DNA of 64,000 nt, from the sequence record NZ_CP118102.1; one strand, 5' to 3'. How positions within the stretch are numbered: the first letter of the stretch is position 1; each line of letters opens with the position of its first letter. The DNA comes from a plasmid. Positions 1-64,000 of this stretch are shown here, piece by piece. A program made the translations under genes and the position numbers. The notes under the pieces were generated by a model. That model saw only the letters and a list, made by a program, of their open reading frames with translations. It did not search any database and was not told the origin of the DNA.

Positions 1-298
1 AGAACCCGCCGACGGCGTAGCCGGCATTATTCACGAGCGCGTCGATCCGGCCGTAGCGTTCCATAATATGCGCGACGGCCGCTTCAATCGATACGGGGTC
101 GGTAACGTCAAGTCGGACGACCTCCAGCCTGTCGCCGACGCCGAGCCTGTCCGCTTCCTGCATGAGCGGTTCCCGGCGATCCGGATCGCGCATCGTGGCC
201 ACGACCCGGTACCCGCCGCGGGCCAAGGCGGTGGAGATCAAAAGGCCGAAGCCGCTGGAGGCTCCGGTTACGAGGGCGATTCGCTCAACGGTCGACAT
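1..298 (-). CDS. SDR family oxidoreductase, N-terminal part (gene continues past window start)
   Basis: Reverse-strand translation from the ATG at 298 gives MSTVERIALVTGASSGFG, the classic SDR cofactor-binding motif TGxxxGxG. GGAGG RBS at 302-309 on the minus strand. Not in the ORF track because it is truncated by the window edge. Confidence 0.75.
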   Translation of the reverse strand, partial: MSTVERIALVTGASSGFGLLISTALARGGYRVVATMRDPDRREPLMQEADRLGVGDRLEVVRLDVTDPVSIEAAVAHIMERYGRIDALVNNAGYAVGGF

Positions 299-428
299 GG
301 GTCAACCTCCTTCTGCTGCTCGAATGATATGGAACTGCTGTTCGTTTGTACCGTCTCTCCCAGTGTACCACGTTTTGCTCCTTGGGGCTTGCCGCCCGGG
401 GAGGGAGAGAAGCAAGGCAATTTCTGCG

Positions 429-1583
429 CTACAGCTTGTGCTTTCTCAGCAGCGGTACGCCGATGCGATTCAGCAGCTTGCCGAGCGTCGCCCAAGGCAT
501 GCGGCGCTTCAGCGGCAGATGCCGCACGTAAACCGCAGAAAATTCGATCTCCGCCTCGGCGCCCCGATTGCGCTTGAACTGGGCCGCGCCGGAGCTTTCG
601 TGCAGCAGAAATCCGCGCTCGCCTGCCAATTCGATGAGCCGGGCGGACAGCATCCGGTACAAGCCGAGCTCCTGCGGCAGCGAAGTGTCGTAGCCGAACA
701 AAGGCGTCGTCATCACGCCGTCCCTGGCGTAGAAGCCGAGCGCCGCGTCAAGCCTTCCGTTGCGGCGAAATCCGTGCAGCTCCAATATGCGGTTATCGAG
801 CGCCTCCTCCAGAAAACGTTCCGTGAACTGCGGATTGTGCCAGGAGTACTTATCGAGATACAGCAGACGATACAACTCCGCGATGCGGGGGAGATCCTGC
901 CGGGTTACGTCGCCGGGGCCGACGGTCTCGTAGCCTTCCTTGGCAGCCAGCGTGCCGTCCCGCTTCAGCAGCCAGCGGGATTTGGCGTTGCCGAAGCCGG
1001 CATCGCCGGTTCTCAGCAAGTAAATTTGTCTGCTCGGGACGAGCAGGCAGCCCTTGGAACGAAAGAGGTCCAGCATGGGCGCATTGAGAGACGGATTAAG
1101 CGAGCGAAAAGCGATCGCATGCCCGGGGAAGCGGGCGACCAGCTTGTCCAGCACGGCGTCCCATTGCGCGGCGTTCAGCTCCGGGTACAGATTGGTCGAC
1201 AGCAGCCAGTTGTTGACGTGCACGACCCGGTTAAAGCCGCTGAGCTTCAGCAGGCGGCCGATTCCGGACAGAAGCGCGTCCAGTCCGGCAATCAGCGCGC
1301 GGTTGCCCAGCAAGTTAAGCTCCTGTTTCGCGTAGCTGACATAGTGGGTGTACGGGGAGCAGACGTAGCTGTTGTCGTACTCCTCTTCATTCACGGTGAT
1401 CGGAAGCGGAATCCCGTCCGCCGTCAGCACGAGGATCCGGGTACGGACGTTCCGTACGAACCGCTCTGAACCTTCCTGCAGAAGAGGCAGCAAATACCGC
1501 TTGGCATAGCGTCCGTATTCGTTGTCGGGCCACTCGAGTTCGCTCGCGTCGGCCGCTTCGTACAGCTCGACTCGGGACTTCAA
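429..1583 (-). CDS. Hypothetical protein, FemAB/GNAT-like acyltransferase fold (tentative)
   Basis: 384-aa ORF. TTG start at 1583 preceded by AAGGAGA RBS. Its start overlaps the stop of the upstream adenylating-enzyme gene at 1580. The fold assignment comes only from overall similarity to FemAB/BioF2-like GNAT proteins and is weak. Confidence 0.5.
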   Translation of the reverse strand: MKSRVELYEAADASELEWPDNEYGRYAKRYLLPLLQEGSERFVRNVRTRILVLTADGIPLPITVNEEEYDNSYVCSPYTHYVSYAKQELNLLGNRALIAGLDALLSGIGRLLKLSGFNRVVHVNNWLLSTNLYPELNAAQWDAVLDKLVARFPGHAIAFRSLNPSLNAPMLDLFRSKGCLLVPSRQIYLLRTGDAGFGNAKSRWLLKRDGTLAAKEGYETVGPGDVTRQDLPRIAELYRLLYLDKYSWHNPQFTERFLEEALDNRILELHGFRRNGRLDAALGFYARDGVMTTPLFGYDTSLPQELGLYRMLSARLIELAGERGFLLHESSGAAQFKRNRGAEAEIEFSAVYVRHLPLKRRMPWATLGKLLNRIGVPLLRKHKL

Positions 1584-2908
1584 AGCTTGTATCTCCTTTC
1601 GACGCGCCTCAGCTTCGCGATGCCGGCTTCATGCGAGTAGGCGGAGAAGACGATTCGCGGCGTACGGCAGCGAAGGCGGCCGCACAACGCTGCGATTGCC
1701 GCGCGAACCCGCTCTTCGGCCATGTCCCGCTCCGCCTCCGGCAGCTCAAGCTCGACCGTCCATTCGTCCAGTCCCGTCTGGATCGCCCGGTATTGCGCGA
1801 TAGCGGGAGAAGCGCCGATAATCGCGCGCGTGACGAAGTCCGGGTAGATCGTGACCAGCGCTTCGTCTTCGTCAACTCTGCTACCCGTCGCATAGAAAAT
1901 ATCGTCGCAGCGGCCTTCGATCCGCTCGATGGCCGTAAACGGGGAGCCGCACGGGCAGGGCTGCTCGCTCTCGGTCAGCAGATCGTTGAGCCGGTAGCGG
2001 ACGATCGGCTGAGTCGTGCGGGAGAAGTCGGTCACGATCGGCACGAACGTGCGGTCTTTGCCGGGTACGTACTCTTTTTCGATATAGACGAGATCCTCAT
2101 TCAGATGCAGCGTGCCATAGGGGCAGGTGCAGCCGAGAAACCCTTCCGTGCATTGATAGATTTGGTGGACGGTCTGGCCGAACGCCTCCTCGATGTATTC
2201 CCGGTCAAGCGGGTCCAGCGCCTCGGCGACGGAGATGATCCGCTTGGGCTTCGTTAGCAGGTTGCCGGAGCGGGCGGCTTCGGCAAGGCGGCGCAGCACG
2301 GAGGGAGGGGCGGCAATGACGTCGGGCCGCTGGCGTTCAAGCCGCTTAAGCTGATCGGGCAGCGGATCGAGCAGGTCGTAAAATGCGAACGACAGCCGCC
2401 TGCCGCGCACCGATTCGTACAGATTGCTGTTCGCCCTCAGGAAGAAGGCGATCGAACAGCGGGAGAGGAGGGAGCCGGGCAGCATTTTGCCAAGCACCGC
2501 GCCCGCCCAGCCGGCCCGCTCCCGTCTGTCGACGAGAAACAGTCCGCGATTGCCGGACGTGCCGGAAGACAGGCCGATCGTCACGTTCCCGATGGCGGGC
2601 TTGAAGTCGCGCGACGCTTCGGCCGCCTCGGCCACCGCGAAGGCTTGCGCTTTTGCGATGCCTGCCGTATTGAGGCTGTCGAAGTGGGCCATCATCACCG
2701 ACTTGTCGATCGTCGGGAAGGAGCGCCACTGCTCCGACGGGATAGAGCCCCACCATTCCCGGTAAAAGGCAGAACGCTCGCGGACTTGCGAGACGTGCCG
2801 GACGACGAGCCGTTCCAGTTTCTTTTCGAACGCTTGGCGATTCGTAGTTCCGCCTCGTTTTCTTCCGCTTCTGTAGTGCTTGATAAAAGCAAGGGCGTCC
2901 CGAATCAT
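1580..2908 (-). CDS. F390 synthetase-related / phenylacetate-CoA-ligase-like adenylate-forming enzyme
   Basis: SSGTSGNRG AMP-binding (P-loop-like) motif and PaaK/F390-synthetase-like architecture. Start reassigned to the ATG at 2908 (MIRDALAF...), which has a GGGAGG RBS and an ATGA overlap with the stop of the upstream MBL gene. The ORF track offers a longer 1580..2953 version. Confidence 0.7.
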   Translation of the reverse strand: MIRDALAFIKHYRSGRKRGGTTNRQAFEKKLERLVVRHVSQVRERSAFYREWWGSIPSEQWRSFPTIDKSVMMAHFDSLNTAGIAKAQAFAVAEAAEASRDFKPAIGNVTIGLSSGTSGNRGLFLVDRRERAGWAGAVLGKMLPGSLLSRCSIAFFLRANSNLYESVRGRRLSFAFYDLLDPLPDQLKRLERQRPDVIAAPPSVLRRLAEAARSGNLLTKPKRIISVAEALDPLDREYIEEAFGQTVHQIYQCTEGFLGCTCPYGTLHLNEDLVYIEKEYVPGKDRTFVPIVTDFSRTTQPIVRYRLNDLLTESEQPCPCGSPFTAIERIEGRCDDIFYATGSRVDEDEALVTIYPDFVTRAIIGASPAIAQYRAIQTGLDEWTVELELPEAERDMAEERVRAAIAALCGRLRCRTPRIVFSAYSHEAGIAKLRRVERRYKL

Positions 2909-3768
2909 AAGCGTCTTACCTCCCGGCTGTCGATATCGTAGAACTCCCTGCAATGGCTCGGCACGACGATCAGATCAGGATCGGACGCTTGCCAGCTTCG
3001 CAGCCTGCGGAACGAGTCGCGGTACGCCGCGCGGTCGTGCATGACCAGCCCTGCCGCCGGATGGGGCGGTCGGTTGTCGCGAAGCGCCTGGCTCGACCAC
3101 GAGGCGTCGGCGCAGAGCAGCACGCGCGAGCGGGATGTGGACAGCAGCAGGCCGATCTGGCCAGCCGCGTGTCCCGGCATGGCGATCGCGATCAGGCTGC
3201 CGTCGCCGAGCAGATCGTAGCCTCCGTCGAACGGAATGCTGTCCGGCAGGGAGACTCGCTTGGCCAGCGTTTCGATCGGCTGCGCGGTTTCGGCGAAGCG
3301 ATCGGGCAGCAGTCCGGCGACGAAGCCCGCACGGGTGGCCCGGAAAGGGCCGAGGCGTCGAACGGCGTCGTAGGCTGCCTGCGGGTACAGGAAGCGCGAG
3401 GACGGGAAGTCCCGCGCGCCTCCGATATGGTCGGCGTGGAAGTGCGAGAGAATGACACTGCGGACGTCCTCCGCGGCAATGCCGAGCCGGGCGAGCTGCC
3501 GGACGGCGGTGTTATCCTCATGCAAAATGACGGGCGTGAGTCGGCGGTACAGCGAATAGGGAAAAGAACCGGTCAGCTCGCGAAATCGCGGAGAGTAGCC
3601 GGTATCGAACAAAATCCAGCCCTGCGAAGGGTGGCGAATGCAGGCGAAGCCGGCCGGATAGGCGGCCGAACGCAGCGAGCCGCCCCGCAGCGTCACGAAT
3701 TCGGGATGCAGGCAATAACCGGCGGACAGGAGCAAAAGCTCGACCTGGACGGGATGCTCTCGGTTCAT
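2905..3768 (-). CDS. MBL-fold metallo-hydrolase
   Basis: HFHADHIGG (HxHxDH) metallo-beta-lactamase motif. Start reassigned to the ATG at 3768 (MNREHPV...), which has a GGAGGAG RBS and an ATGA overlap with the epimerase stop. The ORF-track N-terminal extension to 3954 overlaps the epimerase gene and is probably not translated. Confidence 0.7.
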   Translation of the reverse strand: MNREHPVQVELLLLSAGYCLHPEFVTLRGGSLRSAAYPAGFACIRHPSQGWILFDTGYSPRFRELTGSFPYSLYRRLTPVILHEDNTAVRQLARLGIAAEDVRSVILSHFHADHIGGARDFPSSRFLYPQAAYDAVRRLGPFRATRAGFVAGLLPDRFAETAQPIETLAKRVSLPDSIPFDGGYDLLGDGSLIAIAMPGHAAGQIGLLLSTSRSRVLLCADASWSSQALRDNRPPHPAAGLVMHDRAAYRDSFRRLRSWQASDPDLIVVPSHCREFYDIDSREVRRL

Positions 3769-4763
3769 GACGGGTTGCTCCTCCACCAGTCCGCGAATCG
3801 GCGCAAGCCCTCGTCGAGCGGGATTCGCGGTTCGTAGTTCAGCGCTTGGCGCGCTTGGGCCAGATCGAGCGTCTGGCTGTAGGCCAGCAGGCCGACCGTA
3901 TACCGAGTAAAAGGCGGCTCCGCGCCAATCGCCGGGAACGCTCTGTACAGCCACTCCATTGCGCGTCCCGCGGCAAGCGCGGCAGGCCGGGAGACGCGCC
4001 GGGTGCGCAGCGGCAGCTCCAGCAGGGCGAACAGCCGCCGCAGCAGGTCGATCAGCTTGACGGGCTCACCGTTCGACAGATTGTAGATCGCGCCCGCGGC
4101 GCTTTCCGGCGCGTTGCATGCCTGAACGAGCCCGTCGACCGCGTTGTCGACATAGGTCAGATCGAGCAGCGCCTCGCCTCCGCCGATAAGCGGAATGCCG
4201 CGCGAATCGTTCACCCGCAGCAGCCGAGGGAACAACGACGTATCTCCAGGGCCGAATACGGCTCTTGGCCGCACGATGATCGAAGACAATCCGTTGCCGG
4301 CCGCATCCGCGACGACCCGTTCCGCCATCAGTTTGGTGGCGGCGTAGGCGTTCACAGGCTTGCGAGGCAGCTCCTCTTGCTCGGAAACGAGCAGCCGATC
4401 TCTGTAATTGAAGTAAACGCTTGGCGTGGACACATGGACCAGTCTGCGCGCTCCGTGACGAAAGCAGCCGGAGACGACATGCTCCGTGCCGCCGACGTTG
4501 GTCTCATAGAAGTCTCGGTAGGCTCCCCACGGAGAAGACAGCGCCGCGCAGTGAATGACGTAGTCGCGTCCGGCGCAGGCGTCTTCAATCTGCTGCCGGT
4601 TGCGCAAATCCGCCTGAAGGAAGGGGATACCCTGAGCGGCCAGCTGGCGGCCGATTTTCTCGTCGCGTCCTAGCCCCGTCACGTCCCATCCCAGATCGCG
4701 CAAGCGAACGGCCGTCGCTCGGCCCAGAAATCCCGTTGCTCCCGTTACCAATACTTTTGTCAT
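3765..4763 (-). CDS. NAD-dependent epimerase/dehydratase family protein (3beta-HSD-like)
   Basis: N-terminal VLVTGATGFLG Rossmann motif. 332 aa. Its ATG overlaps the ATP-grasp stop (ATGA). Confidence 0.75.
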   Translation of the reverse strand: MTKVLVTGATGFLGRATAVRLRDLGWDVTGLGRDEKIGRQLAAQGIPFLQADLRNRQQIEDACAGRDYVIHCAALSSPWGAYRDFYETNVGGTEHVVSGCFRHGARRLVHVSTPSVYFNYRDRLLVSEQEELPRKPVNAYAATKLMAERVVADAAGNGLSSIIVRPRAVFGPGDTSLFPRLLRVNDSRGIPLIGGGEALLDLTYVDNAVDGLVQACNAPESAAGAIYNLSNGEPVKLIDLLRRLFALLELPLRTRRVSRPAALAAGRAMEWLYRAFPAIGAEPPFTRYTVGLLAYSQTLDLAQARQALNYEPRIPLDEGLRRFADWWRSNPS

Positions 4764-6004
4764 CGTTCACCATTCCATTCGATATCCGAGGTAGACGCTT
4801 CTTGAAGCGTCAGGCGTTGCCGGGCGGCCGTTCGGCGCGTCCAGGCGAGCAGCCGAAACTGTTCCGCAAAAGGCTTCGGGTCTTCCCGGCGATACACGAC
4901 GTCACGGCTGCCTCGCCAAGCGCGCAGCCATTCGCCGAGCGTTCGTTCGCGGACGGCCTGGACGAGCCCGTAGCTCAGCATCGCGGCCGAGAGCATCGCG
5001 CCTTGTCTTGATTGTGCGGCAGGAGAGGCGATTCGCCCGGCCGCCAGAAGAGCGGCAGGACACAGCAGCGCCTCCGCCAGCCGGCCGTCCGATCCGAACA
5101 GATGCACTCCGCTCGTCGCCCTCGGATTGCATTCCATCGGCAGGACGGCGCCTTCCGGCGAGATCATGAAATCGAAGGCGATCTGCCCGGTAAAGCCGAT
5201 TCCCGCGACGAAGCGCCGGACCCAATCGAACAGCTGCGGCTGGCTGGCCGGCTCGTAATGGATGCTGGCGCCCCGGCCGGCGCGAAAACGGCTGCGGTAT
5301 GCGGCGTGAGCCGCGATCCGGCCCTCGTGCGCTACGCTGTAGGTGCACCATTCTTCGCCGCGCAGCAGCTCCTGGACGATCCAGGGCCGACGGTCAGACA
5401 CGCCGGCCTCGGCCAGCTTGCGCGCGATTTCCTTACGGCGGGAGTCCGGCAAGGGAGTGCGGCGCAAATCGAGCAGCAGCGTGCGCGAAGCGAATCGCGA
5501 ATAGGCCGGCTTGAGCGCGATGCCTTCGGCGAAGCGGGGGCTGTCCAGCAGCAGCAGCTGCCAGCCGTCCGGCGTGTCCAGCGTCACCGTGTCCGGGACG
5601 GGAAGTCCGAGGCGCGCCGCGGTTTCTATAAATTTGCCTTTGTGGTGGAGAGAGTCCAGTTCCGCCAGAGGCGCCGCCAGTACGCGGCAAACGCCCTCGA
5701 ATCGGTCGAGCTCCTTGGAAATGTGGAAAATCTCCTCGCAAGTTGGAATCAGCGCGTCGATGCGGTGTTGTTCGGCAATCGCGCACAGTGCCGCGGCGTA
5801 TTTCTCCGAATTTTCGGAGGGCGGGGGGACATGGAAGCTTCGTTCGACGGAACGGGATACCCGGCACAGGTGATAGGGCGCGGATTCGGCCGCGTAAACC
5901 CGATGGCCGGCGGCGCGGAACAGGCGGGCCAGCTCCAACGCTGCCGGAGAGCGGCCTCCTGTAAGGAGAACGCGCTGCGGCTCCGTTTCCGGCTCAATAG
6001 TCAA
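4760..6004 (-). CDS. ATP-grasp domain protein
   Basis: 414 aa with ATP-grasp-like organisation. TTG start at 6004 with GGGAGGG RBS. Overlaps the KAS III gene by 11 nt. Confidence 0.6.
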   Translation of the reverse strand: MTIEPETEPQRVLLTGGRSPAALELARLFRAAGHRVYAAESAPYHLCRVSRSVERSFHVPPPSENSEKYAAALCAIAEQHRIDALIPTCEEIFHISKELDRFEGVCRVLAAPLAELDSLHHKGKFIETAARLGLPVPDTVTLDTPDGWQLLLLDSPRFAEGIALKPAYSRFASRTLLLDLRRTPLPDSRRKEIARKLAEAGVSDRRPWIVQELLRGEEWCTYSVAHEGRIAAHAAYRSRFRAGRGASIHYEPASQPQLFDWVRRFVAGIGFTGQIAFDFMISPEGAVLPMECNPRATSGVHLFGSDGRLAEALLCPAALLAAGRIASPAAQSRQGAMLSAAMLSYGLVQAVRERTLGEWLRAWRGSRDVVYRREDPKPFAEQFRLLAWTRRTAARQRLTLQEASTSDIEWNGER

Positions 6005-6995
6005 GGATCAGCCCTCCCAGCGTCAGTCCCGCCGCCGTTCCGATCAGCAGCACGCGGTCCCCCCGCTCGATCCGTCCCGTCCGGATCGCTTCATGAAGGC
6101 CCATCGGGAGGGAGGCGGCGATCGTATTGCCGTGGTTCGGCGTAATATAGACAAGCTGGCGCTCGGCTATGCCCAGCTTCTTGCGCATGAGGCGAACGGC
6201 CATCGCGCTGCCTTGGTGGGGGATGACCGCTTTAAGGTCCGACATGACCGTTCCCGCCGATTGCAGCAGCTCCTCTGTGAAGTCGGGCAGCAGGCGAGAA
6301 GCCATCTTGTAGATGGCCGGACCGTCCATCGAGAACAGATAGTCGTCCGCGGCGGCGGGACGATAGCCGTTCGGGTGACGCCTGGTGCCGCCCGCGCGAA
6401 TCTCGGAGAAGGCGGCTCCGGCGCTGTAGGTGCGCATGGAGGCGCCGACGATGGCGGACGGCTCGCCGTCCTCCGCCGGACCGAGGACAACGGCGGCTGC
6501 TCCGTCCCCGAACAGCGCGGCGCTTTCCTTGTGCCGCCAATCGAGGCCGACGGAAGCGATCTCGGACGTGACGATCAGCACGTAGCGGTATCTTCCGGCC
6601 GCGATCATGCAGGACATGGCGTCAAGCGCCGCCAGGAAGCTGAGACAGGTGGAATCAATATCAAAGGCGGGGACGCCGGACTGCTCCATCCCCAACTCGC
6701 GTTGAATGAATACGGCGGAGCAGGGGAGAGCTTGCTCCTTGGTGCCGCTTGCGCCGACGAGGCAATCCATGTCGGTGAACTTCAGGTTGGCGGCTTGAAG
6801 GGCGGCTTGGGCGGCTTTCGCGCCCATGGCGGATGCGGTGTCGTCTTCTCCGGCGTAGTGCCGGGAGACGATGTCCGTCACCCTGCGCGTCCAGCCCCGG
6901 GAAACGCCGAGGCGATCGTCCATCTCCAGATCGGAGATCGGGCGGCCGGGCAAGTATTTGCCCGTTCCGTATATTTTGACTTTGCGAATGTTCAT
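5994..6995 (-). CDS. 3-oxoacyl-ACP synthase III (FabH-like KAS III)
   Basis: Cys-His-Asn triad contexts are present: AFDIDSTCLSF, IPHQGS, ITPNHGNTIAAS. ATG at 6995 with AAGGAGA RBS. First gene of the minus-strand operon. Confidence 0.8.
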   Translation of the reverse strand: MNIRKVKIYGTGKYLPGRPISDLEMDDRLGVSRGWTRRVTDIVSRHYAGEDDTASAMGAKAAQAALQAANLKFTDMDCLVGASGTKEQALPCSAVFIQRELGMEQSGVPAFDIDSTCLSFLAALDAMSCMIAAGRYRYVLIVTSEIASVGLDWRHKESAALFGDGAAAVVLGPAEDGEPSAIVGASMRTYSAGAAFSEIRAGGTRRHPNGYRPAAADDYLFSMDGPAIYKMASRLLPDFTEELLQSAGTVMSDLKAVIPHQGSAMAVRLMRKKLGIAERQLVYITPNHGNTIAASLPMGLHEAIRTGRIERGDRVLLIGTAAGLTLGGLILDY

Positions 6996-7210
6996 AGAGA
7001 GATCTCCTTCCCGCGCATCGTTCCCGCAAGTTCATTGTGCCGGAAAGAGGACGGACCGAATAGTACCAATTTCGCCTGGTACCTCCGTTATTCGACTGCA
7101 AACATACATGTTCGACAGAAGTCGCGCAGGTTCCTGTCGCCGGATCGGGACACGCCAAATAACCCGAACCGATTGCGGTCCGGGCTAGGCACGCCCTAAT
7201 GGATGCGACC

Positions 7211-7726
7211 TTATTGCTCCGCTTTGACGATGCTTTTGCCGAACAGATACAGAACGCCGACCCCTCCGAACATAAGAGCAAGCAGGAAATAGAAGTAAAA
7301 CACGCGCGCCACCTCCCGGAATTGGATTAGGAAATCGAACACCCCAACTGTAAGCCAGACTGGAGGAGCTGTGACCACCCAATTGCGAGAAAATGCGGCC
7401 AGCCAAAAAGCTTGGTAACGACTGGCGTTGGGGAACAGGGAAAGAGACAGAGGCAGGGCGGCGTAATGACAGGGGCACAGGCGAGCCTTGTGCGACGGGT
7501 CAGGAGGGCGGATGATAAGCTCGCGTGGCGGTACTGTTGGGGGAGGCGGGTCAGGCGGTCGGACAATAAGCTCGCGTGGCGGTACTGTTGGGGGAGGCGG
7601 GTCAGGCGGGCGGATGATAAGCTCGCGAGGCGGTACTGTGGAGGGCGACGGGACAGGCGGTCGGACAATAAGCTCGCGTGGCGGTACTGTTGGGGGAGGC
7701 GGGTCAGGCGGGCGGATGATAAGCAC
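7211..7726 (-). CDS. Hypothetical proline-rich repeat protein with C-terminal hydrophobic tail (coding status uncertain)
   Basis: ORF-track entry. Five 17-aa PPDPPPPTVPPRELIxR repeats followed by a hydrophobic C-terminus (VWLTVGVFDFLIQF...FYFYFLLALMFGGVGVLYLF). Upstream repeat variants in the same frame carry stops. A plus-frame ORF (7412..8116) with very high third-position GC is an alternative. This is a low-confidence call. Confidence 0.25.
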   Translation of the reverse strand: MLIIRPPDPPPPTVPPRELIVRPPVPSPSTVPPRELIIRPPDPPPPTVPPRELIVRPPDPPPPTVPPRELIIRPPDPSHKARLCPCHYAALPLSLSLFPNASRYQAFWLAAFSRNWVVTAPPVWLTVGVFDFLIQFREVARVFYFYFLLALMFGGVGVLYLFGKSIVKAEQ

Positions 7727-7957
7727 GCGTGGCGGTACTGTTGGGGGCGGCAGGTCAGGCAGTCAGACGATAAGCACGCGTGGCGGTACTGTGGAGGGCG
7801 GCGGGTCAGGCGGTCGGACGATAAGCACGCGTGGCGGTACTGTTGGGGGCGGCGGGTCAGGCGGTCAGACGATAAGCACGCGTGGCGGTACTGTTGGGGG
7901 CGGCAGGTCAGGCAGTCAGACGATAAGCTCGCGTGGAGGTACTGTTGGGGGCGGCGG
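7490..7957. repeat. Tandem array of about 9 copies of a 51-bp unit (17-codon period)
   Basis: Unit is gtcaggcggtcggacaataagctcgcgtggcggtactgttgggggaggcgg with minor variants (gataagcTcg / gataagcAcg, ggac / agac). Two plus frames stay open across the whole array: 7412..8116 (RRVRRADDKLAWRYCWG repeats) and 7488..8015 (GGRTISSRGGTVGGGGS repeats). The minus frame (PPDPPPPTVPPRELIVR, ORF 7211..7726) is interrupted by stops in the variant units. Not CRISPR, because there are no unique spacers. Confidence 0.9.
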
Positions 7958-7966
7958 TTTGTGTTG

Positions 7967-7996
7967 TGCAGGATGCTCCGTGTGGAGCATCCTGCA
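7967..7996. other. Perfect 13-bp-stem hairpin directly after the tandem array
   Basis: TGCAGGATGCTCC-GTGTG-GAGCATCCTGCA seen in sequence. No T-tract follows. Confidence 0.6.
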
Positions 7997-8068
7997 GTGG
8001 AGTTGGAGCCATTAGTTGAGTGTCGGGAACGATCCGACGTTGCCGTCCAATGGGTTTCGGGGAGCGAA

Positions 8069-9460
8069 TCAGCCGCGGACGAACCGTTCGAAGAGGGAGC
8101 CGGCGGCCAGCACTAGTTCGTCGTCGCCGCGACGCCCTGTGAGCTGCAGGCCGATCGGCAGTCCTTCCGAGGAGAGGCCGGCAGGCAGCGACAGCGCCGG
8201 GAGCCCCCACAGGTTGGCAAGCGGAGTGAACTCGCCGTTGGCGGGTCCGCCCGGCTTGCCTGCCGGGATCGGGCCGGCGGTGACCGGACAGGTGGGGGAG
8301 ACGAGTACGTCGATCTCTTCGAACAAACTGTCAACCAACGAGCGATGGGAATCCCTCCAGCTCAGGCAGACGTCATAGTCGCTCGTCGTAATGGCGCGTC
8401 CCGCCTCCAAGCTGTTCCGCATCCGTTCGCTGTAACCTTTCGCCCAATCCGTCAGCTTTTCTGTATGTGTCCGATATGCCTCGTAATGCAAAATCGTCCA
8501 CGTTTTTTCCTTCACCTCGGAGATTGGAAGCTCTGTGTTCAACCGCTTGACGCGGAAGCCGGCCTTCTCCATCGTCTGGACTACGCCAAGGATCGCATCG
8601 CGAATTTCGGGCTCTGCCTCCGCATCCAAATAGTCGGTCGCTACGCCGATTGTCAGCGGCTTCTCAGTCGCGCGAGCCCTGATGCCGGGTTGCTCCACTT
8701 CCACGTTCAGTCGCATCCGATTCTCCGCAGATTCCTCCATAAGACGCGTTCCTTTTTCATCCGAACGCTCCGCAAGAACGTTAAACAGCAAGGAGACGTC
8801 TTCGCAAGTGCGTGCCAACACGCCTGCATGATCCAGCGACGGCGCCAGCGGCGTAATGCCGTCCAGGCTGAGGCGCCCCGCGGACGGCTTGAATCCGGCG
8901 ACACCGCAGAAGCTGGCCGGCACCCGGACGGAGCCGGCTGAGTCGGTGCCGATCGAGCCGAGGGCGAAACCGGCGGCGATCCCCGCGGCGGAGCCGGAGC
9001 TGGAGCCGCCGGGCAGTCGGCCGGGCCGCAGCGGATTAAGCGTCCAGCCGAAGGCCGGGTGAGGCCGGCCGTAAGCGAACTCGTACAAATGCGCCTTGCC
9101 GATGATGACTGAGCCGGCCTCCAACAGCTTGGCGACGACGCGTGCATGCGCTTCTGGAACCGGCACGGGAGATCGGCCCGAGCCGTTCGTCAGCGGCACT
9201 CCCGCATAAGCGATCATATCTTTGACGGATACCGGGATGCCGTGCAGCGGTCCGCGGTCGCGGCCGTCCCGCAGCTCGCGCTCGGCCTGCGCGGCCTGTG
9301 CCCGAGCTTCGTCCTCCATCAGATGAAGGAAGGAGCGATACCGGTCGTCTTCGTTTCGTATTCGCTGCAGAAGCGATTCCAGCAGTTGGACGGGAGAGAG
9401 CTCTCCGCTGCGGAAGGCCCGTCCTGCCGCCGCGATCGTCCATTGGTCGTTTCGGGGCAT
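8069..9460 (-). CDS. Amidase (amidase-signature family, GatA-like)
   Basis: Amidase signature GGSSSGSAAGIAAGFALGSIGTDSAGSVRVPASFCGV. ATG at 9460 with GGAGGAA RBS. 463 aa. Confidence 0.85.
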   Translation of the reverse strand: MPRNDQWTIAAAGRAFRSGELSPVQLLESLLQRIRNEDDRYRSFLHLMEDEARAQAAQAERELRDGRDRGPLHGIPVSVKDMIAYAGVPLTNGSGRSPVPVPEAHARVVAKLLEAGSVIIGKAHLYEFAYGRPHPAFGWTLNPLRPGRLPGGSSSGSAAGIAAGFALGSIGTDSAGSVRVPASFCGVAGFKPSAGRLSLDGITPLAPSLDHAGVLARTCEDVSLLFNVLAERSDEKGTRLMEESAENRMRLNVEVEQPGIRARATEKPLTIGVATDYLDAEAEPEIRDAILGVVQTMEKAGFRVKRLNTELPISEVKEKTWTILHYEAYRTHTEKLTDWAKGYSERMRNSLEAGRAITTSDYDVCLSWRDSHRSLVDSLFEEIDVLVSPTCPVTAGPIPAGKPGGPANGEFTPLANLWGLPALSLPAGLSSEGLPIGLQLTGRRGDDELVLAAGSLFERFVRG

Positions 9461-9891
9461 GTCTCATTCCTCCATGTGTTAAGCATATACGAAATCAGAG
9501 TTGCGAGGTTGGGATAAAATTGGAGCAGATTGCGAAAACGGCGTGTGCATTGGCGACGACTGACCGAAAGGGATGACGACCAACGGCATTGACAGCGGCC
9601 GACATACGGAAGGGCGACAGACCAAGGTGTTCGAGGCGGCGGACGTAAGCAACTGCCGGCGATTGCGGTGAAAAAGATAACGGCTTGCGAAGGTATATAA
9701 CGAGATTGCGACGAACGTTTATCCGACTTTACAACTTGGATAACTCATACTATGATAGCGTCAAGCGCCGGTTAGGTGCAAGGTTATCGCGTCTTCGCGC
9801 TTAGTCTTGAACAAGAGGAGCGAGACTTCAGAATCCCGATATAACAAAATGAAGCGCAATTCAATACAAATCCCGATTCGGAGGCGGTCAT

Positions 9892-10859
9892 ATGGCGGCA
9901 CACGGAACTGCAAACGAATTTATCGCCCGGCTGTACGAAGCGAAGCTGGCCCGGGCTGCGAAGCTCCCCGACCCGGCGGCGGATGGGGAGGAGCTGCTGC
10001 GCAGAAGGGAGCGGTTGGCCAGTCTGCTTCGCATCCCCCTTGCACAGGAAAATGCCGTCCCGCCGGATGCTGAGCTGCTGGAACGTACGGACCAAGGGGC
10101 TTACATTCGCGAACGGGTGGAGATCGGCACGAGGGACGGCCTGCGCATGCCGATGTACGTGCTGCTCCCCAAGACGGCGTCCGCCAGCAGCCCCGCACCT
10201 GCCGTACTGGCGCTGCACGGCCACGGCTACGGCAGCCGCGAGCTGGTCGGACTGACGCCGGACGGACGCGACGAGCCGGAGGGAACGGGCATTCACAAGC
10301 ATTTCGCGCTGTCTCTCGTCAAGCGCGGTCTGGCCGTCATTGTACCCGAACTGCTCGGCTTCGGCGAGCGCCGGCTGGAGGAGGATAGCCGGCTGGACGA
10401 AAATCCGGCGGATATGCGCAACTCCTCCTGCTACAAACTGTCCTCCTTTTTGACTCATCTGGGAGAGACGCTGGCGGAGCGTTCGTCGCGTATTTGGCGG
10501 CAGCGCTGGATGAACGCTTCCGTGCCGTCGTATTAAGCGGGTATACGAATACTTATGAGGACAGTTACTTTTTCTCCCGGCAGCACTGTCTGTGCGACTA
10601 TATTCCCGGAATCGTCGAGTTGGGCGACATGCCCGATCTCGTCGGATTGATCGCTCCCCGTTCCCTGTACTTGGAGGTCGGGAAGAGCGACCATCTGTTT
10701 CCGGTGGAAGGGGCGGTCAGAGCAGCTGAGCGGATCGGAATGTATTACGAGCGCTTGGGCGCGGCGGACCGGCTTGTGTTGGATATTTTTGACGGGGGAC
10801 ACGAAATCGGGGGAATCGGCTCGTTCGATTGGTTGAGGAAGGAGCTGGATGCGCTATGA
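9892..10859 (+). pseudogene. Alpha/beta hydrolase (dienelactone-hydrolase / acetyl-esterase-like) split by a frameshift near 10440-10500
   Basis: The N-terminal ORF 9892..10536 carries the LALHGHGYG oxyanion region. The C-terminal ORF 10494..10859, in another frame, carries DHLFP...GGHEIGG, the Asp/His end of the fold. Together they span about 320 aa of a single enzyme. This is either a genuine frameshift or a sequencing error. Confidence 0.6.
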
Positions 10860-11728
10860 GCCGAACGATCAATCCGGTTCCGCAGCTGGTCGAGCGCAGC
10901 TTCCTGTTCTTCCACCGCCTCGAAACCCGGGAAGGCCATCTGGAAATCGTCAACGCCCACCAAGGCATCGAAATCGTGCTCGTGAGGGAAGGACGCGGTC
11001 AGCTGATTCTCGACCGGACGGTGCACCCGATCGGGCCGGGAACGTTTGTCGTAATCCAGCCGTACCAGCTGCATCATTTTAAGATGGAGCCTCCTTACGT
11101 GCGCACGCCGCTCGTATTCGATCCTTATTTGTTCGACCGCTATGCCGCGTTGTTTCCGGCGCTGCAAGCCTTTTTTCATCGGCTGTGGAAAGGAAAGCAC
11201 GGAGGGCGGCTGTTCGCGCTCAGCGAGGAGGAGTTGGAGCGGTTGGACGGGTTGGCCGGACAGTTCGAGCGCAGGCTCGGCGAGGTGCCGGAATACGGGA
11301 GACAGGAGGAATTGTTGCTGTTTCTGCTCGACTGGATGCGGGAGCTGCGCGTAATCTGCGAGCGGGACGACCGGCGCGAGCCGGATGCGGCCGGCAAGCG
11401 GGAAGGCAGACATATCGAGCAGATGATGAGCTGGATCGAGGAGCATTACCACGAAAGCTTCTCATTGGAAAAGCTGGCCGAAGCGCTTCATCTGTCGCCG
11501 TTCTACGCCTCGCATCTGTTCAGCGAAGAGACCGGCTGCACGCTCAGTCAGTACATTATAGCCCGCAGATTGCGCGAGTCGTGTCTGCTGCTGACGATGA
11601 CCGACCGGCCCGTAGCGCAGATCGGCAAGCAGATCGGTTTTAACAGCAGCGCCTACTTCTGCAAGACGTTCAAGAAAAAGATGGGCTTATCGCCGCAAGC
11701 TTTCCGCAAGCGCTCCGGACAGGCGTAA
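10856..11728 (+). CDS. AraC family transcriptional regulator (cupin N-domain plus AraC HTH)
   Basis: C-terminal HTH region: IARRLRESCLLLTMTDRPVAQIGKQIGFNSSAYFCKTFKKKMGLSPQAFR. Start set at the ATG at 10856, which has an AGGAAGGAG RBS and overlaps the hydrolase stop. Confidence 0.8.
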   Translation: MSRTINPVPQLVERSFLFFHRLETREGHLEIVNAHQGIEIVLVREGRGQLILDRTVHPIGPGTFVVIQPYQLHHFKMEPPYVRTPLVFDPYLFDRYAALFPALQAFFHRLWKGKHGGRLFALSEEELERLDGLAGQFERRLGEVPEYGRQEELLLFLLDWMRELRVICERDDRREPDAAGKREGRHIEQMMSWIEEHYHESFSLEKLAEALHLSPFYASHLFSEETGCTLSQYIIARRLRESCLLLTMTDRPVAQIGKQIGFNSSAYFCKTFKKKMGLSPQAFRKRSGQA

Positions 11729-11972
11729 CGACGGGAGAAGGCGAACCAGCCGGAGCGCAGGAGGAGAACCGCCCCGCGCCGGTTGATTCGTCATGCCCGA
11801 AAACGGCCGTACGTCGCGTCCTGGAGGGGCGCTGTGCCATCCGGCAAACGGATCAGACGCCGGGCTATCGGTCAGACGGAATGAACGACAGGAGGCTGCG
11901 CGATCCGGAGGAAAAGTCCGAAACGGCGGCAAGTCAGGCCTCATACCCGCTCTACAAGGAGGAATAAGTCAG

Positions 11973-12812
11973 ATGAAATACGCGTTCAATACGGCATCGG
12001 CCCCGACGCTGACGCTGCCGGAGCTGCTGGAAGCGGCTCGTCGCTACGGCTACGGTGGTCTGGAAGTACGAGCCGGAGTCGGACATCGTCACGGCATCGA
12101 AATCGACGCCGGCACGGAAGCGCGCCAAAGCTTGAGACGGCTGGCGGAGAAGGCAAAAGTCGCCCTGACGGCGCTCGGCGTATCCAGCCGGTTCTCGGCG
12201 GCGGAGGAGGAGGGCGAGGCGCAGATAGACGCTGCCGAGAAAGCCATTGAGTTGGCGGCGGATATGGGGATTCCGTATGTTCGGCTGTTTTGCGGCCGGA
12301 TTGCGGCGGGAGACAGCCGGGACAAAGCGCGGGAACGCATCGTGGAGGCGCTGCGCCGACTCGCGCCAAGCGGGACGGAGCATGGAGTCGTTCTGCTGCT
12401 GGAGACGCACGACGACTGGTCTGCCCCTGGCGAGCTGGCAGAGGTGCTGCGGCGGGTTGGTCATCCAAGCGTTGCGGCTCTCTGGGACGTGCTTCATACG
12501 CAGCACGAAGGAGAGGCATCGCCCGCGGAAACCGTCGCCGCGCTGGGGCCGTGGATCCGCCACGTCCATGTGCACGACGGCGTCCGCAAACCGCCCGGGA
12601 GCACCGGGCATCCGCATTACCGCGCCATCGGCAGCGGCGATGTCGATCATGCCGAGGTCATCCGGGCGCTGAACGGCATCGGCTATACGGGCTGGCTGAG
12701 CGGGGAGTGGTACGAATGGGAGCCGCGCGAGACGCATCTGCCGCGCGAGCTGGAGGCGCTGCGGCGGGCCGAGCAAGCGGCCGGGAAAGGAGCGTCCGAA
12801 GATGGCCTTTAA
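11973..12812 (+). CDS. Sugar phosphate isomerase/epimerase (xylose-isomerase-like TIM barrel)
   Basis: MKYAFNTASAPTLTLPELLEAARRYGYGGLEVR... is typical of AP endonuclease 2 / xylose-isomerase-like TIM-barrel proteins. ATG at 11973 follows AAGGAGGAA. The upstream part of the track ORF (from 11793) lacks an RBS. Confidence 0.75.
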   Translation: MKYAFNTASAPTLTLPELLEAARRYGYGGLEVRAGVGHRHGIEIDAGTEARQSLRRLAEKAKVALTALGVSSRFSAAEEEGEAQIDAAEKAIELAADMGIPYVRLFCGRIAAGDSRDKARERIVEALRRLAPSGTEHGVVLLLETHDDWSAPGELAEVLRRVGHPSVAALWDVLHTQHEGEASPAETVAALGPWIRHVHVHDGVRKPPGSTGHPHYRAIGSGDVDHAEVIRALNGIGYTGWLSGEWYEWEPRETHLPRELEALRRAEQAAGKGASEDGL

Positions 12813-13800
12813 AATATGCGTGATCGGATGCGGCGGCATCGCCTGGAGAGGGCATGGTCCGGCGTACCGGCGTTACCGGGAGGAACGGCCGGATACGGAG
12901 CTGGCTGCCTGCGTGGACGCCGATCCGGACAGGGCGGCCAAATTCGCCGAGGAGTTCGGCTTTCGCCGGGCGTACACGAGGGTGGAGGAAGCGCTGGAGA
13001 CGGAGCGTCCAGACGCCGTCTGCCTGCTCGTGCCCGCTCCGTACATCGCGGAGCTGGCCGCATCGATTCTAGGCCAAGGCTACCCGCTGCTGCTGGAGAA
13101 ACCTCCCGGCACGACGCGGGAAGAAGCGCTGCGCATCGCAGCAGCCGCGATTCGGCCGAACGGCGGCGAGATTCCGACACGGGTGGCGTTCAACCGCCGA
13201 TATATGCCGCTGATCGGGCAGGCGGTCGACGCGCTGAAGGAGTGGCGTGAAGCCGGACGGCTGCATCATATCGCTTACGACATCAGCCGGGTTGGCCGAA
13301 CCGACGACGAGGACGCGTCCGTCACCGCGATTCACGGCATCGACGCGCTAAGAACGCTGGCAGGTTCGGATTACCGCGACATTCGCCTGAGCTATCGCCC
13401 GCTCCCGCATCTGGGTTCGCGCGTGACGAATGTCTCGCTGGAAGGCGAGTTTCAGTCCGGGGCGACGTTCCGGCTGAATTATTTTCCGGCGGCGGGGGCG
13501 GTATACGAGAGGGCGGCGATCAACTGTGAAGACGCCACGCTGCTGCTTCGGCTTCCGTTCTGGACGTCGAACGATTCGCCCGGAGGCGTTCTGCTGCAAG
13601 GCAACCGCGAGCTGAAGCATTGGGCGTCGGAAGCCGAGCCGTTCGTAACCAACGGCTTCTACGAGGAGAATGCCGGCTTCTTCGACGCCGTCCGCGCGGG
13701 CATGCAGCCGACTGGAGGAATCCGCACGGCGATTCAGTCGGTAGAGGTGGCGGAGGCGGTGCTGCGGAGAGAGACGCGTTATGCGTCGGACAACAGATAA
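12802..13800 (+). CDS. Gfo/Idh/MocA family oxidoreductase
   Basis: N-terminal KICVIGCGGIAWRGHGPAY Rossmann motif. 332 aa. RBS GGAAAGGAG. Confidence 0.8.
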   Translation: MAFKICVIGCGGIAWRGHGPAYRRYREERPDTELAACVDADPDRAAKFAEEFGFRRAYTRVEEALETERPDAVCLLVPAPYIAELAASILGQGYPLLLEKPPGTTREEALRIAAAAIRPNGGEIPTRVAFNRRYMPLIGQAVDALKEWREAGRLHHIAYDISRVGRTDDEDASVTAIHGIDALRTLAGSDYRDIRLSYRPLPHLGSRVTNVSLEGEFQSGATFRLNYFPAAGAVYERAAINCEDATLLLRLPFWTSNDSPGGVLLQGNRELKHWASEAEPFVTNGFYEENAGFFDAVRAGMQPTGGIRTAIQSVEVAEAVLRRETRYASDNR

Positions 13801-13811
13801 GGAGGACAACG

Positions 13812-16043
13812 ATGAACAGCAAATCAGCGAGCTACGACGTCGTGGTCGCCGGAGGCGGACTGGCCGGCTTCAGCGCGGCGGTGGCAGCGGCCCGGGAAGG
13901 CGCGCGCACCGCGCTCGTGCAGGATCGACCCGTGCTGGGCGGCAACAGCTCGTCGGAAATTCGCGTGACGCCGCACGGCGCCGGACGGTTTCATGCCTAC
14001 GCCAGAGAGACGGGAATCATTACCGAGGTGACGTGCGAGGATCGGGCGAACAACCATGAGCAGTTTCACAACAACGGCTGGACGAACAGCGTGTGGGATA
14101 TGACGTTGTACGATCTGGCGATGAGAACGCCGAACTTGACGGTGTACCTGAACACCTCCGTGCAGCAGGTCGAAAAGGATGGAGACCGGCGCATCGCCGC
14201 CGTTACCGCGAGAGTCGCGGGGGCGGAGACGGAGCTGCGGCTGCAAGGCCGCGTCTTCATCGATTGCACCGGGGACGGCACGGTCGCGGCGCTGGCGGGC
14301 AACGAGTGGCGGATGGGCAGCGAGAGCCGCGACGAATTCGGCGAGCCCCACGCTCCGGAGCGCGCAAGCGGCGACACGATGGGCAGCTCGATCCATTTCC
14401 GCGCCCGCGATACGGGGCGGCCGGCTCCGTTTCGCGCCCCCGAATGGGCCGTCGCGTATGACGATCCCGCCTTTTTCTACGCGCACAATCGCAGACCGTA
14501 CGACATTCGCGCCGGTTACTGGTGGTTCGAGCTGGGTTCGCCTTGGGATACGATACACGACGCGGAGACGATCCGCCATGAGCTGACGCGCCATGTGCTG
14601 GGCGTATGGGACTGGATCAAGAACAAGGACCCGCTGACCCGGGACAAGGCGGTGAATTACGCGCTCGACTGGATCGGCCAGGTGCCGGGCAAAAGGGAAA
14701 GTCGGCGCATAATGGGCCGTTATCTGCTGACCGAGCATGACGTGCTGGAAGGCAGAAAGTTTGCCGACGAGGTCGCCTATGGCGGGTGGTATTTGGACCT
14801 GCACATCCCCGGAGGGCTGCTCGCGCCGACAAGCGAGCTGCCGGGAGCGGCCGAGCTGGTCAGCCCCTACGGCATTCCGCTGCGCATTCTGATCGCCAAG
14901 GATATCGACAACCTGCTGATGGCGGGGCGCAACGTCAGCGTCACGCACGCGGCGCTCGGCACCGTCCGCGTCATGTCGACGACTGCCATTATGGGCCAGG
15001 CGGCAGGAACCGCCGCTGCCGTCGCGCTTAGGCGCGGCATTCCCGTCCCGGACGTGCCGGGGACGGACGCCATTGCGGAGGTGCAGCAGACGCTGCTGCG
15101 GGCCGGCTGTTTCCTGCCGGGCGCAGCGAACGTCGATCCGCTCGACCTCGCCCGGCAGGCGGAGGTGACGGCCAGCAGCGAGGCGGAGCTTGCCGAGACG
15201 GAGCCGGGAGACGAGGGAGAGGCGCTGGACATCCGTCGCAGCCAGTGGGTGGCCGTCGCGGCGGGCGAACTGGAGCATCTGGACGTCTGGGTGGCGAATC
15301 GCGGCGACCATCCGCTCTCGTTCGAAGCCGAATTGCATCGCACCGGGCATATTTGGGATTACGACGTGCGGCAGCAAAACCGGCTGGCCGCAGCCATACT
15401 GGAAGTTCCGCCGGCCTGCGAAGGCTGGATTCGATGGCTGCCGCGGCTGGACGCGCGAAGCGGCCTTCCGGAAGAAGGCTATGTCCGGCTCGATCTGCTG
15501 AACGGCCGCGGGCTGATCTGGCGCCGCGCCAATGCCGTGCACCCCGGGCTTCCGTCGGCCAGCGAACTGGAGCCCGGCCGCCTGCGCAGCCACGACGACG
15601 GACGGACGATGAGCTTCCGCGTCAGTCCGCCCCAGCCGATCTATTCGGCCGCGCAGACGGTCAGCGGCGTCACCCGGCCGCATCGGACCGTCAACCTGTG
15701 GCGTTCGGCGCCAGGCCTGCCGCTTCCGCAGACGCTGGAGCTGCGATGGCGCGAGACGCGGGAGATCGGGACGGTCGAGCTGACTTTTCCGGGACATCTG
15801 CTTCAGGATCACAACCGTTATCCCGCCTACTATCGCGAACCCGACTGTCCGCGCGACTACAGAATTGAGGCTTGGACCGCCGGGGGCTGGGAGAGCGTCC
15901 ACGAGACGTTCGGCAATTATCAGCGCCGCGTGTCTCATCGACTCTCCCGACCGGTACGGACGGAGCGCATCCGCATCGTCTTCCTGGCATCCAACGGAGG
16001 CGCGGAAGCGGCGGTCTACGAGATTCGCTGCTACGGGATATAA
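13812..16043 (+). CDS. FAD-dependent oxidoreductase (FAD_oxidored family) with C-terminal beta-sandwich extension
   Basis: N-terminus YDVVVAGGGLAGFSAAVAAAREGARTALVQ...GGNSS is the FAD-binding dinucleotide motif. ATG at 13812 follows TAAGGAGGA. The track start at 13620 is an artefactual extension. Confidence 0.75.
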   Translation: MNSKSASYDVVVAGGGLAGFSAAVAAAREGARTALVQDRPVLGGNSSSEIRVTPHGAGRFHAYARETGIITEVTCEDRANNHEQFHNNGWTNSVWDMTLYDLAMRTPNLTVYLNTSVQQVEKDGDRRIAAVTARVAGAETELRLQGRVFIDCTGDGTVAALAGNEWRMGSESRDEFGEPHAPERASGDTMGSSIHFRARDTGRPAPFRAPEWAVAYDDPAFFYAHNRRPYDIRAGYWWFELGSPWDTIHDAETIRHELTRHVLGVWDWIKNKDPLTRDKAVNYALDWIGQVPGKRESRRIMGRYLLTEHDVLEGRKFADEVAYGGWYLDLHIPGGLLAPTSELPGAAELVSPYGIPLRILIAKDIDNLLMAGRNVSVTHAALGTVRVMSTTAIMGQAAGTAAAVALRRGIPVPDVPGTDAIAEVQQTLLRAGCFLPGAANVDPLDLARQAEVTASSEAELAETEPGDEGEALDIRRSQWVAVAAGELEHLDVWVANRGDHPLSFEAELHRTGHIWDYDVRQQNRLAAAILEVPPACEGWIRWLPRLDARSGLPEEGYVRLDLLNGRGLIWRRANAVHPGLPSASELEPGRLRSHDDGRTMSFRVSPPQPIYSAAQTVSGVTRPHRTVNLWRSAPGLPLPQTLELRWRETREIGTVELTFPGHLLQDHNRYPAYYREPDCPRDYRIEAWTAGGWESVHETFGNYQRRVSHRLSRPVRTERIRIVFLASNGGAEAAVYEIRCYGI

Positions 16044-16183
16044 CGGGATTGCCTTTTCATAACACAAGCTTGGCATTCTCCAATAACCTACTTTACACCT
16101 CGGAAAACACTGTATTATGATGAGGCCATGCGAGAGGCCGCGCACAACGCAAGTCGAATCCATATTCAAGGAGACAATGACCG

Positions 16184-16999
16184 ATGAACGCTAAAACAAA
16201 AACGTTATTCGCCGTATTGACGCTGGTTGCGGCACTGATCGCCGCAGGCTGCTCGAACGATAAAGGAAACGGCTCCGCACAGTCGGCCGCCGCGCAAACT
16301 TCGCTGGATAAGCTGAAGCAGAAAGGCGAGTTCGTCATCGCGACGACCGGCACGTATCCGCCGTACGCCTTCCACGAGGAGACCGGCGACCGACCGCTGA
16401 CCGGCTTCGATATCGAGCTGCTGACCGAGGTGTTCGCGCGCATCGACGGCGTGAAGCTGTCGTTCAAGGAAGCGGAATGGGACGGCATGCTTGCAGGCCT
16501 GGACGCGGGACGGTTCGACTCGATCCACCAGATCGGAGTCACGGAGGAGCGCAAGGAGAAATACGATTTCGCCGACCCGTACCTGATCTCGTACCCGACG
16601 CTGATCGTGCTGGACGAGACGAAGGATATCAACAGCTTCGAGGATTTGAAGGGCAAGAAAGTGTACGGCTCCAATACGAGCATTTACGGCAAGCTGGCCG
16701 AGTCCTACGGCGCGGTGCTCGTGCCGGAGGGCGAAAGCCTGGAGCTGCTGAAGAACAAACGGGTGGACGCGATCATTTTCAACAATCTGTACTTCCTGGA
16801 GCTGAAGAAAAACCGTCCCGACCTGAACCTGAGAGCGGCCGATCAGGCCGATACGCAGGAGTTGGTGGCGCTGCCTCTCGTGAAGGGCGGAGACGGTACG
16901 GCGATCGCGGCGTTTAACGAGGCGCTGAAGAGCGTGAAGGAAGACGGCATATACGAGAAGCTGTCGCTCAAATGGTTCGGCGAAAACTTGCTGAAGTAA
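16184..16999 (+). CDS. Amino-acid ABC transporter substrate-binding lipoprotein (SBP family 3)
   Basis: Lipoprotein signal MNAKTKTLFAVLTLVAALIAAGC. Polar amino acid SBP-like body. Confidence 0.8.
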   Translation: MNAKTKTLFAVLTLVAALIAAGCSNDKGNGSAQSAAAQTSLDKLKQKGEFVIATTGTYPPYAFHEETGDRPLTGFDIELLTEVFARIDGVKLSFKEAEWDGMLAGLDAGRFDSIHQIGVTEERKEKYDFADPYLISYPTLIVLDETKDINSFEDLKGKKVYGSNTSIYGKLAESYGAVLVPEGESLELLKNKRVDAIIFNNLYFLELKKNRPDLNLRAADQADTQELVALPLVKGGDGTAIAAFNEALKSVKEDGIYEKLSLKWFGENLLK

Positions 17000-17021
17000 G
17001 GCGGATAAAGGAGGGCTCGGC

Positions 17022-17699
17022 ATGAGCCAGGAGCGCGCGGAAAGACTGTGGGACATAGCCCTCCACTCGTTGTGGCCGCTGCTGCAGGGGATGCTGAAAT
17101 ACACGATTCCTCTGTCGCTCGTCTCGTTCGCGCTGGCGCTGATCTTCGCTCTGCTGATCGCGCTGGCCGGCCTGTCTCCCAGGCCGTACCTGCGGTTGCC
17201 CTCGCGGTTCTACGTCTGGATCGTCCGGGGCACGCCCATTCTCGTTCAACTGTTCATCATTTTCTATGGACTTCCGAATGTCGGCATCGTGCTTCCCGCG
17301 TTCCCGACGGTCGTCATCGCGCTGACGGTGGCGGAAGCGGCGTACTGCTCGGAAATCATGCGCTCGACGATCAAATCTCTGCCGCAGGGGCAGTGGAAGG
17401 CGGGATATTCCCTCGGAATGTCCCCTTTCCAGGTGCTCAGACGCGTCATCTTGCCGCAGGCGGCGCGGATCAGCATTCCGCCGCTCGGCAACCAGTTCAT
17501 CGGCCTGTTCAAGACGTCGTCGCTGGCCGCTCTCGTCACCCTGCCGGACCTGTTCGGCGTGGCCAAGCAGATCGCCGCCTCGACGTTCGAGCCAATGCTG
17601 CTCTATATTATCGCGGCCGGCTACTATTTGCTGATCTGCTCCGCGCTGACGGTCGGCCAGCACCGGCTGGAGAAGAAGTTCGGCAACTATTCGCTGTAG
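17022..17699 (+). CDS. Amino-acid ABC transporter permease (His/Glu/Gln/Arg/opine family)
   Basis: Multi-TM protein with the EAA-like region [34 protein letters not shown]. Confidence 0.8.
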
Positions 17700-17719
17700 C
17701 GGGAAAGGAGGGGATCGCC

Positions 17720-18514
17720 ATGTTGAACGTTACGCAGCTTCGCAAAAGCTTCGGCCGCACCGAGGTGCTTCGAGGCATCGACCTGCGCGTGGCCAAGGGG
17801 GAGACGACGATTGTGATCGGTCCTTCAGGTTCAGGCAAGTCGACGCTGCTGAGTTGCCTGAACCTGCTGGAAATTCCCGATTCCGGGGAGCTTGAGCTGG
17901 ACGGCCATCGGATGAAGTTCGGGGACGGCGGCAAAAAGCGGACTCGCGAGCTGATCGGCTATCGGCAGAAAACGGGCATGGTGTTCCAAAGCCATCAGTT
18001 GTTCCCGCACCGGACGGCGCTGGAGAACGTAATCGAAGGGCTGATCGTCGTCAAGCGCTGGAATCGCAGCGACGCGCGCCGACGGGGCGAGGAGCTGCTC
18101 GCCAAAGTCGGTCTGCGCGAATTCGCCGACCGCTACCCGGCACAGCTGTCCGGCGGGCAGCAGCAGCGGGTCGGCATCGCCCGGGCGCTTGCGATGGACC
18201 CGGCGGTGCTGCTGTTCGACGAGCCGACGTCAGCGCTCGATCCGGAGCTGGTCGGCGAAGTGCTGCGGGTGATGAAGGAACTGGCGCGCGAAGGGATGAC
18301 GCTGATCGTGGCGACGCATGAAATGAACTTCGCCCGGGAGGTGGCCGACCGCGTCATCTTCATGGAAAAGGGCTTGATCGCGGACGAAGGCACGGCGGCC
18401 CATATTTTCGGCGCGAGCCGTAACGAGCGGGTGCGTCAGTTTCTCAGCCGGTTCGACGCGGCGGCGGAATTGCCGTCCGTTCCGGTTCAGGTTCAGGTTC
18501 AGGCAACTTTATAA
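17720..18514 (+). CDS. Amino-acid ABC transporter ATP-binding protein
   Basis: Walker [10 protein letters not shown], signature LSGGQQQRV, Walker [12 protein letters not shown]. Start is the ATG at 17720 after AGGAGGGG. The track ORF 17048.. is a 5-prime extension overlapping the permease. Confidence 0.85.
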
Positions 18515-18538
18515 TAGAAGAAAGGCGGGTGGCAGCCG

Positions 18539-19891
18539 ATGACGGCAAACCGCAAACAATTGAAACTGGGCTTTATGGTGCACGGCGTCGGGTCGAGCGC
18601 GAGCGCATGGCGGCATCCGGCGGTCGAGTCGGACGCGAGCGTCGCGTTCGACTTTTACCGGCGGCAGGCGCAGATCGCGGAGGCCGGCAAGCTGGACCTC
18701 GTCTTTATCGCGGACGTGCTTTATATTAACGAGCGATCGACGCCGCATTTCGTCAACCATCTGGAGCCGCTGACGCTTCTGGCCGCGCTGGGCGCCGTTA
18801 CTTCGCGGATCGGCCTCGTCGGCACGCTGTCGACGACGTACAGCGAACCCTACGCCGGAGCGCGCCAGCTCGCTTCGATCGACCGGATCAGCGGAGGACG
18901 GGCGGGCTGGAACGTCGTGACGACCGGCATGCGCGGAGCGGCGCTCAACTTCGGCAAAGCGGAGGACGCGCACCCGGATCACGATACGCGCTACCGGATC
19001 GCGGGCGAATATTTGGAGGCGGCGCGCGGACTGTGGGATTCGTGGGAGGACGACGCGTTCGTAAGGGACAAGGAGAGCGGCGTCTTTTACGACCCGGACA
19101 AGCTGCATACGCTCGACTACCGGGGCGAGTTCTTCTCGGTTCGCGGTCCGCTGAACATCGCGCGCTCCAAGCAGGGGCATCCGGTCATCTTCCAGGCGGG
19201 CTCCTCGGAGGACGGTCAGAACTTCGCCGCCCGCCATGCCGACGCGGTCATGACCGGCATTACCGAGCCGGAGGAGGCGCGGCGTTATTATCGGGAGCTG
19301 AAGCGCAAAGCCGCTGCAGCGGGACGAAATCCGGACGATCTGCTCGTTATGCCGAGCGCCGCCGTCGTCGTAGGCCGAACGAGGGAAGAGGCGGAGGAGA
19401 AGTACGAGGCGACCGCTTCGCTCCTGTCGATCGAGGAGGCGATGCGGTATTTCGCGCAGTTTTTCGACTTTCACGATTTTACGCAGTATCCGCTCGACGG
19501 TCCGTTTCCCGAGCTGGGCGACTTGGGGCGCAGCAGCTATCAGAGCTTTACGGACAGGGTCAAGCGCGAGGCGCGGGACAAGGGGCTGACGCTGCGCCAG
19601 ACGATTCGCAGGTTCGCCGCGCCGAAGCCGCGTTTTCTCGGTTCGGCAGCCGAAGTGGCGGACGGCTTGCAGGAATGGTTCGAGACGGGGTCGGCCGACG
19701 GATTTATATTGCACAGCGACGTGCCGGGCACGTTGTCCGACTTCGCGGAGCTTGTCGTGCCGGTGCTGCAAGAGCGCGGTTTGTTCCGCCGCGAGTACGA
19801 GGCCGATACGCTGCGGGGCATGCTCGGCTTGCCCGTGCCGCGCAATCGCTATGAGGCCGCGCGGGCCGCACGCTTCAAGGACGGCGGGTGA
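18539..19891 (+). CDS. LLM-class flavin-dependent monooxygenase (NtaA/SnaA/DszA family)
   Basis: 450 aa. N-terminal KLGFMVHGVGSS...WRHP typical of the nitrilotriacetate monooxygenase / DszA family. Confidence 0.75.
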   Translation: MTANRKQLKLGFMVHGVGSSASAWRHPAVESDASVAFDFYRRQAQIAEAGKLDLVFIADVLYINERSTPHFVNHLEPLTLLAALGAVTSRIGLVGTLSTTYSEPYAGARQLASIDRISGGRAGWNVVTTGMRGAALNFGKAEDAHPDHDTRYRIAGEYLEAARGLWDSWEDDAFVRDKESGVFYDPDKLHTLDYRGEFFSVRGPLNIARSKQGHPVIFQAGSSEDGQNFAARHADAVMTGITEPEEARRYYRELKRKAAAAGRNPDDLLVMPSAAVVVGRTREEAEEKYEATASLLSIEEAMRYFAQFFDFHDFTQYPLDGPFPELGDLGRSSYQSFTDRVKREARDKGLTLRQTIRRFAAPKPRFLGSAAEVADGLQEWFETGSADGFILHSDVPGTLSDFAELVVPVLQERGLFRREYEADTLRGMLGLPVPRNRYEAARAARFKDGG

Positions 19892-21104
19892 ACAGCCAGA
19901 ACAGCAGGGCGGCGGCGCTGACAGCCGCGCCGAGCAGACAGACGCCGGTCCAGCCTGCGGCATGGTAGGTCATCGTGGAGGCGATCGAACCGGCCGCGCT
20001 GCCGAACGAGTAGAACATCATGTAGCCGGCGGTCAGCCTGCTCCGGGCTTCCGGCCGCACGGCCAAGATCAGGCTCTGGTTGGTCACATGCACCGCTTGC
20101 ACGGCCGCGTCGAGCAGGACGATGCCGGCGAGCAGCGCGAACAGCGAATGCGGAGTCATTCCGATCGGCAGCCAGGAGCCGAGCAGCAGAAGCAGCGCCG
20201 CTCCGGTCGTTCGCTGTCCGAGGCCGCGATCGGCCCATCTGCCGGCGCGCGCGGCCGCCATCGCTCCGGCGGCTCCCGCCAGTCCGAATGCGCCGATCGC
20301 CGTATGCGACAGCGAGAACGGCGGAGCGCTGAGAGGCAGCGCCAGCGAAGTCCACAAAATGCTGAATGCGGCGAAAATCAGCATGGCAAGGACGGCGCGA
20401 ACACGCAATATCCGCTCCTGCACGAACAGTGCAAGCATCGATCGAAGCAGTCCGAGGTAGGCGACGGATTCGCTCGCAGGCTCGCGAAGAGGCAGCGTCC
20501 GAAGCAGGGCGACGGCCATAACGGACGTCAGCGCCGCCGATGCGAAGTACACGGCCCGCCAGCCGCCCATATCGGCCAATAAGCCCGCGAACGACCGGGC
20601 GAGTAAAATGCCGATGCCGATGCCGCTTGTCACCAAGCCTACGATGCGTCCCCTCTCGGCAGGGGAAGCCAAAGCGGCCGCGTATGCGACCAGCGTCTGC
20701 GTCACGACGGCGAGTCCTCCGACCGCAGCCATGCCGACGAGCAGCGTCGCGCTCGAAGATGAGAAGCCGACCGCCAGCAGCGCGGCGACGGACAGCAGCA
20801 TCTGCGCCCCGATCAGCTTGCGGCGGTTGAGCAGATCGCCCAGCGGCACGAGCAGCAGCAGCCCGAGCGCATAGCAGATTTGCGTTACTGTAACGACGAT
20901 GCCGATCGTGGAGCGGGCGATGCCGAATTCTCCCGCGATCGAATCCAACAGCGGCTGAGCATAGTACACATTGGCGACTGCCAGCCCCGCGGCAGCGGCA
21001 AACAAATAGGCCGCACGCCGCGAAAGATAGGCCGGCTGCGCGGCTCCTGCTTCAAGATGACCGACTTCTGCCGTACTCCCCGAATGCGAAACGCTATTTT
21101 TCAT
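19875..21104 (-). CDS. MFS transporter
   Basis: 409 aa with 12 predicted hydrophobic segments. ATG at 21104 with AGGAGGAAUGGAGAU RBS. Confidence 0.75.
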   Translation of the reverse strand: MKNSVSHSGSTAEVGHLEAGAAQPAYLSRRAAYLFAAAAGLAVANVYYAQPLLDSIAGEFGIARSTIGIVVTVTQICYALGLLLLVPLGDLLNRRKLIGAQMLLSVAALLAVGFSSSSATLLVGMAAVGGLAVVTQTLVAYAAALASPAERGRIVGLVTSGIGIGILLARSFAGLLADMGGWRAVYFASAALTSVMAVALLRTLPLREPASESVAYLGLLRSMLALFVQERILRVRAVLAMLIFAAFSILWTSLALPLSAPPFSLSHTAIGAFGLAGAAGAMAAARAGRWADRGLGQRTTGAALLLLLGSWLPIGMTPHSLFALLAGIVLLDAAVQAVHVTNQSLILAVRPEARSRLTAGYMMFYSFGSAAGSIASTMTYHAAGWTGVCLLGAAVSAAALLFWLFTRRP

Positions 21105-21281
21105 ATCTCCATTCCTCCTGTTTCTTCTGCATTTCTATTCTGTACCGAACAGTAAATAATAGAGCGTCACAAATATAGCTTTAAAGAATCGAATCTGTCA
21201 ACTCCTGCGGTAATCCTTTGACAATCAACTTTCCAAGGCGTATATTTTAATATACCGTTCGATACGAAATGAGGGAGAAGT

Positions 21282-21920
21282 ATGGCGCGTACGAGGGAGT
21301 TCGACGAGGAGCAGGCGCTCGATGCGGCGATGCGGCTGTTTTGGGAGAAGGGGTTCGAGGGGACGTCTTTAAGCGATCTGACGGCTGGCATGGGCATACA
21401 GCGCCCGAGCCTGTACGCGGCTTTCGGCGACAAGAAGGAGCTGTTCGAAGCCGCGCTCCGCAAGTATACGGGCGACCATGCCGCATACGTCCGCGCCTCT
21501 CTGCAAAATCGCCCTTCTATTATAGAAGCTTTCCGCAGCCTGTTTCGGAGCACGACGGCAACGGTGGACGAAGAGGGGGCGAGCCGGGGATGCTTCTGCA
21601 TCAACTCGATGGTGGAGCTGGCGCCTCATGACGAGAAATTCGCGGTTTTGACCAGGGAGCATCAGATGTATATCGCCGTTCTCTTCCAGGAAGCAATCGA
21701 GCGTGGGATTCGTTCCGGCGAGCTGGCCCCCGGCATTCATGCCAAAGGTTTGGCCCAAGCGCTGGCCGTCTCGTGGATCGGACTGACGGTGCTGGCGAAG
21801 TCCCGTCCGCCCCGGTCGTTTCTCGATCAGTCGGTGGAGGAAACGGTCGCGCTGCTGCGGCGGGGCGAATCGGATCGTCCATCATTCGGAAATTGTGACG
21901 GGGCCGACATAAATTTATGA
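21282..21920 (+). CDS. TetR/AcrR family transcriptional regulator
   Basis: N-terminal HTH ALDAAMRLFWEKGFEGTSLSDLTAGMGIQRPSLYAAFGDKKELF. Confidence 0.85.
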   Translation: MARTREFDEEQALDAAMRLFWEKGFEGTSLSDLTAGMGIQRPSLYAAFGDKKELFEAALRKYTGDHAAYVRASLQNRPSIIEAFRSLFRSTTATVDEEGASRGCFCINSMVELAPHDEKFAVLTREHQMYIAVLFQEAIERGIRSGELAPGIHAKGLAQALAVSWIGLTVLAKSRPPRSFLDQSVEETVALLRRGESDRPSFGNCDGADINL

Positions 21921-22010
21921 CAAAATGATGGTGTCTCCGCGAAAGCCGCGAATGATCGCGCAAGTTATGTTAGCATAGGGGGAGGATAATCTGGAAGGAG
22001 CGGATAAGCC

Positions 22011-22430
22011 GTGCAGCGAGTTCAAAACAGTCGTCTGAGTCTTGAAATGCCCACCAAATCGTTTATCCATGTCTTATTCGATACGATAAAGATCGGAATT
22101 ATCAAATCCAACTTGATCGCGATGTTCGCCGGCCTGTGCATGGCTCTGTACGTAGAAGGAATCCCGTTCTTCGACAAGATCGGCACGATCGTCCTGGCCG
22201 GGATCGGATCTTTCCTCGTCATCGGTTCGGCGGGCGCGTTCAACAATTTGTACGACCGGGACATCGACGCCATTATGGACAGAACGAAGAAGCGGCCGAC
22301 CGTGACCGGATACGTCGGCACGAGGAGCGGCCTGTTCATCGCCATCTGGACCGCCGTATTCGGCCTGTTCGCCTTGTACGTTGCGTCTCCGTTGGCGGCG
22401 CTGTTCGGCTTTCTCGGCCTGTTCCTGTAG
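22011..22430 (+). pseudogene. ctaB: Protoheme IX farnesyltransferase (heme O synthase, UbiA family), truncated after about 139 codons
   Basis: IKIGIIKSNLIAMFAGLCMAL and the first Asp-rich motif NNLYDRDIDAIMDRTKKRP match CtaB/CyoE. The ORF stops at 22430 with only about 4 TM helices, and the second Asp-rich motif and C-terminal half are missing. The GC content drops immediately downstream. Confidence 0.7.
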
Positions 22431-22465
22431 GGGTACCGCCAACATTTTAACGATAATATACGCTA

Positions 22466-22502
22466 AGCCTTCGGATGTACCTGGCTTAGCGTTTTTTCTT
22501 AC
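22466..22502 (+). terminator. Rho-independent terminator-like hairpin just downstream of truncated ctaB
   Basis: ACGCTAAGCC-ttcggatgtacct-GGCTTAGCGTTTTTT. Confidence 0.55.
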
Positions 22503-22614
22503 TCTAAGCCCAATAGTCCGGGCTACACCGCCCGGACTACCGATCACTCACCTTCCTGTTGTTTCAGCGGTCGTAATGAGTTAGCGGACATCAAGTGTAT
22601 GCTTTGAAAACACC

Positions 22615-22646
22615 AAATGACCGCTAATCTTAATTAGCGGTCATTT
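22615..22646. other. Perfect palindrome (14-bp stem, 4-nt loop) at the GC-content junction
   Basis: AAATGACCGCTAAT-CTTA-ATTAGCGGTCATTT. A related half-site TTAGCGGACA lies at about 22581-22592. Confidence 0.6.
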
Positions 22647-22784
22647 AATATTAGGAGATCATTCCTTCATGATGGTTCGTAGAGACGATTTGCGCAACCG
22701 AGGAAACACTCGTGCAGCAAATGAATCGGCAACGAATCGCGCTATAGGAATCGTTTCTGCGCGATACTTCACGAAGCATATTTT

Positions 22785-23129
22785 TTATTTTAATATCAAT
22801 TCGATGATGTTGCTTGTTTTGCCACCGGATGACGAACTTTTTTGACGCATTGTCATCCTCCCTGCACCTGCCATTTCCACGAGAATTTGCCCGATGGCGT
22901 TTGTGGTATCAATCACCATGTTTTTGATTGCTTTAGGTTCCAGCGTCACCCCGTTGTCGATGGCTGTGCCATCGATCACACTTGGCAATACATTGCCGTT
23001 TGCACTGTCTTTGACGACCATGTTAATATTTTTTTCTTCGTCGCTGCCATTGTTGATCGCCACCGAAAGTGTGGTTTCTCCGTTTTTGCGAGACATCGTG
23101 AACGTGGTTTTTGAACTGTTTTCAAGCAT
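22785..23129 (-). CDS. Hypothetical small Asn/Ser/Thr-rich protein
   Basis: ATG at 23129 preceded by AAGGAGG at ideal spacing. 114 aa. Apparently co-transcribed with the upstream minus-strand gene. Confidence 0.6.
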   Translation of the reverse strand: MLENSSKTTFTMSRKNGETTLSVAINNGSDEEKNINMVVKDSANGNVLPSVIDGTAIDNGVTLEPKAIKNMVIDTTNAIGQILVEMAGAGRMTMRQKSSSSGGKTSNIIELILK

Positions 23130-23143
23130 GGGTAAACGCCTCC

Positions 23144-23512
23144 TTAAGCGATTGAATTATTTTGGTTTAACATATCAAAAATGCGCTGTTGTTTATTTTT
23201 TTCATCATCGAGCAGTTTGGAAATAATCCCTTCCAAATTCGTCGTCCCCGACGTGCCGCAGGTACAGCCGCTTGTTGATCCGCTAGAAGGCTGACAGTTA
23301 CAGCAGGTACGGCATTTGCAAAACAAAAGCAATAAGGCTAAAAGCACGGAATTGTCGCTAATTTGAATTTGATTGCCAACGGTGAAGTTGTTGCCATTGG
23401 AGACGGTGTTTGCCGAGTTGTTTGCCGAGCTCGCTAACCCGTTTGCCGTGCTCACTAAGGCGCTGTTGTAGTCAAAGGTGTTGTTGGATTCACTGGTATT
23501 CGTGGATTCCAC
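23144..23512 (-). CDS. Hypothetical small protein with N/S/T-rich N-terminus, hydrophobic stretch and Cys-rich segment
   Basis: 122-aa ORF-track entry with a GTG start. Contains VLLALLLLF followed by CKCRTCCNCQPSSGSTSGCTCGTSG. No clear RBS. Its Cys-rich segment is probably real on this strand, because the overlapping plus-strand ORF N-terminus is the antisense image. Confidence 0.4.
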   Translation of the reverse strand: MESTNTSESNNTFDYNSALVSTANGLASSANNSANTVSNGNNFTVGNQIQISDNSVLLALLLLFCKCRTCCNCQPSSGSTSGCTCGTSGTTNLEGIISKLLDDEKNKQQRIFDMLNQNNSIA

Positions 23513-24051
23513 AACACATCGAAGAGCATATAAACCACCATGGAGAGGAAGAGAACACTTTTAAACTCCCATTACCGGAACTCATTCAATTTGCAGAACT
23601 CCTTGGCAAAGAAGAAAGTGACCGGTACGTAGCCAATTTCAATAGGATGTTGAATCGTAGTTGCGATTATCTAGATTTCAGTATGGAAGGGATAGTTGTA
23701 AACGCTAGTATTCAAATTACCTTGACTGGCTTCTATGGTATTTTATCTCCCTTTCTTAAAGTGTTGTTAGAAATTAAACAAATGGTGCAGCAAGTTTTTC
23801 GTGATAGCAAGTCACAGATAACTAACAGCTCTCAGAATGTAGTTTTACTGAAGGAGCTTAATCAAAGGGTTGGATCCGTTCCTGAAGTATCCATCACTGA
23901 CAGCACAACTGTTGTGTTTGCCCAGATCATGAAGTTCCTCGGTGGGAACTCATCTGAGAGCAGTGATAACTTAACCTTCAGTGATATGAGAAACATTTTA
24001 ACCCATGTACTTGACCAGGTGACTATAAATAGGAAGGATGATGTGGCATGA
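23410..24051 (+). CDS. Hypothetical protein (true start probably internal, near 23650-23690)
   Basis: ORF-track TTG start. The first 35 or so codons are the antisense image of the minus-strand Cys-rich gene. The C-terminal two thirds is open and ends 4 nt before the next gene. No recognisable motif. Confidence 0.4.
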   Translation: MPSCLPSSLTRLPCSLRRCCSQRCCWIHWYSWIPQHIEEHINHHGEEENTFKLPLPELIQFAELLGKEESDRYVANFNRMLNRSCDYLDFSMEGIVVNASIQITLTGFYGILSPFLKVLLEIKQMVQQVFRDSKSQITNSSQNVVLLKELNQRVGSVPEVSITDSTTVVFAQIMKFLGGNSSESSDNLTFSDMRNILTHVLDQVTINRKDDVA

Positions 24052-24761
24052 GCCAGCAGCATTTAGTAGAGAAAAACAATACAGGAAATGAAATGGTTAT
24101 TCGGATCCGCGACCATTATGCACTTCCCATTGTTGAGGAGTATATTGACGGTGTTAAAGTCGGTGAAGGTATTTATACACATGAAGCGGTTGCCAGTGCT
24201 ATTCTTCAGTCTCTAGAAACTGGATTAGTACGAACACCTGTCATGCCAAGAGGTGCTCTCCATTTCGTTGAAATAACGAAGTCCCGTCAGTTTATCTTTA
24301 TGGAGGTGTCTCCTCAAAACAGGAAGGCTTATTATCACGAAGCCGTAATTGAGGAAGTTCCTTTTCCAAGATTGGTATTCGGCTTTGAAATTCATGAGCG
24401 TGATAAAAATTGGGCAATCAGTCAAGTATACCTTGCAGCTTTGGAGGACCAAATCATTCCCAGTGAGGAATCGATGGTCTTTTTTTATCCCTACACCAAC
24501 GTTAAGGAGAATTTTCAAGTTTGCTGGGGTAGTCAGCAGTTACCGGATATTGAACGGTTATCGCAGCTATCCACTTTTCCAGAACTGTTCTTTAACTCTC
24601 CAAATTCGGACTGTTACTACTATAGTTCTAATAACAGCGACATGAATTATCGCGAGCTGGTGACCAAGATTAAGGGAGAAAGATTTCCGCAAGAGTATCT
24701 TAAGGCGACTAATCTTACACTGCAGGCATGGTTCAATCGGATCGTTGGTTTTGAAGTGTAG
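24048..24761 (+). CDS. Hypothetical protein, candidate divergent E2/UBC-like fold
   Basis: 237 aa. Alternating beta-strand-like segments are followed by FFYPYTNVKENFQVCWGS, reminiscent of the E2 HPN flap plus catalytic Cys. Its position next to the JAB and E1-like genes supports this. The inference is weak. Confidence 0.35.
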   Translation: MSQQHLVEKNNTGNEMVIRIRDHYALPIVEEYIDGVKVGEGIYTHEAVASAILQSLETGLVRTPVMPRGALHFVEITKSRQFIFMEVSPQNRKAYYHEAVIEEVPFPRLVFGFEIHERDKNWAISQVYLAALEDQIIPSEESMVFFYPYTNVKENFQVCWGSQQLPDIERLSQLSTFPELFFNSPNSDCYYYSSNNSDMNYRELVTKIKGERFPQEYLKATNLTLQAWFNRIVGFEV

Positions 24762-24798
24762 AACGAGATAAATATTAGTTAAATTAGGAGGAATAAAA

Positions 24799-26199
24799 AT
24801 GTCTAACAACAATTATGGTCAAGGTGATCTATTCTCTTATTTTGGTGATGATTTCGCTGAAGCATTAGAATATGAGGAGAAGAATAAACTACAGCATACT
24901 TCTGACCAATCTATTGAAGAAGATCATAAAGATAACCCTCCATCAGAGAGTCTTACTTCTGATCCAGCAGCTGAAAAAAGTCAAGGTGAAAGCCGTCCGA
25001 CGAAGCTAATCTCACTGGAATCGCGCAGAAGAGTATCAGATTCTTTCTCTAATGATGGTTGTCCTGATGCATGTTCTGATAAAGAATTAGATGACGATGA
25101 AAAAGATGCTTTAGAGGATAAGGCAAGCGATGAACAAGAAGCGGACAAGCGTGAGCTCAGTGGGGAAAGCGGAAACACTTCTGTGATCAAATCAGATGAA
25201 AAAACACCAGTTACCGCTAAGAAGGAAATAGAAAAACCAGAACTGAATCATGCTACCTTTATTTGCTACTCAGGGCTAAGCATTTCTATAACAAAATTCT
25301 TCTCTGAGGATAAGCTAGCTGGTCTTGAGCTTGAGGATGTTCGGAAACGCCTGGAAAAAGATTACCCAGAGCTTTCAAAACAGCGGACAAAAATGGATTG
25401 GGACAAGAAGAAAAATATAATTGTGCCTATGGTCACCGGTGGAAAAAAAGGGGCCCGTTTTACAAATGGCACTCGTGGTTTTTATTCATCTTCTCAAGAA
25501 CTCATTGAGCATCAGGAGCCAATATCCTACCTTGCTGCACAAGATGGGTACTATGAAATACGAGAGAACCTGATAGGAGTATTTATAGGGAGAACGGCTG
25601 CTGAAGAGCTGATTGAATGGGAAGGATTCTCTGTATTTAATTCAGTCTTACCCAAACATCTAGATCGTGAGCCTTGCAGACCTGGATTTAAATACAAATT
25701 ACCTAAGATACCCAAGCAACTCTTTGCTCAACTGGTCTCCTTTTTTATGGACTATACAGATTACGATGTGGAGGTTATGGGTGTTTTCTACTACGATATT
25801 GATCGCCAGCAGTTTATTTTGGATGTTCCTTATCAATCTGTCACCAAATATTCAGTTAACCCTTGGTACTCTGTTTATCCCGGACATGTAGTTAAGGTCG
25901 CTGAAATCCATTCACATAACACGATGCGTGCAGATTTTAGTTCGATTGATGATGAAGATGAAGTAGGGACCATGTTATACGGAGTAGTTGGTAAGATCAA
26001 AAAAGGACATGCAACAGACGTGTTTTTTGATGTCAGGACTCGTGCAGGAATGGCAGGAAAGTTCATACCTATCGATCCCAAGGTATTTATCGAAGGAGAA
26101 TTAACGAGTAACCGGCTAAATAATCATATCGATTATGTCGCCTATCCTAAAGACTGGGTTAAAAAGGTGACAATCATAGGAGGCAATAGAAATGATTAA
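24799..26199 (+). CDS. JAB/MPN (JAMM) metalloprotease-domain protein with acidic N-terminal region and an internal ubiquitin-like segment ending in GG
   Basis: AGGAGGAA RBS. C-terminal JAMM motif E...HSHNTMRADFSSID, that is HxHx7Sx2D. Residues around 140-205, ATFICYSGLSISI...LELEDVRKRLEKDYPEL...NIIVPMVTGG, resemble a beta-grasp ending in Gly-Gly. Confidence 0.7.
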   Translation: MSNNNYGQGDLFSYFGDDFAEALEYEEKNKLQHTSDQSIEEDHKDNPPSESLTSDPAAEKSQGESRPTKLISLESRRRVSDSFSNDGCPDACSDKELDDDEKDALEDKASDEQEADKRELSGESGNTSVIKSDEKTPVTAKKEIEKPELNHATFICYSGLSISITKFFSEDKLAGLELEDVRKRLEKDYPELSKQRTKMDWDKKKNIIVPMVTGGKKGARFTNGTRGFYSSSQELIEHQEPISYLAAQDGYYEIRENLIGVFIGRTAAEELIEWEGFSVFNSVLPKHLDREPCRPGFKYKLPKIPKQLFAQLVSFFMDYTDYDVEVMGVFYYDIDRQQFILDVPYQSVTKYSVNPWYSVYPGHVVKVAEIHSHNTMRADFSSIDDEDEVGTMLYGVVGKIKKGHATDVFFDVRTRAGMAGKFIPIDPKVFIEGELTSNRLNNHIDYVAYPKDWVKKVTIIGGNRND

Positions 26200-27025
26200 T
26201 CTACTTTCACTCACTCCAAACTACACATCACTTTATTATTATATAGTCTTGATTGGTGCAGGAGGGAATGGTGGATATACGGTGCAACGTCTAACTAAGA
26301 TGATGAGTGCATTTAATAATGTTCCATCCTTTCTTATGATTGCTGATCCGGATACTGTAGAGGAAAAGAACATTCTGCGGCAGCCTTTTATCCCGTCTGA
26401 TATTGGGCTCAAGAAATCCGAGGTATTAGCTAAGCGATATGGCGGTACATATGGATTAAAGATCGGTTCTTTCTCAGATTCATATATTGAGTCGGTAGAA
26501 CAAATAGAAAAACTTTTTTCTCTGACGGATTACCGGCATAAGCCTGGACAATACATTCAAAAGGTACTTATAGGTGCTGTAGATAATGATTTTTCAAGAA
26601 ACATCATGAATGATTACTTCAATCGGACGGATGATATCATTTATATTGATGCCGGCATCGAAGGGGTTTTCATGCCAAGTGAGCAGCCACAAGATCAGTG
26701 GTCTACCGAGGAACTAAAGGACCACATGGATAGTGGCTATTCCGGTCAGATTGTTGTAGGACTAAAAAAAGACGGGAAGGAGATCTTACCGCCTCTAAAT
26801 GTGGTTTACCCTATAAATGCGGAAGATGCTATCCCTCCGTCTCACAACTGTGGGTTAGAGCCTTATCAACCACAACGGATGATCGCCAATGAATATGCTG
26901 CCATGCATATATCTACAGTTCTTAATGAGCTTTTTAGCTCAAATTCGATTCATATTCATATATCGAACTTCTCAGCAAGGAATGGTAGCTGCCGTCCTAT
27001 TTATTTTGAAGAGGTACAGGAATAG
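26192..27025 (+). CDS. E1-like ThiF/MoeB/HesA family adenylyltransferase
   Basis: Rossmann VLIGAGGNGGYTV, then the ThiF/MoeB signature ADPDTVEEKNILRQ (D.D.V..SNL.RQ). Overlaps the JAB gene by 8 nt. Confidence 0.8.
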   Translation: MINLLSLTPNYTSLYYYIVLIGAGGNGGYTVQRLTKMMSAFNNVPSFLMIADPDTVEEKNILRQPFIPSDIGLKKSEVLAKRYGGTYGLKIGSFSDSYIESVEQIEKLFSLTDYRHKPGQYIQKVLIGAVDNDFSRNIMNDYFNRTDDIIYIDAGIEGVFMPSEQPQDQWSTEELKDHMDSGYSGQIVVGLKKDGKEILPPLNVVYPINAEDAIPPSHNCGLEPYQPQRMIANEYAAMHISTVLNELFSSNSIHIHISNFSARNGSCRPIYFEEVQE

Positions 27026-27032
27026 CCGCCCA

Positions 27033-27070
27033 ATTGTCACATTTAAAAAGGGGGCATAATAATTACCCCC
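27033..27070 (+). terminator. Strong rho-independent terminator after the E1-like gene
   Basis: AAAAAGGGGGCATAATAATTACCCCCTTTTTT. Confidence 0.8.
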
Positions 27071-27095
27071 TTTTTTCTACAATGAAACACTAGGC

Positions 27096-27125
27096 AATTG
27101 ACGAATTTTGTCTTTTTTGCTATAA
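27096..27125 (+). promoter_or_regulatory. Sigma-A-like promoter candidate (TTGACG, 17 nt spacer, TATAAC) driving a roughly 270-nt leader upstream of the PP-loop gene
   Basis: The sequence reads TTGACGaattttgtcttttttgcTATAAC. The downstream leader contains small hairpins: agacaccggaggtgtct and ccgataatcgg. Confidence 0.4.
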
Positions 27126-27395
27126 CTAAAGTATTACATGAGTTATAAATTTTTCTTTATCGTTGACTATTCGATAAAGAGAGAGTTAAACCGATAATCG
27201 GCTAATAAATATTTTGGGCTTAATTTGCCATGGAGAACATAGACACCGGAGGTGTCTATTTGTGTTTCTATGGCTTTTTTTGTGCCTTACGGGAGGTCAT
27301 ACATAATTAACGAGTACAGAGATCCTTATCAAGTTAGTGATGAATTGTTGATCCCTGCAGAAGACTAGGTTGAAACGCTATGTGCCGAGCAATTT

Positions 27396-28193
27396 GTGCT
27401 TCCCACACTTCCACCAGAGATGTACGCTGTGGACCAGTATGACCACTATCATATTAACTTTTCAGGGGGTGCCGACTCACTTGCGCTCGCCTTGATTATG
27501 AAATATGGATACAAAATACCATCCGAAAAGATGGTTCTTGTCCATATGCGAGTTGATGGAAATCCGGAAGAGAAGCAGCAACTCTTTGATTGGCCGCAGA
27601 CCGATGAATACTTGCGATACGCAAGTGAAAAGCTGGATATTCCATTGGTCGTTATTTGGGGTGACAAGTCACTTGAAGAACGTATTCGAGATCGCAAAAT
27701 GTTTCCGGATAAAAGCTGCAGATTCTGCACTTCTTATACGAAGCGAGACGTTTACGCAAAGTGGGTTCGTCAGTTCGATGACTGTAAAATTCTAATGCTT
27801 ACTGGGGAACGCTCAGAAGAATCATCTGATCGAGCGAAGGAGCCAATATTTGAGTATCATCCTGCCCATGCAACTAAAAGAAAGAATCGTGAAGTGCATT
27901 GGTTCCGACCGATCAAGAATATGCTTAAATCCCAGGTTAAGCAGCTGGCCGCCAATTACAGTATTGAACTACACCCTTGTTATCAATGGGTTTCACGTTG
28001 CAGCTGTCGTTTCTGTATCTTTAATACCGCTTCGGAAATGGAGCGTGTCGCTCAGCTCTACCCTGATGATTGGGAGTACTTAAAACGTATGGAGTTACAT
28101 CTTGGCCATACCATGAAAACCAAAAGGGGTAAACCAGTCCTTCTTTCTGAATTTGTGAATGAATCTCAAGTCACCATATCAGACTTCATCTGA
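27396..28193 (+). CDS. PAPS reductase-like PP-loop ATP pyrophosphatase family protein (DndC/CysH-like superfamily)
   Basis: PP-loop INFSGGADSLAL (SGGxDS). C-terminal Cys cluster CYQWVSRCSCRFC. Start is uncertain: GTG at 27396 or ATG at 27420, neither with a strong RBS. Confidence 0.7.
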   Translation: MLPTLPPEMYAVDQYDHYHINFSGGADSLALALIMKYGYKIPSEKMVLVHMRVDGNPEEKQQLFDWPQTDEYLRYASEKLDIPLVVIWGDKSLEERIRDRKMFPDKSCRFCTSYTKRDVYAKWVRQFDDCKILMLTGERSEESSDRAKEPIFEYHPAHATKRKNREVHWFRPIKNMLKSQVKQLAANYSIELHPCYQWVSRCSCRFCIFNTASEMERVAQLYPDDWEYLKRMELHLGHTMKTKRGKPVLLSEFVNESQVTISDFI

Positions 28194-28232
28194 AGAGAAT
28201 CGATAGAACTAACTATAAAGGAGGCAATAAAC

Positions 28233-28613
28233 ATGCAGACAATTTTCAAAGAAAATCATAAACAACGTATGAACCCGGAGCTTATTAACCAGATGGAATC
28301 TGTAGTTAAAAGCGTTATAGTTAACGAAAAATTTCATGCAGACTTTTATTTACATGACCTTAAAGTAATGGACTCTTCCAATGGAGGAATATTTGCCTGG
28401 TATGTCTATGATTGCGGTACTCATTTAATTCAACTGAGTAATTATGATGAAGTAATCGCATTTCAAAAGGAATGGATCCAAAGCATGCCTAGCATCCGTG
28501 ATAAGCATTGGAGAGATTGTTTATATGTTTGTGATACCGCCAAAAGTGAACTCAAAATCGTTAAGAGTTTTAGCGAGGGTAACTTGGTAGAGCAGCTCAA
28601 ATTAGTCGTCTGA
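28233..28613 (+). CDS. Hypothetical protein
   Basis: 126 aa. AAGGAGG RBS. No recognisable motif. Confidence 0.55.
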   Translation: MQTIFKENHKQRMNPELINQMESVVKSVIVNEKFHADFYLHDLKVMDSSNGGIFAWYVYDCGTHLIQLSNYDEVIAFQKEWIQSMPSIRDKHWRDCLYVCDTAKSELKIVKSFSEGNLVEQLKLVV

Positions 28614-28742
28614 CTTTGGAGGGCCTTGAGAAGAGTGGAGGGTTAGCTGTCTGCAGCTAACACTTTCACTCCTCAATTAGGCTGTCCAGAGTGACACCTT
28701 TTTTAATTCATAACCCCCATACCGGAAGGAGAAATTTCAAAA

Positions 28743-28988
28743 ATGTCGCAACAATTCCACAACCAAGGTTTTATTATTATGATTGAACAGGACGCAGCAG
28801 AAAAGGATTACACAGCATATATACCAGCACTTCGACTTGGAGCCAAAGGTCATACTCTTGAAGAAGTCCGTGACAATGCTCGAGACCTAATTCTTATGGA
28901 AGTCGAGGCAATGCAAAAAAGTGGAAAATCCATTCCATCTGACGACAACTGTATTGTAGAAACACTTTCAGTTTCCCTCACAGTGTAA
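28743..28988 (+). CDS. HicB-family antitoxin-like protein (UPF0150)
   Basis: 81 aa. The core YTAYIPALRLGAKGHTLEEVRDNARDLILMEVE fits the HicB antitoxin domain. GGAAGGAG RBS. No HicA-like partner is seen nearby. Confidence 0.6.
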   Translation: MSQQFHNQGFIIMIEQDAAEKDYTAYIPALRLGAKGHTLEEVRDNARDLILMEVEAMQKSGKSIPSDDNCIVETLSVSLTV

Positions 28989-29002
28989 TTTTCGAAACAA
29001 TA

Positions 29003-29040
29003 AAAGGAACGCCTTCATTCGATTGGAAGCGTTCCTTTTC
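29003..29040 (+). terminator. Rho-independent terminator after the hicB-like gene
   Basis: AAGGAACGCcttcattcgattggaaGCGTTCCTTTT. Confidence 0.65.
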
Positions 29041-29143
29041 AATGTTGAAATTCAAGAGTCTTGCTGCTGGTTCATCTGTGTTGTATTTCAACACAATAAC
29101 TACTATACTATGGTTAAATTAAGTATAGAGGAGTAAGACAAGT

Positions 29144-29431
29144 ATGTTATTCGGTGATTATATACGTGAACTACGAAAAGCAAGAGAACTTACACAAGAC
29201 CAATTATCTAATTTAACAGGGATAAAAAAGCCTTATATTAGCCGTCTAGAAAATAATCACGATAATCCACCTAGCGAAGAGTTGTTGATTCGTCTTGCTG
29301 AAGCATTAGAAGTAGAAACGTATGAATTGATTCTTAAGGCCGGTAAAGTTCCAGAGGATTTCAAAAATCTTATAATTTATGATCCTGAGGTATATAGATT
29401 CCTGGTTAAAAAAATTAAACAAAGTAAATGA
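29144..29431 (+). CDS. XRE-family helix-turn-helix transcriptional regulator
   Basis: IRELRKARELTQDQLSNLTGIKKPYISRLEN is a canonical HTH_XRE. 95 aa. Confidence 0.8.
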   Translation: MLFGDYIRELRKARELTQDQLSNLTGIKKPYISRLENNHDNPPSEELLIRLAEALEVETYELILKAGKVPEDFKNLIIYDPEVYRFLVKKIKQSK

Positions 29432-29497
29432 AAAAATATATAAAAAACAACCAGATAATAAGGTGCTTTTATCTGGTTGAAACATAAGGAGGCATTT

Positions 29498-29800
29498 ATG
29501 CTGAAAAAGATAAACTTCAGAGGCTCAGATTATTTCATACATAAAATTAAATATCCGGACAATAAGAATACTTGTATCATCCTAGACCCTAATGAGCAGC
29601 TTATCAATAATGAAGATTTATACGTAGTCTCCGTTAACCTTGATTTAGGAGAACCATTTCTTGATTTTATCCCATTTGATGTTAATAAACTACCTATGTA
29701 CTTGATGTCTGATCTTATTGAAATGGAAGTATTGGCAGCCCCAACTCACCAAGTGAAGTCCGGTTTTGTTACATACCCACTTTGTAAAGTATTAATTTAA
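29498..29800 (+). CDS. Hypothetical protein
   Basis: The ATG at 29498 follows AAGGAGG. The track start at 29477 is a TTG inside the RBS region. About 100 aa with no motif. A bidirectional terminator hairpin follows: AAACAGTGATTGttacAATCACTGTTT at 29805-29835. Confidence 0.5.
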   Translation: MLKKINFRGSDYFIHKIKYPDNKNTCIILDPNEQLINNEDLYVVSVNLDLGEPFLDFIPFDVNKLPMYLMSDLIEMEVLAAPTHQVKSGFVTYPLCKVLI

Positions 29801-29965
29801 TTCAAACAGTGATTGTTACAATCACTGTTTACATGCATGCAGCGATCACGATCAGCTGCTATTCCCCTATAAATTGATCCTTGAAATGATGAAATCTGCA
29901 TTTACTTGCGAAAGAGTAATAGACTTTGAAGTGAGAGCAACCTACTTATAGACCGGTTGCTCTTT

Positions 29966-30913
29966 CTAAACTTGCTTTTTTTCTTTTGATGTTATGATGG
30001 AAGGGATCGAAGGTTTTATTTTATGCATTGCTCTTTCCTTCACCTCATCCATAACGTGAGTATATATTTGAGTTGTAGAAATGGACTCATGACCAAGAAG
30101 ATCCTGTACTGCACGAAGATCAGCCCCATTCCGTAAAAGATCCGTCGCGAATGAATGTCTAAATTTATGGGCAGATAATGACATTCCGGAAAACTGAGGA
30201 TATTCTGCTATAAGTGCATCAAAAGTTTTTTCTGCGATAGTCTGCACCATTCGCTTGCTAATACGCCTGCGAAATTGAGAAACAAAGAAAGCAGGCTCCT
30301 TGCTATTCCAGGGAGTTATTCGTTCCGTCAAGTATAACTCTAACAGTTGATTTAACTCAGCTGGAAGAGGGATATATCTCCATTTCCCCCCTTTACCTAA
30401 GACACCAATATTTGAGTTATCTTTATCATAATTAACTATATCTAATCTAACTATCTCGCTTACACGAAGTCCAGCGTACGCCATTAAAGCGACGATCGTA
30501 ATATCCCTTAATTGATGTCTTCCTTTAATGAGCTCCAGGGAGGCATCTAAAAACTGTTTTTGGAGGTAGGTAGGTTGCCTTTTCTTTTCAACTTTTGCTT
30601 TTTCAATGTCCAATGTAGGATTATGATCTATTACTCGGAATCTAACCATCACTTTATAAAATAATCGAATTGCTGACTGACACCGATTTCGGTAGCGTGC
30701 TCCTGCACCATTTTCTCTAACCTGGGTGAGATAGGTCATAATTTCAATATCCGTAACATCATTGATGGGTTTATCATCTAAACTTAGGAGAAAATGCTTT
30801 AAATCATGAAGATAAGCATTTTGGGTATCTTTCGAATATTCACGATCCTTCATATAGGAAACAAACAGCCTTACTTCTCGATCGTAACGCTCGAATATTT
30901 CTATATAACCCAT
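29966..30913 (-). CDS. Tyrosine site-specific recombinase / integrase (XerC/XerD-like)
   Basis: Catalytic-region motifs [39 protein letters not shown] (R..H..R..Y) and an N-terminal SAM-like core-binding domain. No IntI-specific insertion. Confidence 0.85.
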
Positions 30914-30943
30914 TAACTCACATCCTAAAATTCGTTTTAAATC

Positions 30944-30977
30944 AAAATTGCATTAAATGCTTATTTAATGCAATTTT
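30944..30977. other. Perfect palindrome (15-bp stem, 4-nt loop) immediately upstream of the integrase gene
   Basis: AAAATTGCATTAAAT-GCTT-ATTTAATGCAATTTT. Same architecture as the palindrome at 22615-22646 but a different sequence. Confidence 0.6.
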
Positions 30978-31130
30978 ATTATAGCAAAAGTGCAGTCATT
31001 TACAAAGAAACAGAATAGCAGGAGCTATGGTGCTCTTAATAATATTAAAGGCGAAATATGTTTATTCATCCAAAATAGAGACTTGCCGATATATATTAGA
31101 AACACGCTATAAAAAGGAGGTATTGGTATT

Positions 31131-31328
31131 ATGTCAATTCGTTTCATGAAGCCATTAAAATCTGATATTCAACTGCATACAGCAAAATTGGACCAGGAGC
31201 CAATATTAGTCTTTAATTCATATGAGCTTGTCGGTAGCGGCAGTATTGAAGAAATCACAGAGTATTCGGTCAAAGTTCGTGGAAATCGCTATTTTAAGGG
31301 AGTGCATACGTTCAAGTATGCTCAATAA
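31131..31328 (+). CDS. Hypothetical small protein (65 aa)
   Basis: AAAAAGGAGGT RBS. Confidence 0.45.
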   Translation: MSIRFMKPLKSDIQLHTAKLDQEPILVFNSYELVGSGSIEEITEYSVKVRGNRYFKGVHTFKYAQ

Positions 31329-31480
31329 CAGTTGAAATTTGAGTAAGTTTAGCGAAAAATCTTATTTTTTCAAACATTAAAAGAAGTAGTTCAAAATAAT
31401 TAACATTTAAAAAGGATTTTATAGGTAAATAGTCGAATGGATATATGAGATAAAATAACTACACGAGAGAGGTTAGGAAC

Positions 31481-32209
31481 ATGAAGGATAAGCTTAAAGG
31501 CATGGTTTTAGGAGTTTTAATTAGTTCATTAGTATTGGGTGGTACTGTGACATATGCTGCTACTAATACAAAGTTGAGTGTTGTTTTAGAAAATATAAAG
31601 TATATGTTTGACGGTGTCCATAAACAAACGACTCAGTCCATCATTTATAATGGGACATTGTATGTTCCAGCTAAGAAAGTAGCTCAAGGATTTGGAGAAT
31701 CTTTTACATATGATGGAAAGAACAAGACAGCTTGGTACGGACAAAAGAACGGAACATTTAAATATCTAGATGAAATTAGTTATGCTAGAGTGGACGGGAA
31801 AAATCCAACTGGATCGATTAACTTTAAAAATTGGACGAATCCTGCTAACTTAAAATTTACAATCGCTGACCAACAATATCTTCATGGTATAGGATCAGTA
31901 CTTGATCAAAATTATAGTAGTGGCGATTACCAAAACTCAATTGATTACAATTTAAATGGTAAATATAAAAAATTAACTGGCTTTATTGGAGTTGATGATT
32001 ACACAAAAAATTCGGTTAATACAGGTACAATCACCATTATAGGTGATGGACAAGAATTGTTTAGACAAGAAAATCTAAAGGGTGGAGATATGCCATCTAA
32101 AATTAACGTAGACGTAAGTGGTGTATTAAAGCTTCAAATTAAATTTGAAAGTTCAGTTGATGAAGGTAAGCATATTGATTTAGTTATTGGAGATGCTAAA
32201 TTGTATTGA
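31481..32209 (+). CDS. Secreted protein with copper-amine-oxidase-like N-terminal domain and NPCBM-like C-terminal domain
   Basis: Signal peptide. KYMFDGVHKQTTQSIIYNGTLYVPAKKVAQGFGESFTYDG resembles Cu-amine-oxidase N-domain repeats found in Bacillales secreted proteins. The C-terminal part is NPCBM/NEW2-like. Terminator at about 32271-32300. Confidence 0.55.
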   Translation: MKDKLKGMVLGVLISSLVLGGTVTYAATNTKLSVVLENIKYMFDGVHKQTTQSIIYNGTLYVPAKKVAQGFGESFTYDGKNKTAWYGQKNGTFKYLDEISYARVDGKNPTGSINFKNWTNPANLKFTIADQQYLHGIGSVLDQNYSSGDYQNSIDYNLNGKYKKLTGFIGVDDYTKNSVNTGTITIIGDGQELFRQENLKGGDMPSKINVDVSGVLKLQIKFESSVDEGKHIDLVIGDAKLY

Positions 32210-32563
32210 TAGATGGCTGTAGGTAGAGTTTCATGAAAATTAAGGTTAAATAGAAAGATTCTTTAATGAAAAAGCGGCAGTCGCTGAGACTGCCGTTATT
32301 TAATTTTTGATATGAACTTTGTAAAAGTAAATTTCTTATAGCGGAATCATAGAAAGCGAAAAATAGCTGTATAGGGATGCTACATTTGGATGGGGATCCA
32401 AACTGATGCAAACGGCCATATTTAAATCACATTGGGTTAAGCTGATGGGAAACGTTAGTCGAAAATAAATTGGAGCAATTTGCCGATTGGCAGCTGCTCC
32501 TTGCTCATTAAGCTAAGCTAGTTACGGGCAGGCTAATAAAATAAAAAACCTCTTATGAGGTCT

Positions 32564-32806
32564 TTATTCCTTAATGTTGCTCTTATAATGTTGGTATCGA
32601 CTAATTCCTAAAAATACTGAAGCAATAATAAACATCCAAGATTGAAACATATCTTGCCTTCTGATTATGTCTTGAATTAATGAAGAAGCGGCAAGAAGTA
32701 TTAGAGTTAATATAACTACATCGGCAAACAAAGGTATTCTTTTGAAGTACCACCTTAGAACTAGCCAACTTAAAGCTCCTAGGCCTAACAACCAATAAAG
32801 AAACAT
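32564..32806 (-). CDS. Small membrane protein (paralog 1)
   Basis: 80 aa, MFLYWLLGLGALSWLVLRWYFKR..., with two hydrophobic helices. Terminator hairpin downstream at about 32540-32560. Confidence 0.5.
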   Translation of the reverse strand: MFLYWLLGLGALSWLVLRWYFKRIPLFADVVILTLILLAASSLIQDIIRRQDMFQSWMFIIASVFLGISRYQHYKSNIKE

Positions 32807-32889
32807 TGTTGCACCTCACAAAAATTAGATGTATTTTAAGGAAAACAAATAGCACCTTGTTGTTAGAAGGTCTGGCTTTGTAGATTGAT

Positions 32890-33150
32890 TTAAGATTGAA
32901 CAATGATTTTCTTTATTTCCTTATAACGACGGAATGCAAGTATAAGTGAAGTGATAATAGTCATGAGAGCAACAAAAGGGTCTGATTGGTATTTAAATAA
33001 AACCTCAAAGAGATATCCAACTCCAAGTAAAAATAGGGTTAGGATCATGGTATCCGTAAATGTTGGTTTTATATTCAAAAATTTTTTGAATGACCAATTT
33101 AGAATTAAGGAACTGATAACCCCTAAGCCAATAACCCAATATACGAACAT
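32890..33150 (-). CDS. Small membrane protein (paralog 2)
   Basis: MFVYWVIGLGVISSLILNWSFKK... aligns with paralog 1 from the first residue. Start moved to the ATG at 33150 with GGAGGTG RBS. The track N-terminal extension has no counterpart in paralog 1. Confidence 0.5.
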   Translation of the reverse strand: MFVYWVIGLGVISSLILNWSFKKFLNIKPTFTDTMILTLFLLGVGYLFEVLFKYQSDPFVALMTIITSLILAFRRYKEIKKIIVQS

Positions 33151-33229
33151 GTCACACCTCCAGATTAAACTTAACACAATATACAGTATATGTAAATTAC
33201 ATCGAAAGACGATTTTTGTCGAGGGACAA

Positions 33230-33335
33230 TAACTTGTACCGATTACCGGAATGGACATGAGCATGGGCCTATTACCGATTAGATAAATATCTAACTGAAA
33301 TTCACAGCTATTTCATTAAGCTAACGGGCAGGTTA
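33230..33335 (+). repeat. Partial copy of composite repeat R2, ending in the R1 terminal motif cattaagctaacgggcagg
   Basis: cttgtaccgattaccggaatggaca...ccgattaccgattagataaatatctaactgaaattcacagctatttcattaagctaacgggcagg matches 35283-35375 almost base for base. Confidence 0.8.
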
Positions 33336-33533
33336 ACGTCCGCCTACTCCACCAACTTTCTAATTAACTAACGCGCAGTCGCGAAAAAAAGAACCATTTG
33401 AATTTAATTGCAGCAGCAAAGCACAGAATAATTCATCCTTAATAAAAGACAATTTTCTTGTTTTAGTCAGAAGGGGGGGGTCTCAACTAACGCGTGAAGA
33501 ATAATTGGAATGACTTTTGAAAGGAGATTCGAA

Positions 33534-33587
33534 TTGAAAATTTGTAAAAGAGGCTGCAATTGTTGCTGTAGTGATCTTTATCTTTAA
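33534..33587 (+). CDS. Putative 17-aa Cys-rich peptide (M)KICKRGCNCCCSDLYL
   Basis: TTG start 7 nt after AAAGGAGA. Not in the ORF track because it is shorter than 60 aa. Shares a K-C-(K/R)..C.NC-like motif with the Cys-rich segment of 23144..23512. Speculative. Confidence 0.25.
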   Translation: MKICKRGCNCCCSDLYL

Positions 33588-33762
33588 TTTAATTTTGGAA
33601 CTACTATTTGATATGAGCGATTTCTTTGAGAGTTTTGAAAAGGGATTTGTACTGGGAGTAGGGTATTACTTAATACTTCTTATATCAGTATTTTTAATAG
33701 TATTGATAATAATGGCTATATCTAGGATTATCTCTAAACTAAGGAGAACTAATAAAAAATGA
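33571..33762 (+). CDS. Hypothetical small membrane protein (63 aa)
   Basis: ORF-track entry, strongly hydrophobic (LGVGYYLILLISVFLIVLIIMAI). Overlaps the end of the Cys-rich mini-ORF in another frame. Confidence 0.35.
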   Translation: MIFIFNLILELLFDMSDFFESFEKGFVLGVGYYLILLISVFLIVLIIMAISRIISKLRRTNKK

Positions 33763-34134
33763 GTTATACGTATGCAGGCTAAATGATTAGATTTAAAACA
33801 AAAAGACAGGTAGAAATTCTCGTATTAATTTTAGATCGTATCATTAAGCTAACGGGTAGGTTAGGTTAACATAACAAAGATGTAAAAATGCCCATAAATT
33901 CTACTACTTAAAAACGCGCTGATAAGCAATTTTCACGGGCTGTATTGATCTCGTCAGTGCCAGTACAGGGGAGTTGAGAAAAAGGTACGGGTTGATTTAT
34001 GTGGATAAGGAGATGAAGGGAACGGAACATTGAAACGCAGCCGTAAGGACTCCTTTTACTGGTAAAAAAATGCATTGAATCAAACGGCCAGGAATTAAAT
34101 TAGTATATATTTTAGACTCATTGAGTTTGTTAAA

Positions 34135-34175
34135 GGAAAAGACTGAGTCCATACGGAAACATGGACTCAGTCTTT
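34135..34175. terminator. Terminator-like hairpin
   Basis: AAGACTGAGTCCATacggaaacATGGACTCAGTCTTTT. Confidence 0.55.
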
Positions 34176-34477
34176 TGCAATACCTTGCTTATTTTAAATA
34201 GTCAAGCATAAAGGGAATTTGACTTCTCTTCGGACCACCCCTTTATTTTCTTTGCCGTAAACGGAGCGCTAACCGGTCGATTAGAGTAATAGTTCCGCAA
34301 TTGTTCAACGTACATTTCAATTCATTACTATCAATTGAAGTTGGATACTCATCTTCAAACATTACCAAGGATTGTGGCAGACGTGTACTGGGCACCGTTG
34401 GTTGCGATCGGATCATAAATTGTCGGGAGACAAGAACATATTCCCATTGAAGTCGCTAATTTAGCGGCTTTTTTGTT

Positions 34478-35241
34478 ATGGCTTTAGCCAGTTGAGTGCG
34501 TGAAACGCGCGAAACAAAAAACCACCCGCTATGCGGGTGGAGGAATCAAAGGTTTGACCACCAAGACCATTCCGATAGAATTGAGATGTTCAGGCTCAAA
34601 GAAAGGAATGGTCTTAGATGGCAAACAAGAGCTACAGCCTAGCTCACACAAAGTGGATGTGCAAATACCACATTGTATTCACCCCGAAGTATAGACGGAA
34701 AGAGATCTATAATCAAGTAAGAAAAGATCTAATTGAAATATTCAAACGTTTATGTAAGTACAAAGGAGTAGAAATCATAGAAGGCCACATGATGCCAGAT
34801 CACGTGCACATGTTGGTAGCAATCCCACCGAAAATTGCAGTCTCATCGTTCATGGGATATCTAAAAGGTAAAAGTTCTCTAATGATCTTTGAGAAACATG
34901 CCCAACTAAAATACAAATACGGAAATCGTAAATTCTGGGCAGAAGGATATTATGTAAGTACAGTGGGCTTAAATGAAGCGACGGTAAGAAAGTACATTCG
35001 TGAACAAGAAGCACATGACCAAGCAGTAGATAAACTGAGCGTAAAAGAATACGAAGATCCGTTCATCAGTAACAGGACCAAAAAGAAATAAACCAGTTTA
35101 ACTGGTAAGTGAAAGTGACAAAAACACTGAGCCTGAACAGACTTGCTGTCAGGCTAGCGTCTTTAGGCGCAGTTTGGCAACAGGGGGTTATACCCCAAGA
35201 GCAAACCACCCGTTGGACGGGTGGTCCTGATTTTGATTTTA
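34478..35241 (+). mobile_element. IS200/IS605-family insertion sequence (tnpA only), inserted into a copy of repeat R2
   Basis: Subterminal hairpins CCACCCGCTATGCGGGTGG on the left and CCACCCGTTGGACGGGTGG on the right. The flanks (…agcggcttttttg | IS | attttatcggtacaag…) are contiguous in the uninterrupted inverted copy at 51043-51095, which defines the ends without a target duplication. Confidence 0.85.
34618..35091 (+). CDS. tnpA: IS200/IS605 family transposase TnpA (HUH Y1)
   Basis: HUH motif PDHVHMLVAIPPK. Y1 region KFWAEGYYVSTVG. 157 aa. Confidence 0.9.
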   Translation: MANKSYSLAHTKWMCKYHIVFTPKYRRKEIYNQVRKDLIEIFKRLCKYKGVEIIEGHMMPDHVHMLVAIPPKIAVSSFMGYLKGKSSLMIFEKHAQLKYKYGNRKFWAEGYYVSTVGLNEATVRKYIREQEAHDQAVDKLSVKEYEDPFISNRTKKK

Positions 35242-35244
35242 TCG

Positions 35245-35375
35245 GTACAAGTTCTTGTCCCAAGCCAAGGACAAGAACTTGTACCGATTGCCGAAATGGA
35301 CAAGAACATAGTCCGATTACCGATTAGATAAATATCTAACTGAAGTTTACAGCTAGTTCATTAAGCTAACGGGCA
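35245..35375 (+). repeat. Composite repeat R2: 20-bp-stem palindrome plus conserved tail ending in the R1 motif
   Basis: ATCGGTACAAGTTCTTGTCC-caagccaagg-GGACAAGAACTTGTACCGAT, then tgccgaaatggacaagaacatagtccgattaccgattagataaatatctaactgaagtttacagctagttcattaagctaacgggca. The left part of the unit (34422-34477) is separated from this by the IS200. Confidence 0.85.
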
Positions 35376-35553
35376 TATTAGTTATAATTGTTTTCTACAG
35401 GCAATAGCGTGTTTTTATGGGTTATCATTGCTCATAGAAGATTAACCACAAATCTATAAAGGAGCCAAAACATGAGCAACGATACTCATTCATTATCTGA
35501 AGAAGATACTTTTACAATTGAGTGTAATGATATCATTCTAAGGGAATTTATTT

Positions 35554-35987
35554 GTGTGTACTGATTTAGATGAGTTTCATTCCTTGACATGGCAACCCGA
35601 AATACATGAATATTTGCCGGGTTGGAACGTAACTAAAGAGCAACGAAAAAATTGGCTTATTAATTATGAAATCCTTGAAAACAAACAGTTTTTAATTGCC
35701 GTATCACAAGGTGGTGTCATTGGTGAGCTTCGACTTCGGATGGGAATCGAACTAAGGGAGTCAGGGGAGTTAATCGGTTGGTGCTGTACTGGAATCGATG
35801 CTTGGACAACCAACCGATTGAACGATTCTGGGGTACCTTTAAAGCAGAAAGCTATTATCTGGAGAAGTATGACACATACGATGATCTTCTAAAAAGTGTG
35901 AAAATCTACATGCGCTACTACAATAACAATCGGTATACCGAACGGCTCAACGGTTTATCTCCTAACGAATTTCGCCGAGCAGCTTAA
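35554..35987 (+). pseudogene. Remnant: GNAT-like fragment fused to the C-terminal fragment of an IS3-family transposase (OrfB)
   Basis: ORF 35778..35987, IERFWGTFKAESYYLEKYDTYDDL...ERLNGLSPNEFRRAA, is the conserved C-terminus of IS3 integrase-core transposases. The overlapping ORF 35554..35892 in another frame looks like part of an acetyltransferase. Neither is intact. Confidence 0.6.
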
Positions 35988-36166
35988 CTAAGGGAAAATA
36001 ATCACCTCACTTTATAGCCGAGGTATTGAAGAGTGATAATCTTTTGTTTTTTAGACTGTCTACTTGACAGGGAGCACTTCACTTTTAGCCAGGCGCTTCT
36101 TTTTTCTTTCGCAAAGGGGCAACTGGCGGCCTTGACCGACTGCCAATCGCCGCGCCGTGTAAAGTT

Positions 36167-36598
36167 TTACTCAAGTTGATTTTTCTCCTCGACACCTAGC
36201 GGTTCAAAAGCTTCTCTAAGCTTATGTGCCATTGTAGTGTTCCCATCGTAATAATAGACGAGTATTCTGCCCATACCATAAGATCCGTTTGGGGGGGCAG
36301 CAGAGGCTGTTGGAAATGGGTCGCGTTGTACTTCTCTCCTTTGTGCAACGTCTGCGAAAAGGTATATCGTTAAGTTCCCTTGTTCGAGTTGATATAAGTG
36401 AATCTCAGCGCCTTCTCTTTGAGAATCATATACATTTTGGCTTTCAATCCTTTCAACGTATTGAATACCAGCTTCATTAAGAACAGTCAACACGCCGTTT
36501 AAAGTCACTCCCGCAAACTGTTCCTGCGTACCTGATTTACTGCCACAAGCACATAAAATAAAAACTATAACAATGAAGATAAATAAAGTCTTGTTCAT
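36167..36598 (-). CDS. Probable lipoprotein, function unknown
   Basis: Signal peptide MNKTLFIFIVIVFILCAC with Cys. 143 aa. Confidence 0.5.
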   Translation of the reverse strand: MNKTLFIFIVIVFILCACGSKSGTQEQFAGVTLNGVLTVLNEAGIQYVERIESQNVYDSQREGAEIHLYQLEQGNLTIYLFADVAQRREVQRDPFPTASAAPPNGSYGMGRILVYYYDGNTTMAHKLREAFEPLGVEEKNQLE

Positions 36599-37018
36599 AC
36601 CCCTTCGCCTCCTTTTTAGTTAAGACGTAGAAAAAGTGTTAATGTTGCATTGCCCCATTAACTTGATATCTATTTCCCTTTTATAAACTATAATTTTTTT
36701 TTGCAGCTTTTTTGTAGTTAGAAATGCTACCTCTTTGTGTTTTAGCGTGTTCTACAAGTAAGTTCATTTTCTCGAATCCGGGGAGTCGTTTCCGCGCTCA
36801 TTAAACAACGAAAAGCTGTATTGGCTTCGCTAACATCGGCGTTAGGCGGGAAACTGCGGTTTGATTAGGCCCAAGCAGTAACAGAAAAACGAATTATTAA
36901 ATATAATTTTCTACAAATTACAACATGTTTTGGTATATATTTGGTATTTTTGATCTATATAGTATTTTTATGAATGACAATATAATTTAGAAGAAATATT
37001 ATGAATTGGAGGTACGAT

Positions 37019-37621
37019 ATGAAAAAGTATTTATTGGTACTAAGTGCATTTCTTTGTTTGCTTTTGGTTAGTCAAGAAGTGGGTGCTTATGATTTCTACG
37101 GGAGCGGTTACAAGAACACCAACGCAACAACCGGAAGACATGCCAACCCAGCGTTGAACGGAGTTGTATACAACGGAACTACATACAACTTCAACACACA
37201 TTATGTGAACGCTAGAAATCGATGGAATAATGCTACGGATGTAAACGTATCTTCTGGGACGACTGGTACTATTGCAATCAGGTCATTCCACGGCGATTAC
37301 GGGAATAATGACCTATTCGGATGGGCAAGAATGTACAAGAGTGACGGGACGACGGTACAATCGTGTGCAACATGCGAACCTACAGCTAACTGGGCCTATT
37401 CGGATGTTTATTTAAATCAATTTCATATCCACAATGATGGCGAAGGCGGCGATCCATGGTCACCTATGTATATCGATGGTCTAGCTACACATGAGTTTGG
37501 GCATGCATATGGCTTAGCACATGAGGATGACGTCGAGTCGGTAATGCATTCCGGAAATCTGTATGAAGGGTATTTAACGCCAAGGCCGGATGATATTAGC
37601 GGAATGAACGCTTTACATTAA
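37019..37621 (+). CDS. Secreted zinc metalloprotease, metzincin (snapalysin/M7-like)
   Basis: Signal peptide MKKYLLVLSAFLCLLLV. Zinc-binding motif HEFGHAYGLAHE (HExxHxxGxxH). ATG at 37019 after GGAGGT. Confidence 0.75.
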   Translation: MKKYLLVLSAFLCLLLVSQEVGAYDFYGSGYKNTNATTGRHANPALNGVVYNGTTYNFNTHYVNARNRWNNATDVNVSSGTTGTIAIRSFHGDYGNNDLFGWARMYKSDGTTVQSCATCEPTANWAYSDVYLNQFHIHNDGEGGDPWSPMYIDGLATHEFGHAYGLAHEDDVESVMHSGNLYEGYLTPRPDDISGMNALH

Positions 37622-37637
37622 ATTTTGGAGGTGCAAA

Positions 37638-38261
37638 ATGAAGAAGACTATTATTATATTACTGTCATGTATAGCTATGGCGGCATGTTCGAATGTAGAA
37701 AAGCCATTAAATACTGCAACTGCTACTAATACTGCAACATCAAATATTGCGACCACGCAAATTGTAGACCAAACAGCTGGCTCAACTGCAACAATTCGGC
37801 TATATGAATCTCTAGAAGAACTGACTAATAGTTCAGATGTAGTTGCAGAGATTATACCTGGAGATTCCAAGAAACTAATAGAATACGAAAATGCTAAGTT
37901 CACACTAATTGACGCAAAAATTAAAGATGTTTTCGTTGGAGATAATTCGCTAAAAAATTCAACAATAAAGGTGCTTGAATTGGGAGACTACCAAGTTGGT
38001 GATACGCAACTTGTAAAGAGCAAGGAACGTTATTTAATCTTCTTGAGGAAGTATCAGGGGTCCGTTACCTCTGAAGAAGCTTATGTACCGGTAGGGGTCT
38101 ATCAAGGGAAGTTAAAAATTAAAGATGATCAAACATTAGTTTTTGAAGGGGGAGGGGATATTCACGCAAAACAGAAAAAGATTTCCTTCCAACAGGAATT
38201 AGCATCCGTTGAATTAACTGAAGCAGTGGAGAAAATTAAAGCTAGTAAATCTAAAGAATAA
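37638..38261 (+). CDS. Lipoprotein, function unknown (possible partner of the adjacent metalloprotease)
   Basis: Lipobox LLSCIAMAAC. 207 aa. GGAGGTG RBS. Begins 17 nt after the protease stop. Confidence 0.55.
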   Translation: MKKTIIILLSCIAMAACSNVEKPLNTATATNTATSNIATTQIVDQTAGSTATIRLYESLEELTNSSDVVAEIIPGDSKKLIEYENAKFTLIDAKIKDVFVGDNSLKNSTIKVLELGDYQVGDTQLVKSKERYLIFLRKYQGSVTSEEAYVPVGVYQGKLKIKDDQTLVFEGGGDIHAKQKKISFQQELASVELTEAVEKIKASKSKE

Positions 38262-38269
38262 AGCTCAGG

Positions 38270-38650
38270 CCAGTCCGGAATTGAAAGAGAAGCTCGAGAG
38301 GCTGGCGGCGGAAAGCGGCCTAGAGACGCAAGAGGTGTTCATCGAGCAACTGGCAGCGATCTACGAGCTGCAACAGCTCAAATAAGGCAATGGCAGCGGC
38401 TACGCGAAGCAGATCGAGGAACTGGAGCATCATTCGCGCCGGAACGTGGAGCTTTTCATCGGTCTGATCAACACGGAGGCGGCTGCGCGTCTCCAGCAGA
38501 CGCAAGCGCATGATGACGTTCTCGCGGAACGGGCGCTGACGATCATCGCGCAGGAGCAAGAGCTGGCGGAGCAGCTGGAGGCCAACAAGCTTCTGCGTCT
38601 TATTACGTATGCCCAATTGTTCCATGACTTCTTTTACCGGTATACCGGCT
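38270..38650 (+). other. Roughly 380-bp island of high-GC DNA embedded in low-GC sequence
   Basis: The local composition switches to G/C-rich codons (gcggcggaaagcggcctagagacgcaagaggtg...). Open frames include ...KLERLAAESGLETQEVFIEQLAAIYELQQLK* and the track ORF 38446..38652. The fragment abuts an IS3 OrfA remnant. Confidence 0.6.
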
Positions 38651-38654
38651 AACC

Positions 38655-38757
38655 TCATCTCAATAGCTTTCATTTTGACTTCAACAGGATAACTAACTCT
38701 AGTTGCCAACGAAAAACACCTCCAAGATTGTCTCCATATCTTACGACATGGTTGCAT
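38655..38757 (-). pseudogene. N-terminal fragment of an IS3-family transposase OrfA (HTH)
   Basis: MKAIEMRLAGIPVKEVMEQLGIRNKTQKL matches the N-terminus of IS3/IS150 OrfA. The reading frame then runs into the high-GC fragment with no transposase-like sequence, as in track ORF 38320..38757. Confidence 0.55.
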
Positions 38758-39582
38758 TTTCTTGAAGGTGTTTTAATTTGTCTCACGTTATGGGGTCAGT
38801 AAAAAATATGAAGGAAGTCGGTTGTCATAATATATATTACGTAAACTATTTATTATACATTTAGTCAAAACTCGTATTTTGATCATATGTCTGGGACAAA
38901 AGAAAGAGCCATCCATACGGATGGCTCTCTTCTTCATATAGCGTTTCTTCTATTATATGTAAATTCTCTCCAATAGTCAATTTCACTTAACCCTTTTGAT
39001 AAATTTATTCTCGAAAGAAACAAATAACAATTCTTCTTTTTCTTGGTCATTCTTTTCTCTAATTGAACCTAAAGTTTTACGCAAACCGATTTTCCAAATC
39101 AGACAAATAATTAAGGTCTTTCATTGTCACACCTCAATTCCGACTAAAACCACTCGAATTTAAAACACCGCCCTCTTTGTAGGCGGCGATCTAATTCAGT
39201 AATTTCTCATGGTGTATTATTATGATACCCTTATCACAGTCATTAAATACATAGTATGGAATATAATTTGTCAAACGTTGGACTATTTTGTAGCTCTATA
39301 GAGAATATCTAATGGTTTGCGAGCTGCATCCACTGCTGTTGTTCTCCTTTAGTCAGCTTTTCCTCAAGTATTACCCCATTTTCATCAGTGCTCTTCAGCT
39401 TTAGTTGCATCAGCTGCTTGCTTAGTTCAATATATTCCTTTAATTCGTCTTCAATCAAAATATCTCCTTATTAAAACCCCTAGTATTTTATCGGTTGTCG
39501 TAAATTCTTTAGGAAGACATAAGATGATATTTGAGTTTATTTAGTTCTGTTACATAATCCCGAAGTTAGTTTGAATTAAAAT

Positions 39583-39660
39583 GGAGCAGCTACCAACCGG
39601 CAACTGCTCCATTCTGTTTTAAACTTACGTTTCCCGTTAGCTTAATCAATATCTGTAAAG
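39583..39660 (+). repeat. R1 repeat copy (terminator-like hairpin plus cccgttagcttaatc)
   Basis: GGAGCAGCTACCAACCGGCAACTGCTCCattctgttttaaacttacgtttCCCGTTAGCTTAATC. Confidence 0.8.
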
Positions 39661-39667
39661 TCCTTTA

Positions 39668-40213
39668 TCATTCTGTAATGTGCTTGAGCACCTTGGCCGG
39701 ATTACCCGCGACTATCGTGTTTGCTGGCACATCTTTCGTTACAATTGAACCAGCTGCCACAATGGAATTATCACCTATTGAAACACCTGGAAGAATTGCA
39801 CAGTGCCCTCCAATCCAAACATTATTTCCAATCGTTACAGGAATACCGTAACCAGATTTATTTCGGTCCTTTGGATTAACATTATGACCAGCCGTGTAAA
39901 TGCCGACATTAGGTGCTATCATGCAATCATCACCGATACGAACCTCTGCCATATCCAATATGGTGCAATTGTACCCTGCATAGAAGTAACGGCCAACATG
40001 AATGTTATAACCCAAATCACAGTGAAAATTATGATCGATACTAAAACCTTCACATACGCTGCCAAATAGTTCTCTAATCAATCGTTCTTTCTCTTGCTCA
40101 TCTTCCGGATCGCAGTCATTATAAGCCTTCACAAGCTTTTGGGCTCTTATGCTTTTTTCTCGAAGTTCCACCGTTCCTCGTTCGTAATAGACCTTTTCTT
40201 TATTTTCTTTCAT
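39668..40213 (-). CDS. Hexapeptide-repeat sugar O-acetyltransferase (maltose/galactoside acetyltransferase, Maa/LacA-like)
   Basis: Left-handed beta-helix repeats IGDDCMIAPNVGIYTAGH...IGNNVWIGGHCAILPGVSIGDNSIVAAGSIV and the N-terminal Mac domain. ATG at 40213 after GGAGGAAAACA. Confidence 0.8.
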   Translation of the reverse strand: MKENKEKVYYERGTVELREKSIRAQKLVKAYNDCDPEDEQEKERLIRELFGSVCEGFSIDHNFHCDLGYNIHVGRYFYAGYNCTILDMAEVRIGDDCMIAPNVGIYTAGHNVNPKDRNKSGYGIPVTIGNNVWIGGHCAILPGVSIGDNSIVAAGSIVTKDVPANTIVAGNPAKVLKHITE

Positions 40214-40254
40214 TGTTTTCCTCCAGGCAAAAACGGTTTTACTTATTATATACT

Positions 40255-40345
40255 AGCCAGCATCTACGTTGAAACTACCTGCCCGTTAGCTTAACGAAAA
40301 AGGAGCAACTGCCAACCGGCCAACTGCTCCATTGCTTTTTTGGTC
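40255..40345 (+). repeat. R1 repeat copy
   Basis: aactaCCTGCCCGTTAGCTTAACgaaaaaGGAGCAACTGCCAACCGGCCAACTGCTCCattgctttttt. Confidence 0.8.
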
Positions 40346-40375
40346 TTCAATTTACCCGTCACCTTAAACACTGAA

Positions 40376-40951
40376 TCATTTCATTGATATTGCTATCAAG
40401 ATCATTTCCTCTTTAGTTAAATCTCCGCTTTGGATTTCAATGAAAGTACCATCTTGTATCCATCGTAGGTATCCTCCTGATTTATGGTTAGCCCATTGTT
40501 CAAATCGCCCTTCTATTCCATTCATGTTAATTTTCTCTCCATGTCCATTAAACTTAAATTCCTCGACTATAGTTCTTGTTGTACTTGATTGGTTGCGAAG
40601 ATCGATGTTAGTGACAACCCGGTTCATTTTATATCCAACTGCCTTATGTTCTTCAATTCCAAACAGATATGTCTTTCCTGATTCATCAAAAAAATGAAGT
40701 CTAACTTTTGAGACTGATCGACTATGATCAAACGGATATGGTTCCTTAATTTCTAATTTATAGCTTTGAACGGAGGAAGACGGTGTAAAAAGTTTGAAAT
40801 CAGCAATAGTTTTTAACTTATACAATTCAAAATCCGAAAAAGTTAGCGTAGGTTTAGCTGATGCGATGAGTAAGTTATTGTTGATTCCAACAGAAATCCA
40901 ACAAATAAAAATCAATGAAATAATCCATCTAGACAAAAACATTCCCTCCAT
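40376..40951 (-). CDS. Hypothetical secreted/membrane-anchored protein
   Basis: 191 aa with an N-terminal hydrophobic segment. No motif recognised. Confidence 0.5.
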   Translation of the reverse strand: MEGMFLSRWIISLIFICWISVGINNNLLIASAKPTLTFSDFELYKLKTIADFKLFTPSSSVQSYKLEIKEPYPFDHSRSVSKVRLHFFDESGKTYLFGIEEHKAVGYKMNRVVTNIDLRNQSSTTRTIVEEFKFNGHGEKINMNGIEGRFEQWANHKSGGYLRWIQDGTFIEIQSGDLTKEEMILIAISMK

Positions 40952-40999
40952 ATTTTTTTGGGAATATTATGCCCTTGTTTAATTAAACTAACCTGCCCG

Positions 41000-42934
41000 T
41001 TACTAGAGTAAAGGGCTGGGTAAACCAGCCCCTCCTCATCAAACCGTACGTGAGGTTTTCCCTCATACGGCTTTCCGATGTTCGTCATTCATGTGCATAC
41101 AGATTACAAAAGCGTTTTGAGTCCACATTGACTCGCCATGTTCCTCACTTCTTGGACTGCACTTTGCCACCGAGAACGTTGTCTTTTCTTTGCATACCAC
41201 TTTGCCAAACGCAGCACAATGTACCAATCTAACTTCGCCATTTTTCGTTGGCTGTAGGACGTGTGGTAGTAATTGCGCCACCCCTGAATCTTCGGATTCA
41301 GCCAACCTATGTGCTCCGCGAGTGACTTGTGTCTTTGGCTGGACGGAGCTAAGCGCTCTTTTACCACTTCCCGGATGCGTTCCTCCGCTTTACTGCACAG
41401 CCACTGCTGCGTGGTGTAGTACACTCTTCCGGAGGATGTCTCAGCTTTCGTCTTGCGATGATGCATGCCTAGAAAATCAAACCCTTCTTCTCCTGTCCAT
41501 AATCCTACGATCCGCGTTTTCGTCGGATGCAAGGTCAGTTCCAGACGCTCCATAATCGCACGTATGAGTGCATACGCCCGATCTGCATCTTTCTTCGTTT
41601 TGCATACGACAACGAAGTCATCCGCGTAACGCGTAAGTTCCCCATTTTCACTGCCATGTCGTTCCCACAGAATATCAAAATAATTCAAATAGATATTCGC
41701 TAGCAGGGGGGATATCACACCACCTTGTGGTGTACCCAGATCGGATCGCCTGATCTTTCCTTCCTCCATCACTCCCGCGTTCAGCCACTTCCTTACCAGC
41801 TTCAGGACGCGCCTGTCGCTGATTCGCATCTCTACCAGTTTCATCAGTTTCTCTTGGTTGATGTTGTCGAAGTAACCTTGGATGTCGACGTCGACCACCC
41901 AATTTCCTTTTCGGTTGCAGGCTTTTCGGATTCGGTCCAGTGCCCCTTTCGCACTTCGTTTTGGACGGAACCCAAATGAGGATTCCTGAAAGTCCGCTTC
42001 AAAGATCGGTTCCATGACCAGTTTCGCTGCCATCTGGATGACGCGGTCTCGGACGGTTGGGATGCCCAGCGGTCTTTGCTTCCCGTCTTTCTTCGGAATG
42101 TAGTGCCGGCGGACGGGCTGTGGATGGTATTTGTTTTCCTTCAAGTGTCGTTGGCATTCGTACAGGAAAAACGCTTCTCCCTTTTCCTCAATATCCGAAA
42201 ATGTTTCTCCATCGACGCCAGCCGATCCTTTGTTAGCTCGTACTCTCCGCCAGGCTTCCTCTAATACATCCATTCGATAGACCTTGTCGTACAACGCGTG
42301 GAATCTGCGCTTTTTGTTTTCCTTGGCCGCATGACCTAGTTTCTTCTGGAGTTGTTGAACGTTTTCCTTTGGTGTCGTTAGCCGTTTGGCATTCACTAAT
42401 TCGTACCTCCTAAAAAAAAACATGAACAAAGCAGGGCTCCTTCCCTCCTGCAGGTTGTGTTGTCCTGCAGTTCCTCAGTACTACGAGCCCCTCGGACTCC
42501 CTTCCTGCAAGTAGATCATTTCATCTTTTGGACTTATAGACCACTTTGTTACGGTTTCAAAAAAAAAAAAAAAAAAATCCGTGCAGGGGAGGGTCTCCCC
42601 AGTTCACTGCATCTTCTTTCATATCATGCCGATCCCCTTACGCCGGAGGATTCTTCACTGCCGCTCCAAGTTCTTAGCAGTTTCCGTGGCCTTCACCCAT
42701 TAAGCCGGGGTTCGGCTTCCCCTTGTCCCTCTTGCGAGGCCTCTTTGACGACGCGGCAGGATTCACTTGATGTTACGGCCTGAAATATTGCTCGCTCTGT
42801 CTCCGACAGATACTTTTGTCGATACGCTTCTACGCACAGTTTTCACCGTACATAGGTATCCTAGCTACACAGGGGCTTGGCCCCTCCTGTGACTGGACTT
42901 TCACCAGCTAGAAGATGCGTGCTTAGCTGGGCAC
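41000..42934 (-). mobile_element. Group II intron (bacterial class C-like) inserted into an R1 repeat copy just downstream of its terminator-like hairpin
   Basis: Minus-strand 5-prime end GTGCCCAGC... at about 42934. Domain V, AGCCGTATGAGGGAAAACCTCACGTACGGTT, lies at about 41040-41075 on the minus strand. Domain VI follows and the 3-prime end is ...CTAGTAAC at about 41000. The R1 halves flank it: ctccatttttcgttaagcgc on the 5-prime side and acgggcaggttagttt on the 3-prime side. Confidence 0.8.
41104..42396 (-). CDS. Group II intron-encoded reverse transcriptase/maturase
   Basis: RT motifs include YADDFVV and a maturase-like C-terminus. GTG start at 42396 after AGGAGGT. The track ORF extends to 42429. 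Confidence 0.85.
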
Positions 42935-43015
42935 GCGCTTAACGAAAAATGGAGCAGCTGCCAATCGGCAAACTGCTCCTTGTTTTTTTGGACTAACGTG
43001 TTTACCGTTAGTTCA
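42926..43015 (+). repeat. R1 repeat (5-prime-exon side of the intron insertion site)
   Basis: gcgcttaacgaaaaatGGAGCAGCTGCCAATCGGCAAACTGCTCCttgtttttttggactaacgtgtttaccgttagttcattaaac. Confidence 0.8.
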
Positions 43016-43058
43016 TTAAACGTACCATGTCTGTATAGTGATTAAATCACTTTCTTCA

Positions 43059-43961
43059 CTAATCAGTGATTAAAGGCTTTCTTTGGTTAAGCTGATCTTT
43101 ATTAAAGACTAACTCCCCACGTGTCCAAAATCCTTTTTGCACATATCCATCCCGATGAATTTTGGTCCCATAGCCATGTTCTAAATTATCTACCCAACCG
43201 CCTTCATAAACAGTACCATCATTCCATTTATATATTCCGTTTCCATCGTACAGCCCATCTTTCCATTCTCCACGATAAAAATCACCATTTGCGTATTCTT
43301 TAACACCAAAACCATATTCCTTATCATTAAACCATTGTCCTTCATATTTTGATCCATCTGACCAACGATACACCCCGGTTCCACATTTTAATCCGTTCAT
43401 CATTTGCCCGAGGTAAGTTTCACCTGATTCATATTCAATACATATTTGATTCTCCTTTACACTTTCCCATACTCCTTCAACCCTTTTGTTGTCGATATGA
43501 ATTACGGACTTTATCAAATTAGGTTTTGTCTCATGTTCAGATTGAGTAACTACTGTTCCTATTTGGGGTTCAAGCAACAAGGGGGGCGGTACAAATTGGT
43601 CGTTTACGAAGGTTTTGTAATACCAAGCTGTCAGATCGAAAATTTCTAAAATAAGTGTTCTCACTTTATTTTTTTCAATGAAAATAAAGCTTTCTCTAGT
43701 ATCCAAGTATTCTAACTTCTTCAGCGTTGTCACCATGGAAAAAGGTAAAATTTCAATTTCCATTAGTGCAGATAAATTAATAAAAGGCTCAGAATCATCA
43801 ATTTCTACATTCTCATTTAGTAGAATCTTTTTAACGATTAACCGTCCTATTTCTTTCAAATGATTTAAAGCTAAGATGTGGTCAAATTCTAATATATATT
43901 CAGCATGATATGCTAAAGAACAGACATCCGGCATTTCGTTTTCAAACACTTTAAAGCTCAT
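43059..43961 (-). CDS. MORN-repeat protein with unknown N-terminal domain
   Basis: At least five C-terminal MORN-like repeats (YEGQWFNDKEYGFGVKEY, YRGEWKDGLYDGNGIYKW, YEGGWVDNLEHGYGTKIH). The roughly 150-aa N-terminal domain has no motif. Confidence 0.65.
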   Translation of the reverse strand: MSFKVFENEMPDVCSLAYHAEYILEFDHILALNHLKEIGRLIVKKILLNENVEIDDSEPFINLSALMEIEILPFSMVTTLKKLEYLDTRESFIFIEKNKVRTLILEIFDLTAWYYKTFVNDQFVPPPLLLEPQIGTVVTQSEHETKPNLIKSVIHIDNKRVEGVWESVKENQICIEYESGETYLGQMMNGLKCGTGVYRWSDGSKYEGQWFNDKEYGFGVKEYANGDFYRGEWKDGLYDGNGIYKWNDGTVYEGGWVDNLEHGYGTKIHRDGYVQKGFWTRGELVFNKDQLNQRKPLITD

Positions 43962-44014
43962 TCTCCACCTCCATTTTTCCCGATACTATCCAAATAACTT
44001 CTACATATACTTTC

Positions 44015-44110
44015 AACTAACCTGCCCGTTAGCTTAACAAAAATGGAACAGCTGCCAACCGGCGAACTGCTCCATGCAGTTTTGATCTACCGTTTCCCGT
44101 TAGTTTAATC
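44015..44110 (+). repeat. R1 repeat copy (complete form with flanking direct repeats)
   Basis: aactaaCCTGCCCGTTAGCTTAACaaaaatGGAACAGCTGCCAACCGGCGAACTGCTCCatgcagttttgatctaccgtttCCCGTTAGTTTAATCC. Confidence 0.8.
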
Positions 44111-44415
44111 CTTAAGGGGCGACAGGTATAGGTTCTTTTCTACAGGTACTTTAAGAGGAGGCGAGGGGCGACAAACCCCATTTGGTACTTAAATATCCAG
44201 ATCAAAAAAATTGGTTCAGTATTCCTTTCTCTGCATTCGAAGAAGTATCCAGAGTTCCTACAAGCGATAATGTCTTTTTGGCTTGTTGTCCTTTCCTTCT
44301 TTTCATCCTGTTTAAAAAAATAATTTTTATAAAAAAATAAAACGCATGCAACATTTTGTCTCTGAAAGTTGTTTGTAAATTTTAGCCTATTTTATCCAAT
44401 ATAAAAAGGAAACTA

Positions 44416-44955
44416 CATGCCCAAGCTTTCTAAATTAAATTACTAACAACAGCTCTATTATCTTTTTCGGCTGCTACTCTCGTTTCTGGTGCAGTTTTCG
44501 CAGCAGATGAATATGTCACAAAACATACTCTCTCAAGCAGTTCTGTAGACAACAAAGAAATTAGATGGGATGGTTACACAAGGTATGAAACCGCATGGTC
44601 ATTTGCAGTTAAACTCTAAAAAGATCAGGGAAGAGTCAACGTAGCTAAAGATACTTTAGCCCAAATTGAAGACCTCACACTCTTCGATTTTCATTATCCG
44701 TCAGAAACTTTCACTGCCATTTGGGTTCCTAGAACAGGTGCTGACGAAATTCATTTCAATATTGATAACATGGAGAAACCCGGAAGAACAGATAATCACA
44801 ATAAGAAAACGGCATCTCACGAACTTGGCCACGCTTTAGGGGTTAGCGACCATTATGAAGACACGTACAGTACACAAATCATGTATGGGTTTGCTTCTAG
44901 TACAACAACACTTAAAACACACGAAATCAGCGATTACCGTTCTAAAAACCCTTAA
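44416..44955 (+). pseudogene. Disrupted second copy of a snapalysin-like metzincin protease
   Basis: The C-terminal ORF 44770..44955 keeps HELGHALGVSDH (HExxHxxGxxH). The upstream signal-peptide and pro-region reading frames (from atgcccaagc...) are broken by in-frame stops. Confidence 0.6.
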
Positions 44956-44972
44956 ACAAGGAGGAGAATGAT

Positions 44973-45149
44973 ATGATGAAGAAAGTCATTATTGCAGGTT
45001 CTGTACTGGCAGGCGTTCTATTCTGTACCTTTCTAGTTACTGAAATCATGCCAAAGCAGGAACCAGTGCATTTTAAGCTGCGACCTTTCTTCGTTACCTA
45101 CCGTTATGATCCGTCTCGTTTACAGCGCTCACTGAACCAAACCGAATGA
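44973..45149 (+). CDS. Hypothetical small membrane protein (about 58 aa)
   Basis: AAGGAGGAGAATGAT then ATGATG. MMKKVIIAGSVLAGVLFCTFLVTEIM.... Not in the ORF track because it is shorter than 60 aa. Coordinates are accurate to about 1-2 nt. Confidence 0.35.
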   Translation: MMKKVIIAGSVLAGVLFCTFLVTEIMPKQEPVHFKLRPFFVTYRYDPSRLQRSLNQTE

Positions 45150-45258
45150 ATTTATATCCTCAATAATCAGTCTAGCTTGCGGAGAAGATTATAATTCACA
45201 TTTCTATCAATGATGACTTAAAGTCATTGATGTTACAAGCTTTCACTTAGATATATTT

Positions 45259-46131
45259 TTAGGTACAGTTGATAATCAGAATTATTATTCCCATAATTAA
45301 TGGCGTGATCAAAGAGATAAGAATCGTATGTTTATCTAAAATAGGAATGATCAGCTTAGTATCAGGAGTGAGAATCTGTTGTAGACGATAATTTATAGCT
45401 ACATGAGCAAGATGCACACCTTTAAATAGTGGTTCACTTTTATGCTCCTTGATCAAATTCAATAAAACGTTTCCTATCTGTCTTGTACTCTTCATCTGTT
45501 CTATTACATATTGATCTGCTTTTAATTCCATTTGGATTTCATAGTAGTTAACTAAACTTTTTATCACCGGTAGAAAAACATAACATTCAGAGAGTATTTT
45601 TAAAAGAACCGTATAAAAGGGATGTCGTTTAAAACAATGATAGTATTCGTGATAAATGATTGCCCTGATTTCCTCATCATTAAACTGATCTAACAGACTT
45701 GTGGAAAGGATAATGTCGGATTTGAAGAATCCAGCTGACATTGCTATTTTGTTTTGATTTGATATCACTTTTATTTTTATATTTAATGACTTGTATCTTT
45801 CTGAGTACTCAGTAGATAAATCCAACTCCTCCATTTGGAAAAAGAGTTCCTTCATACCCTTATAGCGAAAATATTGATTAAATACTTGATAACCAAGCGT
45901 AAAAACTGAAAAGGTGATAAAAGCATTAATGATCATTTCGGCAGTTACATGATTAACAAATACATCTGTAAATGTAGCTTGAAGCAATAGAATTATATTA
46001 TGGTTACTTGGCACATCTTGAAGTTGATGGTATATAACATAGCCCATCTGAAAAAGAACCAAACTGCAAATAGCTATCCCTACTCCTACTGCCCGCTTTG
46101 GATCAAACAGTATTTTCGAATAACTATTCAT
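45259..46131 (-). CDS. BlaR1/MecR1-family M56 peptidase-domain membrane protein (no C-terminal sensor domain)
   Basis: Four N-terminal TM segments and the HEYYHCFKRHP (HExxH) zinc motif typical of M56. 290 aa. Confidence 0.7.
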   Translation of the reverse strand: MNSYSKILFDPKRAVGVGIAICSLVLFQMGYVIYHQLQDVPSNHNIILLLQATFTDVFVNHVTAEMIINAFITFSVFTLGYQVFNQYFRYKGMKELFFQMEELDLSTEYSERYKSLNIKIKVISNQNKIAMSAGFFKSDIILSTSLLDQFNDEEIRAIIYHEYYHCFKRHPFYTVLLKILSECYVFLPVIKSLVNYYEIQMELKADQYVIEQMKSTRQIGNVLLNLIKEHKSEPLFKGVHLAHVAINYRLQQILTPDTKLIIPILDKHTILISLITPLIMGIIILIINCT

Positions 46132-46546
46132 TTTTCAGTTCCTTCAATTTGTTCTCTAATTGTTGAATTAAATCAGGATCCGCTTTGTCTAGACTATCAA
46201 TTAAATTACGAACCATATATGAGCCAAAATCAGCAATTAGTCCATTAGTAACCGCTTGGGTTTGCTCCTGGATAAATTCTTCTTTTGTTGTGGGGGCAGA
46301 AAAATAAGTTAATCTTGTTCTGCCCCTGCCACTTGATTCCTTTATTAAATATTCTTTATCAGTTAGTCTTGTCATAACTGTCATGACTGCGTTCAGTGAG
46401 ATAGGGGATTCAGCGTTTATTAATTCATGAACTTGTTTAATCGTCATTTTCCCGTTGCTCCACAATATCTCCATTATTTTAGCCTCTAACGAACCAAAAA
46501 ATTTATTGATACCTTCTTCATCTAGATGGAATCTCTTTACTCGCAT
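46124..46546 (-). CDS. BlaI/MecI/CopY-family transcriptional repressor
   Basis: Winged-helix N-terminus EAKIMEILWSNGKMTIKQVHELIN. Overlaps the start of the downstream M56 gene by 8 nt. Confidence 0.8.
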   Translation of the reverse strand: MRVKRFHLDEEGINKFFGSLEAKIMEILWSNGKMTIKQVHELINAESPISLNAVMTVMTRLTDKEYLIKESSGRGRTRLTYFSAPTTKEEFIQEQTQAVTNGLIADFGSYMVRNLIDSLDKADPDLIQQLENKLKELKNE

Positions 46547-46840
46547 ATTTTCGCTACCTCTTTCAGAAGAGTTTCATTTATTTCTAAATTAATGTTTCTA
46601 ACTACAAACTATAGTTTAAACTATTTTAAGTCGTATGCCAATTTAACTTAGCAGCACAATACTATATAAGATCCATTTCCCAAATATAATAAAAGTGCGT
46701 TACAAGAGATCCCACTCTTGTAACGCACTTTATGACCTATACTGAGTAAAATAATTCCTACCTTTGATCCTATTAATACGAATCATTATTATACCAAGAA
46801 ACTTTTTTTGGATTAATTTACGCTACTATTCCAACCTGCT

Positions 46841-48133
46841 CTATAAATAACTCAATGGATTTTGTGGAGTTCCATTTACACGTACTTCAAAGTGCAAATG
46901 TGGACCTGTTGAATTCCCAGTTGAGCCCACTTCAGCGATTTTTTGACCGCGGGATACAGATTCGCCTTCTTTTACTAGAGTACCATTCTCTCTGATGTGA
47001 GGATATAGTGTCCATAAACCATCTCCATGATCAACGATAACTGTATTACCATATCCACCATACCACTCTGCCATAATGACCACACCTTCTTCTGCTGCAT
47101 AAATACTCGTACCCTGAGGGGCAGCGAAATCTGTCCCATTATGCATTTTCCCTACCTCACCTGTTATAGGGTGAACACGTGGACCAAAGTTAGAGGAAAT
47201 GATTGCACCTTGAATCGGCATTCCTAGCACTCCACCTCCGTTGGAAGAACTGCTGGAGCTCGATTTAGTATTGGAGCTAGAAACCTTTTGCAGTGTTTTT
47301 TTTCTCTCTGCCTCTTCTGCAGCGGCTTTCGCCTTCGCAGCTCTTGCAGCCTGCTCTTCTTTCAACGCATTTTTTTCCTGAACCAGTTCCGACCGTTTTG
47401 ACGCAATTTCAACCAACATTTGATCTTGCTTATCACTGAGTTCACTTTGTGTTTCAATCTCTTTCTCATATCCAGCAATCAGCTTCTGCTTTTCTTGCTC
47501 TTTACTAGCTAGCTCCGCTTTATGAGCTTTCTTCTCTGCGTATAGCCGTTTATGCTCTGTATACTGCTTATCAAGTTGCTGTTTCTTCTCTACAACAAGC
47601 TGCTTATCTTTCTTGTGTTCAACTAATAGATTTTGGTCTTGGTCTACTATCATTTTTAAAGAATCCATACGCTGTAGAAAATCGGTGAGGCTTGTAGATG
47701 ATAACAATACATCCAAATAGGAAACTGTACCATCCGTGTACATCAAACGTACTCGGGATTCTAGTAAGTCCTCACGAGCAGCAATCCTCTCTTCTGCAGC
47801 TTGTAATTCTTTTTTTGTATTGCGTAAGTTTTCTTCCGTTGTTTCAATATTGTAGGAGACAGTTGCAAGCTCATTGCTTACGTTATCTATTTGCTTCATG
47901 ATGCTCTTCAAATATGTTTCTTGCTTTTGCTTATAGTAAACGGCTTCCTGCTTTTTCTTTTCAGCTTTTTCCTGCTCTGATGTTGCCGAATTAGACTGTT
48001 GTTCGAGCTTTTCCAACTCATTATCAATATCACTGATGCTTGACGCTGCATGACTATAAGCAGGGCTAAGAATAGTGGCTGTAATCAAACTTATTGCAAG
48101 TGCAGTTGCTGTCTTTTTCAACTTAATTCCCAT
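46841..48133 (-). CDS. Secreted coiled-coil M23 (LytM-domain) peptidase
   Basis: Signal peptide, then a long Glu/Lys/Gln-rich coiled coil. C-terminal M23 motifs HNGTDFAAP...GYGNTVIVDHGDG...GSTGNSTGPHLHFEV. Confidence 0.8.
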   Translation of the reverse strand: MGIKLKKTATALAISLITATILSPAYSHAASSISDIDNELEKLEQQSNSATSEQEKAEKKKQEAVYYKQKQETYLKSIMKQIDNVSNELATVSYNIETTEENLRNTKKELQAAEERIAAREDLLESRVRLMYTDGTVSYLDVLLSSTSLTDFLQRMDSLKMIVDQDQNLLVEHKKDKQLVVEKKQQLDKQYTEHKRLYAEKKAHKAELASKEQEKQKLIAGYEKEIETQSELSDKQDQMLVEIASKRSELVQEKNALKEEQAARAAKAKAAAEEAERKKTLQKVSSSNTKSSSSSSSNGGGVLGMPIQGAIISSNFGPRVHPITGEVGKMHNGTDFAAPQGTSIYAAEEGVVIMAEWYGGYGNTVIVDHGDGLWTLYPHIRENGTLVKEGESVSRGQKIAEVGSTGNSTGPHLHFEVRVNGTPQNPLSYL

Positions 48134-48646
48134 CCTTGTACATATTTTTAAATTCGAATTTTGTCTTTCATTGAGATAAATGGCCTTAAGATTAATAGAG
48201 AGATGACGCTACTTGTCCTAAATCGCCTCAAAGTTACTAAAACCCCTAAAATATTGCCATATATGTATTCGAGATATGGCGAATTATTAAAATTTTGTTA
48301 CCTTACATAATGTAGTTTATTTCACTCTACCTTGTCAACTCTTGGAGACGACAAATAAAGAGAGATTATCAATTTATCTGACAGCAAAGAAGACTAAGAA
48401 CGTTAAATTTCTTATTAGAGGCTCTCTATGTAGCTTCACTTTCAAAACCGCTCTTAGACACATTCCCTCCATTCAAAGGCGCCTTAAACACAAAAAAACC
48501 GTCGATCTTTTCATCAGATTAACGGCTTCAAAAATTCAATTTTTTAACATATGTTTCGACTGCTTTTTGGAGCATCTTATGCTTATCACTTGGATTGTTC
48601 ATAATAAGCATCGCAACTTTTTGTGGTGAGTCATCGATTGATTTCT

Positions 48647-48982
48647 TTATTCTTTTAATTTAAATATCTTCATTTCTTTAGATGATTCATACTCTATTCC
48701 TAACTCACTATTGTCTAATTCATATATCTTTGTGCCAACATCAAATTCATTTGAAGAAAGATTGGAAGTTACCGGGCCTTCAGGTTTAGTTTTTTGCTGA
48801 ACACTAGCAACTATTTTTTTGTTAGGGAAATTGGCAGAAGATTCAACTCTAGTTCCAATGTATTGTTTATCATTATAAATGAGTAAAGAAGCATTAGAAG
48901 AAGACTCATCTGCTCGATTAGAACAACTTATCATTAAGAGGAGTATGAATGTTAAAGGGTATAATAGTTTAGCGATTCTCAT
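48647..48982 (-). CDS. Probable lipoprotein, function unknown
   Basis: MRIAKLLYPLTFILLLMISCSN lipobox. 111 aa. Confidence 0.5.
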   Translation of the reverse strand: MRIAKLLYPLTFILLLMISCSNRADESSSNASLLIYNDKQYIGTRVESSANFPNKKIVASVQQKTKPEGPVTSNLSSNEFDVGTKIYELDNSELGIEYESSKEMKIFKLKE

Positions 48983-49005
48983 GAGGAACCCTCCCTTCTT
49001 ATCAG

Positions 49006-49500
49006 TTAGTTATCTGATATTAAAACTTCAAGTACTTCAGTAATTAAATTATTTTGTGTTACAGAAGTGAAGCTCCTTGCACTCTCGTCGTACTCAAATT
49101 TTCCGCTAGGTCCTCCCACCATGATATAAGTATCCTCTATAGGCTCATCAAGAAATAAGATGTATTCATTTCCAATTTCCATAAGAGGATGATTATAATA
49201 GGAGTCTTCTAAGCGCCCGTCTTGTAAGACTTTTATATATTTCGCTGTAGAATCTTCATTACTCTTATAAACGTCTGTTACCTTAAATTGGAATTCAGTT
49301 ATTGGTGTATCTTTGCCGTTCAGAAAAGTTCTGTTAACTTTATCAGGAACTCCTTTTACAATTAGAGAAGCCTTTTCTTCAACAGTATCTGTAGAAAAGG
49401 AAGGGAATGTAGCATGCTTTGTTACAGTTTCTTTTTCTACATTTTGAGTTTGTTTATTTATAGACTGGCCTGGTTGTTCCACTAGGATGTAAGATGTCAA
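49006..49500 (-). CDS. Hypothetical protein. The 5-prime end abuts or is interrupted by the IS30 element
   Basis: Track ORF of 164 aa starting at TTG. The same frame continues upstream as a signal-peptide-like KKLVLISTGLSFLLTSY up to the IS30 inverted repeat at about 49546, with no ATG. Confidence 0.4.
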   Translation of the reverse strand: MTSYILVEQPGQSINKQTQNVEKETVTKHATFPSFSTDTVEEKASLIVKGVPDKVNRTFLNGKDTPITEFQFKVTDVYKSNEDSTAKYIKVLQDGRLEDSYYNHPLMEIGNEYILFLDEPIEDTYIMVGGPSGKFEYDESARSFTSVTQNNLITEVLEVLISDN

Positions 49501-49545
49501 TAAAAAGGATAAACCAGTAGATATAAGTACTAATTTTTTATTGGT

Positions 49546-50627
49546 CGACAGATTGTAATATGAAGTGCGACACCTAGTTCAAAAAAAAATAAAAATGACC
49601 CATGGCCTGATTCGTGTAGAATAAAGTTACCACACCAAATTCACACAGGAGAATCAGTCCATGAGCTACTCACATCTTACCATAATAGAACGAAGTAAAC
49701 TAGAAGCACTCAAGCAACTAGGGATGTCTGCTCGAGCCATTGCTCGTGAATTGGACCGACACCACTCTACGATCAGCCGAGAATTAAAACGAAATCAAAG
49801 TTCAGATGGTTATCAGGCGGTAGCTTCAGACGAGCGGTATCAGTGTCTTCGCCAAACCCAAAGTTCACGAGGGAAGTGGACGGAGACGCTTGGTGAAGAG
49901 ATAGAGAAGCGACTTCATGAAACCTGGTCTCCTGAGCAAATTTCAATGAGCTATGCTCTAAAAGACAAGCCCATGGTTTCGTTCAAAACGATCTATCGGT
50001 GGCTCTATAAAGGTCGCTTGGCTCGTACGACAGTTCAACAGCTAAGGCACAAAGGCAAGAGACAGAAGCCTCAAGAAAGACGAGGTCGGTTCCTCGTAGG
50101 GACTTCTATCAAACAACGTCCCAAAGAGATTCGTTCCCGAGAAACCTTTGGTCACTGGGAACTGGATACGGTCGTGTCTAGCCGAGGGAAAAGCAAGGCT
50201 TGTGTGGCCACCTTTATCGAGCGAGAAACACGGTTGTACACCGCGATTAAAATGCCAGATCGTACCGCACTATCTATGGAAATCGCTGTAGGCGTAGCTA
50301 CTGCGCAGCACCCTTTGGGCACCTTCCAAACGGCTACCGTTGACCGTGGTAAGGAGTTCGCATGCTTTCATGATCTGGAAGACACTCACGCCATGAAGGT
50401 GTATTTTGCAGATCCTTATTCCTCATGGCAACGAGGATCCAATGAGAATGGAAACGGCCTCCTTCGAGAGTTCTTCTCTAAAGGAAAGGACTTCGCAGAG
50501 GTATCTGAAGACGAGTTAGAACATGCTCTCCATCTCATTAACAACAGACCAAGAAAATGTTTAGGTTGGAAGACAGCTCACGAATCTTTTGAGAATGAAG
50601 TGTCGCACTTGGATTGACAATCTGTCG
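49546..50627 (+). mobile_element. IS30-family insertion sequence (about 1.08 kb)
   Basis: Terminal inverted repeats: cgacagattgtaatatgaagtgcgacac on the left, and gtgtcgcacttggattgacaatctgtcg on the right (its reverse complement). They bracket the transposase gene. Confidence 0.75.
49661..50617 (+). CDS. IS30 family transposase (HTH plus DDE)
   Basis: N-terminal HTH LTIIERSKLEALKQLGMSARAIARELDRHHSTISRELKRN. DDE region ...HWELDTVVS...FHDL...NENGNGLLREF typical of IS30. Confidence 0.85.
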   Translation: MSYSHLTIIERSKLEALKQLGMSARAIARELDRHHSTISRELKRNQSSDGYQAVASDERYQCLRQTQSSRGKWTETLGEEIEKRLHETWSPEQISMSYALKDKPMVSFKTIYRWLYKGRLARTTVQQLRHKGKRQKPQERRGRFLVGTSIKQRPKEIRSRETFGHWELDTVVSSRGKSKACVATFIERETRLYTAIKMPDRTALSMEIAVGVATAQHPLGTFQTATVDRGKEFACFHDLEDTHAMKVYFADPYSSWQRGSNENGNGLLREFFSKGKDFAEVSEDELEHALHLINNRPRKCLGWKTAHESFENEVSHLD

Positions 50628-50992
50628 TATAAAAAAATTTTATAACTTGTACATTTATTTTACGAGATAAAAGTAGTATTCTATATAGAAGAATCATGAA
50701 AATTGCTGAGACCCATAACCTACCGCCTCACCTCGCGTTAGCCCTGCGCTAAATCGAGTGTGAGGTGTTTTTATGTTTATTAGTCCGATGTTACTCGAAA
50801 AAGCGGACGCGCCATTCTCGGATTCGCGCTACATATTTGAACCGAATATCGACGGCCAGCCACCGCTTAATATTTTCGCAACTTAACGGAGAAGTCCGCT
50901 TATATACGCGTCATAATAACGATTGCACGCGCCAATATCCCGAAATAGCCTGCGAATCGCCAATCGGATTATGTTCTTGTCCATTACGGTAA

Positions 50993-51100
50993 TCGGTACA
51001 AGTTCTTGTCCTTGGCTTGGGACAAGAGCTTGTACCGATAAAATAAAAAAGCCGCTAAAATAGCGACTTCAATGGGAATATGTTCTTGTCCCCCGACACT
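50993..51100 (-). repeat. Inverted copy of repeat R2 with no IS200 (empty-site reference)
   Basis: aatcggtacaagttcttgtccttggcttgggacaagagcttgtaccgat...aaaaaagccgctaaaatagcgacttcaatgggaatatgttcttgtccc is the reverse complement of 34422-34477 joined directly to 35242-35292. Confidence 0.85.
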
Positions 51101-51222
51101 TTCGATATAACGTTAGTAATATAAATCGTCTTAGACAAAGTCCTGTATACAAATTAAACAACCTTAGTCCGGCCCATCGCCCTGATCTAAGGTTGTTTTG
51201 AGTGTGAACAAAAGATGAATCT

Positions 51223-52293
51223 TTAAGAAACTAGTGTTAATGATCCAATAAAAGAAACAATAGCAAATATAAGCCCGCAGATAAGAGCAGCATACGCTGT
51301 ATTGTTTTTTCTGAAAATAATATACATCCATACAATACTAACTAGAGCTATAACATAGAGAACTAAGGAAAATAGGCTTACATCAAAGTCAACGGGCACC
51401 TGTACCTCACCATCTGCTAACCAAAGGTACAATCTTGATGCTGACAAAGCCATCATTTGAGGATCTAGATCATGTGGTGCAACTTGTTGATTCATAAACC
51501 CTGTTACAGTAAAAATAAGCAAAATAAATATCCCCTCAACTGTTACCCACTTCCTCGGGTTGAAAGCAGAATTGTTCAATTTCTTTCTTATTAAAAAACC
51601 GTTAAAGAAAGCAATAAACAAAAGTGGAATGATCAAAAGATGCTTTAACAATAAGGATTGACCATAAGAAGTTACCCATGAATTAAAATAATTCGGATCC
51701 GTTCTGATATTTAATAAGAGTCCAGATATTATTATAATTAGCATGATTACGATAGCAAGAGGATGATACCATGACAGAAATGACTTCCATTCTTCAGCTT
51801 TATTTGACATGTACATACCAGCAATAATGAGAATACCTGCCCAAACAGCAACCGAAAATAAATGGATAAATTGTGGCCAGAAACCAACCGGTCCAAAATA
51901 TGAGGAAGCATGGCTGGACCAAGATAATGCTCCTACAATAGATACTATTAATACAAATAGTAGTATATTGCTACTTGTACTGACTTTACCTTTCCTTGCT
52001 ACCAATACACTGATTAACAGCACGGTTAATATCAAGGTCCATATATACGCTTTTCCTTCGGCAAAAGATAACATGACATTTTTAAAAATAAGGCCAAAAC
52101 TTGCATCGTCTGAAAAAAAGAGAATGATCCTGAGTACGGGTAGAAATGAGAAAATAGCAACTCCTAAAGCTGCTAGGATAAACACTTTATTAGGTATTTT
52201 TACTGACTTATGAACTTGCGAAACAATGACTCCTCCAAATAAGACAGACAAACAACTATAGAGAAAGGGCTCTCCTAACCAATACCAGCTCAT
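51223..52293 (-). CDS. copD: CopD-family copper resistance membrane protein
   Basis: 356 aa, about 8-10 TM, CopD-like topology. Overlaps copC by 4 nt. Confidence 0.65.
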   Translation of the reverse strand: MSWYWLGEPFLYSCLSVLFGGVIVSQVHKSVKIPNKVFILAALGVAIFSFLPVLRIILFFSDDASFGLIFKNVMLSFAEGKAYIWTLILTVLLISVLVARKGKVSTSSNILLFVLIVSIVGALSWSSHASSYFGPVGFWPQFIHLFSVAVWAGILIIAGMYMSNKAEEWKSFLSWYHPLAIVIMLIIIISGLLLNIRTDPNYFNSWVTSYGQSLLLKHLLIIPLLFIAFFNGFLIRKKLNNSAFNPRKWVTVEGIFILLIFTVTGFMNQQVAPHDLDPQMMALSASRLYLWLADGEVQVPVDFDVSLFSLVLYVIALVSIVWMYIIFRKNNTAYAALICGLIFAIVSFIGSLTLVS

Positions 52294-52892
52294 TGTTTCC
52301 TCCGTTTTATTTGTCTCATTAATGCTGCTATAACGATAATGAGGATAATCCCTGCCCCAACAAAATACCAGGTATTATTGTTACTCTCTTCTCCAGGGAG
52401 AGCCTCAATAGAGGCTGAGACTTCCTCCGTGTTTGGTGTAGTTTCGACATTTCCAGTGGTTTCAGTGGTATCAATATTCTCAGTTATTTTGGTTTCTGAG
52501 CTTGTCGCTGTTTGCTCTTCGGGCAGGTCCACTGTAAAGTTATAATCGCCTTCAATCGGGTGACCGTCCTTCCCGACTATTTTCCATTCAACCGTGTATT
52601 CACCGTTTTTAAGATCAGTTCCATCCGATATATGTCTCTCCATCTTATTCATATCCAGGGTTATATCATTTAAAGGGACCTCTTGGTTATTTTGATCAAA
52701 TAACTTAAAGGAGCTTAACACTTCTATACTCGTATTAAACGTCAAAGTGATCTCACTAAATTCTGTGGTAACAACCTCACCATCTTTAGGAAAGGACTCC
52801 TCAATTTGAGTATGAGCAAGAGCAATTGATGGGAAGTAGAATAATAAAATACATACCAAAGCAATAATCACGAGTTGATAACTTTTTTTCAT
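52290..52892 (-). CDS. copC: CopC-domain copper-binding protein with C-terminal membrane anchor
   Basis: Signal peptide then AHTQIEESFPKDGEVV... and VEWKIVGKDGHPIEGDYNFTV, which is the CopC fold signature. C-terminal Thr/Glu-rich linker plus TM. Confidence 0.7.
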   Translation of the reverse strand: MKKSYQLVIIALVCILLFYFPSIALAHTQIEESFPKDGEVVTTEFSEITLTFNTSIEVLSSFKLFDQNNQEVPLNDITLDMNKMERHISDGTDLKNGEYTVEWKIVGKDGHPIEGDYNFTVDLPEEQTATSSETKITENIDTTETTGNVETTPNTEEVSASIEALPGEESNNNTWYFVGAGIILIIVIAALMRQIKRRKQ

Positions 52893-53130
52893 TTAGAACA
52901 TTCCTTTCTAATCGAAATTAAATCTAGTTCAGACTAACACATGAAGATATGTTCATTCAATAATGTAAGCGATGTAATATTGTATTCTTTTAGAACTTTT
53001 GAAGGTGGAAGTAAAGAATGACTAAGAGTTGTTGTTCTAAAAATAACTCATAAAAAAACACCTTAAGTAAGAGACAAGTTCTAACCCTTGTCTGTTTACT
53101 TAAAGGTGTTTGATGAAAGCTTATGATGCC

Positions 53131-55305
53131 TTATGAGCTTTTCATTACTCGTACTGCATTTAATACAGCCAACAAAGTAACCCCAACGTCTGAGAATACC
53201 GCTTCCCACATCGTTGCAATGCCGAATGCACCTAGCAGTAAGAAAACTGCCTTCACTCCGAGAGCAAAAATGATATTTTGCCACACTATTTTTCTTGTCC
53301 TCTTCGCTATCCGAATAGCCGTTGTGATCTTTGATGGCTCATCGGTCATGATGACAATATCCGCTGCTTCAATGGCAGCATCAGAGCCAAGTCCGCCCAT
53401 TGCAATTCCTACATCTGCCCTCGCCAATACCGGTGTATCATTAATTCCATCACCAACAAATACAATTTTCTCTTTAGATGTCTTTTCTTGATCTAATTTT
53501 TCTATTTCTTCTACTTTGTTCTGTGGGAGTAACTCTGCGTACACCTGGTCTAATCCAAGTTGGCGCCCAACCGCTTCTCCTACCGTTTTAGAATCTCCGG
53601 TGAGCATGACTGTCTTTTTGATTCCAAGCTCCTTCAATGATTGAATGGCTTCTAAGGAATCTTCTTTCACTTCATCAGAAATGACGATATACCCTGCATA
53701 TTCCTTATTAATGCTCAGATGTACTATTGTTCCAAAGTCAGCTGGTTGATCATAACGAATATGTTCTTGATTCATTAGTTTTGCATTACCAGCAAGTACT
53801 TCTTTTCCATCAATCTTTACCTTGATACCATGCCCTGAAATCTCATTATAATCCTCTAACTCATTCTCATTTATACTTTCACCATAGGCAGTTCGAATAG
53901 ATTCGGCGATGGGATGAGTTGAGTGAGCTTCTGCATAAGCAGCATACCTTAAAAGCTGCTCTTTAGAAATCTCCCCTTTAGGTTGAATGTTTGTAACGGT
54001 AAATGCTCCCTTTGTCAGTGTTCCGGTCTTATCAAAGACGACATATTTCACATCATTAAGGGCCTCCAGATAGTTACTTCCTTTAACCAACACTCCATTT
54101 TTTGAGGCTGCTCCAATCCCTCCAAAGAAGCCAAGTGGAATAGAGACCACTAATGCACACGGACAAGAGATAACTAAAAATATAAGTGCACGGTATATCC
54201 ATTCTGAGAAAGTAGCTCCAGTTATAATAAGAGGAGGAACCACAGCAAGAAGCACAGCAATGATCACTACTACTGGAGTATAATAGCGGGCAAATTTTGT
54301 GATGAAATTCTCTGTTGGAGCTTTTTTACTGCTCGCATTCTGAACCAAATCCAGAATTTTTGATACAGTAGATTCACTAAATTCCTTAGCTACCTCCACG
54401 GTTAATACACCATTTTTATTTATAAAGCCACTGAGCACATCATGACCTGGCTCCACTTCTCTTGGAACAGATTCTCCGGTTAGAGCAGAGGTATCCATAG
54501 CAGATACACCGTCAATGACTTTGCCATCTAAAGGAACCCTTTCACCAGGCTTTACCAAAATGATATCTCCGATCTTCACTTCTTCAGGAGATACACGTTC
54601 TATCTCGTTACCTATTTTTAAATTTGCATAGTCTGGGCGAATATCCAGGAGTGAGCTGATCGATTTTCTAGAACGATTTACGGCGATGCTTTGGAACATC
54701 TCACCAACTTGATAAAATAACATGACGGCTACACCCTCGGGATACTCTTGAATTGCAAAAGCGCCCACCGTTGCAATGGTCATCAAAAAGTTTTCATCAA
54801 AAACTTGACCCCTAAAAAGATTTTTGACTGCTCTGAATACAATGTCGCCACCGATAATGATATAAGCTAATGCAAACAGCGAGAACTCTATATAGCCCGA
54901 AAAAGAAGAGAACCAAGCACCAGCAGCAATAAGGGCACCAATAATTAACCGGATTAACATACGTTTTGTGTTCTCATTTCCATGGTCGTGGGAATGATGG
55001 TGAGCATCTTCATGATTTTGATGTTCTTCTGTATCTTTGGAGCTACTTCTTGATGAAGATTTACCTTTTTCAATTACGCGTATATGAGGCTCTAATGTCT
55101 TCACCTTTTCTTTTGCTTTTGATACAATACTTTCTTCTCTTCCCTCTTCAGTCTCTAAAGTTAAAGTTTTAGTTACGAAATTTACTGAACAGGTACTAAC
55201 TCCATCAATTTTCTTAACGCCGTTCTCAATCTTCATAGCACAGTTCGCGCAGTCTAATCCATCTAATATTAACTCTTTTCTAACCTTCTGTAGCTGTGCT
55301 TCCAT
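53131..55305 (-). CDS. Heavy-metal-translocating P1B-type ATPase (Cd/Zn/Co-type, CadA-like)
   Basis: N-terminal HMA motif GLDCANCA, His-rich stretch, CPC in TM6 (ISCPCALVVS), DKTGTLT phosphorylation site, GDGINDTP. Start at the ATG at 55305 after GGAGTGAGGGG. The track ORF extends to 55386. Confidence 0.85.
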   Translation of the reverse strand: MEAQLQKVRKELILDGLDCANCAMKIENGVKKIDGVSTCSVNFVTKTLTLETEEGREESIVSKAKEKVKTLEPHIRVIEKGKSSSRSSSKDTEEHQNHEDAHHHSHDHGNENTKRMLIRLIIGALIAAGAWFSSFSGYIEFSLFALAYIIIGGDIVFRAVKNLFRGQVFDENFLMTIATVGAFAIQEYPEGVAVMLFYQVGEMFQSIAVNRSRKSISSLLDIRPDYANLKIGNEIERVSPEEVKIGDIILVKPGERVPLDGKVIDGVSAMDTSALTGESVPREVEPGHDVLSGFINKNGVLTVEVAKEFSESTVSKILDLVQNASSKKAPTENFITKFARYYTPVVVIIAVLLAVVPPLIITGATFSEWIYRALIFLVISCPCALVVSIPLGFFGGIGAASKNGVLVKGSNYLEALNDVKYVVFDKTGTLTKGAFTVTNIQPKGEISKEQLLRYAAYAEAHSTHPIAESIRTAYGESINENELEDYNEISGHGIKVKIDGKEVLAGNAKLMNQEHIRYDQPADFGTIVHLSINKEYAGYIVISDEVKEDSLEAIQSLKELGIKKTVMLTGDSKTVGEAVGRQLGLDQVYAELLPQNKVEEIEKLDQEKTSKEKIVFVGDGINDTPVLARADVGIAMGGLGSDAAIEAADIVIMTDEPSKITTAIRIAKRTRKIVWQNIIFALGVKAVFLLLGAFGIATMWEAVFSDVGVTLLAVLNAVRVMKSS

Positions 55306-55462
55306 GTAACCCCTCACTCCTCTCAAAAAGCTAAATTCAATATATGAACAAATACTCATATGTTTGTTTAAACACATTATACGCAAATGAAAATTTAATT
55401 GTCAATAATTTGTATGAGATCAAAATAAAAAAGCACCTGCCATAAGCAGATGCTTTTAATGT

Positions 55463-55837
55463 TTAATTTTCATGCATAGTATGCTGAAGGGTTTGCGTGA
55501 AAATTTGTTCAATATGAGTATCATCTAATGAATAAAAAACAGTCTTTCCCTCTTTCCGACGCTTAACGATTCTCATATTTCGTAAATAACGCAGCTGGTG
55601 AGAAATCGCGGACTGTCCCATTTCAAGAAGAACAGTAAGATCATGAACACATAGTTCTCTCTGTAATAAAGCATGAATTATTTTAACTCGAGTAGGGTCA
55701 CTAAATGCCTTAAACCAGTCTGCTACTTGAACTGCCACATGTTCTTCAATCATTTCAGTCTTTACTTGTTTATAATCATCCTGAGAGCCAAGACATGTAG
55801 TATCACAATCTTCAATAAGGGGGGCTTTCTGCTCCAT
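55463..55837 (-). CDS. ArsR/SmtB-family metalloregulator (CadC-like)
   Basis: LLQRELCVHDLTVLLEMGQSAISHQLRYLRN, an ELCVCD-type metal-sensing HTH. ATG at 55837 with AGGAAGGTG RBS. Confidence 0.8.
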   Translation of the reverse strand: MEQKAPLIEDCDTTCLGSQDDYKQVKTEMIEEHVAVQVADWFKAFSDPTRVKIIHALLQRELCVHDLTVLLEMGQSAISHQLRYLRNMRIVKRRKEGKTVFYSLDDTHIEQIFTQTLQHTMHEN

Positions 55838-55948
55838 CTTATAAATCACCTTCCTATTCACCAATACTACTTATTTTATAGTAAAGGTCAAAAAAACGAA
55901 AGGATTACGATTAAGAGATATTACCTGATATCATATTAATGAATATAG

Positions 55949-56995
55949 TTAACTATTCTTATGATTAACAATATGATCAACAATTCTCTGAGCATCATAT
56001 TTACCCCATCCAACAAGTGCAGATCCTCTACAGGTCTGCCATGGTAAACCAACGAAATATAGCCCCTCGACTACGGATACCCCCTCCGAGTGTTCAATCT
56101 CCCCTTCTTTAAACGCCTCAATAATATCTATCCATTGATCATCACGTTTAAAACCAGTAGCCCAAATAACATTATCAATATGTATTGGAGATTCTTCGTT
56201 CTCAAAGTAAACCTGATCTTTATATATCTTATTAGTTCTCAAATGTAGTTTAATTTTCTCTTGCCTTATTAGTAACTCTAATTCTTTCCCATAGATCTGT
56301 TCAGGTTGTTTGTATAACCATTTACCTAGCGTACTCTTTCGATGAGCTGTTAAGAAACCTAATTTGTTAAAATACCAGAAGATACTCTTCCCTAGTATAT
56401 GTAAAGGTTTGTAATTTATTTTTCCACTTGCAGAGAGATGCACTTCATAGTTTGAAGCTAATTCGCATGCTATTTGAGCTCCGGAGTTTCCTGCACCTAC
56501 AACTAGTACAACACCTTTCTTAAGTTGCTTCTCGTTTTTATATTGTGAGGAATGCAATTGTATTACTGAATTGCTAAGAGCTTTGCTGAATAACGGAATA
56601 TGTGGCTTCTGGAAAGGGCCTGTAGCTACAATTACATTTTTAGTAACGAATTCTCCTTGAGTTGTAATGAGCTTGAATGTGCCCCCCTCCTTAGTTAAAG
56701 ATAAAACTTGTGTATTTCCTTGAATAGGGAACTCTAAATGTTTAGCATAATCATTTAGATAATCTGCAAGTTCATCCTTATGCGGCAACCCCTGAGGATC
56801 ACCTGCTAAATCCATACCTGGTAAGCTACTGTACATTCTAGGTGTGAACAGATGCAAGGAGTCATAACGACTTCTCCAAGTATCCCCAATCGACTTTTGA
56901 CTATCTAAAATTAAGAAATTGATTGAATTTTGTTTTAGATAGTAAGCTGATACTAGTCCTGCTTGTCCTCCACCAATAATAATAACATCATACAT
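55949..56995 (-). CDS. czcO: FAD/NAD(P)-binding oxidoreductase (CzcO-like)
   Basis: MYDVIIIGGGQAGLVSAYYL dinucleotide motif plus a second GAGNSGAQIA motif. Flavin monooxygenase-like. Near the CDF transporter gene. Confidence 0.7.
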   Translation of the reverse strand: MYDVIIIGGGQAGLVSAYYLKQNSINFLILDSQKSIGDTWRSRYDSLHLFTPRMYSSLPGMDLAGDPQGLPHKDELADYLNDYAKHLEFPIQGNTQVLSLTKEGGTFKLITTQGEFVTKNVIVATGPFQKPHIPLFSKALSNSVIQLHSSQYKNEKQLKKGVVLVVGAGNSGAQIACELASNYEVHLSASGKINYKPLHILGKSIFWYFNKLGFLTAHRKSTLGKWLYKQPEQIYGKELELLIRQEKIKLHLRTNKIYKDQVYFENEESPIHIDNVIWATGFKRDDQWIDIIEAFKEGEIEHSEGVSVVEGLYFVGLPWQTCRGSALVGWGKYDAQRIVDHIVNHKNS

Positions 56996-57139
56996 TTTGG
57001 GAATTTCCTCCTAAACTAGTGATGTATTTAAATTATCATATGAGCAAGTATTCATCAATTGTCGGCATATAAATTTCCTCATAAAAAAAACAAGTTCAGA
57101 TAACTTGTTTTTGCTTTACTATGACTGTATTAAAACACC

Positions 57140-57550
57140 TTACTTTGCCTTGGTTAGTATTAATAATAATGAAATGAAGGTAAAGGCGGTTAGCGCTAGG
57201 AAAGGGATTGTAATAAAGTTAAGCCAGTTGATGTACTGAATATTACATGGTACACCACTAGTACACGGTTTAATAGATGCAAAGCCAGGTAGCTTCTGCT
57301 GCAAATAGTGAAACAAGGATAGACAGGCACCAAAGATGGATAAGGGAAGTACATATTTTTTTATATTTTTGTCGCTGTAAAAAGCGGCAATTCCTAAAAG
57401 GATACTTAAAGGATACATAAGTATTCTTTGATACCAACACAATTCACAAGGAATAAATCCTCTTATTTCACTAAAATATAGACTCCCTAACGTAGCAGTC
57501 ACTGCAACAATCCAAGCCAAGTATAATGTTTGGTCTCGTAAAACCACCAT
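57140..57550 (-). CDS. bdbC: Disulfide bond formation protein B (DsbB/BdbC family)
   Basis: Four TM segments with the CELCWYQR and PCTSGVPC Cys pairs. Confidence 0.8.
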   Translation of the reverse strand: MVVLRDQTLYLAWIVAVTATLGSLYFSEIRGFIPCELCWYQRILMYPLSILLGIAAFYSDKNIKKYVLPLSIFGACLSLFHYLQQKLPGFASIKPCTSGVPCNIQYINWLNFITIPFLALTAFTFISLLLILTKAK

Positions 57551-57564
57551 TTTCCCCTCCCAGT

Positions 57565-58248
57565 TTACTCCTTAAGTTGAGCGTTTATTAAGCTAGAAAT
57601 CTCATCATAATCAAATGGGTTAGATACCATTACATTATTTATCATAATTGTAGGTGTTTGCTGTACGTTATATTTAAGTACTAGTTCATTATCTATATTA
57701 ACTTGCTCCTGGATTTGCATACTTTTCATATCATTCTCCAGTTTCTGAAGATAAATTGTTGGCGTGAACTGCTTAGCAATTTCCAAAACTTTCTCTGATG
57801 TTAACCAAAGTTCATCATGCTGCTCTGTTTGTGGTTGTGCATTGAATAGCTCTTTATGAAATGTCCAATACGCTTCAGGATCTTGTATCCAAATAGCTTC
57901 TGCCGCAAGCGCTCCAGTCCTCGACTCTTCTTCATGAAAAAGAACATTTATGTATGAGAATGAAGCTTTACCTGTTTCGATAAAGTCCTTCGTAATTCTT
58001 GGCTTCATTTCCTCTTCCCATGCCTTGCAGGACGGACATTTAAAATCTCCAAACTCTACAATAGATACTTTAGATTCCTTACTCCCCAAAGTTGGTTGGT
58101 TCTCTGTCACAGGTGCGTCTTCGAATACCATTGCTGGATTTTCTGATTTTTGATTCATTTGGTTTATCAAAAATAATGAAAGTAATAAAATAATGATTAG
58201 TGAAGTGAAGATAACTAATTTTTTTGACAATTGACGTGTGTTATTCAT
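57565..58248 (-). CDS. bdbD: Thiol-disulfide oxidoreductase (DsbA/BdbD family)
   Basis: Signal anchor and the thioredoxin-fold CPSC motif (FGDFKCPSCKAW). Confidence 0.8.
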   Translation of the reverse strand: MNNTRQLSKKLVIFTSLIIILLLSLFLINQMNQKSENPAMVFEDAPVTENQPTLGSKESKVSIVEFGDFKCPSCKAWEEEMKPRITKDFIETGKASFSYINVLFHEEESRTGALAAEAIWIQDPEAYWTFHKELFNAQPQTEQHDELWLTSEKVLEIAKQFTPTIYLQKLENDMKSMQIQEQVNIDNELVLKYNVQQTPTIMINNVMVSNPFDYDEISSLINAQLKE

Positions 58249-58318
58249 TGTTCACCTCGAAATTTTGTTTGTTTTTTTGATTCTACGTATAGATTCTTGC
58301 ATCATTTGAAAATGTCCT

Positions 58319-59155
58319 TTAAGTATTATGTTTAAATTCAGAAATCTCTAATGGGTCATCATGCTTCTCCTTTCGATACCATTTAGCTGTAATAATCCCA
58401 AGCACTGCAACAAAAGCTGCCTCTTGCGTCATCTTCATAATAATCCCACCTAATTGTTGATCATCTAATGGGCTCAAAATTGAAAATAGCTGAGGTGCAT
58501 TTACATACGGTTCATAGAGTACTTTGTCAGAAAAAATAATAACAACACATGCTGGATAAAGGAGAACTGCGTTAGCTGCAATATAACCTAGCTTTTTGAC
58601 ATTGGATAGCCGATCTAGTTCCGGAATAGGACAGATAAGAGGCCACCACATTTGAAATGAGGTAATGACTAGAAATGTATGATATAGGATTCCAAGCAGA
58701 GGGTTCTCCATCAATATATTAAATATGACTGGAAAGTGGTATACGGAGAATCCGAAATTAAATAAAAGCATAGCTAGTATAGGTTGATTCCAAAATTTTC
58801 CCAGATTCCTAAAAAACTTTGTCTCTAATAAAGGACGTAACAACCAAGCTGGGGTCCCTAAGTAAATTAACAATGGCATTATGAAATATAATAAAGCTTG
58901 CTTCAGCATGTGAGCGCTAAACAAAACGTGATGACTAAGCGCATTAATTGGACTTCCAACAGCTAGATAGAGTGTTGCTAATCCGGATAAAAACAATATA
59001 ATTTGTCTCAATTCCACTGGTTCACTTTGATTAAAACGATTACGAAATTTCTTAATAGATAGAATGTAAGCTATTGATAATAAAACTGCTATTACAATTA
59101 CAATCGGTCTCCACATTTCTAAAAAATCAAAATGTTCTAGTACCATTTCGTTCAT
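58319..59155 (-). CDS. ctaG: CtaG-family (caa3-type cytochrome oxidase assembly factor) membrane protein
   Basis: 278 aa, polytopic, overall similar to Bacillus CtaG (Caa3_CtaG). Family assignment is from general resemblance only. Confidence 0.5.
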   Translation of the reverse strand: MNEMVLEHFDFLEMWRPIVIVIAVLLSIAYILSIKKFRNRFNQSEPVELRQIILFLSGLATLYLAVGSPINALSHHVLFSAHMLKQALLYFIMPLLIYLGTPAWLLRPLLETKFFRNLGKFWNQPILAMLLFNFGFSVYHFPVIFNILMENPLLGILYHTFLVITSFQMWWPLICPIPELDRLSNVKKLGYIAANAVLLYPACVVIIFSDKVLYEPYVNAPQLFSILSPLDDQQLGGIIMKMTQEAAFVAVLGIITAKWYRKEKHDDPLEISEFKHNT

Positions 59156-59319
59156 CGCTAATAACCCCTCTACTACCCATTATAGAATAAATACTACAAT
59201 GAGTAGTATAATATAAAATTGAAGAATCTGGTAACAAAAATATTTATATACTCATGTTCAACTGAAAAATATCGAGAGGTGCTATTTCCCATACAGTAGG
59301 CACTTTGCTCAACTGTTAA

Positions 59320-59697
59320 TTAGCTTTGAGGAATGTATTTTTTTGAAAAATGAATTCCGCTACCAGCATAAAAATGTCCAAATAATTCATAGGATCCTTG
59401 TTCTAAGTTTGCGGAATTAACTTTTGCAGCATAAACTCCATTGCCCTCATATTCACCTGGTATCCAGGTGGGACCTCCACCCTTACGAATTTCAAACATA
59501 AACCACGATTCCTGCGTAGTCGTCATGGCGTCATTTAAAGTTGCTGTTACTCGCACATTCTGTTCTTCATCTGTTTGAGCTTCAGATATAGCGATACTAA
59601 TAGTTGATGCTTTATTATTAGAACCCTCTGAGCTGCAGCCTGTGAAAATATAAGTAGTCAACACTAAACCGACGATATATATTATTGCTTTCTTCAT
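59320..59697 (-). CDS. Lipoprotein, possibly YtkA-like copper-handling lipoprotein
   Basis: Lipobox YIFTGCSS. 125 aa. Its context of copper and cytochrome-oxidase assembly genes suggests the role, but there is no diagnostic motif. Confidence 0.45.
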   Translation of the reverse strand: MKKAIIYIVGLVLTTYIFTGCSSEGSNNKASTISIAISEAQTDEEQNVRVTATLNDAMTTTQESWFMFEIRKGGGPTWIPGEYEGNGVYAAKVNSANLEQGSYELFGHFYAGSGIHFSKKYIPQS

Positions 59698-60139
59698 TTT
59701 TACCTCCGCAATCTGAATGCAAGACCGATTTCCACGATACTAAATTTTCAAATTTTCTAAACATACACCTTCTTTTTTCATTTCCATCTAACATAATCTT
59801 GTTTGGGTTACGATTACAGATGTGGTCTAGGTTAATAAGCATCACAATTATATACTACAATTTGTAGTTTTAATTAAAAAACTATAATTGTTCAAAATAT
59901 TGACCAAACCTTATAGCTAAAGGATCGTAGCTAACTCCACTTTCATTAATATAAATCTCAGAGTATATAATCCCTTTGTTTCAAAGGAAGAATACTAAAC
60001 ACCAACACCTTTACATGCTGGAACTAGCATCAGACTCCATAACTAAAATACAGCCGGTCCTACTGACCGACTGTACTTCTTGAAATATAAAATTGGCTTT
60101 CGAATTGAGACATTGTAAATATGGGTTAGTGAGGATGTG

Positions 60140-61063
60140 CTAATTTTCTTTTACTTCACAAAAAATCGAGTTATCATGCTGATGTACCCGTGTCTCAAGT
60201 TGAATCGTGATGTGCATGATTCCTTTATTTTCAAGCAAATGTTCAATCTCACGTAATATTCGCTCACTTTCTCCGACGGTTAGCTGATCATCCACAACAG
60301 CATGGCAGGAAAGTGCATTTAGTCCACTAGTTATGGTCCATATGTGCAAATCATGTATGCTTTGAATTCCTTCTGTTTTTTCAATTGTCCGAGCCACATC
60401 CTCAACATGAACATTACTCGGTGTTCCTTCCATTAAAATATGAACCGCATCTTTAGTAACGTAAAAGCCACTTCTTAAAACAAGTATTGCAACAATAACA
60501 CTTGCAAGTGGATCTGCCCACCCCCAACCAAAGAACATAATGAGTAAAGCAGCAACAATAGCACCAACAGATCCGAGCATATCACTTAGTACATGTAAAA
60601 AAGCTCCTCTCATGTTCAGATTTTCTTTTGTATCACCGCCACGCATCATTATCCATGCAACCAGAATATTAACCAACAATCCAATCGAACTGATAATGAG
60701 CATTCCGGTTGTAGCAACTTGAGGGGGATTTGCAAAGCGATCAATTGCTTCATAGAAAATAAACAACGCAATTAGAATGAGTGTAGCACCATTCAACACT
60801 GCTGCTAAAATTTCAAAGCGTCTATACCCGTAGGTCTTACTTCGACTCGCTACTTTTTGACCAAAAATAAAGGCAAGTAATGCAATTGCTAAGGAGATCG
60901 AATCGCTCAACATATGTCCTGCATCCGACAAAAGTGCAAGACTATTTGTAATAAAACCTCCAATAGCTTCAATAATCATGTAACATGTTATCAAAAGAAA
61001 TGATATCCATAACACCTTTTTATTTGCACCATGTGTATGGTTGTGATCGTGGTTATGTGACAA
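60140..61063 (-). CDS. czcD: Cation diffusion facilitator transporter (CzcD-like)
   Basis: His-rich N-terminus MSHNHDHNHTHG. Six TM segments with HxxxD motifs (LSDAGHMLSD, LHVLSDMLGS). C-terminal cytoplasmic domain. TTG start with GGAGGAGGG RBS. Confidence 0.85.
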   Translation of the reverse strand: MSHNHDHNHTHGANKKVLWISFLLITCYMIIEAIGGFITNSLALLSDAGHMLSDSISLAIALLAFIFGQKVASRSKTYGYRRFEILAAVLNGATLILIALFIFYEAIDRFANPPQVATTGMLIISSIGLLVNILVAWIMMRGGDTKENLNMRGAFLHVLSDMLGSVGAIVAALLIMFFGWGWADPLASVIVAILVLRSGFYVTKDAVHILMEGTPSNVHVEDVARTIEKTEGIQSIHDLHIWTITSGLNALSCHAVVDDQLTVGESERILREIEHLLENKGIMHITIQLETRVHQHDNSIFCEVKEN

Positions 61064-61392
61064 TTCAAATCCCTCCTCCTTGTTATGTATTCCGCTCAGA
61101 TTAAAAAACTATTATGTGCATACTCAATTACTGTTGGCCATATTCGTTACGTATTCATGATTGATATTATGCCCTTTCTTTTGTAGAAGAAATATGGTTT
61201 TTGATCTACATTATAACTTCTGCAATCGCCTCCCTCTTTTTTTGATTATCTAACTTTTTCTTTTGTATACCTTTTACTCCACGTTTACATAATGCTTGGT
61301 GCTTTTTTACAGTCGAATGATAATCTTCATATTATTGAACAAATGAACAAAGATTCATGCATTCATCTGTAAGATTAAGAGGAGGAATTATC

Positions 61393-62751
61393 GTGAAATT
61401 ATCAAAGAAAGCAATTCCTGCAGCAGCACTTAGCCTGGTCTTTGCCGCTTCTACAGTCTTGTCTGCCGGACAAGCAAATGCCGTACAGGCTGTCAGTGTA
61501 GAGAAAAAACAAATCAAGAATATTATCTTCCTCATAGGTGACGGCATGGGAACTTCTTATACTTCCGCTTACCGTTATATGAAGAATGATCCTTCTACGA
61601 AAGTGATGGAGAGAACCGTATTTGATCCCTACCTTGTCGGAACTCAAATGACATATCCGGATGACGACACGCAAAACGTGACGGATTCCGCTTCTGCGGC
61701 TACCGCAATGTCTGCTGGTGTTAAGACTTATAACGCTGCCATCGCTGTCGATAATGACGAATCGGAAGTCAAAACCGTATTGGAGCAGGCAAAGGAAAAC
61801 GGGAAATCCACTGGGCTTGTTGCTACCTCGGAGATTACCCATGCCACACCGGCTGCATTCGGCGCTCATGACATCAGCCGGAGAAATATGGACGCGATCG
61901 CAGATGATTACTATGATGAATTGATCAATGGTGAGCACAAAGTTGATGTCTTATTAGGTGGAGGTAAATCTAATTTTGTACGTGAGGATCGTGACCTGAC
62001 AAATGAGTTCCTAGAAGCTGGATTCAGTTATGTGACTGATCGCAGCGCCCTGCTCGCAGATACTAATGAGCAGATTCTCGGACTTTTTGCTGACGGAGGA
62101 ATGGACAAGTTGATCGATCGTACTAGCGAAACACCTTCTCTAGCCGAAATGACTAATACAGCGATTGATCGTCTGAGCACAAACGAAAATGGTTTTTTCC
62201 TAATGGTTGAAGGCAGCCAGATTGACTGGGCAGGCCATGATAATGACATCGTTGGCTCTATGAGCGAAATGGAGGATTTTGCGGCAGCATTCCAGGCAGC
62301 TATTGATTTTGCTACAGAGAACGGCGAAACCCTTGTCGTAGCAACTGCAGACCATTCAACTGGCGGACTTACACTCGGAAAAGACGGAGAATATAACTTC
62401 TTCGTGGATCCGATCAAAGCTGCAGTACGGACTCCAGACTTCATGGCAGCTCGAATTGCGGAAGGTGCTTCCGTAGAAGAAACGCTTAAGAACTATCTAA
62501 AGCTTGAGCTAACAGCTGAGGAAATTCAATCTGTAAAAGACGTAGCTAAAGACGCAGATGTAACGACAATTGACAATGCCATCGAAACTATTATCGATAA
62601 CCGTTCGTTCACTGGCTGGACTACAGGCGGACATACGGGTGAAGACGTGCCAGTCTATGCTTACGGTCCAGGAAGCCATCGCTTCTCCGGCCTGATCGAC
62701 AATACAAATAACGCAGAGATCATCTTTGATATTTTAAAGAAACATAAATAA
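61393..62751 (+). CDS. phoA: Alkaline phosphatase (PhoA family), secreted
   Basis: Signal peptide. Active-site region IIFLIGDGMGTSY with the nucleophile Ser context DS(A/S). GTG start at 61393 after GAGGAGGAA. Terminator at about 62775-62815. Confidence 0.8.
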   Translation: MKLSKKAIPAAALSLVFAASTVLSAGQANAVQAVSVEKKQIKNIIFLIGDGMGTSYTSAYRYMKNDPSTKVMERTVFDPYLVGTQMTYPDDDTQNVTDSASAATAMSAGVKTYNAAIAVDNDESEVKTVLEQAKENGKSTGLVATSEITHATPAAFGAHDISRRNMDAIADDYYDELINGEHKVDVLLGGGKSNFVREDRDLTNEFLEAGFSYVTDRSALLADTNEQILGLFADGGMDKLIDRTSETPSLAEMTNTAIDRLSTNENGFFLMVEGSQIDWAGHDNDIVGSMSEMEDFAAAFQAAIDFATENGETLVVATADHSTGGLTLGKDGEYNFFVDPIKAAVRTPDFMAARIAEGASVEETLKNYLKLELTAEEIQSVKDVAKDADVTTIDNAIETIIDNRSFTGWTTGGHTGEDVPVYAYGPGSHRFSGLIDNTNNAEIIFDILKKHK

Positions 62752-62989
62752 TTAAATACTCATCAGAAGCCCATTCTCTTCTATCCATCAGGAATCAGAG
62801 AATGGGCTTCTTTTCATTTGCATCATAAAAAGATGCCACCTCGTGTCTTTTTATACAAAACATCCTCTCTCTAAGAGTTTATCCTGAAAATAAATTCATT
62901 CTCTCTTTGCATGTATTGTACCTGATCTCTAGATTCACCGACATTGGCCCTTGTGTTGCACTAAAGCCTTCGCTAAGGTCTTCAAACAA

Positions 62990-63260
62990 GGTCTTCAGCT
63001 GTTTGGGAAGCAAATCGTAGCCGTCTACATGTTTTTCCTTTCATGTAGTCCAGTACATAATACTCGAGAAAATTATTGATAGTAATTTCGGAGCGATCTT
63101 CCACGAATAGAATCATGAACAATGTACAGCCCGTTAGAGGAAAGGAAAAAATTTCGTCTGCCGCATCCATAATTAAGAAGCTTAAACCAGTCTGTTTAAG
63201 ATAATACCCAGTAGCAAAACCAGCTTGTCCCGCTCCTATCACTAAAATACATCGTACATG
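62990..63260 (-). pseudogene. Truncated paralog of the CzcO-like oxidoreductase (N-terminal fragment only)
   Basis: ILVIGAGQAGFATGYYLKQTGLSFLIMDAADEI matches the N-terminus of the 55949..56995 product. The frame then degenerates. Confidence 0.55.
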
Positions 63261-63365
63261 CGTTAGCCCCTTCACTAAACAATCAAATAATGGTTTGATT
63301 GAATAATTATAATATGATATTCTGATAATAATCAAACGGTTATTTGAGTGAATGGAGGGTATAAC

Positions 63366-63734
63366 ATGAAAGATAGCTGTGAAATTTATTGTTATGACGA
63401 ACCGAAAGTGCGTAAAGTACAAAATGATTTACAAAAACAAGACATTCCTACAATGGCGAAGATGTTTAAAGCTCTCGCAGATGAAACACGATTGAAGATT
63501 GCCTATGCTTTATGCGAAGAACAGGAACTTTGTGTATGTGATGTGGCAAATATTACTGGGTCCTCGTTAGCTACTGCATCCCATCATCTGCGCACACTAA
63601 AACAACTTGGTTTAGCAAAATATCGAAAAGAAGGAAAGCTTGCGTTCTATTCATTGGAAGATGATCATGTACGTCAATTAGTTCAACTAGCCTCGATGCA
63701 TAGCAAGGAGTTGATGAGTCATGCAACAACATGA
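63366..63734 (+). CDS. cadC: ArsR/SmtB-family cadmium-sensing repressor
   Basis: MKDSCEIYCYDE... with N-terminal Cys and ELCVCDVANI. ATG at 63366 after GGAGGG. Overlaps cadA by 4 codons. Confidence 0.85.
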   Translation: MKDSCEIYCYDEPKVRKVQNDLQKQDIPTMAKMFKALADETRLKIAYALCEEQELCVCDVANITGSSLATASHHLRTLKQLGLAKYRKEGKLAFYSLEDDHVRQLVQLASMHSKELMSHATT

Positions 63735-64000
63735 AGAGGAAAACAGTGAAAAACAAGTTTTCCGTATACAGGGTTTTACTTGCACTAATTGTGCAGGTAA
63801 ATTTGAGAATAATGTAAGAAGTCTTCCCGGTGTATCGGATGCAAAGGTTAACTTCGGAGCAGCCAAAATAACCGTTTATGGAAATGCTACCGTGGAAGAG
63901 TTGGAAAAGGCCGGGTCTTTTGAAAACTTAAAGGTATCACCTGAAAAACAAAGAACCGTTGAAAAAAAGGAACCCTTCTGGAAAGAGAATTGGAATGTTA
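63721..64000 (+). CDS. cadA: Cadmium-translocating P-type ATPase, N-terminal part (continues past window end)
   Basis: HMA domain GFTCTNCAGKFENNVRSLPGV, closely resembling plasmid pI258-type CadA. Confidence 0.8.
   Translation, partial: MQQHEEENSEKQVFRIQGFTCTNCAGKFENNVRSLPGVSDAKVNFGAAKITVYGNATVEELEKAGSFENLKVSPEKQRTVEKKEPFWKENWNV

Follow-up and report, generated by a model that had tools for sequence, protein, structure and literature searches.

Within a 64,000-nucleotide stretch of the plasmid record NZ_CP118102.1 (the window), a heme O synthase gene, ctaB, breaks off where GC-rich DNA gives way to AT-rich DNA; the questions raised by this locus are what broke the gene, which of the two sides is foreign, and how the sides came to be joined. 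The first-pass annotation offered two explanations, insertion of a foreign low-GC integrative element into ctaB or a chimeric assembly. The reading developed here, which we hold with good confidence, is that a Tn4430-like transposon inserted into ctaB of a Cohnella, that about 40 kb of DNA moved as a transposon-closed circle to Paenibacillus urinalis, and that the transposon remnant was then joined to plasmid-type DNA.

The change in composition is as abrupt as first described. GC per kilobase is 0.55-0.68 at window positions 1-22,000 and 0.32-0.50 at 23,000-64,000, and the value for the whole block falls from 0.628 (left) to 0.383 (right), with the drop at 22.43 kb. GC at third codon positions of likely genes (GC3) ranges from 0.70 to 0.87 left of the switch and lies mostly between 0.21 and 0.45 right of it, and comparison of tetranucleotide signatures across the switch gives a correlation of only r = 0.37; the high-GC side and unrelated Cohnella DNA correlate at r = 0.91. 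The left side had been called uniformly GC-rich, which holds overall for the per-kilobase values but not for intergenic dips to 0.40-0.46 at 21.0-21.3 kb.

The truncated gene, ctaB' (22011-22430, plus strand), retains the first 139 codons of a heme O synthase gene from Cohnella. This open reading frame (ORF) contains the NNLYDRDIDAIMDRT motif, and its product is identical at 139/139 residues to an intact 307-aa protein of Cohnella sp. CIP 111063. The match to TIGR01473 (heme o synthase) covers model positions 4-117 of 281 and reaches 93.2 bits, below the cut-off of 210.3 and short of a full-length heme O synthase; the proposed truncation near codon 139 is confirmed to the codon. P. urinalis encodes a separate native CtaB of 309 aa (P0101). 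Homology to Cohnella DNA stops at ...CCTGTA|, beyond which Cohnella sp. CIP 111063 goes on CGTCGTTCC, and the TAG stop codon of ctaB' is completed by the first base of a transposon inverted repeat. The break, 22429|22430, is the outer tip of this 38-bp repeat, and since the intact donor gene diverges at that tip, the earlier view that ctaB was interrupted by a mobile element proves correct.

The repeat, IR-R (GGGGTACCGCCAACATTTTAACGATAATATACGCTAAG; 22430-22467, plus strand), is the terminal inverted repeat of a Tn4430-like Tn3-family transposon. Its sequence (GGGG...ACGCTAAG) is identical at the tnpA-proximal end in 10/10 copies compared and in the copies on the plasmids of Paenibacillus sp. 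Cedars and Brevibacillus; in intact copies elsewhere IR-R pairs with the opposite repeat, IR-L, at 32/38 positions. IR-R occurs once in the window, with 0 occurrences expected by chance. A search of the window for a second inverted repeat with ≤3 mismatches found none, and no long inverted or direct repeats bracket the low-GC block there. The intact element (6,832 bp), widespread in Paenibacillaceae, has the gene order ORF556-ORF114-tnpI-tnpA. Its 989-aa DDE transposase, TnpA, matches NF033527 (Tn3 family transposase) at 1015.6 bits (cut-off 500) and aligns over its full length with Tn4430 TnpA (PDB 7qd4, 7qd8) at 1330 bits; tnpI, directly upstream of tnpA, encodes a 305-aa protein of the Phage_integrase family; and six copies (L107, L110, L112, L115, L007, and L008) are flanked by 5-bp target duplications. 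Judged by sequence, the transposon is a TnpI-type member of the Tn4430 subgroup of the Tn3 family, and the window copy is a one-ended remnant of a genuine member.

This remnant is non-autonomous and spans 1,080 bp (22430-23509, minus strand), 100% identical to the plasmid of Paenibacillus sp. Cedars, NZ_CP020865. It consists of positions 1-153 of the full element joined to positions 4080-5008 (L007 6001-6153 and 10080-11008); tnpA and tnpI have been lost through a 3,926-bp deletion, and the other end is cut within the 556-aa passenger ORF. All that is left of tnpA is its last 12 codons and stop (22544-22582, minus strand; coordinates carried over from the annotated tnpA, L007 6115-9084), and the internal deletion joint lies at 22581/22582. 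A Brevibacillus borstelensis plasmid copy, considered as sharing this deletion breakpoint, proved to have an independent deletion: it keeps element positions 1-402 versus 1-153 in the window. Further along lies a 114-aa passenger ORF (22785-23129, minus strand); it adjoins the tnpI and tnpA genes in intact copies, has no Pfam or NCBIfam match, and has a product that recurs unchanged in 170 indexed blocks of the assembly collection. It is followed by the C-terminal 122 codons of the repetitive 556-aa passenger ORF (23144-23509, minus strand), cut off at 23509.

A terminator and two perfect palindromes had been placed at the joint. A hairpin with a T-run and a 13-nt loop is indeed present at 22455-22497 as part of the transposon end, but a consensus scan calls no terminator at the joint. 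Both palindromes are present, one at 22514-22539 and the other, a 14+14 palindrome (AAATGACCGCTAAT/ATTAGCGGTCATTT), at 22615-22646. The latter occupies a position upstream of tnpI in intact copies and is the putative core of the TnpI resolution site (irs); copies of a related motif occur at 22564-22574 and 22581-22591. Hairpin and palindromes all lie inside the remnant and are identical in intact copies elsewhere; therefore they are features of the transposon and were not made at the joint.

The last five bases shared with intact Cohnella ctaB, CTGTA (22425-22429), are presumed to be the target site of the transposon, seen here on one side only, whereas intact copies elsewhere have 5-bp duplications. 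A 16-mer search of the window and all fetched loci for the 3' half of ctaB, which had been expected past the low-GC block, found it only in Cohnella-type loci and in no fetched P. urinalis locus; there is no reason to expect it, or a second element end, beyond the low-GC block, the donor gene being simply intact. The reciprocal joint (IR-L, CTGTA, and the ctaB 3' half) is likewise absent from the window, the fetched loci, and JGI metagenomes. The metagenome scans, one for the IR-L tip followed by CTGTA and ctaB and one for the ctaB'|IR-R joint, had no matches and are uninformative, since isolate genomes are concerned. No species-representative genome has the ctaB joint, the best intact relative there being a Bacillota metagenome-assembled genome at 89%.

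The low-GC block does not begin at ctaB. It begins 1,080 bp further on, at 23509|23510, where a three-way sequence comparison places a blunt joint between the transposon interior and the interior of a plasmid gene of 243 aa, with neither an inverted repeat nor microhomology; a 213-aa ORF (23410-24051) reads through it. From 23510 to 64000 the DNA is of P. urinalis plasmid type, 99.98-100% identical and in the same gene order to a 190-kb P. urinalis metal-resistance plasmid, NZ_CP118110.1 (0/2787 mismatches over plasmid positions 107940-110726, 1/3710 in another segment, and one mismatch and two gaps in 33,555 over 123844-161550). The block carries a Prok-E2/ThiF/PAPS-reductase module, HicB, an XRE regulator, a tyrosine recombinase, IS200, a group II intron, IS30, and genes for resistance to copper, cadmium/zinc, and other metals. 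The matching plasmid is annotated with CopC/CopD, P-type ATPases and ArsR/SmtB regulators, a CDF transporter, an FAD oxidoreductase, BdbC/BdbD-like proteins, and a CtaG-like protein, with which the initial gene calls (bdbDC, ctaG, cadCA, and czcDO) agree. The source family is Paenibacillaceae and not, as suggested for these genes, Bacillaceae: searched against plasmids, the low-GC part matches Paenibacillus records. At 26292-26296 the window has TAACT, the empty target site of another Tn3-family transposon of 13.1 kb (hxlAB-zwf-gnd-pgi, a serine resolvase, and tnpA), which splits ThiF in the plasmids CP118110 and CP118105. Independent contigs end at window position 26278.

The high-GC DNA, positions 1-22429, is by identity and gene order with Cohnella sp. 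CIP 111063 the window part of a Cohnella-derived island of about 40 kb. Positions 10471-22429 are 99.50% identical to contig MWSG01000011.1 of that strain with conserved gene order, and 8636-10490 are 98.4% identical to the same contig. The genes include a KAS III cluster, an amidase, an AraC regulator, sugar-phosphate isomerase-type enzymes, an FAD oxidoreductase, an amino-acid ABC transporter, a luciferase-like monooxygenase, an MFS transporter, and a TetR regulator (Pfam); the island also includes a P450-BM3-like gene and, outside the window, an Lsa-family ABC-F gene. It has no transfer genes. A plasmid collection queried with the high-GC half gave only weak ABC-transporter matches, so that the island is on no catalogued plasmid. 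The island is found in the complete P. urinalis chromosomes CP118108 and CP118106, in surroundings of native GC 0.43-0.48, and the strains that carry it are, where a source is recorded, blood isolates.

These findings reverse the polarity first assigned to the locus. That a low-GC integrative element or plasmid of at least 41 kb entered ctaB of a high-GC host chromosome is what the window by itself would suggest, as a high-GC gene is interrupted and mobile-looking low-GC DNA with a tyrosine recombinase, IS elements, and resistance genes runs to the window end. This explanation is now highly improbable. The element end at ctaB belongs to a 6.8-kb Tn3-family transposon, which is what inserted there, and the low-GC block, 1,080 bp further on, has a blunt joint of its own; a second inverted repeat, a second junction, and the 3' half of ctaB are all missing from the window; and in the lower-GC P. 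urinalis chromosomes the high-GC DNA forms an island of about 40 kb with edges on both sides. Over window positions 10491-16173 that DNA matches the P. urinalis chromosome CP118108 perfectly (0/5683 mismatches), but Cohnella at only 99.7% (16/5683). The high-GC block is on these comparisons the foreign part, and low-GC P. urinalis the host lineage. Very recent acquisition, as had been proposed, holds for both sides (99.5% identity to Cohnella and 99.98-100% to the plasmid), but the transfer is between genera within the Paenibacillaceae, Cohnella and Paenibacillus, not between families.

How the island entered P. urinalis can be read from its edges in chromosomal loci outside the window. The left edge joins the N-terminal part of a glutathionylspermidine-synthase-family gene to the C-terminal part of a solute-binding-protein gene (GSP_synth-N|SBP-C, ...GCACGGGAGCT|GAGGAAGG...), and the right edge is the reciprocal SBP-N::GSP_synth-C fusion (...CACCGGTGGCT|CGAGAGTCAT...). 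The uninterrupted chromosomal gene is predicted to have read ...GCACGGGAGCT|CGAGAGTCAT..., i.e. ...GCACGGGAGCTCGAGAGTCAT..., and Cohnella has an intact SBP gene (P0241, 98% identity over 99% of the query), on the same contig as ctaB. There the order BPD-BPD-SBP-SBP449-Lsa runs unbroken over the crossover; the two P. urinalis flanks align to it at 99.2-99.6% identity, and their alignments abut within one base. Both features of an island that arrived through a circular intermediate, reciprocal junctions and donor DNA contiguous over the crossover, are thus present. In the chromosome the remnant still has IR-L as well as IR-R, flanked by different sequences (CTTTA and TCCTT), and what lies beyond IR-L is the opposite end of this Cohnella segment instead of plasmid DNA; the donor comparison reaches to 1.7 kb (the SBP445 gene) short of IR-L, where the fetched Cohnella contig ends. 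The chromosomal and window forms have the same internal tnpA-tnpI deletion. Reciprocal gene halves at both edges show that a circle of about 43 kb, Cohnella DNA closed by the transposon, integrated into the chromosome. The crossover shows 3 bp of microhomology and a loss of about 4 bp, and there is no integrase-specified attachment site, which points to illegitimate rather than site-specific recombination.

A different history would make the plasmid the vehicle. A P. urinalis-type plasmid carrying the transposon would have fused into Cohnella ctaB as a cointegrate, and aberrant excision would have taken adjacent Cohnella DNA along, as in a plasmid-prime; the window would be that plasmid, and the chromosomal copies would derive from it. 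Tn3-family elements do transpose via cointegrates (PMC7157771), in the window ctaB' is followed directly by the transposon end and this in turn by plasmid backbone, and the plasmid would provide the missing vehicle for intergenus transfer. A related Paenibacillus plasmid backbone (L112) even has an intact transposon about 5 kb from homologous genes, but that transposon is oppositely oriented relative to the backbone genes. The plasmid joint, moreover, is not at IR-L but blunt, inside a transposon ORF and a plasmid gene, which calls for extra deletions. Chromosomal IR-L adjoins the same Cohnella segment and the edges show a circle with a single transposon copy, the internal tnpA-tnpI deletion is common to the chromosomal and window forms, and the high-GC DNA is absent from a plasmid collection that does hold these strains' other plasmids. 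We consider this history unlikely.

A transposon-closed circle followed by a join to plasmid-type DNA supposes that the joints are genuine, and their recurrence bears on this. An assembly that falsely joined contigs of different organisms or replicons would likewise produce an abrupt change in composition, with each side nearly identical to a different source organism, and no contig of more than 20 kb was found to span 23509|23510. But the exact CtaB' product beside the transposon end (the ctaB'|IR-R joint) recurs in at least 10 contigs, which come from two NCBI assemblies and from several SRA runs processed by an independent assembly pipeline; the exact 213-aa product over 23509|23510 was found in two different runs, SRR23080378 and SRR23401455; and a break that coincides to the base with a transposon terminus is expected from biology, not from misassembly. 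The suspicion of a chimera is refuted by this recurrence, and the chance that it explains the window is very small.

Two further variants of the island occur in other assemblies. In variant 1, found in CP118108 and an 804-kb ENA contig, the IR-R tip is joined at 16173/16174; the deletion removes 16174-22429, and one of its ends falls precisely on the tip of the repeat. Variant 2, with its breakpoint at 17081/17082, is a deletion of about 22 kb that fuses a Peptidase_M28 gene left of the window to an ABC permease gene (GCA_047229085.1, GCA_047229155.1, and one contig seen in 12 samples). Since the remnant has no transposase, deletion adjacent to the inverted repeat in chromosomal variants requires TnpA in trans or another cause.

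The sequence of events would then be as follows. A transposon of the Tn4430 subgroup inserted into ctaB of a Cohnella chromosome close to that of Cohnella sp. CIP 111063. From this chromosome a continuous stretch of about 40 kb, reaching from an ABC sugar-transporter locus as far as codon 139 of ctaB, would have left as a circle of about 43 kb closed by one transposon copy, released either by deletion-type intramolecular replicative transposition or by recombination between two directly repeated copies. The circle would have arrived in low-GC P. urinalis by an unspecified vehicle and entered the chromosomal glutathionylspermidine-synthase-family gene by illegitimate recombination at the 3-bp microhomology. 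In the window lineage, the remnant is cut at 23509 and joined bluntly to DNA essentially identical to the resident 190-206-kb P. urinalis metal-resistance plasmid; we infer the order of these rearrangements, and the window may belong either to the chromosome or to a plasmid. As the alignments stand, the window consists of two recently acquired blocks, the island from Cohnella and the plasmid-type DNA, with a dead transposon end as the link between them.

Such a history would mean that P. urinalis has very recently received about 40 kb of ordinary chromosomal genes from Cohnella, with a Tn3-family transposon at one boundary of the island and illegitimate integration of the circle at the other, and with a dead transposon end that keeps seeding deletions and joins to plasmid-type DNA. 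The Lsa-family ABC-F gene would have been brought along; this family is associated with resistance to lincosamides and streptogramin A. No report on this island or on P. urinalis genomics was found in the literature. The fullest version of the reading, to which we give about an even chance, is that a Tn4430-like element circled out about 40 kb of Cohnella DNA into clinical P. urinalis, that the dead end now serves to reshuffle this DNA between chromosome and plasmid-type DNA, and that at least three structural intermediates are preserved in sequenced isolates. If true, natural genomes would document with unusual completeness how a Tn3-family element can move bulk chromosomal DNA, as opposed to its own passengers, from one genus to another, although none of the mechanisms involved is new in kind. 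For genome scanning the locus is a caution: judged from 64 kb alone, the GC-rich DNA passed for the host and the AT-rich DNA for the invader, which is the wrong way round, and what decided the matter was the 38-bp transposon terminus lying exactly at the break.

Among known systems, the low-GC block is closest to the P. urinalis plasmids NZ_CP118110.1 and NZ_CP118105.1, both recorded as 'unnamed2': positions 23510-64000 are near-identical to and collinear with CP118110. The window differs from both in lacking the 13.1-kb hxl transposon, its TAACT site being empty, and in having the 243-aa gene truncated at 23510.

The Paenibacillaceae element resembles Tn4430, Tn5401, and TnBth4 in its 38-bp terminal inverted repeats of the GGGG...TAAG type. 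Its transposase (about 990 aa) can be aligned from end to end with Tn4430 TnpA, whose structure has been solved (1330 bits), and intact copies show the 5-bp target duplications of Tn4430-type elements. A tyrosine recombinase gene lies directly upstream of and colinear with tnpA, with a palindromic site upstream, as in Tn4430-type elements (PMC7157771), where the irs architecture of the subgroup is also described. Tn4430 has no known passenger genes (PMC7157771), whereas the Paenibacillaceae element, at 6.8 kb, has two passenger ORFs (556 and 114 aa). The window copy departs further from Tn4430-type elements, being a 1,080-bp remnant with one inverted repeat and neither tnpA nor tnpI.

With Campbell-type islands the P. 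urinalis island shares the reciprocal gene halves at its edges, from which both genes can be reconstructed, one of them verified as intact in the donor; it differs in having no integrase-specified attachment site, but only the 3-bp microhomology with about 4 bp lost.

Replicative transposons classically mobilise chromosomal DNA, for example gamma-delta/Tn1000 with F, and give rise to adjacent deletions and excised circles. The deletion of 16174-22429, with one endpoint exactly at the inverted-repeat tip, resembles such an adjacent deletion, and the contiguous donor segment, both ends of which abut the outer ends of a single transposon copy, resembles an excised circle. A segment with both ends at one transposon copy is the expected product of deletion-type intramolecular replicative transposition; here that route and recombination between two copies cannot be told apart. 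The events described here, however, are pieced together from natural genomes of two genera and not from experiments.

The composition switch reported in the first-pass annotation is real and lies inside ctaB. Per-kb GC is 0.55-0.68 at 1-22,000 and 0.32-0.50 from 23,000 to the window end, with the drop located between ~22.4 and 22.6 kb; to the left of it likely genes show GC3 values of 0.70-0.87, to the right mostly 0.21-0.45, and between the two sides tetranucleotide signatures reach a correlation of only r = 0.37. The gene is indeed truncated: the ORF at 22011-22430 (ctaB') encodes 139 residues, including the first Asp-rich motif of UbiA-type prenyltransferases, and aligns only to positions 4-117 of the 281-position TIGR01473 (heme o synthase) model.

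As had been proposed, a mobile element broke the gene; a transposon inverted repeat has its tip at the exact break. Directly after ...CCTGTA, 22430-22467 reads GGGGTACCGCCAACATTTTAACGATAATATACGCTAAG (IR-R), which occurs once in the window against a chance expectation of none. A transposon on a plasmid of Paenibacillus sp. Cedars, ordered IR, tnpA (Tn3 family), tyrosine recombinase, 114-aa ORF and 556-aa ORF, contains two pieces that together match the 1,080 bp at 22430-23509 with 100% identity. The product of its 114-aa ORF occurs in 170 indexed blocks of the assembly collection. The intact element (6,832 bp) consists of IR-L, ORF556, ORF114, tnpI (305 aa), tnpA (989 aa), and IR-R. In intact copies IR-L and IR-R match at 32 of 38 positions, and clean 5-bp target duplications flank six copies (TTATA twice, TTCAA, AGATA, TACTT, and TACCT). 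TnpA of the intact element scores 1015.6 bits on the NCBIfam Tn3-family equivalog (cut-off 500), and its alignment with the solved Tn4430 transposase is full-length (1330 bits). The Tn4430 subgroup has colinear tnpI-tnpA with the recombination site upstream of tnpI (PMC7157771), and this Paenibacillaceae element resembles it in that colinear layout.

The window remnant comprises element positions 1-153 (IR-R and the last 12 tnpA codons) fused to 4080-5008, where it ends. The hairpin and two perfect palindromes noted earlier near the joint are present, and are ordinary internal sequence of the transposon. One of these palindromes (14+14, 22615-22646) sits where the TnpI site is expected and is putatively assigned to it; motifs related to it occur at 22564-22574 and at 22581-22591. 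The joint of the internal tnpA-tnpI deletion (22581/22582) falls between two copies of this motif (22564-22591), a hint that the recombinase itself may have made the deletion. A copy on a Brevibacillus borstelensis plasmid (locus L008, NZ_CP144923.1 8001-12024) was deleted independently; it keeps element positions 1-402, both inverted repeats and a TTATA duplication, lacks tnpA and tnpI, and carries an inserted IS30.

The donor of the high-GC DNA was found through an exact-protein look-up of a gene on that side. In Cohnella sp. CIP 111063 (GCA_002237815.1, contig MWSG01000011.1, 283 kb) the gene order is that of the window, CtaB is intact (307 aa), and ahpC and ahpF come next. The Cohnella DNA matches the window at 99.50% across 10471-22429 and at 98.4% across 8636-10490; all 139 residues of CtaB' are identical to the Cohnella protein (139/139), and the high-GC block correlates in tetranucleotides at r = 0.91 with Cohnella DNA absent from the window. 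Homology stops at 22429, where ...CCTGTA is followed by CGTCGTTCC in Cohnella and by GGGGTACC in the window; thus, the transposon end is joined base-exactly to the interior of the Cohnella gene. Searches of the window, the fetched loci and JGI metagenomes did not recover the reciprocal ctaB joint.

Two local differences were seen within the high-GC DNA. At 10471-10490, ~99 bp lying between 20-bp repeats are missing in the window and the SRR23080378 contig and present in Cohnella and the chromosomal P. urinalis copies; as a result, a 354-aa alpha/beta-hydrolase gene is broken into two ORFs (214 and 121 aa). At 7390-8008, within a 234-aa ORF lacking a Pfam match, are tandem 51-bp units (nine reported registers that are 61-90% identical to the reference copy); the copies in CP118108 and an ENA contig align there in overlapping offset pieces and that in CP118106 in one piece, which suggests that unit copy number varies between strains.

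One of the explanations offered in the first-pass annotation made the low-GC side foreign; the evidence points the other way. The high-GC DNA is present in two complete chromosomes, CP118108.1 (5.44 Mb), which belongs to one assembly with the P. urinalis plasmid CP118110, and CP118106.1 (5.47 Mb), which encodes a protein named P. urinalis by NCBI. Native P. urinalis GC is 0.43 around its own ctaB and 0.44-0.53 per 500 bp (0.476 overall) left of the high-GC island. Since the 5,683 bases at 10491-16173 show 0 mismatches to the P. urinalis copies and 16 to Cohnella, the window belongs to the P. urinalis lineage, with the GC-rich DNA as its foreign part. Cohnella and P. urinalis are both Paenibacillaceae, so the transfer was not between families. 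The plasmid collection includes two sister-strain plasmids and lacks the high-GC half, which mildly favours a chromosomal rather than plasmid location for the window.

Chimeric assembly, the other explanation first offered for the switch, is contradicted by the recurrence of the break: at least 10 contigs, drawn from two NCBI assemblies and several independently assembled SRA runs, carry the exact CtaB' product with the transposon end after it, and three structural forms have this joint or its derivative in common. The window form occurs in SRR23080378 and SRR23401455, whose contigs carry a 213-aa ORF spanning 23509/23510, the joint between remnant and low-GC DNA; no contig >20 kb with that joint was found. 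With the ctaB' joint on at least 10 contigs and this ORF in two runs, misassembly is not tenable. In the second form a 22-kb deletion ends at 17082, and the remnant runs on for another 264 bp before it meets other low-GC DNA. In the chromosomal form (CP118108 and an 804-kb ENA contig) the IR-R tip is joined at 16173 and 16174-22429 is missing; no contig >1 Mb encodes the exact product of a gene taken from this interval, suggesting that CP118106 lacks it too. A deletion ending exactly at the IR tip is what transposase action is expected to produce, and, because the remnant lacks tnpA, would need a helper copy.

In the chromosomes the high-GC DNA extends ~13.6 kb left of the window, with genes for a short-chain dehydrogenase, an OYE-type reductase, an acetyltransferase, Peptidase_M28, a P450-BM3-like protein, TetR, an Lsa-family ABC-F protein and two solute-binding proteins (SBPs). 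The left edge joins the N-terminal 153 codons of a glutathionylspermidine-synthase-family gene to the C-terminal part of an SBP. At the other end a 2,903-bp transposon remnant with both inverted repeats comes before the SBP445 gene, a pair of permease genes, and a 416-aa fusion in which the N-terminus of that SBP is attached to the synthase C-terminus. The two edges are reciprocal products of a single circle-chromosome crossover. The SBP rebuilt from both halves corresponds to a protein (P0241) intact in CIP 111063 (98% identity, 99% of query), which shares a contig with ctaB and adjoins the SBP449 orthologue; on a contig of that genome permease-permease-SBP-SBP449-Lsa runs unbroken through the crossover point. 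The run of that contig was tied to the CIP 111063 genome by 100% identity between loci L128 and L124. The P. urinalis flanks match the Cohnella contig at 99.62% and 99.24%, in alignments that abut within one base. The crossover has 3-bp microhomology (GCT) and a loss of ~4 bp, which argues for illegitimate rather than site-specific recombination. These findings make the integrated unit a circular permutation of ~40.1 kb of contiguous Cohnella DNA, with the donor comparison reaching to 1.7 kb from IR-L. The two Cohnella segment ends abut IR-L and IR-R of one transposon copy, with unlike 5-bp flanks. Deletion-type intramolecular replicative transposition would be expected to excise such a circle; recombination between two directly repeated transposon copies would yield it equally well.

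Lsa-family ABC-F proteins are associated with lincosamide and streptogramin A resistance. The island gene, for a 492-aa ribosomal-protection protein, lies ~10 kb to the left of the window (L125 1601-3079; L118 from 21018), near the 1,062-aa P450-BM3-like gene; among its named relatives the closest are from Cohnella (89-90% identity), and by family association it is a putative resistance gene in P. urinalis.

The large low-GC block had been proposed as the element inserted in ctaB; that element is instead the Tn4430-like transposon, and the 41-kb block is plasmid-type DNA, apparently attached secondarily at 23509/23510. This joint cuts the transposon 556-aa ORF and a 243-aa plasmid gene, has neither inverted repeat nor microhomology, and is an illegitimate join rather than a transposition junction. 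A plasmid match for the block does exist, but in P. urinalis and hence in Paenibacillaceae, not Bacillaceae: from 23510 the window matches NZ_CP118110.1 of strain 2022CK-00829, with 0 mismatches in 2,787 bases (107940-110726) and, at 123844-161550, 1 in 3,710, then 1 mismatch and 2 gaps in 33,555. Together with the 99.50% identity to Cohnella, this bears out a recent transfer. Between the matching parts, at 110727-123843, CP118110 carries a 13.1-kb Tn3-family transposon, also in CP118105 (strain 2022CK-00833), with ribulose-monophosphate and pentose-phosphate genes (hxlA, hxlB, zwf, gnd, and pgi), a serine resolvase gene and tnpA; it interrupts a ThiF-like gene with a TAACT duplication, and in the window this site is unoccupied (26292-26296). 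Two independently assembled contigs, SRR23080378_92 and SRR23401455_622, both end at 26278, 13 nt before TAACT, and stopping at the same base implies an assembly-graph branch there.

The plasmid-type DNA at 24048-28193 holds a module resembling a prokaryotic ubiquitin-like conjugation system, with Prok-E2_D (237 aa), a 466-aa protein lacking a Pfam hit, ThiF/E1-like (277 aa) and PAPS-reductase-domain (265 aa) proteins, followed by HicB-like, XRE and tyrosine recombinase genes. At 41104-42429 a local GC peak (~0.50 at 41-43 kb) is formed by a group II intron reverse transcriptase/maturase gene, of which CP118110 has a second copy elsewhere (99.1% identical over 1.6 kb). Short direct and inverted repeats (26-112 nt, 82-93% identity) lie at 33224-33335, 35231-35380, 39578-39647, 40261-40332, 42946-42999, 44004-44110, and 50955-51102; the families have motifs such as CCCGTTAGCTTAA and ATCGGTACAAGTTCTTGTCC in common, some flank an IS200-type tnpA (34618-35091), and they may be small non-autonomous elements.

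The mechanisms are all of known kinds, namely Tn3-family transposition, transposon-adjacent deletion and illegitimate circle integration; the case is a well-documented new example of these rather than a new phenomenon.

Follow-up and report, generated by a model that had tools for sequence, protein, structure and literature searches.

A ubiquitin-like conjugation cassette, probably of the 6D/PRTRC type, on the backbone of a Paenibacillaceae megaplasmid

The window analyzed here is a stretch of 64,000 nucleotides from plasmid record NZ_CP118102.1. The carrier is a Paenibacillus urinalis megaplasmid, one of a plasmid family of roughly 190-250 kb. Its plus strand, on which all features lie unless stated otherwise, carries the 3' remnant of a gene that we call ORF1 (23510..24051), an E2-like gene (24048..24761), a gene for a 466-amino-acid fusion of a ubiquitin-like protein (Ubl) to a JAB peptidase (24799..26199), a ThiF-type E1 gene (26192..27025), and a gene for a PP-loop protein (27396..28193). 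A sequence-only reading had described these genes as an unrecognized system on an integrase-bearing element, with a candidate role either in defense or in Ubl-dependent thiolation.

The possible E2 of that reading matches the Pfam family Prok-E2_D (PF14460) with an E-value of 2.3e-13 and a score of 50.6 bits (cut-off 25), and the same family is present in 39 of 39 E2 homologs. The protein has a catalytic cysteine, Cys159 (24522..24524), preceded by an HPN-like segment, P148-Y-T-N-V152 (24489..24503). In an alignment of 63 homologs, P148, N151, V152 and C159 are each kept in at least 97% of sequences, with the cysteine near-invariant (98%). This E2 is found in most of the loci that we surveyed.

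The E2 gene is followed by the Ubl-JAB fusion, whose N-terminus is acidic and disordered and is followed by a beta-grasp Ubl, a JAB-N domain and a JAMM peptidase. The sequence-only reading had asked whether a beta-grasp lies at about residues 135-210, and the AlphaFold model confidently places one at residues 150-218 (25246..25452). The model loses confidence at the predicted cut site (pLDDT below 50 at residues 215-217). Residues 219-466 (25453..26199) form the JAB-N and JAMM part, in which the motif noted earlier, HSHNTMRADFSSID (25909..25950; H371-S-H373-x7-S381-x2-D384), is invariant in 73 homologs together with E325 (25771..25773). Foldseek searches with the model return the JAMM deubiquitinases AMSH, Sst2 and Rpn11, as well as the bacterial Bil deubiquitinase 8tyx.

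In the alignment of Ubl regions, the sole invariant columns are a lysine and a glycine, K217-G218 (25447..25452), where the mature protein is predicted to end and JAB to cut. The Ubl region is an ORF of its own, immediately 5' of the JAB ORF, in Brevibacillus, Ammoniphilus, Rossellomorea and other Paenibacillus, and these separate proteins end in GTSKG plus one to five residues. The Ubl of Cytobacillus, which has no adjacent JAB gene, terminates exactly at ...AKNG, and one relative (P0152) is a head-to-tail Ubl pentamer with TKG closing each unit. The Ubl is thus probably released after Lys217-Gly218; that the fusion would cleave itself is suggested by the relatives with split genes, which are the one basis for this step. 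Residues 8-12 of the disordered N-terminus, QGDLF (24820..24834), resemble a sliding-clamp-binding motif, for which the consensus is QL[S/D]LF or, in the general form that QGDLF fits, QxxLF (PMC12309361). Motifs of this type are enriched relative to shuffled sequences, and the Cytobacillus counterpart is QLDLF.

The assignment of 26192..27025 as a ThiF/MoeB-like E1 was borne out by a Pfam ThiF match of 31.1 bits against a cut-off of 28.1. The protein has GAGGNGG (26255..26275), D52xD54, R63-Q64, D131 (26582..26584) and Cys220 (26849..26851). All 73 sequences compared have C220, and conservation at the ATP-site residues is 93-100%. The gene is intact in the window, whereas in two sister plasmids it is split at 26291-26296 by an insertion of about 13 kb.

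The 5' end of the cassette is damaged. From position 23510 onward, the window is 100% identical to P. urinalis plasmids, whereas 23400..23509 shows 100% identity to an unrelated stretch of other plasmids, which in one of them adjoins a Tn3-family transposase. The ORF previously drawn at 23410..24051 (213 amino acids) is therefore a chimera, in which foreign sequence reads across the breakpoint at 23509/23510 into residues 64-243 of ORF1; a full-length ORF1 homolog has 243 amino acids (L001:11811-12542). The breakpoint removed 63 codons of ORF1, an upstream partner gene coding for a 113-amino-acid protein, and the native promoter.

ORF1 is a rapidly diverging accessory protein encoded just 5' of E2. 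In hhalign comparisons, it aligns with the protein encoded upstream of E2 in Clostridia loci (probability 96%, E = 2e-9), and the 113-amino-acid protein aligns with the product of the other of the two upstream genes (92%); comparisons with other gene families gave probabilities below 5%. By these profile comparisons, both proteins, whose genes always sit just 5' of E2, appear to belong to the same system, with six components conserved across Bacilli and Clostridia.

The 3' side of the locus consists of plasmid genes. A gene for a 126-amino-acid protein of unknown function (28233..28613) and one for a HicB-like protein (28743..28988) share synteny with the PP-loop gene in all plasmids of Paenibacillaceae clade 1. 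An XRE-family helix-turn-helix regulator (29144..29431), a 107-amino-acid ORF (29477..29800) and, on the minus strand, a XerC/D-like tyrosine recombinase (29966..30913) are plasmid backbone genes and do not point to an integrated element. A tyrosine recombinase occupies the equivalent relative position in Bacillus cereus pAH820_272, and no DNA match to the window was found in phage records. The supposed integrase-bearing element is thus megaplasmid backbone, and the cassette is part of it, rather than lying on a prophage or defense island. Homologs of the E2 occur on 159 plasmids (122 of them from Bacillus, 110-390 kb) and on one phage contig.

The PP-loop protein matches Pfam PAPS_reduct (PF01507) with 37.8 bits against a cut-off of 22.5 and contains SGGADS (27462..27479), in agreement with its earlier placement in the PAPS-reductase superfamily; PGAP starts the gene at 27420. 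Its best match in the PADLOC defense library is SspD (1.6e-15), followed by BrxP (1.7e-7). Its CxxC and Cx6CxCxxC motifs are potential ligands for a metal or an Fe-S cluster. It also matches phrog_424 (8.5e-38) and so resembles other element-encoded genes of this kind, such as those annotated on plasmids as "PAPS reductase family protein" and the IbrA/YbdN-like DndC homologs. The terminator and separate promoter proposed earlier were both recovered. A terminator-like hairpin (A5-G5, 11-nt loop, C5-T6; 27045..27076), read by eye from the sequence and missed by our scanner because its loop is longer than 8 nt, ends the unit of E2, Ubl-JAB and E1. Between E1 and the PP-loop gene there follow a promoter-like TTGACG-18 nt-TATAAC (27098..27127) and, in the PP-loop leader, a second terminator-like hairpin (27239..27259). 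On these predicted signals, we regard the PP-loop gene as a separately transcribed backbone neighbor of the cassette.

If the two were nonetheless partners, the Ubl might act as a sulfur carrier, with a thiocarboxylate at Gly218 feeding the PP-loop enzyme to thiolate DNA or another nucleic acid, either by the logic of TtuABCD or in a Dnd-like pathway with the Ubl as sulfur donor. This idea draws on the SspD match, the cysteine motifs of the PP-loop protein and the terminal glycine of the Ubl; the presence in one locus of a Gly-ending Ubl together with E1, JAMM peptidase and PP-loop ATPase genes also recalls TtuABCD/Urm1-type sulfur-carrier pathways. Compared with those pathways and with Dnd/Ssp DNA phosphorothioation, however, the window locus has an E2 and lacks both a cysteine desulfurase and the partners DndA/B/D/E and SspA/B/C. 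Its PP-loop protein is not of the TtuA family (PF01171), and the gene for this protein is facultative, with a terminator and promoter separating it from E1.

A survey of about 140 loci bears more broadly on this question. About 15 of them, from some five lineages, have a PP-loop gene within 10 kb of the cassette. None lies within that distance in the other 125 or so, which include about 60 loci from Clostridia, 50 from IMG/VR, those of B. licheniformis, Brevibacillus and Thermoanaerobacterium, and two canonical PRTRC loci. None of the surveyed neighborhoods showed a gene for a cysteine desulfurase or a rhodanese, and a rhodanese domain is likewise absent from E1. Also, orthologous PP-loop genes in Metabacillus and Sutcliffiella have no cassette, and the 98% conservation of the E2 cysteine in a protein so widely retained points to protein conjugation. 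We therefore consider a sulfur-carrier role, one of the two originally proposed, quite improbable.

What does survive of the proposed link is its recurrence: in five lineages, a PP-loop gene is found no more than 5 kb from E1, and these genes represent at least two subfamilies. In Paenibacillaceae clade 1, the gene is present at every E1-bearing locus and at one further locus (L085). It directly follows ThiF in Cytobacillus (gap of 14 bp) and, as a gene for a 593-amino-acid DndC-like protein, in an Alteromonas PRTRC locus (gap of 463 bp); these are the only cases in which it is the gene immediately after ThiF. In B. cereus pAH820_272, the neighbor is a 590-amino-acid DndC-like protein, and Ammoniphilus is the fifth lineage. 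Because the arrangement recurs in other genomes, the link drawn in the sequence-only reading is real as a recurrent neighborhood; in the literature that we searched, no mention was found of a PP-loop gene beside a 6D/PRTRC E1.

An alternative to partnership is that the PP-loop gene has nothing to do with the Ubl cassette and that the two modules only share an early-expressed or backbone region of large mobile elements, so that their proximity is a habitat effect. Homologs of the PP-loop gene are found in 1668 plasmids without the cassette (1157 of them conjugative) and in phages, and a 2026 paper places phage PAPS reductase genes in anti-defense operons and hotspots. Spacing and intervening genes also vary: in a Thermobacillus-type plasmid, 3.8 kb and three opposite-strand genes separate E1 from the PP-loop gene, and in Ammoniphilus the PP-loop gene is near E1 but upstream. 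Against this stand the direct succession in two lineages as distant as Cytobacillus and Alteromonas, and the occurrence of different PP-loop subfamilies beside E1, which exceeds the expectation from simple inheritance of one arrangement. We find the case for unrelated modules evenly balanced. The association seems to us a recurrent neighborhood that is real in some lineages but loose, and its recurrence in five lineages means that a functional tie should not be dismissed. The PP-loop gene itself is probably an element-encoded gene of DNA-modification or counter-defense type, rather than an obligate partner of the cassette.

The cassette itself is of a known kind, an operon type that Iyer, Burroughs and Aravind predicted computationally in 2006 (Genome Biol 7:R60). 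Row 6d of their table combines a Ubl, JAB, E1, E2 and a rapidly diverging protein, and the table already names B. cereus and B. thuringiensis. The best NCBIfam matches of the three enzymes are the PRTRC models (PRTRC_B for E2, 4.4e-15; PRTRC_A for the JAB protein; PRTRC_ThiF for E1, 6.8e-19), with all three scores well below the curated cut-offs. Some homologs of the Ubl-JAB fusion carry the JGI label "PRTRC genetic system protein A", and annotated PRTRC ThiF proteins are the weakest tblastn matches of E1 among the matches listed. The window cassette shares with 6D/PRTRC (the Prok-E2_D neighborhoods, or ParB-related, ThiF-related cassette) the same gene set with stand-alone E1 and E2, a Ubl with a conserved C-terminal glycine, a JAB extended by an additional N-terminal domain, the order E2-JAB-E1 of the canonical PRTRC locus, and carriage on plasmids and ICEs.

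Several features differ. In 6D/PRTRC, the Ubl is a stand-alone protein of about 75-105 amino acids, whereas here it is fused to the JAB N-terminus and carries a disordered arm about 140 residues long. There is no ParB gene near the cassette, a further conserved protein of about 110 amino acids belongs to this cassette type, and the window E2 lacks the histidine after the catalytic cysteine that is absolutely conserved in 6D E2s (Iyer et al. 2006). No similarity was detectable between the Ubl and ORF1 and the Ubl and helical protein of the canonical PRTRC locus. Weighing these points, we favor, with some confidence, the assignment of this locus to a Bacillota form of the 6D/PRTRC-type Ubl conjugation cassette residing on a Paenibacillaceae megaplasmid backbone, in place of the earlier impression that the system had not been described.

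Related bacterial operons with E1, E2, JAB and Ubl genes act in defense (literature), and the second role originally proposed was of this sort: upon infection, the Ubl would be conjugated to proteins of the invading phage or plasmid, or to an effector, as in Bil or type II CBASS Cap2/Cap3. In Bil (bacterial ISG15-like) systems, E1, E2, Ubl and JAMM deubiquitinase are likewise encoded by separate genes, and the JAB model resembles the Bil deubiquitinase. However, the E2 is of family D here and of family B in Bil, and PADLOC Bil profiles gave no sequence match to the cassette proteins. The CBASS proteins Cap2 (an E2-E1 fusion) and Cap3 (a JAB) share the E1, E2 and JAB chemistry, and E1 has weak PADLOC "E1-E2" matches (best 2.9e-5). 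Here, in contrast, E1 and E2 are separate, there is a dedicated Ubl, and no gene for a CD-NTase or an effector accompanies the cassette. The 6E/Bub type, another bacterial Ubl pathway of the 2006 classification, has a multi-beta-grasp Ubl, as does the pentameric relative described above, but it has an E1-JAB fusion rather than a Ubl-JAB fusion, and its E2 family differs.

Carriage by mobile elements, a patchy occurrence between strains and, in B. cereus, an NTase-HEPN pair beside the cassette would all suit defense. Yet PADLOC gave no match for E2, the JAB protein or ORF1, and PHROGs gave none for the core cassette genes. Across the approximately 140 loci, the context is plasmid backbone together with genes for replication, recombination and repair, such as those for a DinG/YoaA-like helicase, YdjM, SNF2, a Y-family polymerase, DnaN, SSB, Rad52, RecA, an SbcC-like ATPase, primase and ArdC, rather than defense islands. 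Given also that the cassette is a conserved, syntenic block of megaplasmid backbone, a defense role appears unlikely.

For the favored conjugation cassette, we infer the following cascade; the literature that we searched held no experimental study of any 6D/PRTRC member or cascade step. The JAMM domain of the 466-residue precursor would cut after Lys217-Gly218, freeing a Ubl of about 218 residues that consists of the disordered acidic arm and the beta-grasp. The E1 would adenylate Gly218 and then take the Ubl onto Cys220, from which it would be handed to Cys159 of the E2 and joined to a lysine on one or more targets. The JAB domain may also take the Ubl off again. ORF1 and the 113-amino-acid protein, both small and fast-evolving, may select the substrate.

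The window copy may not work, because it has lost its promoter, the 113-amino-acid gene and 63 codons of ORF1. Given the truncation here and the split E1 of two sister plasmids, the cassette is dispensable, at least in P. urinalis. Its neighborhood, which is our one guide on this point, suggests that the cassette most likely serves the plasmid itself, in its DNA replication, recombination or establishment, rather than phage defense.

The cassette on this Paenibacillus urinalis megaplasmid belongs to a known type of system, as a variant with a new architecture that is plasmid-borne and, in this copy, truncated. The sequence-only reading had presented it as an undescribed system. However, it fits row 6d of the operon types of Iyer et al. 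2006, as well as the family names of PRTRC, the ParB-related, ThiF-related cassette of NCBIfam (TIGR03734-TIGR03742). Row 6d comprises a ubiquitin-like protein (Ubl), a JAB peptidase with a JAB-N domain, an E1, an E2 and a fast-diverging helical protein, and it already names B. cereus and B. thuringiensis.

The 237-aa protein encoded at 24048..24761, earlier proposed as a possible E2, matches PF14460 (Prok-E2_D) with 50.6 bits, compared with a gathering score of 25, and all 39 of 39 close homologs carry the same domain. Its catalytic cysteine, C159, is conserved in 98% of 63 sequences, and the pattern P148-x-x-N151-V152 ... C159 is kept across these homologs. The classical HPN His is absent from the window E2, which has Y-P-Y-T-N-V in that place. 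According to Iyer et al. 2006, 6D E2s likewise lack the HPN His but have, downstream of the Cys, a His that is absolutely conserved. The window E2 differs from 6D on this point, as no His follows C159, and among the 63 homologs no downstream His is at least 90% conserved, although some E2 relatives do carry one. The 277-aa product of 26192..27025 was correctly recognized as a ThiF-type E1, with a Pfam match, the ATP-site motifs GAGGNGG, DxD and RQ, D131, and a Cys220 that is 100% conserved. Cys220 of the E1 and Cys159 of the E2 are candidate catalytic cysteines. No solved structure was related by sequence to the E2, the E1 or the PP-loop protein encoded downstream.

The 466-aa protein encoded at 24799..26199 had been described as a JAMM protease, and this assignment holds: E325 and H371-S-H-x7-S-x2-D384 are invariant in 73 homologs, and the structure model matches the JAMM deubiquitinases AMSH, Sst2 and Rpn11 and the bacterial Bil DUB. 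Ahead of the peptidase, residues 1-140 are acidic and predicted to be disordered. A beta-grasp fold had been suggested near residues 135-210, and the model places strand-strand-helix-helix-strand-strand at residues 150-213 with pLDDT of at least 88, which falls below 50 at residues 215-217. In the model, residues 220-300 precede the JAMM core and form a domain of mostly beta strands and some short helices, in which R255 is conserved; this domain is a candidate JAB-N.

The comparative evidence for the Ubl is stronger than the fold search, in which the Ubl region modeled alone (pLDDT 80) gave no significant Foldseek match. Within the Ubl alignment, K217-G218 alone are invariant. The Ubl is a separate ORF in Brevibacillus, Ammoniphilus, Rossellomorea and other Paenibacillus, where it lies directly before a separate JAB ORF and ends with ...GTSKG plus one to five residues. 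A profile search of 1.84 billion representative sequences retrieved 411 Ubl clusters, among them stand-alone forms ending with KG plus zero to seven residues. One protein from this search, P0152 (291 aa), contains five head-to-tail copies of the Ubl, each ending AGTKG, and is probably a polyubiquitin-like precursor within the Ubl family. From such comparisons we infer that JAB would free the Ubl by cutting after Gly218. In Cytobacillus, the Ubl ends exactly with ...AKNG and no JAB gene is adjacent; this locus (L087, plasmid pN497-ZHONG) is a compact cassette without a JAB gene, in the order E2, Ubl, ThiF. Thermoanaerobacterium pMU3262 (L095) also lacks a JAB gene and has a 124-aa gene in the Ubl position. 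Given JAB-less compact cassettes and a Cytobacillus Ubl that ends at the conserved Gly, the peptidase appears to be dispensable if no C-terminal trimming is needed.

The window resembles 6D in its stand-alone family-D E2, in a rhodanese-free ThiF-type E1 encoded beside the JAB peptidase, and in a beta-grasp Ubl with its conserved C-terminal Gly. The fast-diverging ORF1, encoded upstream of the E2 gene, is a candidate for the helical accessory protein of 6D. The fusion of the Ubl to JAB and the long disordered arm distinguish the window protein from both 6D and PRTRC. PRTRC_A, PRTRC_B and PRTRC_ThiF are the best-matching families for the window enzymes, but scores of 22.6, 55.7 and 68.2 bits lie below the curated cut-offs of 101.8, 131.45 and 144.75 bits, respectively, so these enzymes are not equivalog-level members. 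In the reference plasmids, neither the 12 kb upstream nor the downstream backbone contains a ParB gene, and the isolated Ubl segments and the upstream proteins matched no NCBIfam model, PRTRC_C, PRTRC_E and PRTRC_F included. Comparison by hhalign of ORF1 and the Ubl with a canonical PRTRC locus (Manganitrophus for ORF1) detected no similarity, although single target sequences make this comparison one of low sensitivity. The literature search found no experimental papers on PRTRC or 6D.

To survey the family, 84 genomic loci were fetched by means of the JAB motif, which together with the window gave 85 sequences. The JAB and E1 genes adjoin each other in 78 of the 85 and in all 50 IMG/VR loci; an E2 is present in 65 of the 85, and the order E2-JAB-E1 occurs in 42 of the 50 IMG/VR contigs. 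By tblastn, the E2 is found in 159 plasmids (122 from Bacillus; 110-390 kb), 156 of which are typed as non-mobilizable, and in one phage contig. Three cassette layouts exist among the surveyed loci. Clade 1, found in Paenibacillaceae megaplasmids including the window, begins with genes for a DinG/YoaA-like helicase, YdjM and LuxR, followed after others by a 113-aa protein and ORF1, and continues with E2, Ubl~JAB, E1, the PP-loop protein, a 126-aa protein and HicB. In clade 2 (other Bacillales), the order is 113-aa protein, ORF1, a longer E2, Ubl, JAB and E1. Clade 3 (roughly 60 Clostridia genomes) starts with Ubl~JAB and E1, which are separated by 2.5-6 kb, including a DUF6094 methyltransferase gene, from a block encoding a protein of about 108 aa, one of about 200 aa and the E2. 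The methyltransferase gene lies between E1 and E2 in 53 loci (for example, Clostridia loci L083:13987-15375 and L073:3609-5033), and the same family also adjoins a PP-loop gene in Metabacillus pB218.

Among relatives, ORF1 keeps its position and its sequence diverges rapidly. By hhalign, we matched it to the Clostridia protein of about 200 aa (probability 96%, E 2e-9) and the 113-aa protein to that of about 108 aa (92%, E 8e-7), compared with less than 5% for unrelated gene clusters. These correspondences imply that the system has six conserved parts. Separately, a third P. urinalis plasmid (NZ_CP118109.1, 214,846 bp) encodes a distant family-D E2 homolog (25.7% identity) at 73773-74264, and the species may therefore carry two paralogous cassettes.

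A role in defense had been proposed previously, and it is disfavored. PADLOC recognized no known defense system, giving no match for the E2, the JAB protein or ORF1 and only weak E1-E2 matches for the E1, and PHROGs gave no match for the four core genes. By defining features, the cassette is not Bil, CBASS, Bub, Dnd/Ssp or Ttu. Defense-system profiles recognize none of the cassette proteins as BilA-D. Unlike type II CBASS, the cassette has separate E1 and E2 genes, and neither the window region nor the reference plasmids encode a CD-NTase or effector. The resemblance to Dnd/Ssp consists of one match to SspD (1.6e-15), whereas DndA/B/D/E or SspA/B/C partners are missing from the ten proteins scanned and the annotated neighbors. 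In contrast to TtuABCD, the PP-loop protein belongs to PF01507, and its score for PF01171, the family of TtuA-type PP-loop ATPases, is just 16 bits relative to a cut-off of 27. The alternative proposal of a thiolation pathway is also unsupported, with the PP-loop gene in PF01507 and facultative at the surveyed loci.

The PP-loop gene itself (27396..28193) was identified appropriately: its 265-aa product is a PF01507 family member with SGGADS, and SspD is its best match in the defense library. As had been noticed, it follows a terminator and has its own promoter; a hairpin with a T-run (27045..27076) and a promoter-like site, TTGACG-18-TATAAC (27098..27127), lie between it and the E1 gene. Downstream of this site, in the 5' leader, is a second terminator-like hairpin and T-run (27239-27259) that could be an attenuator. 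No Rfam family matches the leader or this hairpin, as the only Rfam match in the window is a group II intron elsewhere.

That the E1 region and a PP-loop gene recur together is true of several lineages, but the arrangement is missing at most surveyed loci. A PAPS-reductase-superfamily gene lies within 5 kb of E1 in every E1-bearing clade-1 locus and in locus L085. In Cytobacillus, the PP-loop gene begins 14 bp after ThiF; in Ammoniphilus, it is upstream and within 5 kb of E1; and B. cereus pAH820_272 has a 590-aa DndC-like form within 5 kb. The canonical PRTRC locus of Alteromonas pAMDE1 encodes a 593-aa DndC-like form 463 bp after ThiF, with a second copy 5 kb further. No PP-loop gene was found within about 9-10 kb at the roughly 60 Clostridia loci, at 50 of 50 IMG/VR loci, in B. 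licheniformis, Brevibacillus or Thermoanaerobacterium, or at two other PRTRC loci. Orthologs (45% identity) occur without the cassette in Metabacillus and Sutcliffiella, homologs are present in 1668 plasmids, mainly conjugative enterobacterial ones, and in phages, and three opposite-strand genes separate E1 from the PP-loop gene in a Thermobacillus-type plasmid. The locus surveys rule out the PP-loop gene as an obligate member of the cassette. Nor do we accept that the pairing is pure coincidence, given the loci of Cytobacillus, B. cereus and Alteromonas. In our reading, the PP-loop gene is a recurrent, facultative neighbor in a separate transcription unit.

At the Alteromonas locus (L096, 3370-10979), the Ubl, E2 and E1 genes lie between a ParB gene and a gene for a DndC-like PP-loop protein. 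This arrangement is reminiscent of IbrB/IbrA and YbdM/YbdN, which are pairs of a ParB-like and a PAPS-reductase-like gene. The repeated occurrence of DndC/SspD-like genes beside E1, facultatively, in Bacillota and at a gammaproteobacterial PRTRC locus is a lead that we did not meet in the literature consulted. Phage PAPS reductases that are DndC/SspD homologs have been reported from anti-CRISPR-associated operons in a 2026 paper, which cites one that helps a phage to evade Dnd.

The cassette had been assigned to an integrase-bearing element, but its setting is a megaplasmid backbone, and neither a prophage nor an integrated island. The window matches two P. urinalis plasmids of 190 and 206 kb at 100% identity from 23510 onward; a search of 50,697 phage records returned no phage DNA match for the window; and the supposed integrase (29966..30913) is XerC/D-like, with a tyrosine recombinase at the equivalent place in P. 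lautus pAZOPL1 and B. cereus pAH820_272. The identity to plasmids and the lack of a phage match rule out a prophage or other integrated element, a reading also opposed by exact look-ups that put even the high-G+C proteins in P. urinalis. These proteins come from the first part of the window, where G+C is about 63% (1 to about 22,000) compared with about 38-40% in the remainder, and include an ABC transporter ATPase, an LLM monooxygenase, an MFS transporter and TetR. High- and low-G+C proteins alike are entered under P. urinalis, on a 227,239-bp contig, and the former have near-identical copies in Cohnella sp. CIP 111063. The P. urinalis record and this near-identity indicate a Cohnella-like block of about 22 kb within a low-G+C Paenibacillus plasmid. 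An assembly chimera is unnecessary to explain the change in G+C, since the high-G+C proteins are already recorded under P. urinalis. At the junction, a 139-aa ORF of intermediate G+C with hydrophobic segments (22011-22430) looks, from its translation, like a membrane-protein fragment. Plasmid cargo occupies 31-64 kb, with IS elements, copper and heavy-metal resistance genes, and the group II intron (41002-42910; Rfam RF02003 and RF00029; reverse-transcriptase ORF at 41104..42429).

The front end of the cassette is damaged. Positions 22430-23509, including 23400..23509, form a foreign segment shared at 100% identity with a plasmid of Paenibacillus sp. Cedars, in which it adjoins a Tn3-family transposase gene, and with a Brevibacillus borstelensis plasmid. 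It contains two small minus-strand ORFs, 22785..23129, which is present on 101 contigs, Paenibacillus chromosomes included, and 23144..23512, whose product has an abundance of Cys, Gly, Ser and Thr residues (CKCRTCCNC...GCTCGTSG). The edge of the segment at 23509/23510, where plasmid sequence proper begins, cuts ORF1, which has a full length of 243 aa in relatives and retains residues 64-243 here. Hence, the first gene as originally drawn, of 213 aa, was a truncated ORF1 joined to foreign sequence. The 113-aa gene, which in relatives always directly precedes ORF1, and the native promoter of the cassette are both missing from the window. This truncation makes the result for this particular window sobering, as the copy may be inactive.

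Relatives are interrupted in other ways. In both sister P. urinalis plasmids (L001 and L091), E1 is split at window-equivalent 26291-26296 by an insertion of about 13 kb carrying hxlA, hxlB, zwf, gnd, pgi, a resolvase gene and a Tn3-family transposase gene. The matches flanking the insertion overlap by 6 bp (26291-26296), which looks like a target-site duplication. A reverse-transcriptase gene interrupts E1 in P. lautus (L002), and insertions also interrupt the JAB gene in locus L008 and the E1 genes in L062 and L034. The entire cassette is intact in P. provencensis CCUG 53519 (98% identical).

In all clades, the neighbors of the cassette are DNA-metabolism genes. They encode the DinG/YoaA-like helicase, YdjM, SNF2, a Y-family polymerase with YolD, DnaN, SSB, Rad52, RecA, UDG, an SbcC/Rad50-like ATPase, a DnaG-type primase, MoxR-VWA and ArdC; DnaN is encoded in 16 Clostridia loci and beside the B. 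cereus cassette. The disordered arm of the Ubl carries QGDLF in the window protein and QLSLF, QLDLF, QFSLF, QYSLF, QIDLF or QMDLF, at varying positions, in relatives. The clamp-binding consensus is QL[S/D]LF, with a looser form QxxLF (PMC12309361). Q.[SD]LF occurs in 17 of 68 locus-derived arms (0.16 in shuffles). Among 138 representatives at no more than 50% identity, the [SD]LF core is found in 53 (9.8 expected), Q..LF in 16 (2.6 expected) and Q.[SD]LF in just 7 (0.37 expected), and this last count weakens the strict motif as a family-wide feature. The clamp-binding-like motif, which we did not meet in the literature consulted, is a lead and not a finding.

A speculative and rather improbable interpretation is that the cassette conjugates the Ubl to the sliding clamp, or to clamp-bound replication or repair proteins, of the plasmid or the host. 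The motif in the disordered N-terminal arm would then bring the Ubl to the replisome, and in some lineages the DndC/SspD-like PP-loop enzyme would co-operate as a partner directed at DNA. If true, a clamp-directed Ubl would parallel, in bacteria, the ubiquitination and SUMOylation of PCNA, and megaplasmids would use it to control replication, damage tolerance or establishment.

The 6D/PRTRC cassette, a stand-alone set of E1, E2, JAB and Ubl, now has a testable anatomy in Bacillota: a Ubl~JAB precursor with a predicted Lys217-Gly218 cut site, candidate catalytic cysteines and two more conserved partner proteins. P. provencensis and the Cytobacillus plasmid are among the carriers of intact reference copies. 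The biology expected of the cassette shifts from phage defense toward plasmid DNA replication, recombination or establishment.

Follow-up and report, generated by a model that had tools for sequence, protein, structure and literature searches.

The window analysed here is a 64,000-nt stretch of a plasmid (NZ_CP118102.1), and the DNA that carries the repeats matches a Paenibacillus urinalis plasmid at 100% identity. Within it, gapped alignment resolves a dispersed repeat family, R1, into five full copies and three part-copies restricted to positions 32437-44108, bearing out the family proposed in the initial annotation. Each full copy (~95-100 nt by gapped alignment of the five) is a composite in which a GC-rich, terminator-like hairpin of ~45-52 nt, often with an A-tract on one side and a T-tract on the other, lies between two near-palindromic boxes of 26-27 bp. 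A box consists of a 6-7-nt spacer with an inverted 10-bp arm on either side (general consensus TTAAGCTAAC-GGGnnn(n)-GTTAGTTnAA), a layout that is, judged from sequence, that seen in core sites of tyrosine recombinases. Taken in the sense of the cassette genes, the consensus of BoxL is TTrAnCTAAC-GGGaAAC-GtTAGTTnAA and that of BoxR is TTAAGCTAAC-GGGCAG-GtTAGTTnAA. A repeat search retrieved the family (repeat groups D1/D3/D5 and I1/I2), and the flanking element described as conserved, CCTGCCCGTTAGCTTAAC, occurs five times with up to three mismatches against an expectation of 0.01. The 28-mer offered earlier as the hairpin consensus fared less well, giving a single match when searched ungapped at a tolerance of three mismatches; the R1 loop varies by 1-nt indels among copies.

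Copy R1-E (32437-32539, plus strand; BoxL 32437-32463, hairpin 32472-32500, BoxR 32508-32539) is inverted with respect to the other four full copies, and its BoxR is broken by an 8-nt insertion. The minus strand carries R1-A (39559-39645; BoxL 39619-39645, hairpin 39583-39610), which forms the end of the minus-strand sub-array and has only a left half-box at 39559-39575, R1-B (40269-40368; a degenerate BoxL at 40342-40368, hairpin 40302-40330, BoxR 40269-40294) and R1-D (44012-44108; BoxL 44082-44108, hairpin 44045-44073, BoxR 44012-44037). R1-C, also on the minus strand, is split by an intron, as had been noticed, of group II (41003-42936, minus strand) into the 3' half of BoxR (TAACGGGCAGGTTAGTTTAA, 40983-41002) and a 5' part (42937-43016; BoxL 42988-43016, hairpin 42951-42979, 5' half of BoxR 42937-42943). 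Isolated 3' pieces of R1 lie at 33315-33332, 33843-33860 and 35360-35377. On the plus strand, a D2 iteron element is joined to a BoxR (33316-33341) to form a composite at 33216-33341, a combination also present in at least 11 other species, and a single box, TTAAGCTAACGGGTAGGTTAGGTTAA (33844-33869), closes a small unit with a 63-aa ORF (33571-33762). A second plus-strand D2+BoxR composite (34420-35386; BoxR 35361-35386) is split by an inserted IS200/IS605 element, with TnpA encoded at 34618-35091 and a hairpin at each end (34519-34540, 35203-35224); at L001, a comparison locus, D2 lies without the insertion at 1120-1250.

Single and mostly co-oriented genes fill the intervals between R1 copies. 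The first unit (31131-32209, plus strand), beside the recombinase gene IntA, comprises a 65-aa ORF (31131-31328) and an NPCBM/Cu_amine_oxidN1 protein gene (31481-32209), followed by R1-E; in L001 a DUF6547 gene precedes the same R1-E. Further along the plus strand lies a truncated GNAT acetyltransferase cassette (35472-35888) joined to an IS3-family transposase fragment. The minus-strand copies separate genes that are unrelated to one another, as first reported: a hexapeptide/Mac sugar O-acetyltransferase (39668-40213), a DUF4367 protein (40376-40951) and a MORN-repeat protein (43059-43961). Between 35.4 and 39.5 kb of the window, genes are present and boxes absent. The array as a whole is bracketed by conserved backbone, and its content is wholly different among plasmids that share a 100% identical copy of the recombinase gene beside it (IntA, below).

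The repeat also extends well beyond this locus, and the order of units differs between loci. The exact box motif is found in at least 120 loci, every one of them in Bacillales, and a fuzzy scan located 313 boxes in 934 kb of box-bearing loci as compared with none in shuffled sequence, a density that is biased upward by the choice of comparison loci for an exact box. In Bacillus sp. FJAT-28004, 15 co-oriented boxes occupy one 8-kb block, every box lying at the stop codon of a small ORF that runs the same way, and the scaffold has two more blocks, at distances of 56 and 104 kb, with boxes in the same orientation. Inter-box intervals have a median of 993 nt (n=201), and in 175 of the 201 the longest ORF is sense-oriented. 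Cargo is diverse, with 147 cassette ORFs matching 125 Pfam families headed by GNAT, NUDIX, APH, Cass2/GyrI-like and glyoxalase proteins, and in these families it resembles that of chromosomal integrons. Immunity-type genes (Imm11, Imm44, SUKH) occur in Paenibacillus arrays as a minority of the cargo. Some boxes lack any hairpin, and single 26-nt boxes bound cassettes as well. Spacers are heterogeneous inside one array, which is awkward for a classical two-step exchange.

Comparison between genomes shows where these units break. Three species share a 1052-nt cassette (96-98% identity) set between unrelated flanks, and both of its junctions fall inside box spacers; alignment of the window with L001 places a second spacer junction in BoxL of R1-E, with the upstream unit. 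Of the ends of homology between loci, 22% lie no more than 15 nt from a box, versus 2% of random positions. From these comparisons the break point is the boundary between spacer and right arm, and the right arm (GnTAGTT...) opens a cassette, one gene follows, and the left arm and spacer close it, an order because of which whole cassettes are met in different genomes beside unrelated neighbours. The break beside the right arm parallels that of integron cassettes at G|TT. Separately, only about one fifth of shared-segment ends map to boxes.

We consider it likely that R1 is the composite junction element of an integron-like, site-specific-recombination gene-cassette array native to Bacillales; the cassette-array reading first put forward for this plasmid agrees with the variable content between fixed flanks and with the delimitation of cassettes by R1 boxes in many other Bacillales genomes. 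The boxes would be the substrate of a dedicated tyrosine recombinase of Xer-like type, whose cutting and rejoining would lead to excision, insertion and inversion of cassettes. We found no published description of this cassette system.

The hairpin between BoxL and BoxR would end transcription and, we propose, thereby insulate neighbouring cassettes; it would act as a separate small module devoid of an ORF. In 42-43 composite units, among which several unrelated hairpin sequences are represented, the mean folding energy is -17.5 kcal/mol versus -7.4 for shuffles, and a U4-5 tract directly follows the stem in four of the five R1 copies of the window; the stems are imperfect, and none of the R1 hairpins was flagged by a simple terminator scan. 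Strong hairpins with U-tracts, the position of boxes and hairpins directly after stop codons in sense orientation, and the short stem-loop that each box can form could also be expected if boxes and hairpin were RNA or transcription elements of the 3' UTR (terminator, stability or regulatory), with arrays arising by ordinary gene flux and no recombination. We regard this as improbable: primary sequence, beyond structure alone, is kept across genera; arm pairs do not covary between BoxL and BoxR of a unit, and inside single boxes they covary weakly at most (29/2000 permutations); hairpin-less boxes exist; a conserved recombinase gene is embedded at fixed spacing from a box; and the break of cassettes that are 96-98% identical between species falls precisely in the box spacer.

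A MITE-rich region had been suggested as well. The repeats are indeed short, palindromic and dispersed, a Y1 transposase lies inside the region, and the box has what we take to be a weak resemblance to IS231 ends. That R1 and its boxes are non-autonomous MITE or REP-like elements dispersed by a transposase, for instance the IS200/IS605 TnpA of the window, is nonetheless a poor prospect, given that no target-site duplications or terminal-inverted-repeat configuration were seen and that no transposase recurs with the arrays. The IS200 element has unrelated end hairpins of its own and is inserted within D2, a site intact in L001. In the window, every copy of the 'right-end' type lies to the left of every copy of the 'left-end' type, and therefore no bounded element exists; neither co-orientation with genes nor placement at stop codons would be expected of such elements.

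The box arms bear a real resemblance to integron core sites. Read literally, GCTTAAC fits RYYYAAC and GTTAAGC fits GTTRRRY, the R-box coincidence already remarked upon; the arms GTTAGnn and nnCTAAC come close to the same consensus, the ~100-nt R1 can be drawn, for copy D, as an R box, unpaired spacer, L box and variable hairpin, and Cass2 is among the cargo. Even so, we give very little credence to a true integron remnant, that is, an attC cluster lacking an integrase (CALIN) and served by an IntI-type enzyme. Arms that would need to pair show no covariation, single 26-nt boxes also delimit cassettes, and there is no IntI, all recombinases found being far below integron-integrase cut-offs and without the IntI insertion; the earlier judgement that the structure is not attC-like holds, there being no IntI and no covariation in favour of an attC-type fold. 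Integrons are, moreover, almost absent from Firmicutes (PMC4889954, PMC9024848). True integrons are nearly lacking in the Gram-positive Bacillales, the hosts of this integron-like array. Its recombination site differs from that of integrons, and its recombinase probably does too.

Our best candidate for the enzyme would be IntB, a conserved 280-aa Xer-like tyrosine recombinase family (351 homologs, 75-95% identical, in Paenibacillus, Cohnella and Bacillus sp. FJAT-28004) set inside such arrays. In all 11 loci examined, IntB lies inside a box array, co-oriented with the boxes, and has a box ~95 nt upstream (degenerate in L147); at most loci a BoxR-like site follows downstream. More distant homologs (~50% identical) on Bacillaceae plasmids have no obvious arrays. 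IntB is not an IntI.

A search of this plasmid returned no IntB. Here the enzyme would be an IntB encoded on the chromosome and acting in trans, or else, possibly, IntA next to the array. The statement in the initial annotation that no IntI is present is strictly correct, but it overlooked IntA, a 315-aa Xer-like tyrosine recombinase (29966-30913, minus strand; Pfam Phage_integrase and SAM-like N-terminal domains) 1.5 kb from R1-E. All of its NCBIfam scores are below cut-off (XerC, 210 bits against 335), its match to the integron integrase model TIGR02249 (132 bits, cut-off 265) is split in two, and it is 25-28% identical to IntB, with catalytic residues kept in both. Identical copies (100%) of IntA occur on at least 21 contigs with differing arrays alongside. 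A palindrome, AAATTGCATTAAAT-GCTT-ATTTAATGCAATTT (30946-30977), sits between the IntA -10 element and ribosome-binding site and is kept, with compensatory changes, before the IntA homolog (81% identical) on a P. lautus plasmid; it looks like an operator. The conserved plasmid backbone stops ~35 nt past the palindrome, homology between the window and L001 ending at ~31012.

On the same cassette mechanism, IntA might instead be the dedicated recombinase of this plasmid, as intI is in an integron, an alternative we hold to be possible though rather unlikely. IntA adjoins the hypervariable region, the backbone ending ~100 nt upstream of the IntA start; the sub-array closest to it runs divergently, as in integrons; P. 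vini has a 44% homolog 2 kb downstream of a composite of D2 and box; and the lack of IntB on the plasmid speaks for it. Against this, IntA has no flanking boxes and travels with a conserved HTH/HicB/PAPS-reductase/ThiF/E2 module, box orientation relative to it differs between L001 and the window, and its homologs have few boxes (only two or three, ~10 kb away, for the 81% homolog on the P. lautus plasmid) or, for a 44% one, none. The link between IntA and the boxes is weak.

The Bacillales arrays share with sedentary chromosomal integrons of Vibrio and other Proteobacteria their long, co-oriented, mostly single-gene organisation with a conserved recombination element between genes, cassettes that open with the right-hand core (G|TTRRRY in integrons, G|nTAGTT in the box) and close with the remainder of the site, a cargo of GNAT, NUDIX, glyoxalase and Cass2 genes with some ORF-less cassettes, and a tyrosine-family recombinase of Xer-like descent. 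They differ in host (Gram-positive Bacillales), in enzyme (IntB, which lacks the IntI insertion and scores below family cut-offs, rather than IntI), in site (a sequence-conserved box of 26-27 bp rather than a structure-conserved attC of 57-141 nt) and in layout, IntB being box-framed and co-oriented within the array whereas intI is divergent at one end with attI and Pc. In pdif modules of Acinetobacter plasmids, discrete gene modules in varied plasmid contexts are bounded by short Xer-type arm-spacer-arm sites, which mimic chromosomal dif, are acted on by host XerC/XerD and alternate in orientation; the boxes, in contrast, form direct repeats, do not resemble Bacillus dif and go with a dedicated recombinase.

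Likened by recombinase family and gene layout, the rAID-1 clusters of Bacteroidales also combine an XerD-family tyrosine recombinase with co-directional small accessory genes, separated by repetitive intergenic sequences that their authors called 'reminiscent of integrons' (bioRxiv 10.1101/471110). Their content is strain-variable, and genes of the immunity type are met in the Paenibacillus arrays too (Imm11, Imm44, SUKH); they belong to a different phylum and have the recombinase only at the 5' end rather than within the array, whereas Bacillales cargo is far broader than immunity genes and their repeat has been given a definition, that of a palindromic core site whose junctions are mapped. 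Polyimmunity loci, found in Paenibacillus and other soil bacilli as tandem small-gene arrays that vary by strain, occasionally neighbour an Xer-type (XerC/D) recombinase, which was suggested to aid gene accumulation (PMC3482391). No recombination site or cassette boundary was described for them, whereas the present arrays are box-defined and only a minority of their cargo is immunity genes.

Lastly, the group II intron bears on the boxes as targets. It is supported by Rfam matches (RF02003 at 42768-42910, RF00029 at 41002-41075) and by an ORF (41104-42429) for an RT/maturase with Pfam RVT_1 and GIIM domains and no endonuclease domain, and it is inserted at GTTAAGC|TAACGGG, 14 nt past the R1 hairpin and sense to the cassettes. 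In L001 another R1 copy carries a 97%-identical intron (2954-4964) at this position of the box. Two different R1 copies have thus received a group II intron by homing at one box position, and terminator plus box serves as its homing site. Group IIC and IIC-attC introns likewise encode an endonuclease-less RT and insert just past a terminator-like hairpin, the latter inside the recombination site of a cassette array (PMC3001079). IIC-attC introns enter the bottom strand, antisense to cassettes (PMC3001079), whereas the window intron lies in sense orientation and its target is a box rather than attC.

The repeat family R1 proposed in the initial annotation was confirmed by a gapped alignment of its five named loci, which gave a unit of ~95-100 nt with a mean column identity of 68%, and an independent repeat search of the window returned the same families. 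The flanking motif CCTGCCCGTTAGCTTAAC occurs five times at three or fewer mismatches, compared with 0.01 occurrences expected, and within the window it is confined to 32437-44108. The 28-mer hairpin consensus produced a single match in an ungapped search, because the hairpin loops vary by single-base indels, and gapped alignment was required to recover the family. Read in the direction of the neighbouring genes (copies A-D on the minus strand, copy E on the plus strand), each R1 consists of a left box (BoxL, TTrAnCTAAC-GGGaAAC-GtTAGTTnAA), a GC-rich hairpin and a right box (BoxR, TTAAGCTAAC-GGGCAG-GtTAGTTnAA). Every box comprises two inverted 10-bp arms separated by a 6-7-nt spacer; its asymmetry comes solely from the GGG beside the left arm, and the BoxL and BoxR of one R1 are direct repeats. 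Inspection of the "isolated 3' pieces" at 33316, 33844 and 35361 revealed that they are single boxes, two of the three being fused to a second repeated element, D2.

The box extends well beyond this plasmid. An exact-match scan for TTAAGCTAACGGG-N3-4-GTTAG, using one genome per species, located at least 120 stretches with the motif; among the matches listed, all are from Bacillales, with Paenibacillus in the majority and Bacillus, Peribacillus, Neobacillus, Cytobacillus, Cohnella, Priestia, Planococcus and Brevibacillus among the further genera. A fuzzy scan found 313 boxes in the 934 kb of exact-match loci and none in shuffled sequence. Most arrays are chromosomal, as a search of PLSDB with an R1 unit returned only seven records. 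A scan of viral contigs gave only four matches. In Bacillus sp. FJAT-28004, 15 co-oriented boxes lie in one 8-kb block, and two more blocks with unchanged box orientation are found on its scaffold at distances of 56 and 104 kb; these separate blocks may belong to a single array of more than 100 kb.

As the initial annotation had described, the genes between the R1 copies are unrelated to one another. Their products are a hexapeptide acetyltransferase, a protein with DUF4367 and a MORN-repeat protein. These unrelated genes, together with the presence of the repeat in more than 100 other genomes, rule out segmental duplication as the origin of the copies. The proposed cassette array is both supported and extended by the comparison, since the same box delimits single-gene units in many Bacillales loci. 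In the 8-kb FJAT-28004 block, each box sits at or shortly past the stop codon of a small co-oriented ORF, and the following ORF begins 60-140 nt further on. Across all loci, the longest ORF is sense-oriented in 175 of 201 inter-box intervals of 200-2500 nt (median interval 993 nt, median ORF 176 aa), and the co-oriented, mostly single-gene organization expected of an integron array is seen in these intervals, in the FJAT-28004 block and in window 39559-44108. The cargo is diverse, with 147 cassette ORFs matching 125 Pfam families, most commonly GNAT, NUDIX, APH, Cu_amine_oxidN1, SDR, HIT, GyrI-like/Cass2, methyltransferases, pentapeptide repeats and glyoxalase; immunity-type families (Imm11, Imm44, SUKH) are present too. 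This profile is similar to that of chromosomal integrons.

Several comparisons indicate that the units between boxes move. When segments shared between species were collected by all-against-all BLASTN, 22% of segment ends fell within 15 nt of a box, compared with 2% at random positions. In the clearest case, a 1052-nt cassette recurs at 96-98% identity in Bacillus sp. FJAT-28004, Paenibacillus sp. H1-7 and P. vulneris, each time between unrelated neighbours. At its left junction, the left arm and GGGnAG differ among genomes and identity begins at GATAGTTGAATGA; on the right, the identical stretch extends through TTGAnCTAACGGGTA(A)C and ends before GnTAG. R1-E (copy E) shows a junction of the same kind when the window is compared with L001, a contig whose IntA recombinase is identical to that of the window. 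Taken together, these junctions define the cassette as right arm-gene-left arm plus spacer, with the break where the spacer meets the right arm, comparable to the G|TTRRRY break of integron cassettes. On this comparative evidence, the cassettes are mobile and have their boundary on the 5' side of the right-hand core site, as in integrons, and we infer the recombination, the enzyme and the cleavage position from sequence comparison. Spacers vary within one array, a heterogeneity that is hard to square with classical two-step exchange and would leave room for replication-resolved single-strand exchange, by analogy with integrons.

The initial annotation had offered a MITE-rich region as an alternative, which we reject: R1 boxes are direct repeats, the IS200 TnpA element in the region has its own, unrelated hairpins, and its insertion is secondary. 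The orientation of the copies likewise contradicts an IS231-like model based on terminal inverted repeats, and the same TnpA element, as a secondary insertion, was discarded as the mobilizing enzyme. None of the hallmarks of MITE or REP elements (terminal inverted repeats, target-site duplication, a cognate transposase or RAYT) was found; no target-site duplication was seen at the junctions read for the 1052-nt cassette and R1-E. The IS200/IS605 element itself (34483-35230; TnpA 34618-35091; end hairpins 34519-34540 and 35203-35224) inserted just 3' of the terminator within D2, and the uninterrupted site is preserved in L001 at 1120-1250.

Two recombinases are candidates for acting on the boxes. 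IntA (29966-30913), a Xer-like tyrosine recombinase, lies 1.5 kb from copy E; the earlier statement that IntI is absent holds for IntI itself (TIGR02249 score 132 bits, cut-off 265), and the presence of IntA corrects the implication that the region has no integrase. IntB, a separate Xer-like family of 280 aa with the N-terminus MxLSELWRLYEADKRIQGFSP, resides inside box arrays elsewhere and scores ~90 bits against the same model; the alignments of both proteins split around the IntI insertion, and neither carries this IntI-specific addition to the catalytic domain. Both have the composition of simple Xer-type tyrosine recombinases, with a SAM-like core-binding domain and an R-K-H-R-H-Y catalytic domain (Pfam, NCBIfam) whose R, K, HxxR, H and Y are invariant in the alignment. 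The best solved relatives of IntB are XerA, XerC-like and XerD proteins, IntI4 aligning over only ~60 C-terminal residues; IntA and IntB fall below the XerC, XerD and XerA equivalog cut-offs and are therefore not housekeeping enzymes.

The 351 homologs of IntB share 75-95% identity across Paenibacillus, Cohnella and Bacillus sp. FJAT-28004. In every one of the 11 loci examined, the gene is co-oriented with the boxes and is preceded by a box ~95 nt from the start codon (a degenerate one in L147), and in most a BoxR-like site follows just past the stop codon. A conserved 5' UTR hairpin, ~90 nt upstream of the start (L027, L052, L062, L133-L135, L139, L146, L148), sequesters the Shine-Dalgarno sequence GGGAGG by pairing it with CCUUCC or a variant and shows compensatory changes between species, which suggests that IntB is under translational control. 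Homologs ~50% identical on Bacillaceae plasmids are accompanied by isolated BoxR-like sites only. IntB-like recombinases 57-66% identical occur in phage tail-fibre/lysis modules without boxes (L137 5752-6642, L138 2710-3549), and these may form a system in which a tyrosine recombinase switches tail fibres.

IntA shares 25-28% identity with IntB, and no boxes frame it. It adjoins a highly variable region: in at least 21 public contigs with a 100% identical IntA, gene content on the R1 side differs completely from contig to contig, and the other flank (HTH, HicB, PAPS reductase, ThiF, E2, helicase) is conserved in all. The variable region lies between two conserved borders, the promoter of IntA at about window 31012 and the BlaR1/BlaI side at about 45070, and segment 32436-33294 of the window is inverted in L001 relative to IntA. 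An operator-like palindrome (30946-30977) that separates the -10 element of IntA from its ribosome-binding site is kept, with compensatory changes, in a P. lautus plasmid homolog. IntA homologs on other plasmids have few or no boxes nearby, and no attI-like site was recognized next to IntA; its association with the arrays as their recombinase is weak. No IntB was found on P. urinalis plasmids, and the array in the window would therefore be served either by a chromosomal IntB in trans or by IntA.

We compared 42-43 BoxL-hairpin-BoxR units from many species. Their spacing is nearly constant at 45-52 nt, and the hairpins belong to several unrelated sequence families, with a mean folding energy of -17.5 kcal/mol as against -7.4 in shuffles. 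An A-rich stretch precedes the stem in 29 of 42 units, and a U4-5 tract follows it in four of the five window copies. The hairpin would act as an intrinsic terminator, often bidirectional, that insulates cassettes, and it behaves like a small ORF-less module between two boxes. Owing to their imperfect stems, the R1 hairpins escaped a simple terminator scan, and termination is therefore a predicted function.

The intron said to split one R1 copy is indeed present, as a minus-strand group II intron (41003-42936; RF02003, RF00029; RVT_1, GIIM). It is inserted in sense orientation at GTTAAGC|TAACGGG, 14 nt past the hairpin, and L001 has an intron of 97% identity at this box position in another of the R1 copies. 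Its reverse transcriptase ORF contains RVT_1 and GIIM only, with no endonuclease domain. The intron behaves as a terminator-seeking group IIC intron, an assignment based on its ribozyme domains, endonuclease-less RT/maturase and post-hairpin insertion. Its siting parallels that of the IIC-attC introns of integrons, which, unlike the box intron, insert antisense (PMC3001079).

How closely does this system resemble an integron? An attC site is an imperfect palindrome of 57-141 nt (R''/L''/L'/R') with extrahelical bases, in which structure prevails over sequence; here, many cassettes are delimited by single 26-27-nt boxes of conserved sequence. R1 can be drawn as an attC-like long hairpin (copy D) in which the outer and the inner arms each form a paired stem and leave the spacers unpaired. 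However, single-strand folds are ambiguous between local and long-range pairing, and across the 42 composite units the would-be paired arms show no covariation, observed pairing being at or below the permuted level. Lacking this support, and with single boxes delimiting cassettes too, the long fold was rejected and the original "not attC-like" description stands; thus, the simpler reading is that boxes are double-stranded core-type sites. The platform also departs from that of integrons, as IntB lies inside arrays, co-oriented and with boxes on both sides, in place of an end-located divergent integrase with attI and Pc. The system works like an integron, yet without IntI or attC and with another platform layout it is not one.

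Integrons are the textbook system for gene capture and shuffling. Firmicutes have essentially none, with one complete integron (Limnochorda) and a few CALINs reported, and this near absence is an acknowledged puzzle (PMC4889954, PMC9024848). We lean towards the view that the Bacillales (Paenibacillaceae and several Bacillaceae) possess a gene-cassette capture system of their own that arose independently of integrons, in which a dedicated Xer-like IntB acts on 26-27-bp palindromic boxes, arrays perhaps exceed 100 kb, small terminator cassettes provide insulation and cassettes are exchanged across genera. If correct, this would explain integron-style shuffling in a phylum nearly devoid of integrons and would mean that cassette platforms evolved more than once, a functional equivalent having been built on another clade of recombinase and another, far simpler site. 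It would also reveal that soil and clinical Bacillales harbour a large and so far unexplored stock of small accessory genes, including aminoglycoside-phosphotransferase-like and acetyltransferase genes, found here on a plasmid of a human blood isolate; the simple 26-bp site and 280-aa recombinase would be a potential tool. In the literature open without subscription, we found no description of the box motif or of such arrays in Bacillales or Paenibacillus. The two closest described analogues are the polyimmunity loci of soil bacilli, which sometimes adjoin XerC/D genes (PMC3482391), and the rAID-1 clusters of Bacteroidales, similar but not identical in architecture and defined by a XerD-like recombinase more than 44% identical to BF9343_RS08045 lying 5' of at least two co-directional low-GC genes (bioRxiv 10.1101/471110).

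Window 29900-45200 is 100% identical to NZ_CP118110.1, a Paenibacillus urinalis plasmid from a human blood isolate. GC content is 59-66% in window 1-22,500, where ABC/MFS-type genes resemble those of Proteobacteria and Actinobacteria, and 34-46% in 22,600-64,000, which matches P. urinalis-type plasmid DNA; because the first ~22.5 kb is unrelated to the remainder, two unrelated sequences appear to be joined in the window. Next to IntA, a conserved neighbourhood (23410-29800) encodes HTH, HicB, PAPS-reductase-like, ThiF/E1-like, 466-aa and Prok-E2_D proteins, accompanied on other contigs by a GerE regulator, YdjM and a helicase, and looks like a ubiquitin-like (E1/E2) defence island. Its ThiF gene is uninterrupted in the window and is interrupted by a Tn3-family transposon in CP118110.1.

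D2 occurs in the window at 33216-33315, 34420-34482 plus 35231-35360, and 50950-51100, and in many other loci (L012, L019, L028, L030, L038, L039, L055, L097, L102, L118, L124). The element spans ~170 nt and contains three to four GGACAAGAACTTGTACCGATT iterons, one pair of which forms a perfect 20-bp inverted repeat, as well as a terminator hairpin in its interior. Fusion to BoxR at fixed spacing is seen in at least 11 species, and D2 is also found without a box; it may serve as a promoter or platform, or be a mobile element in its own right. At 35472-35987 lies a decayed cassette in which a GNAT acetyltransferase is frame-shift-fused to a C-terminal fragment of an IS3-family transposase. In Bacillaceae, a conserved (T)TGTGAAGAAATGTAC motif precedes single boxes (L014, L036, L079, L083, L095, L130), and in Evansella (L083) the composite of (T)TGTGAAGAAATGTAC and box stands directly upstream of a truncated IntB-like ORF. 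The P. polygoni array (L135, 2077-9929) has variant boxes, CTAACGAAAAAACGTTAG, in which GGG is replaced by GAA or GGA and the spacer is longer; spacers seem to be array-specific, and the IntB of this array is 87% identical despite the variant boxes.
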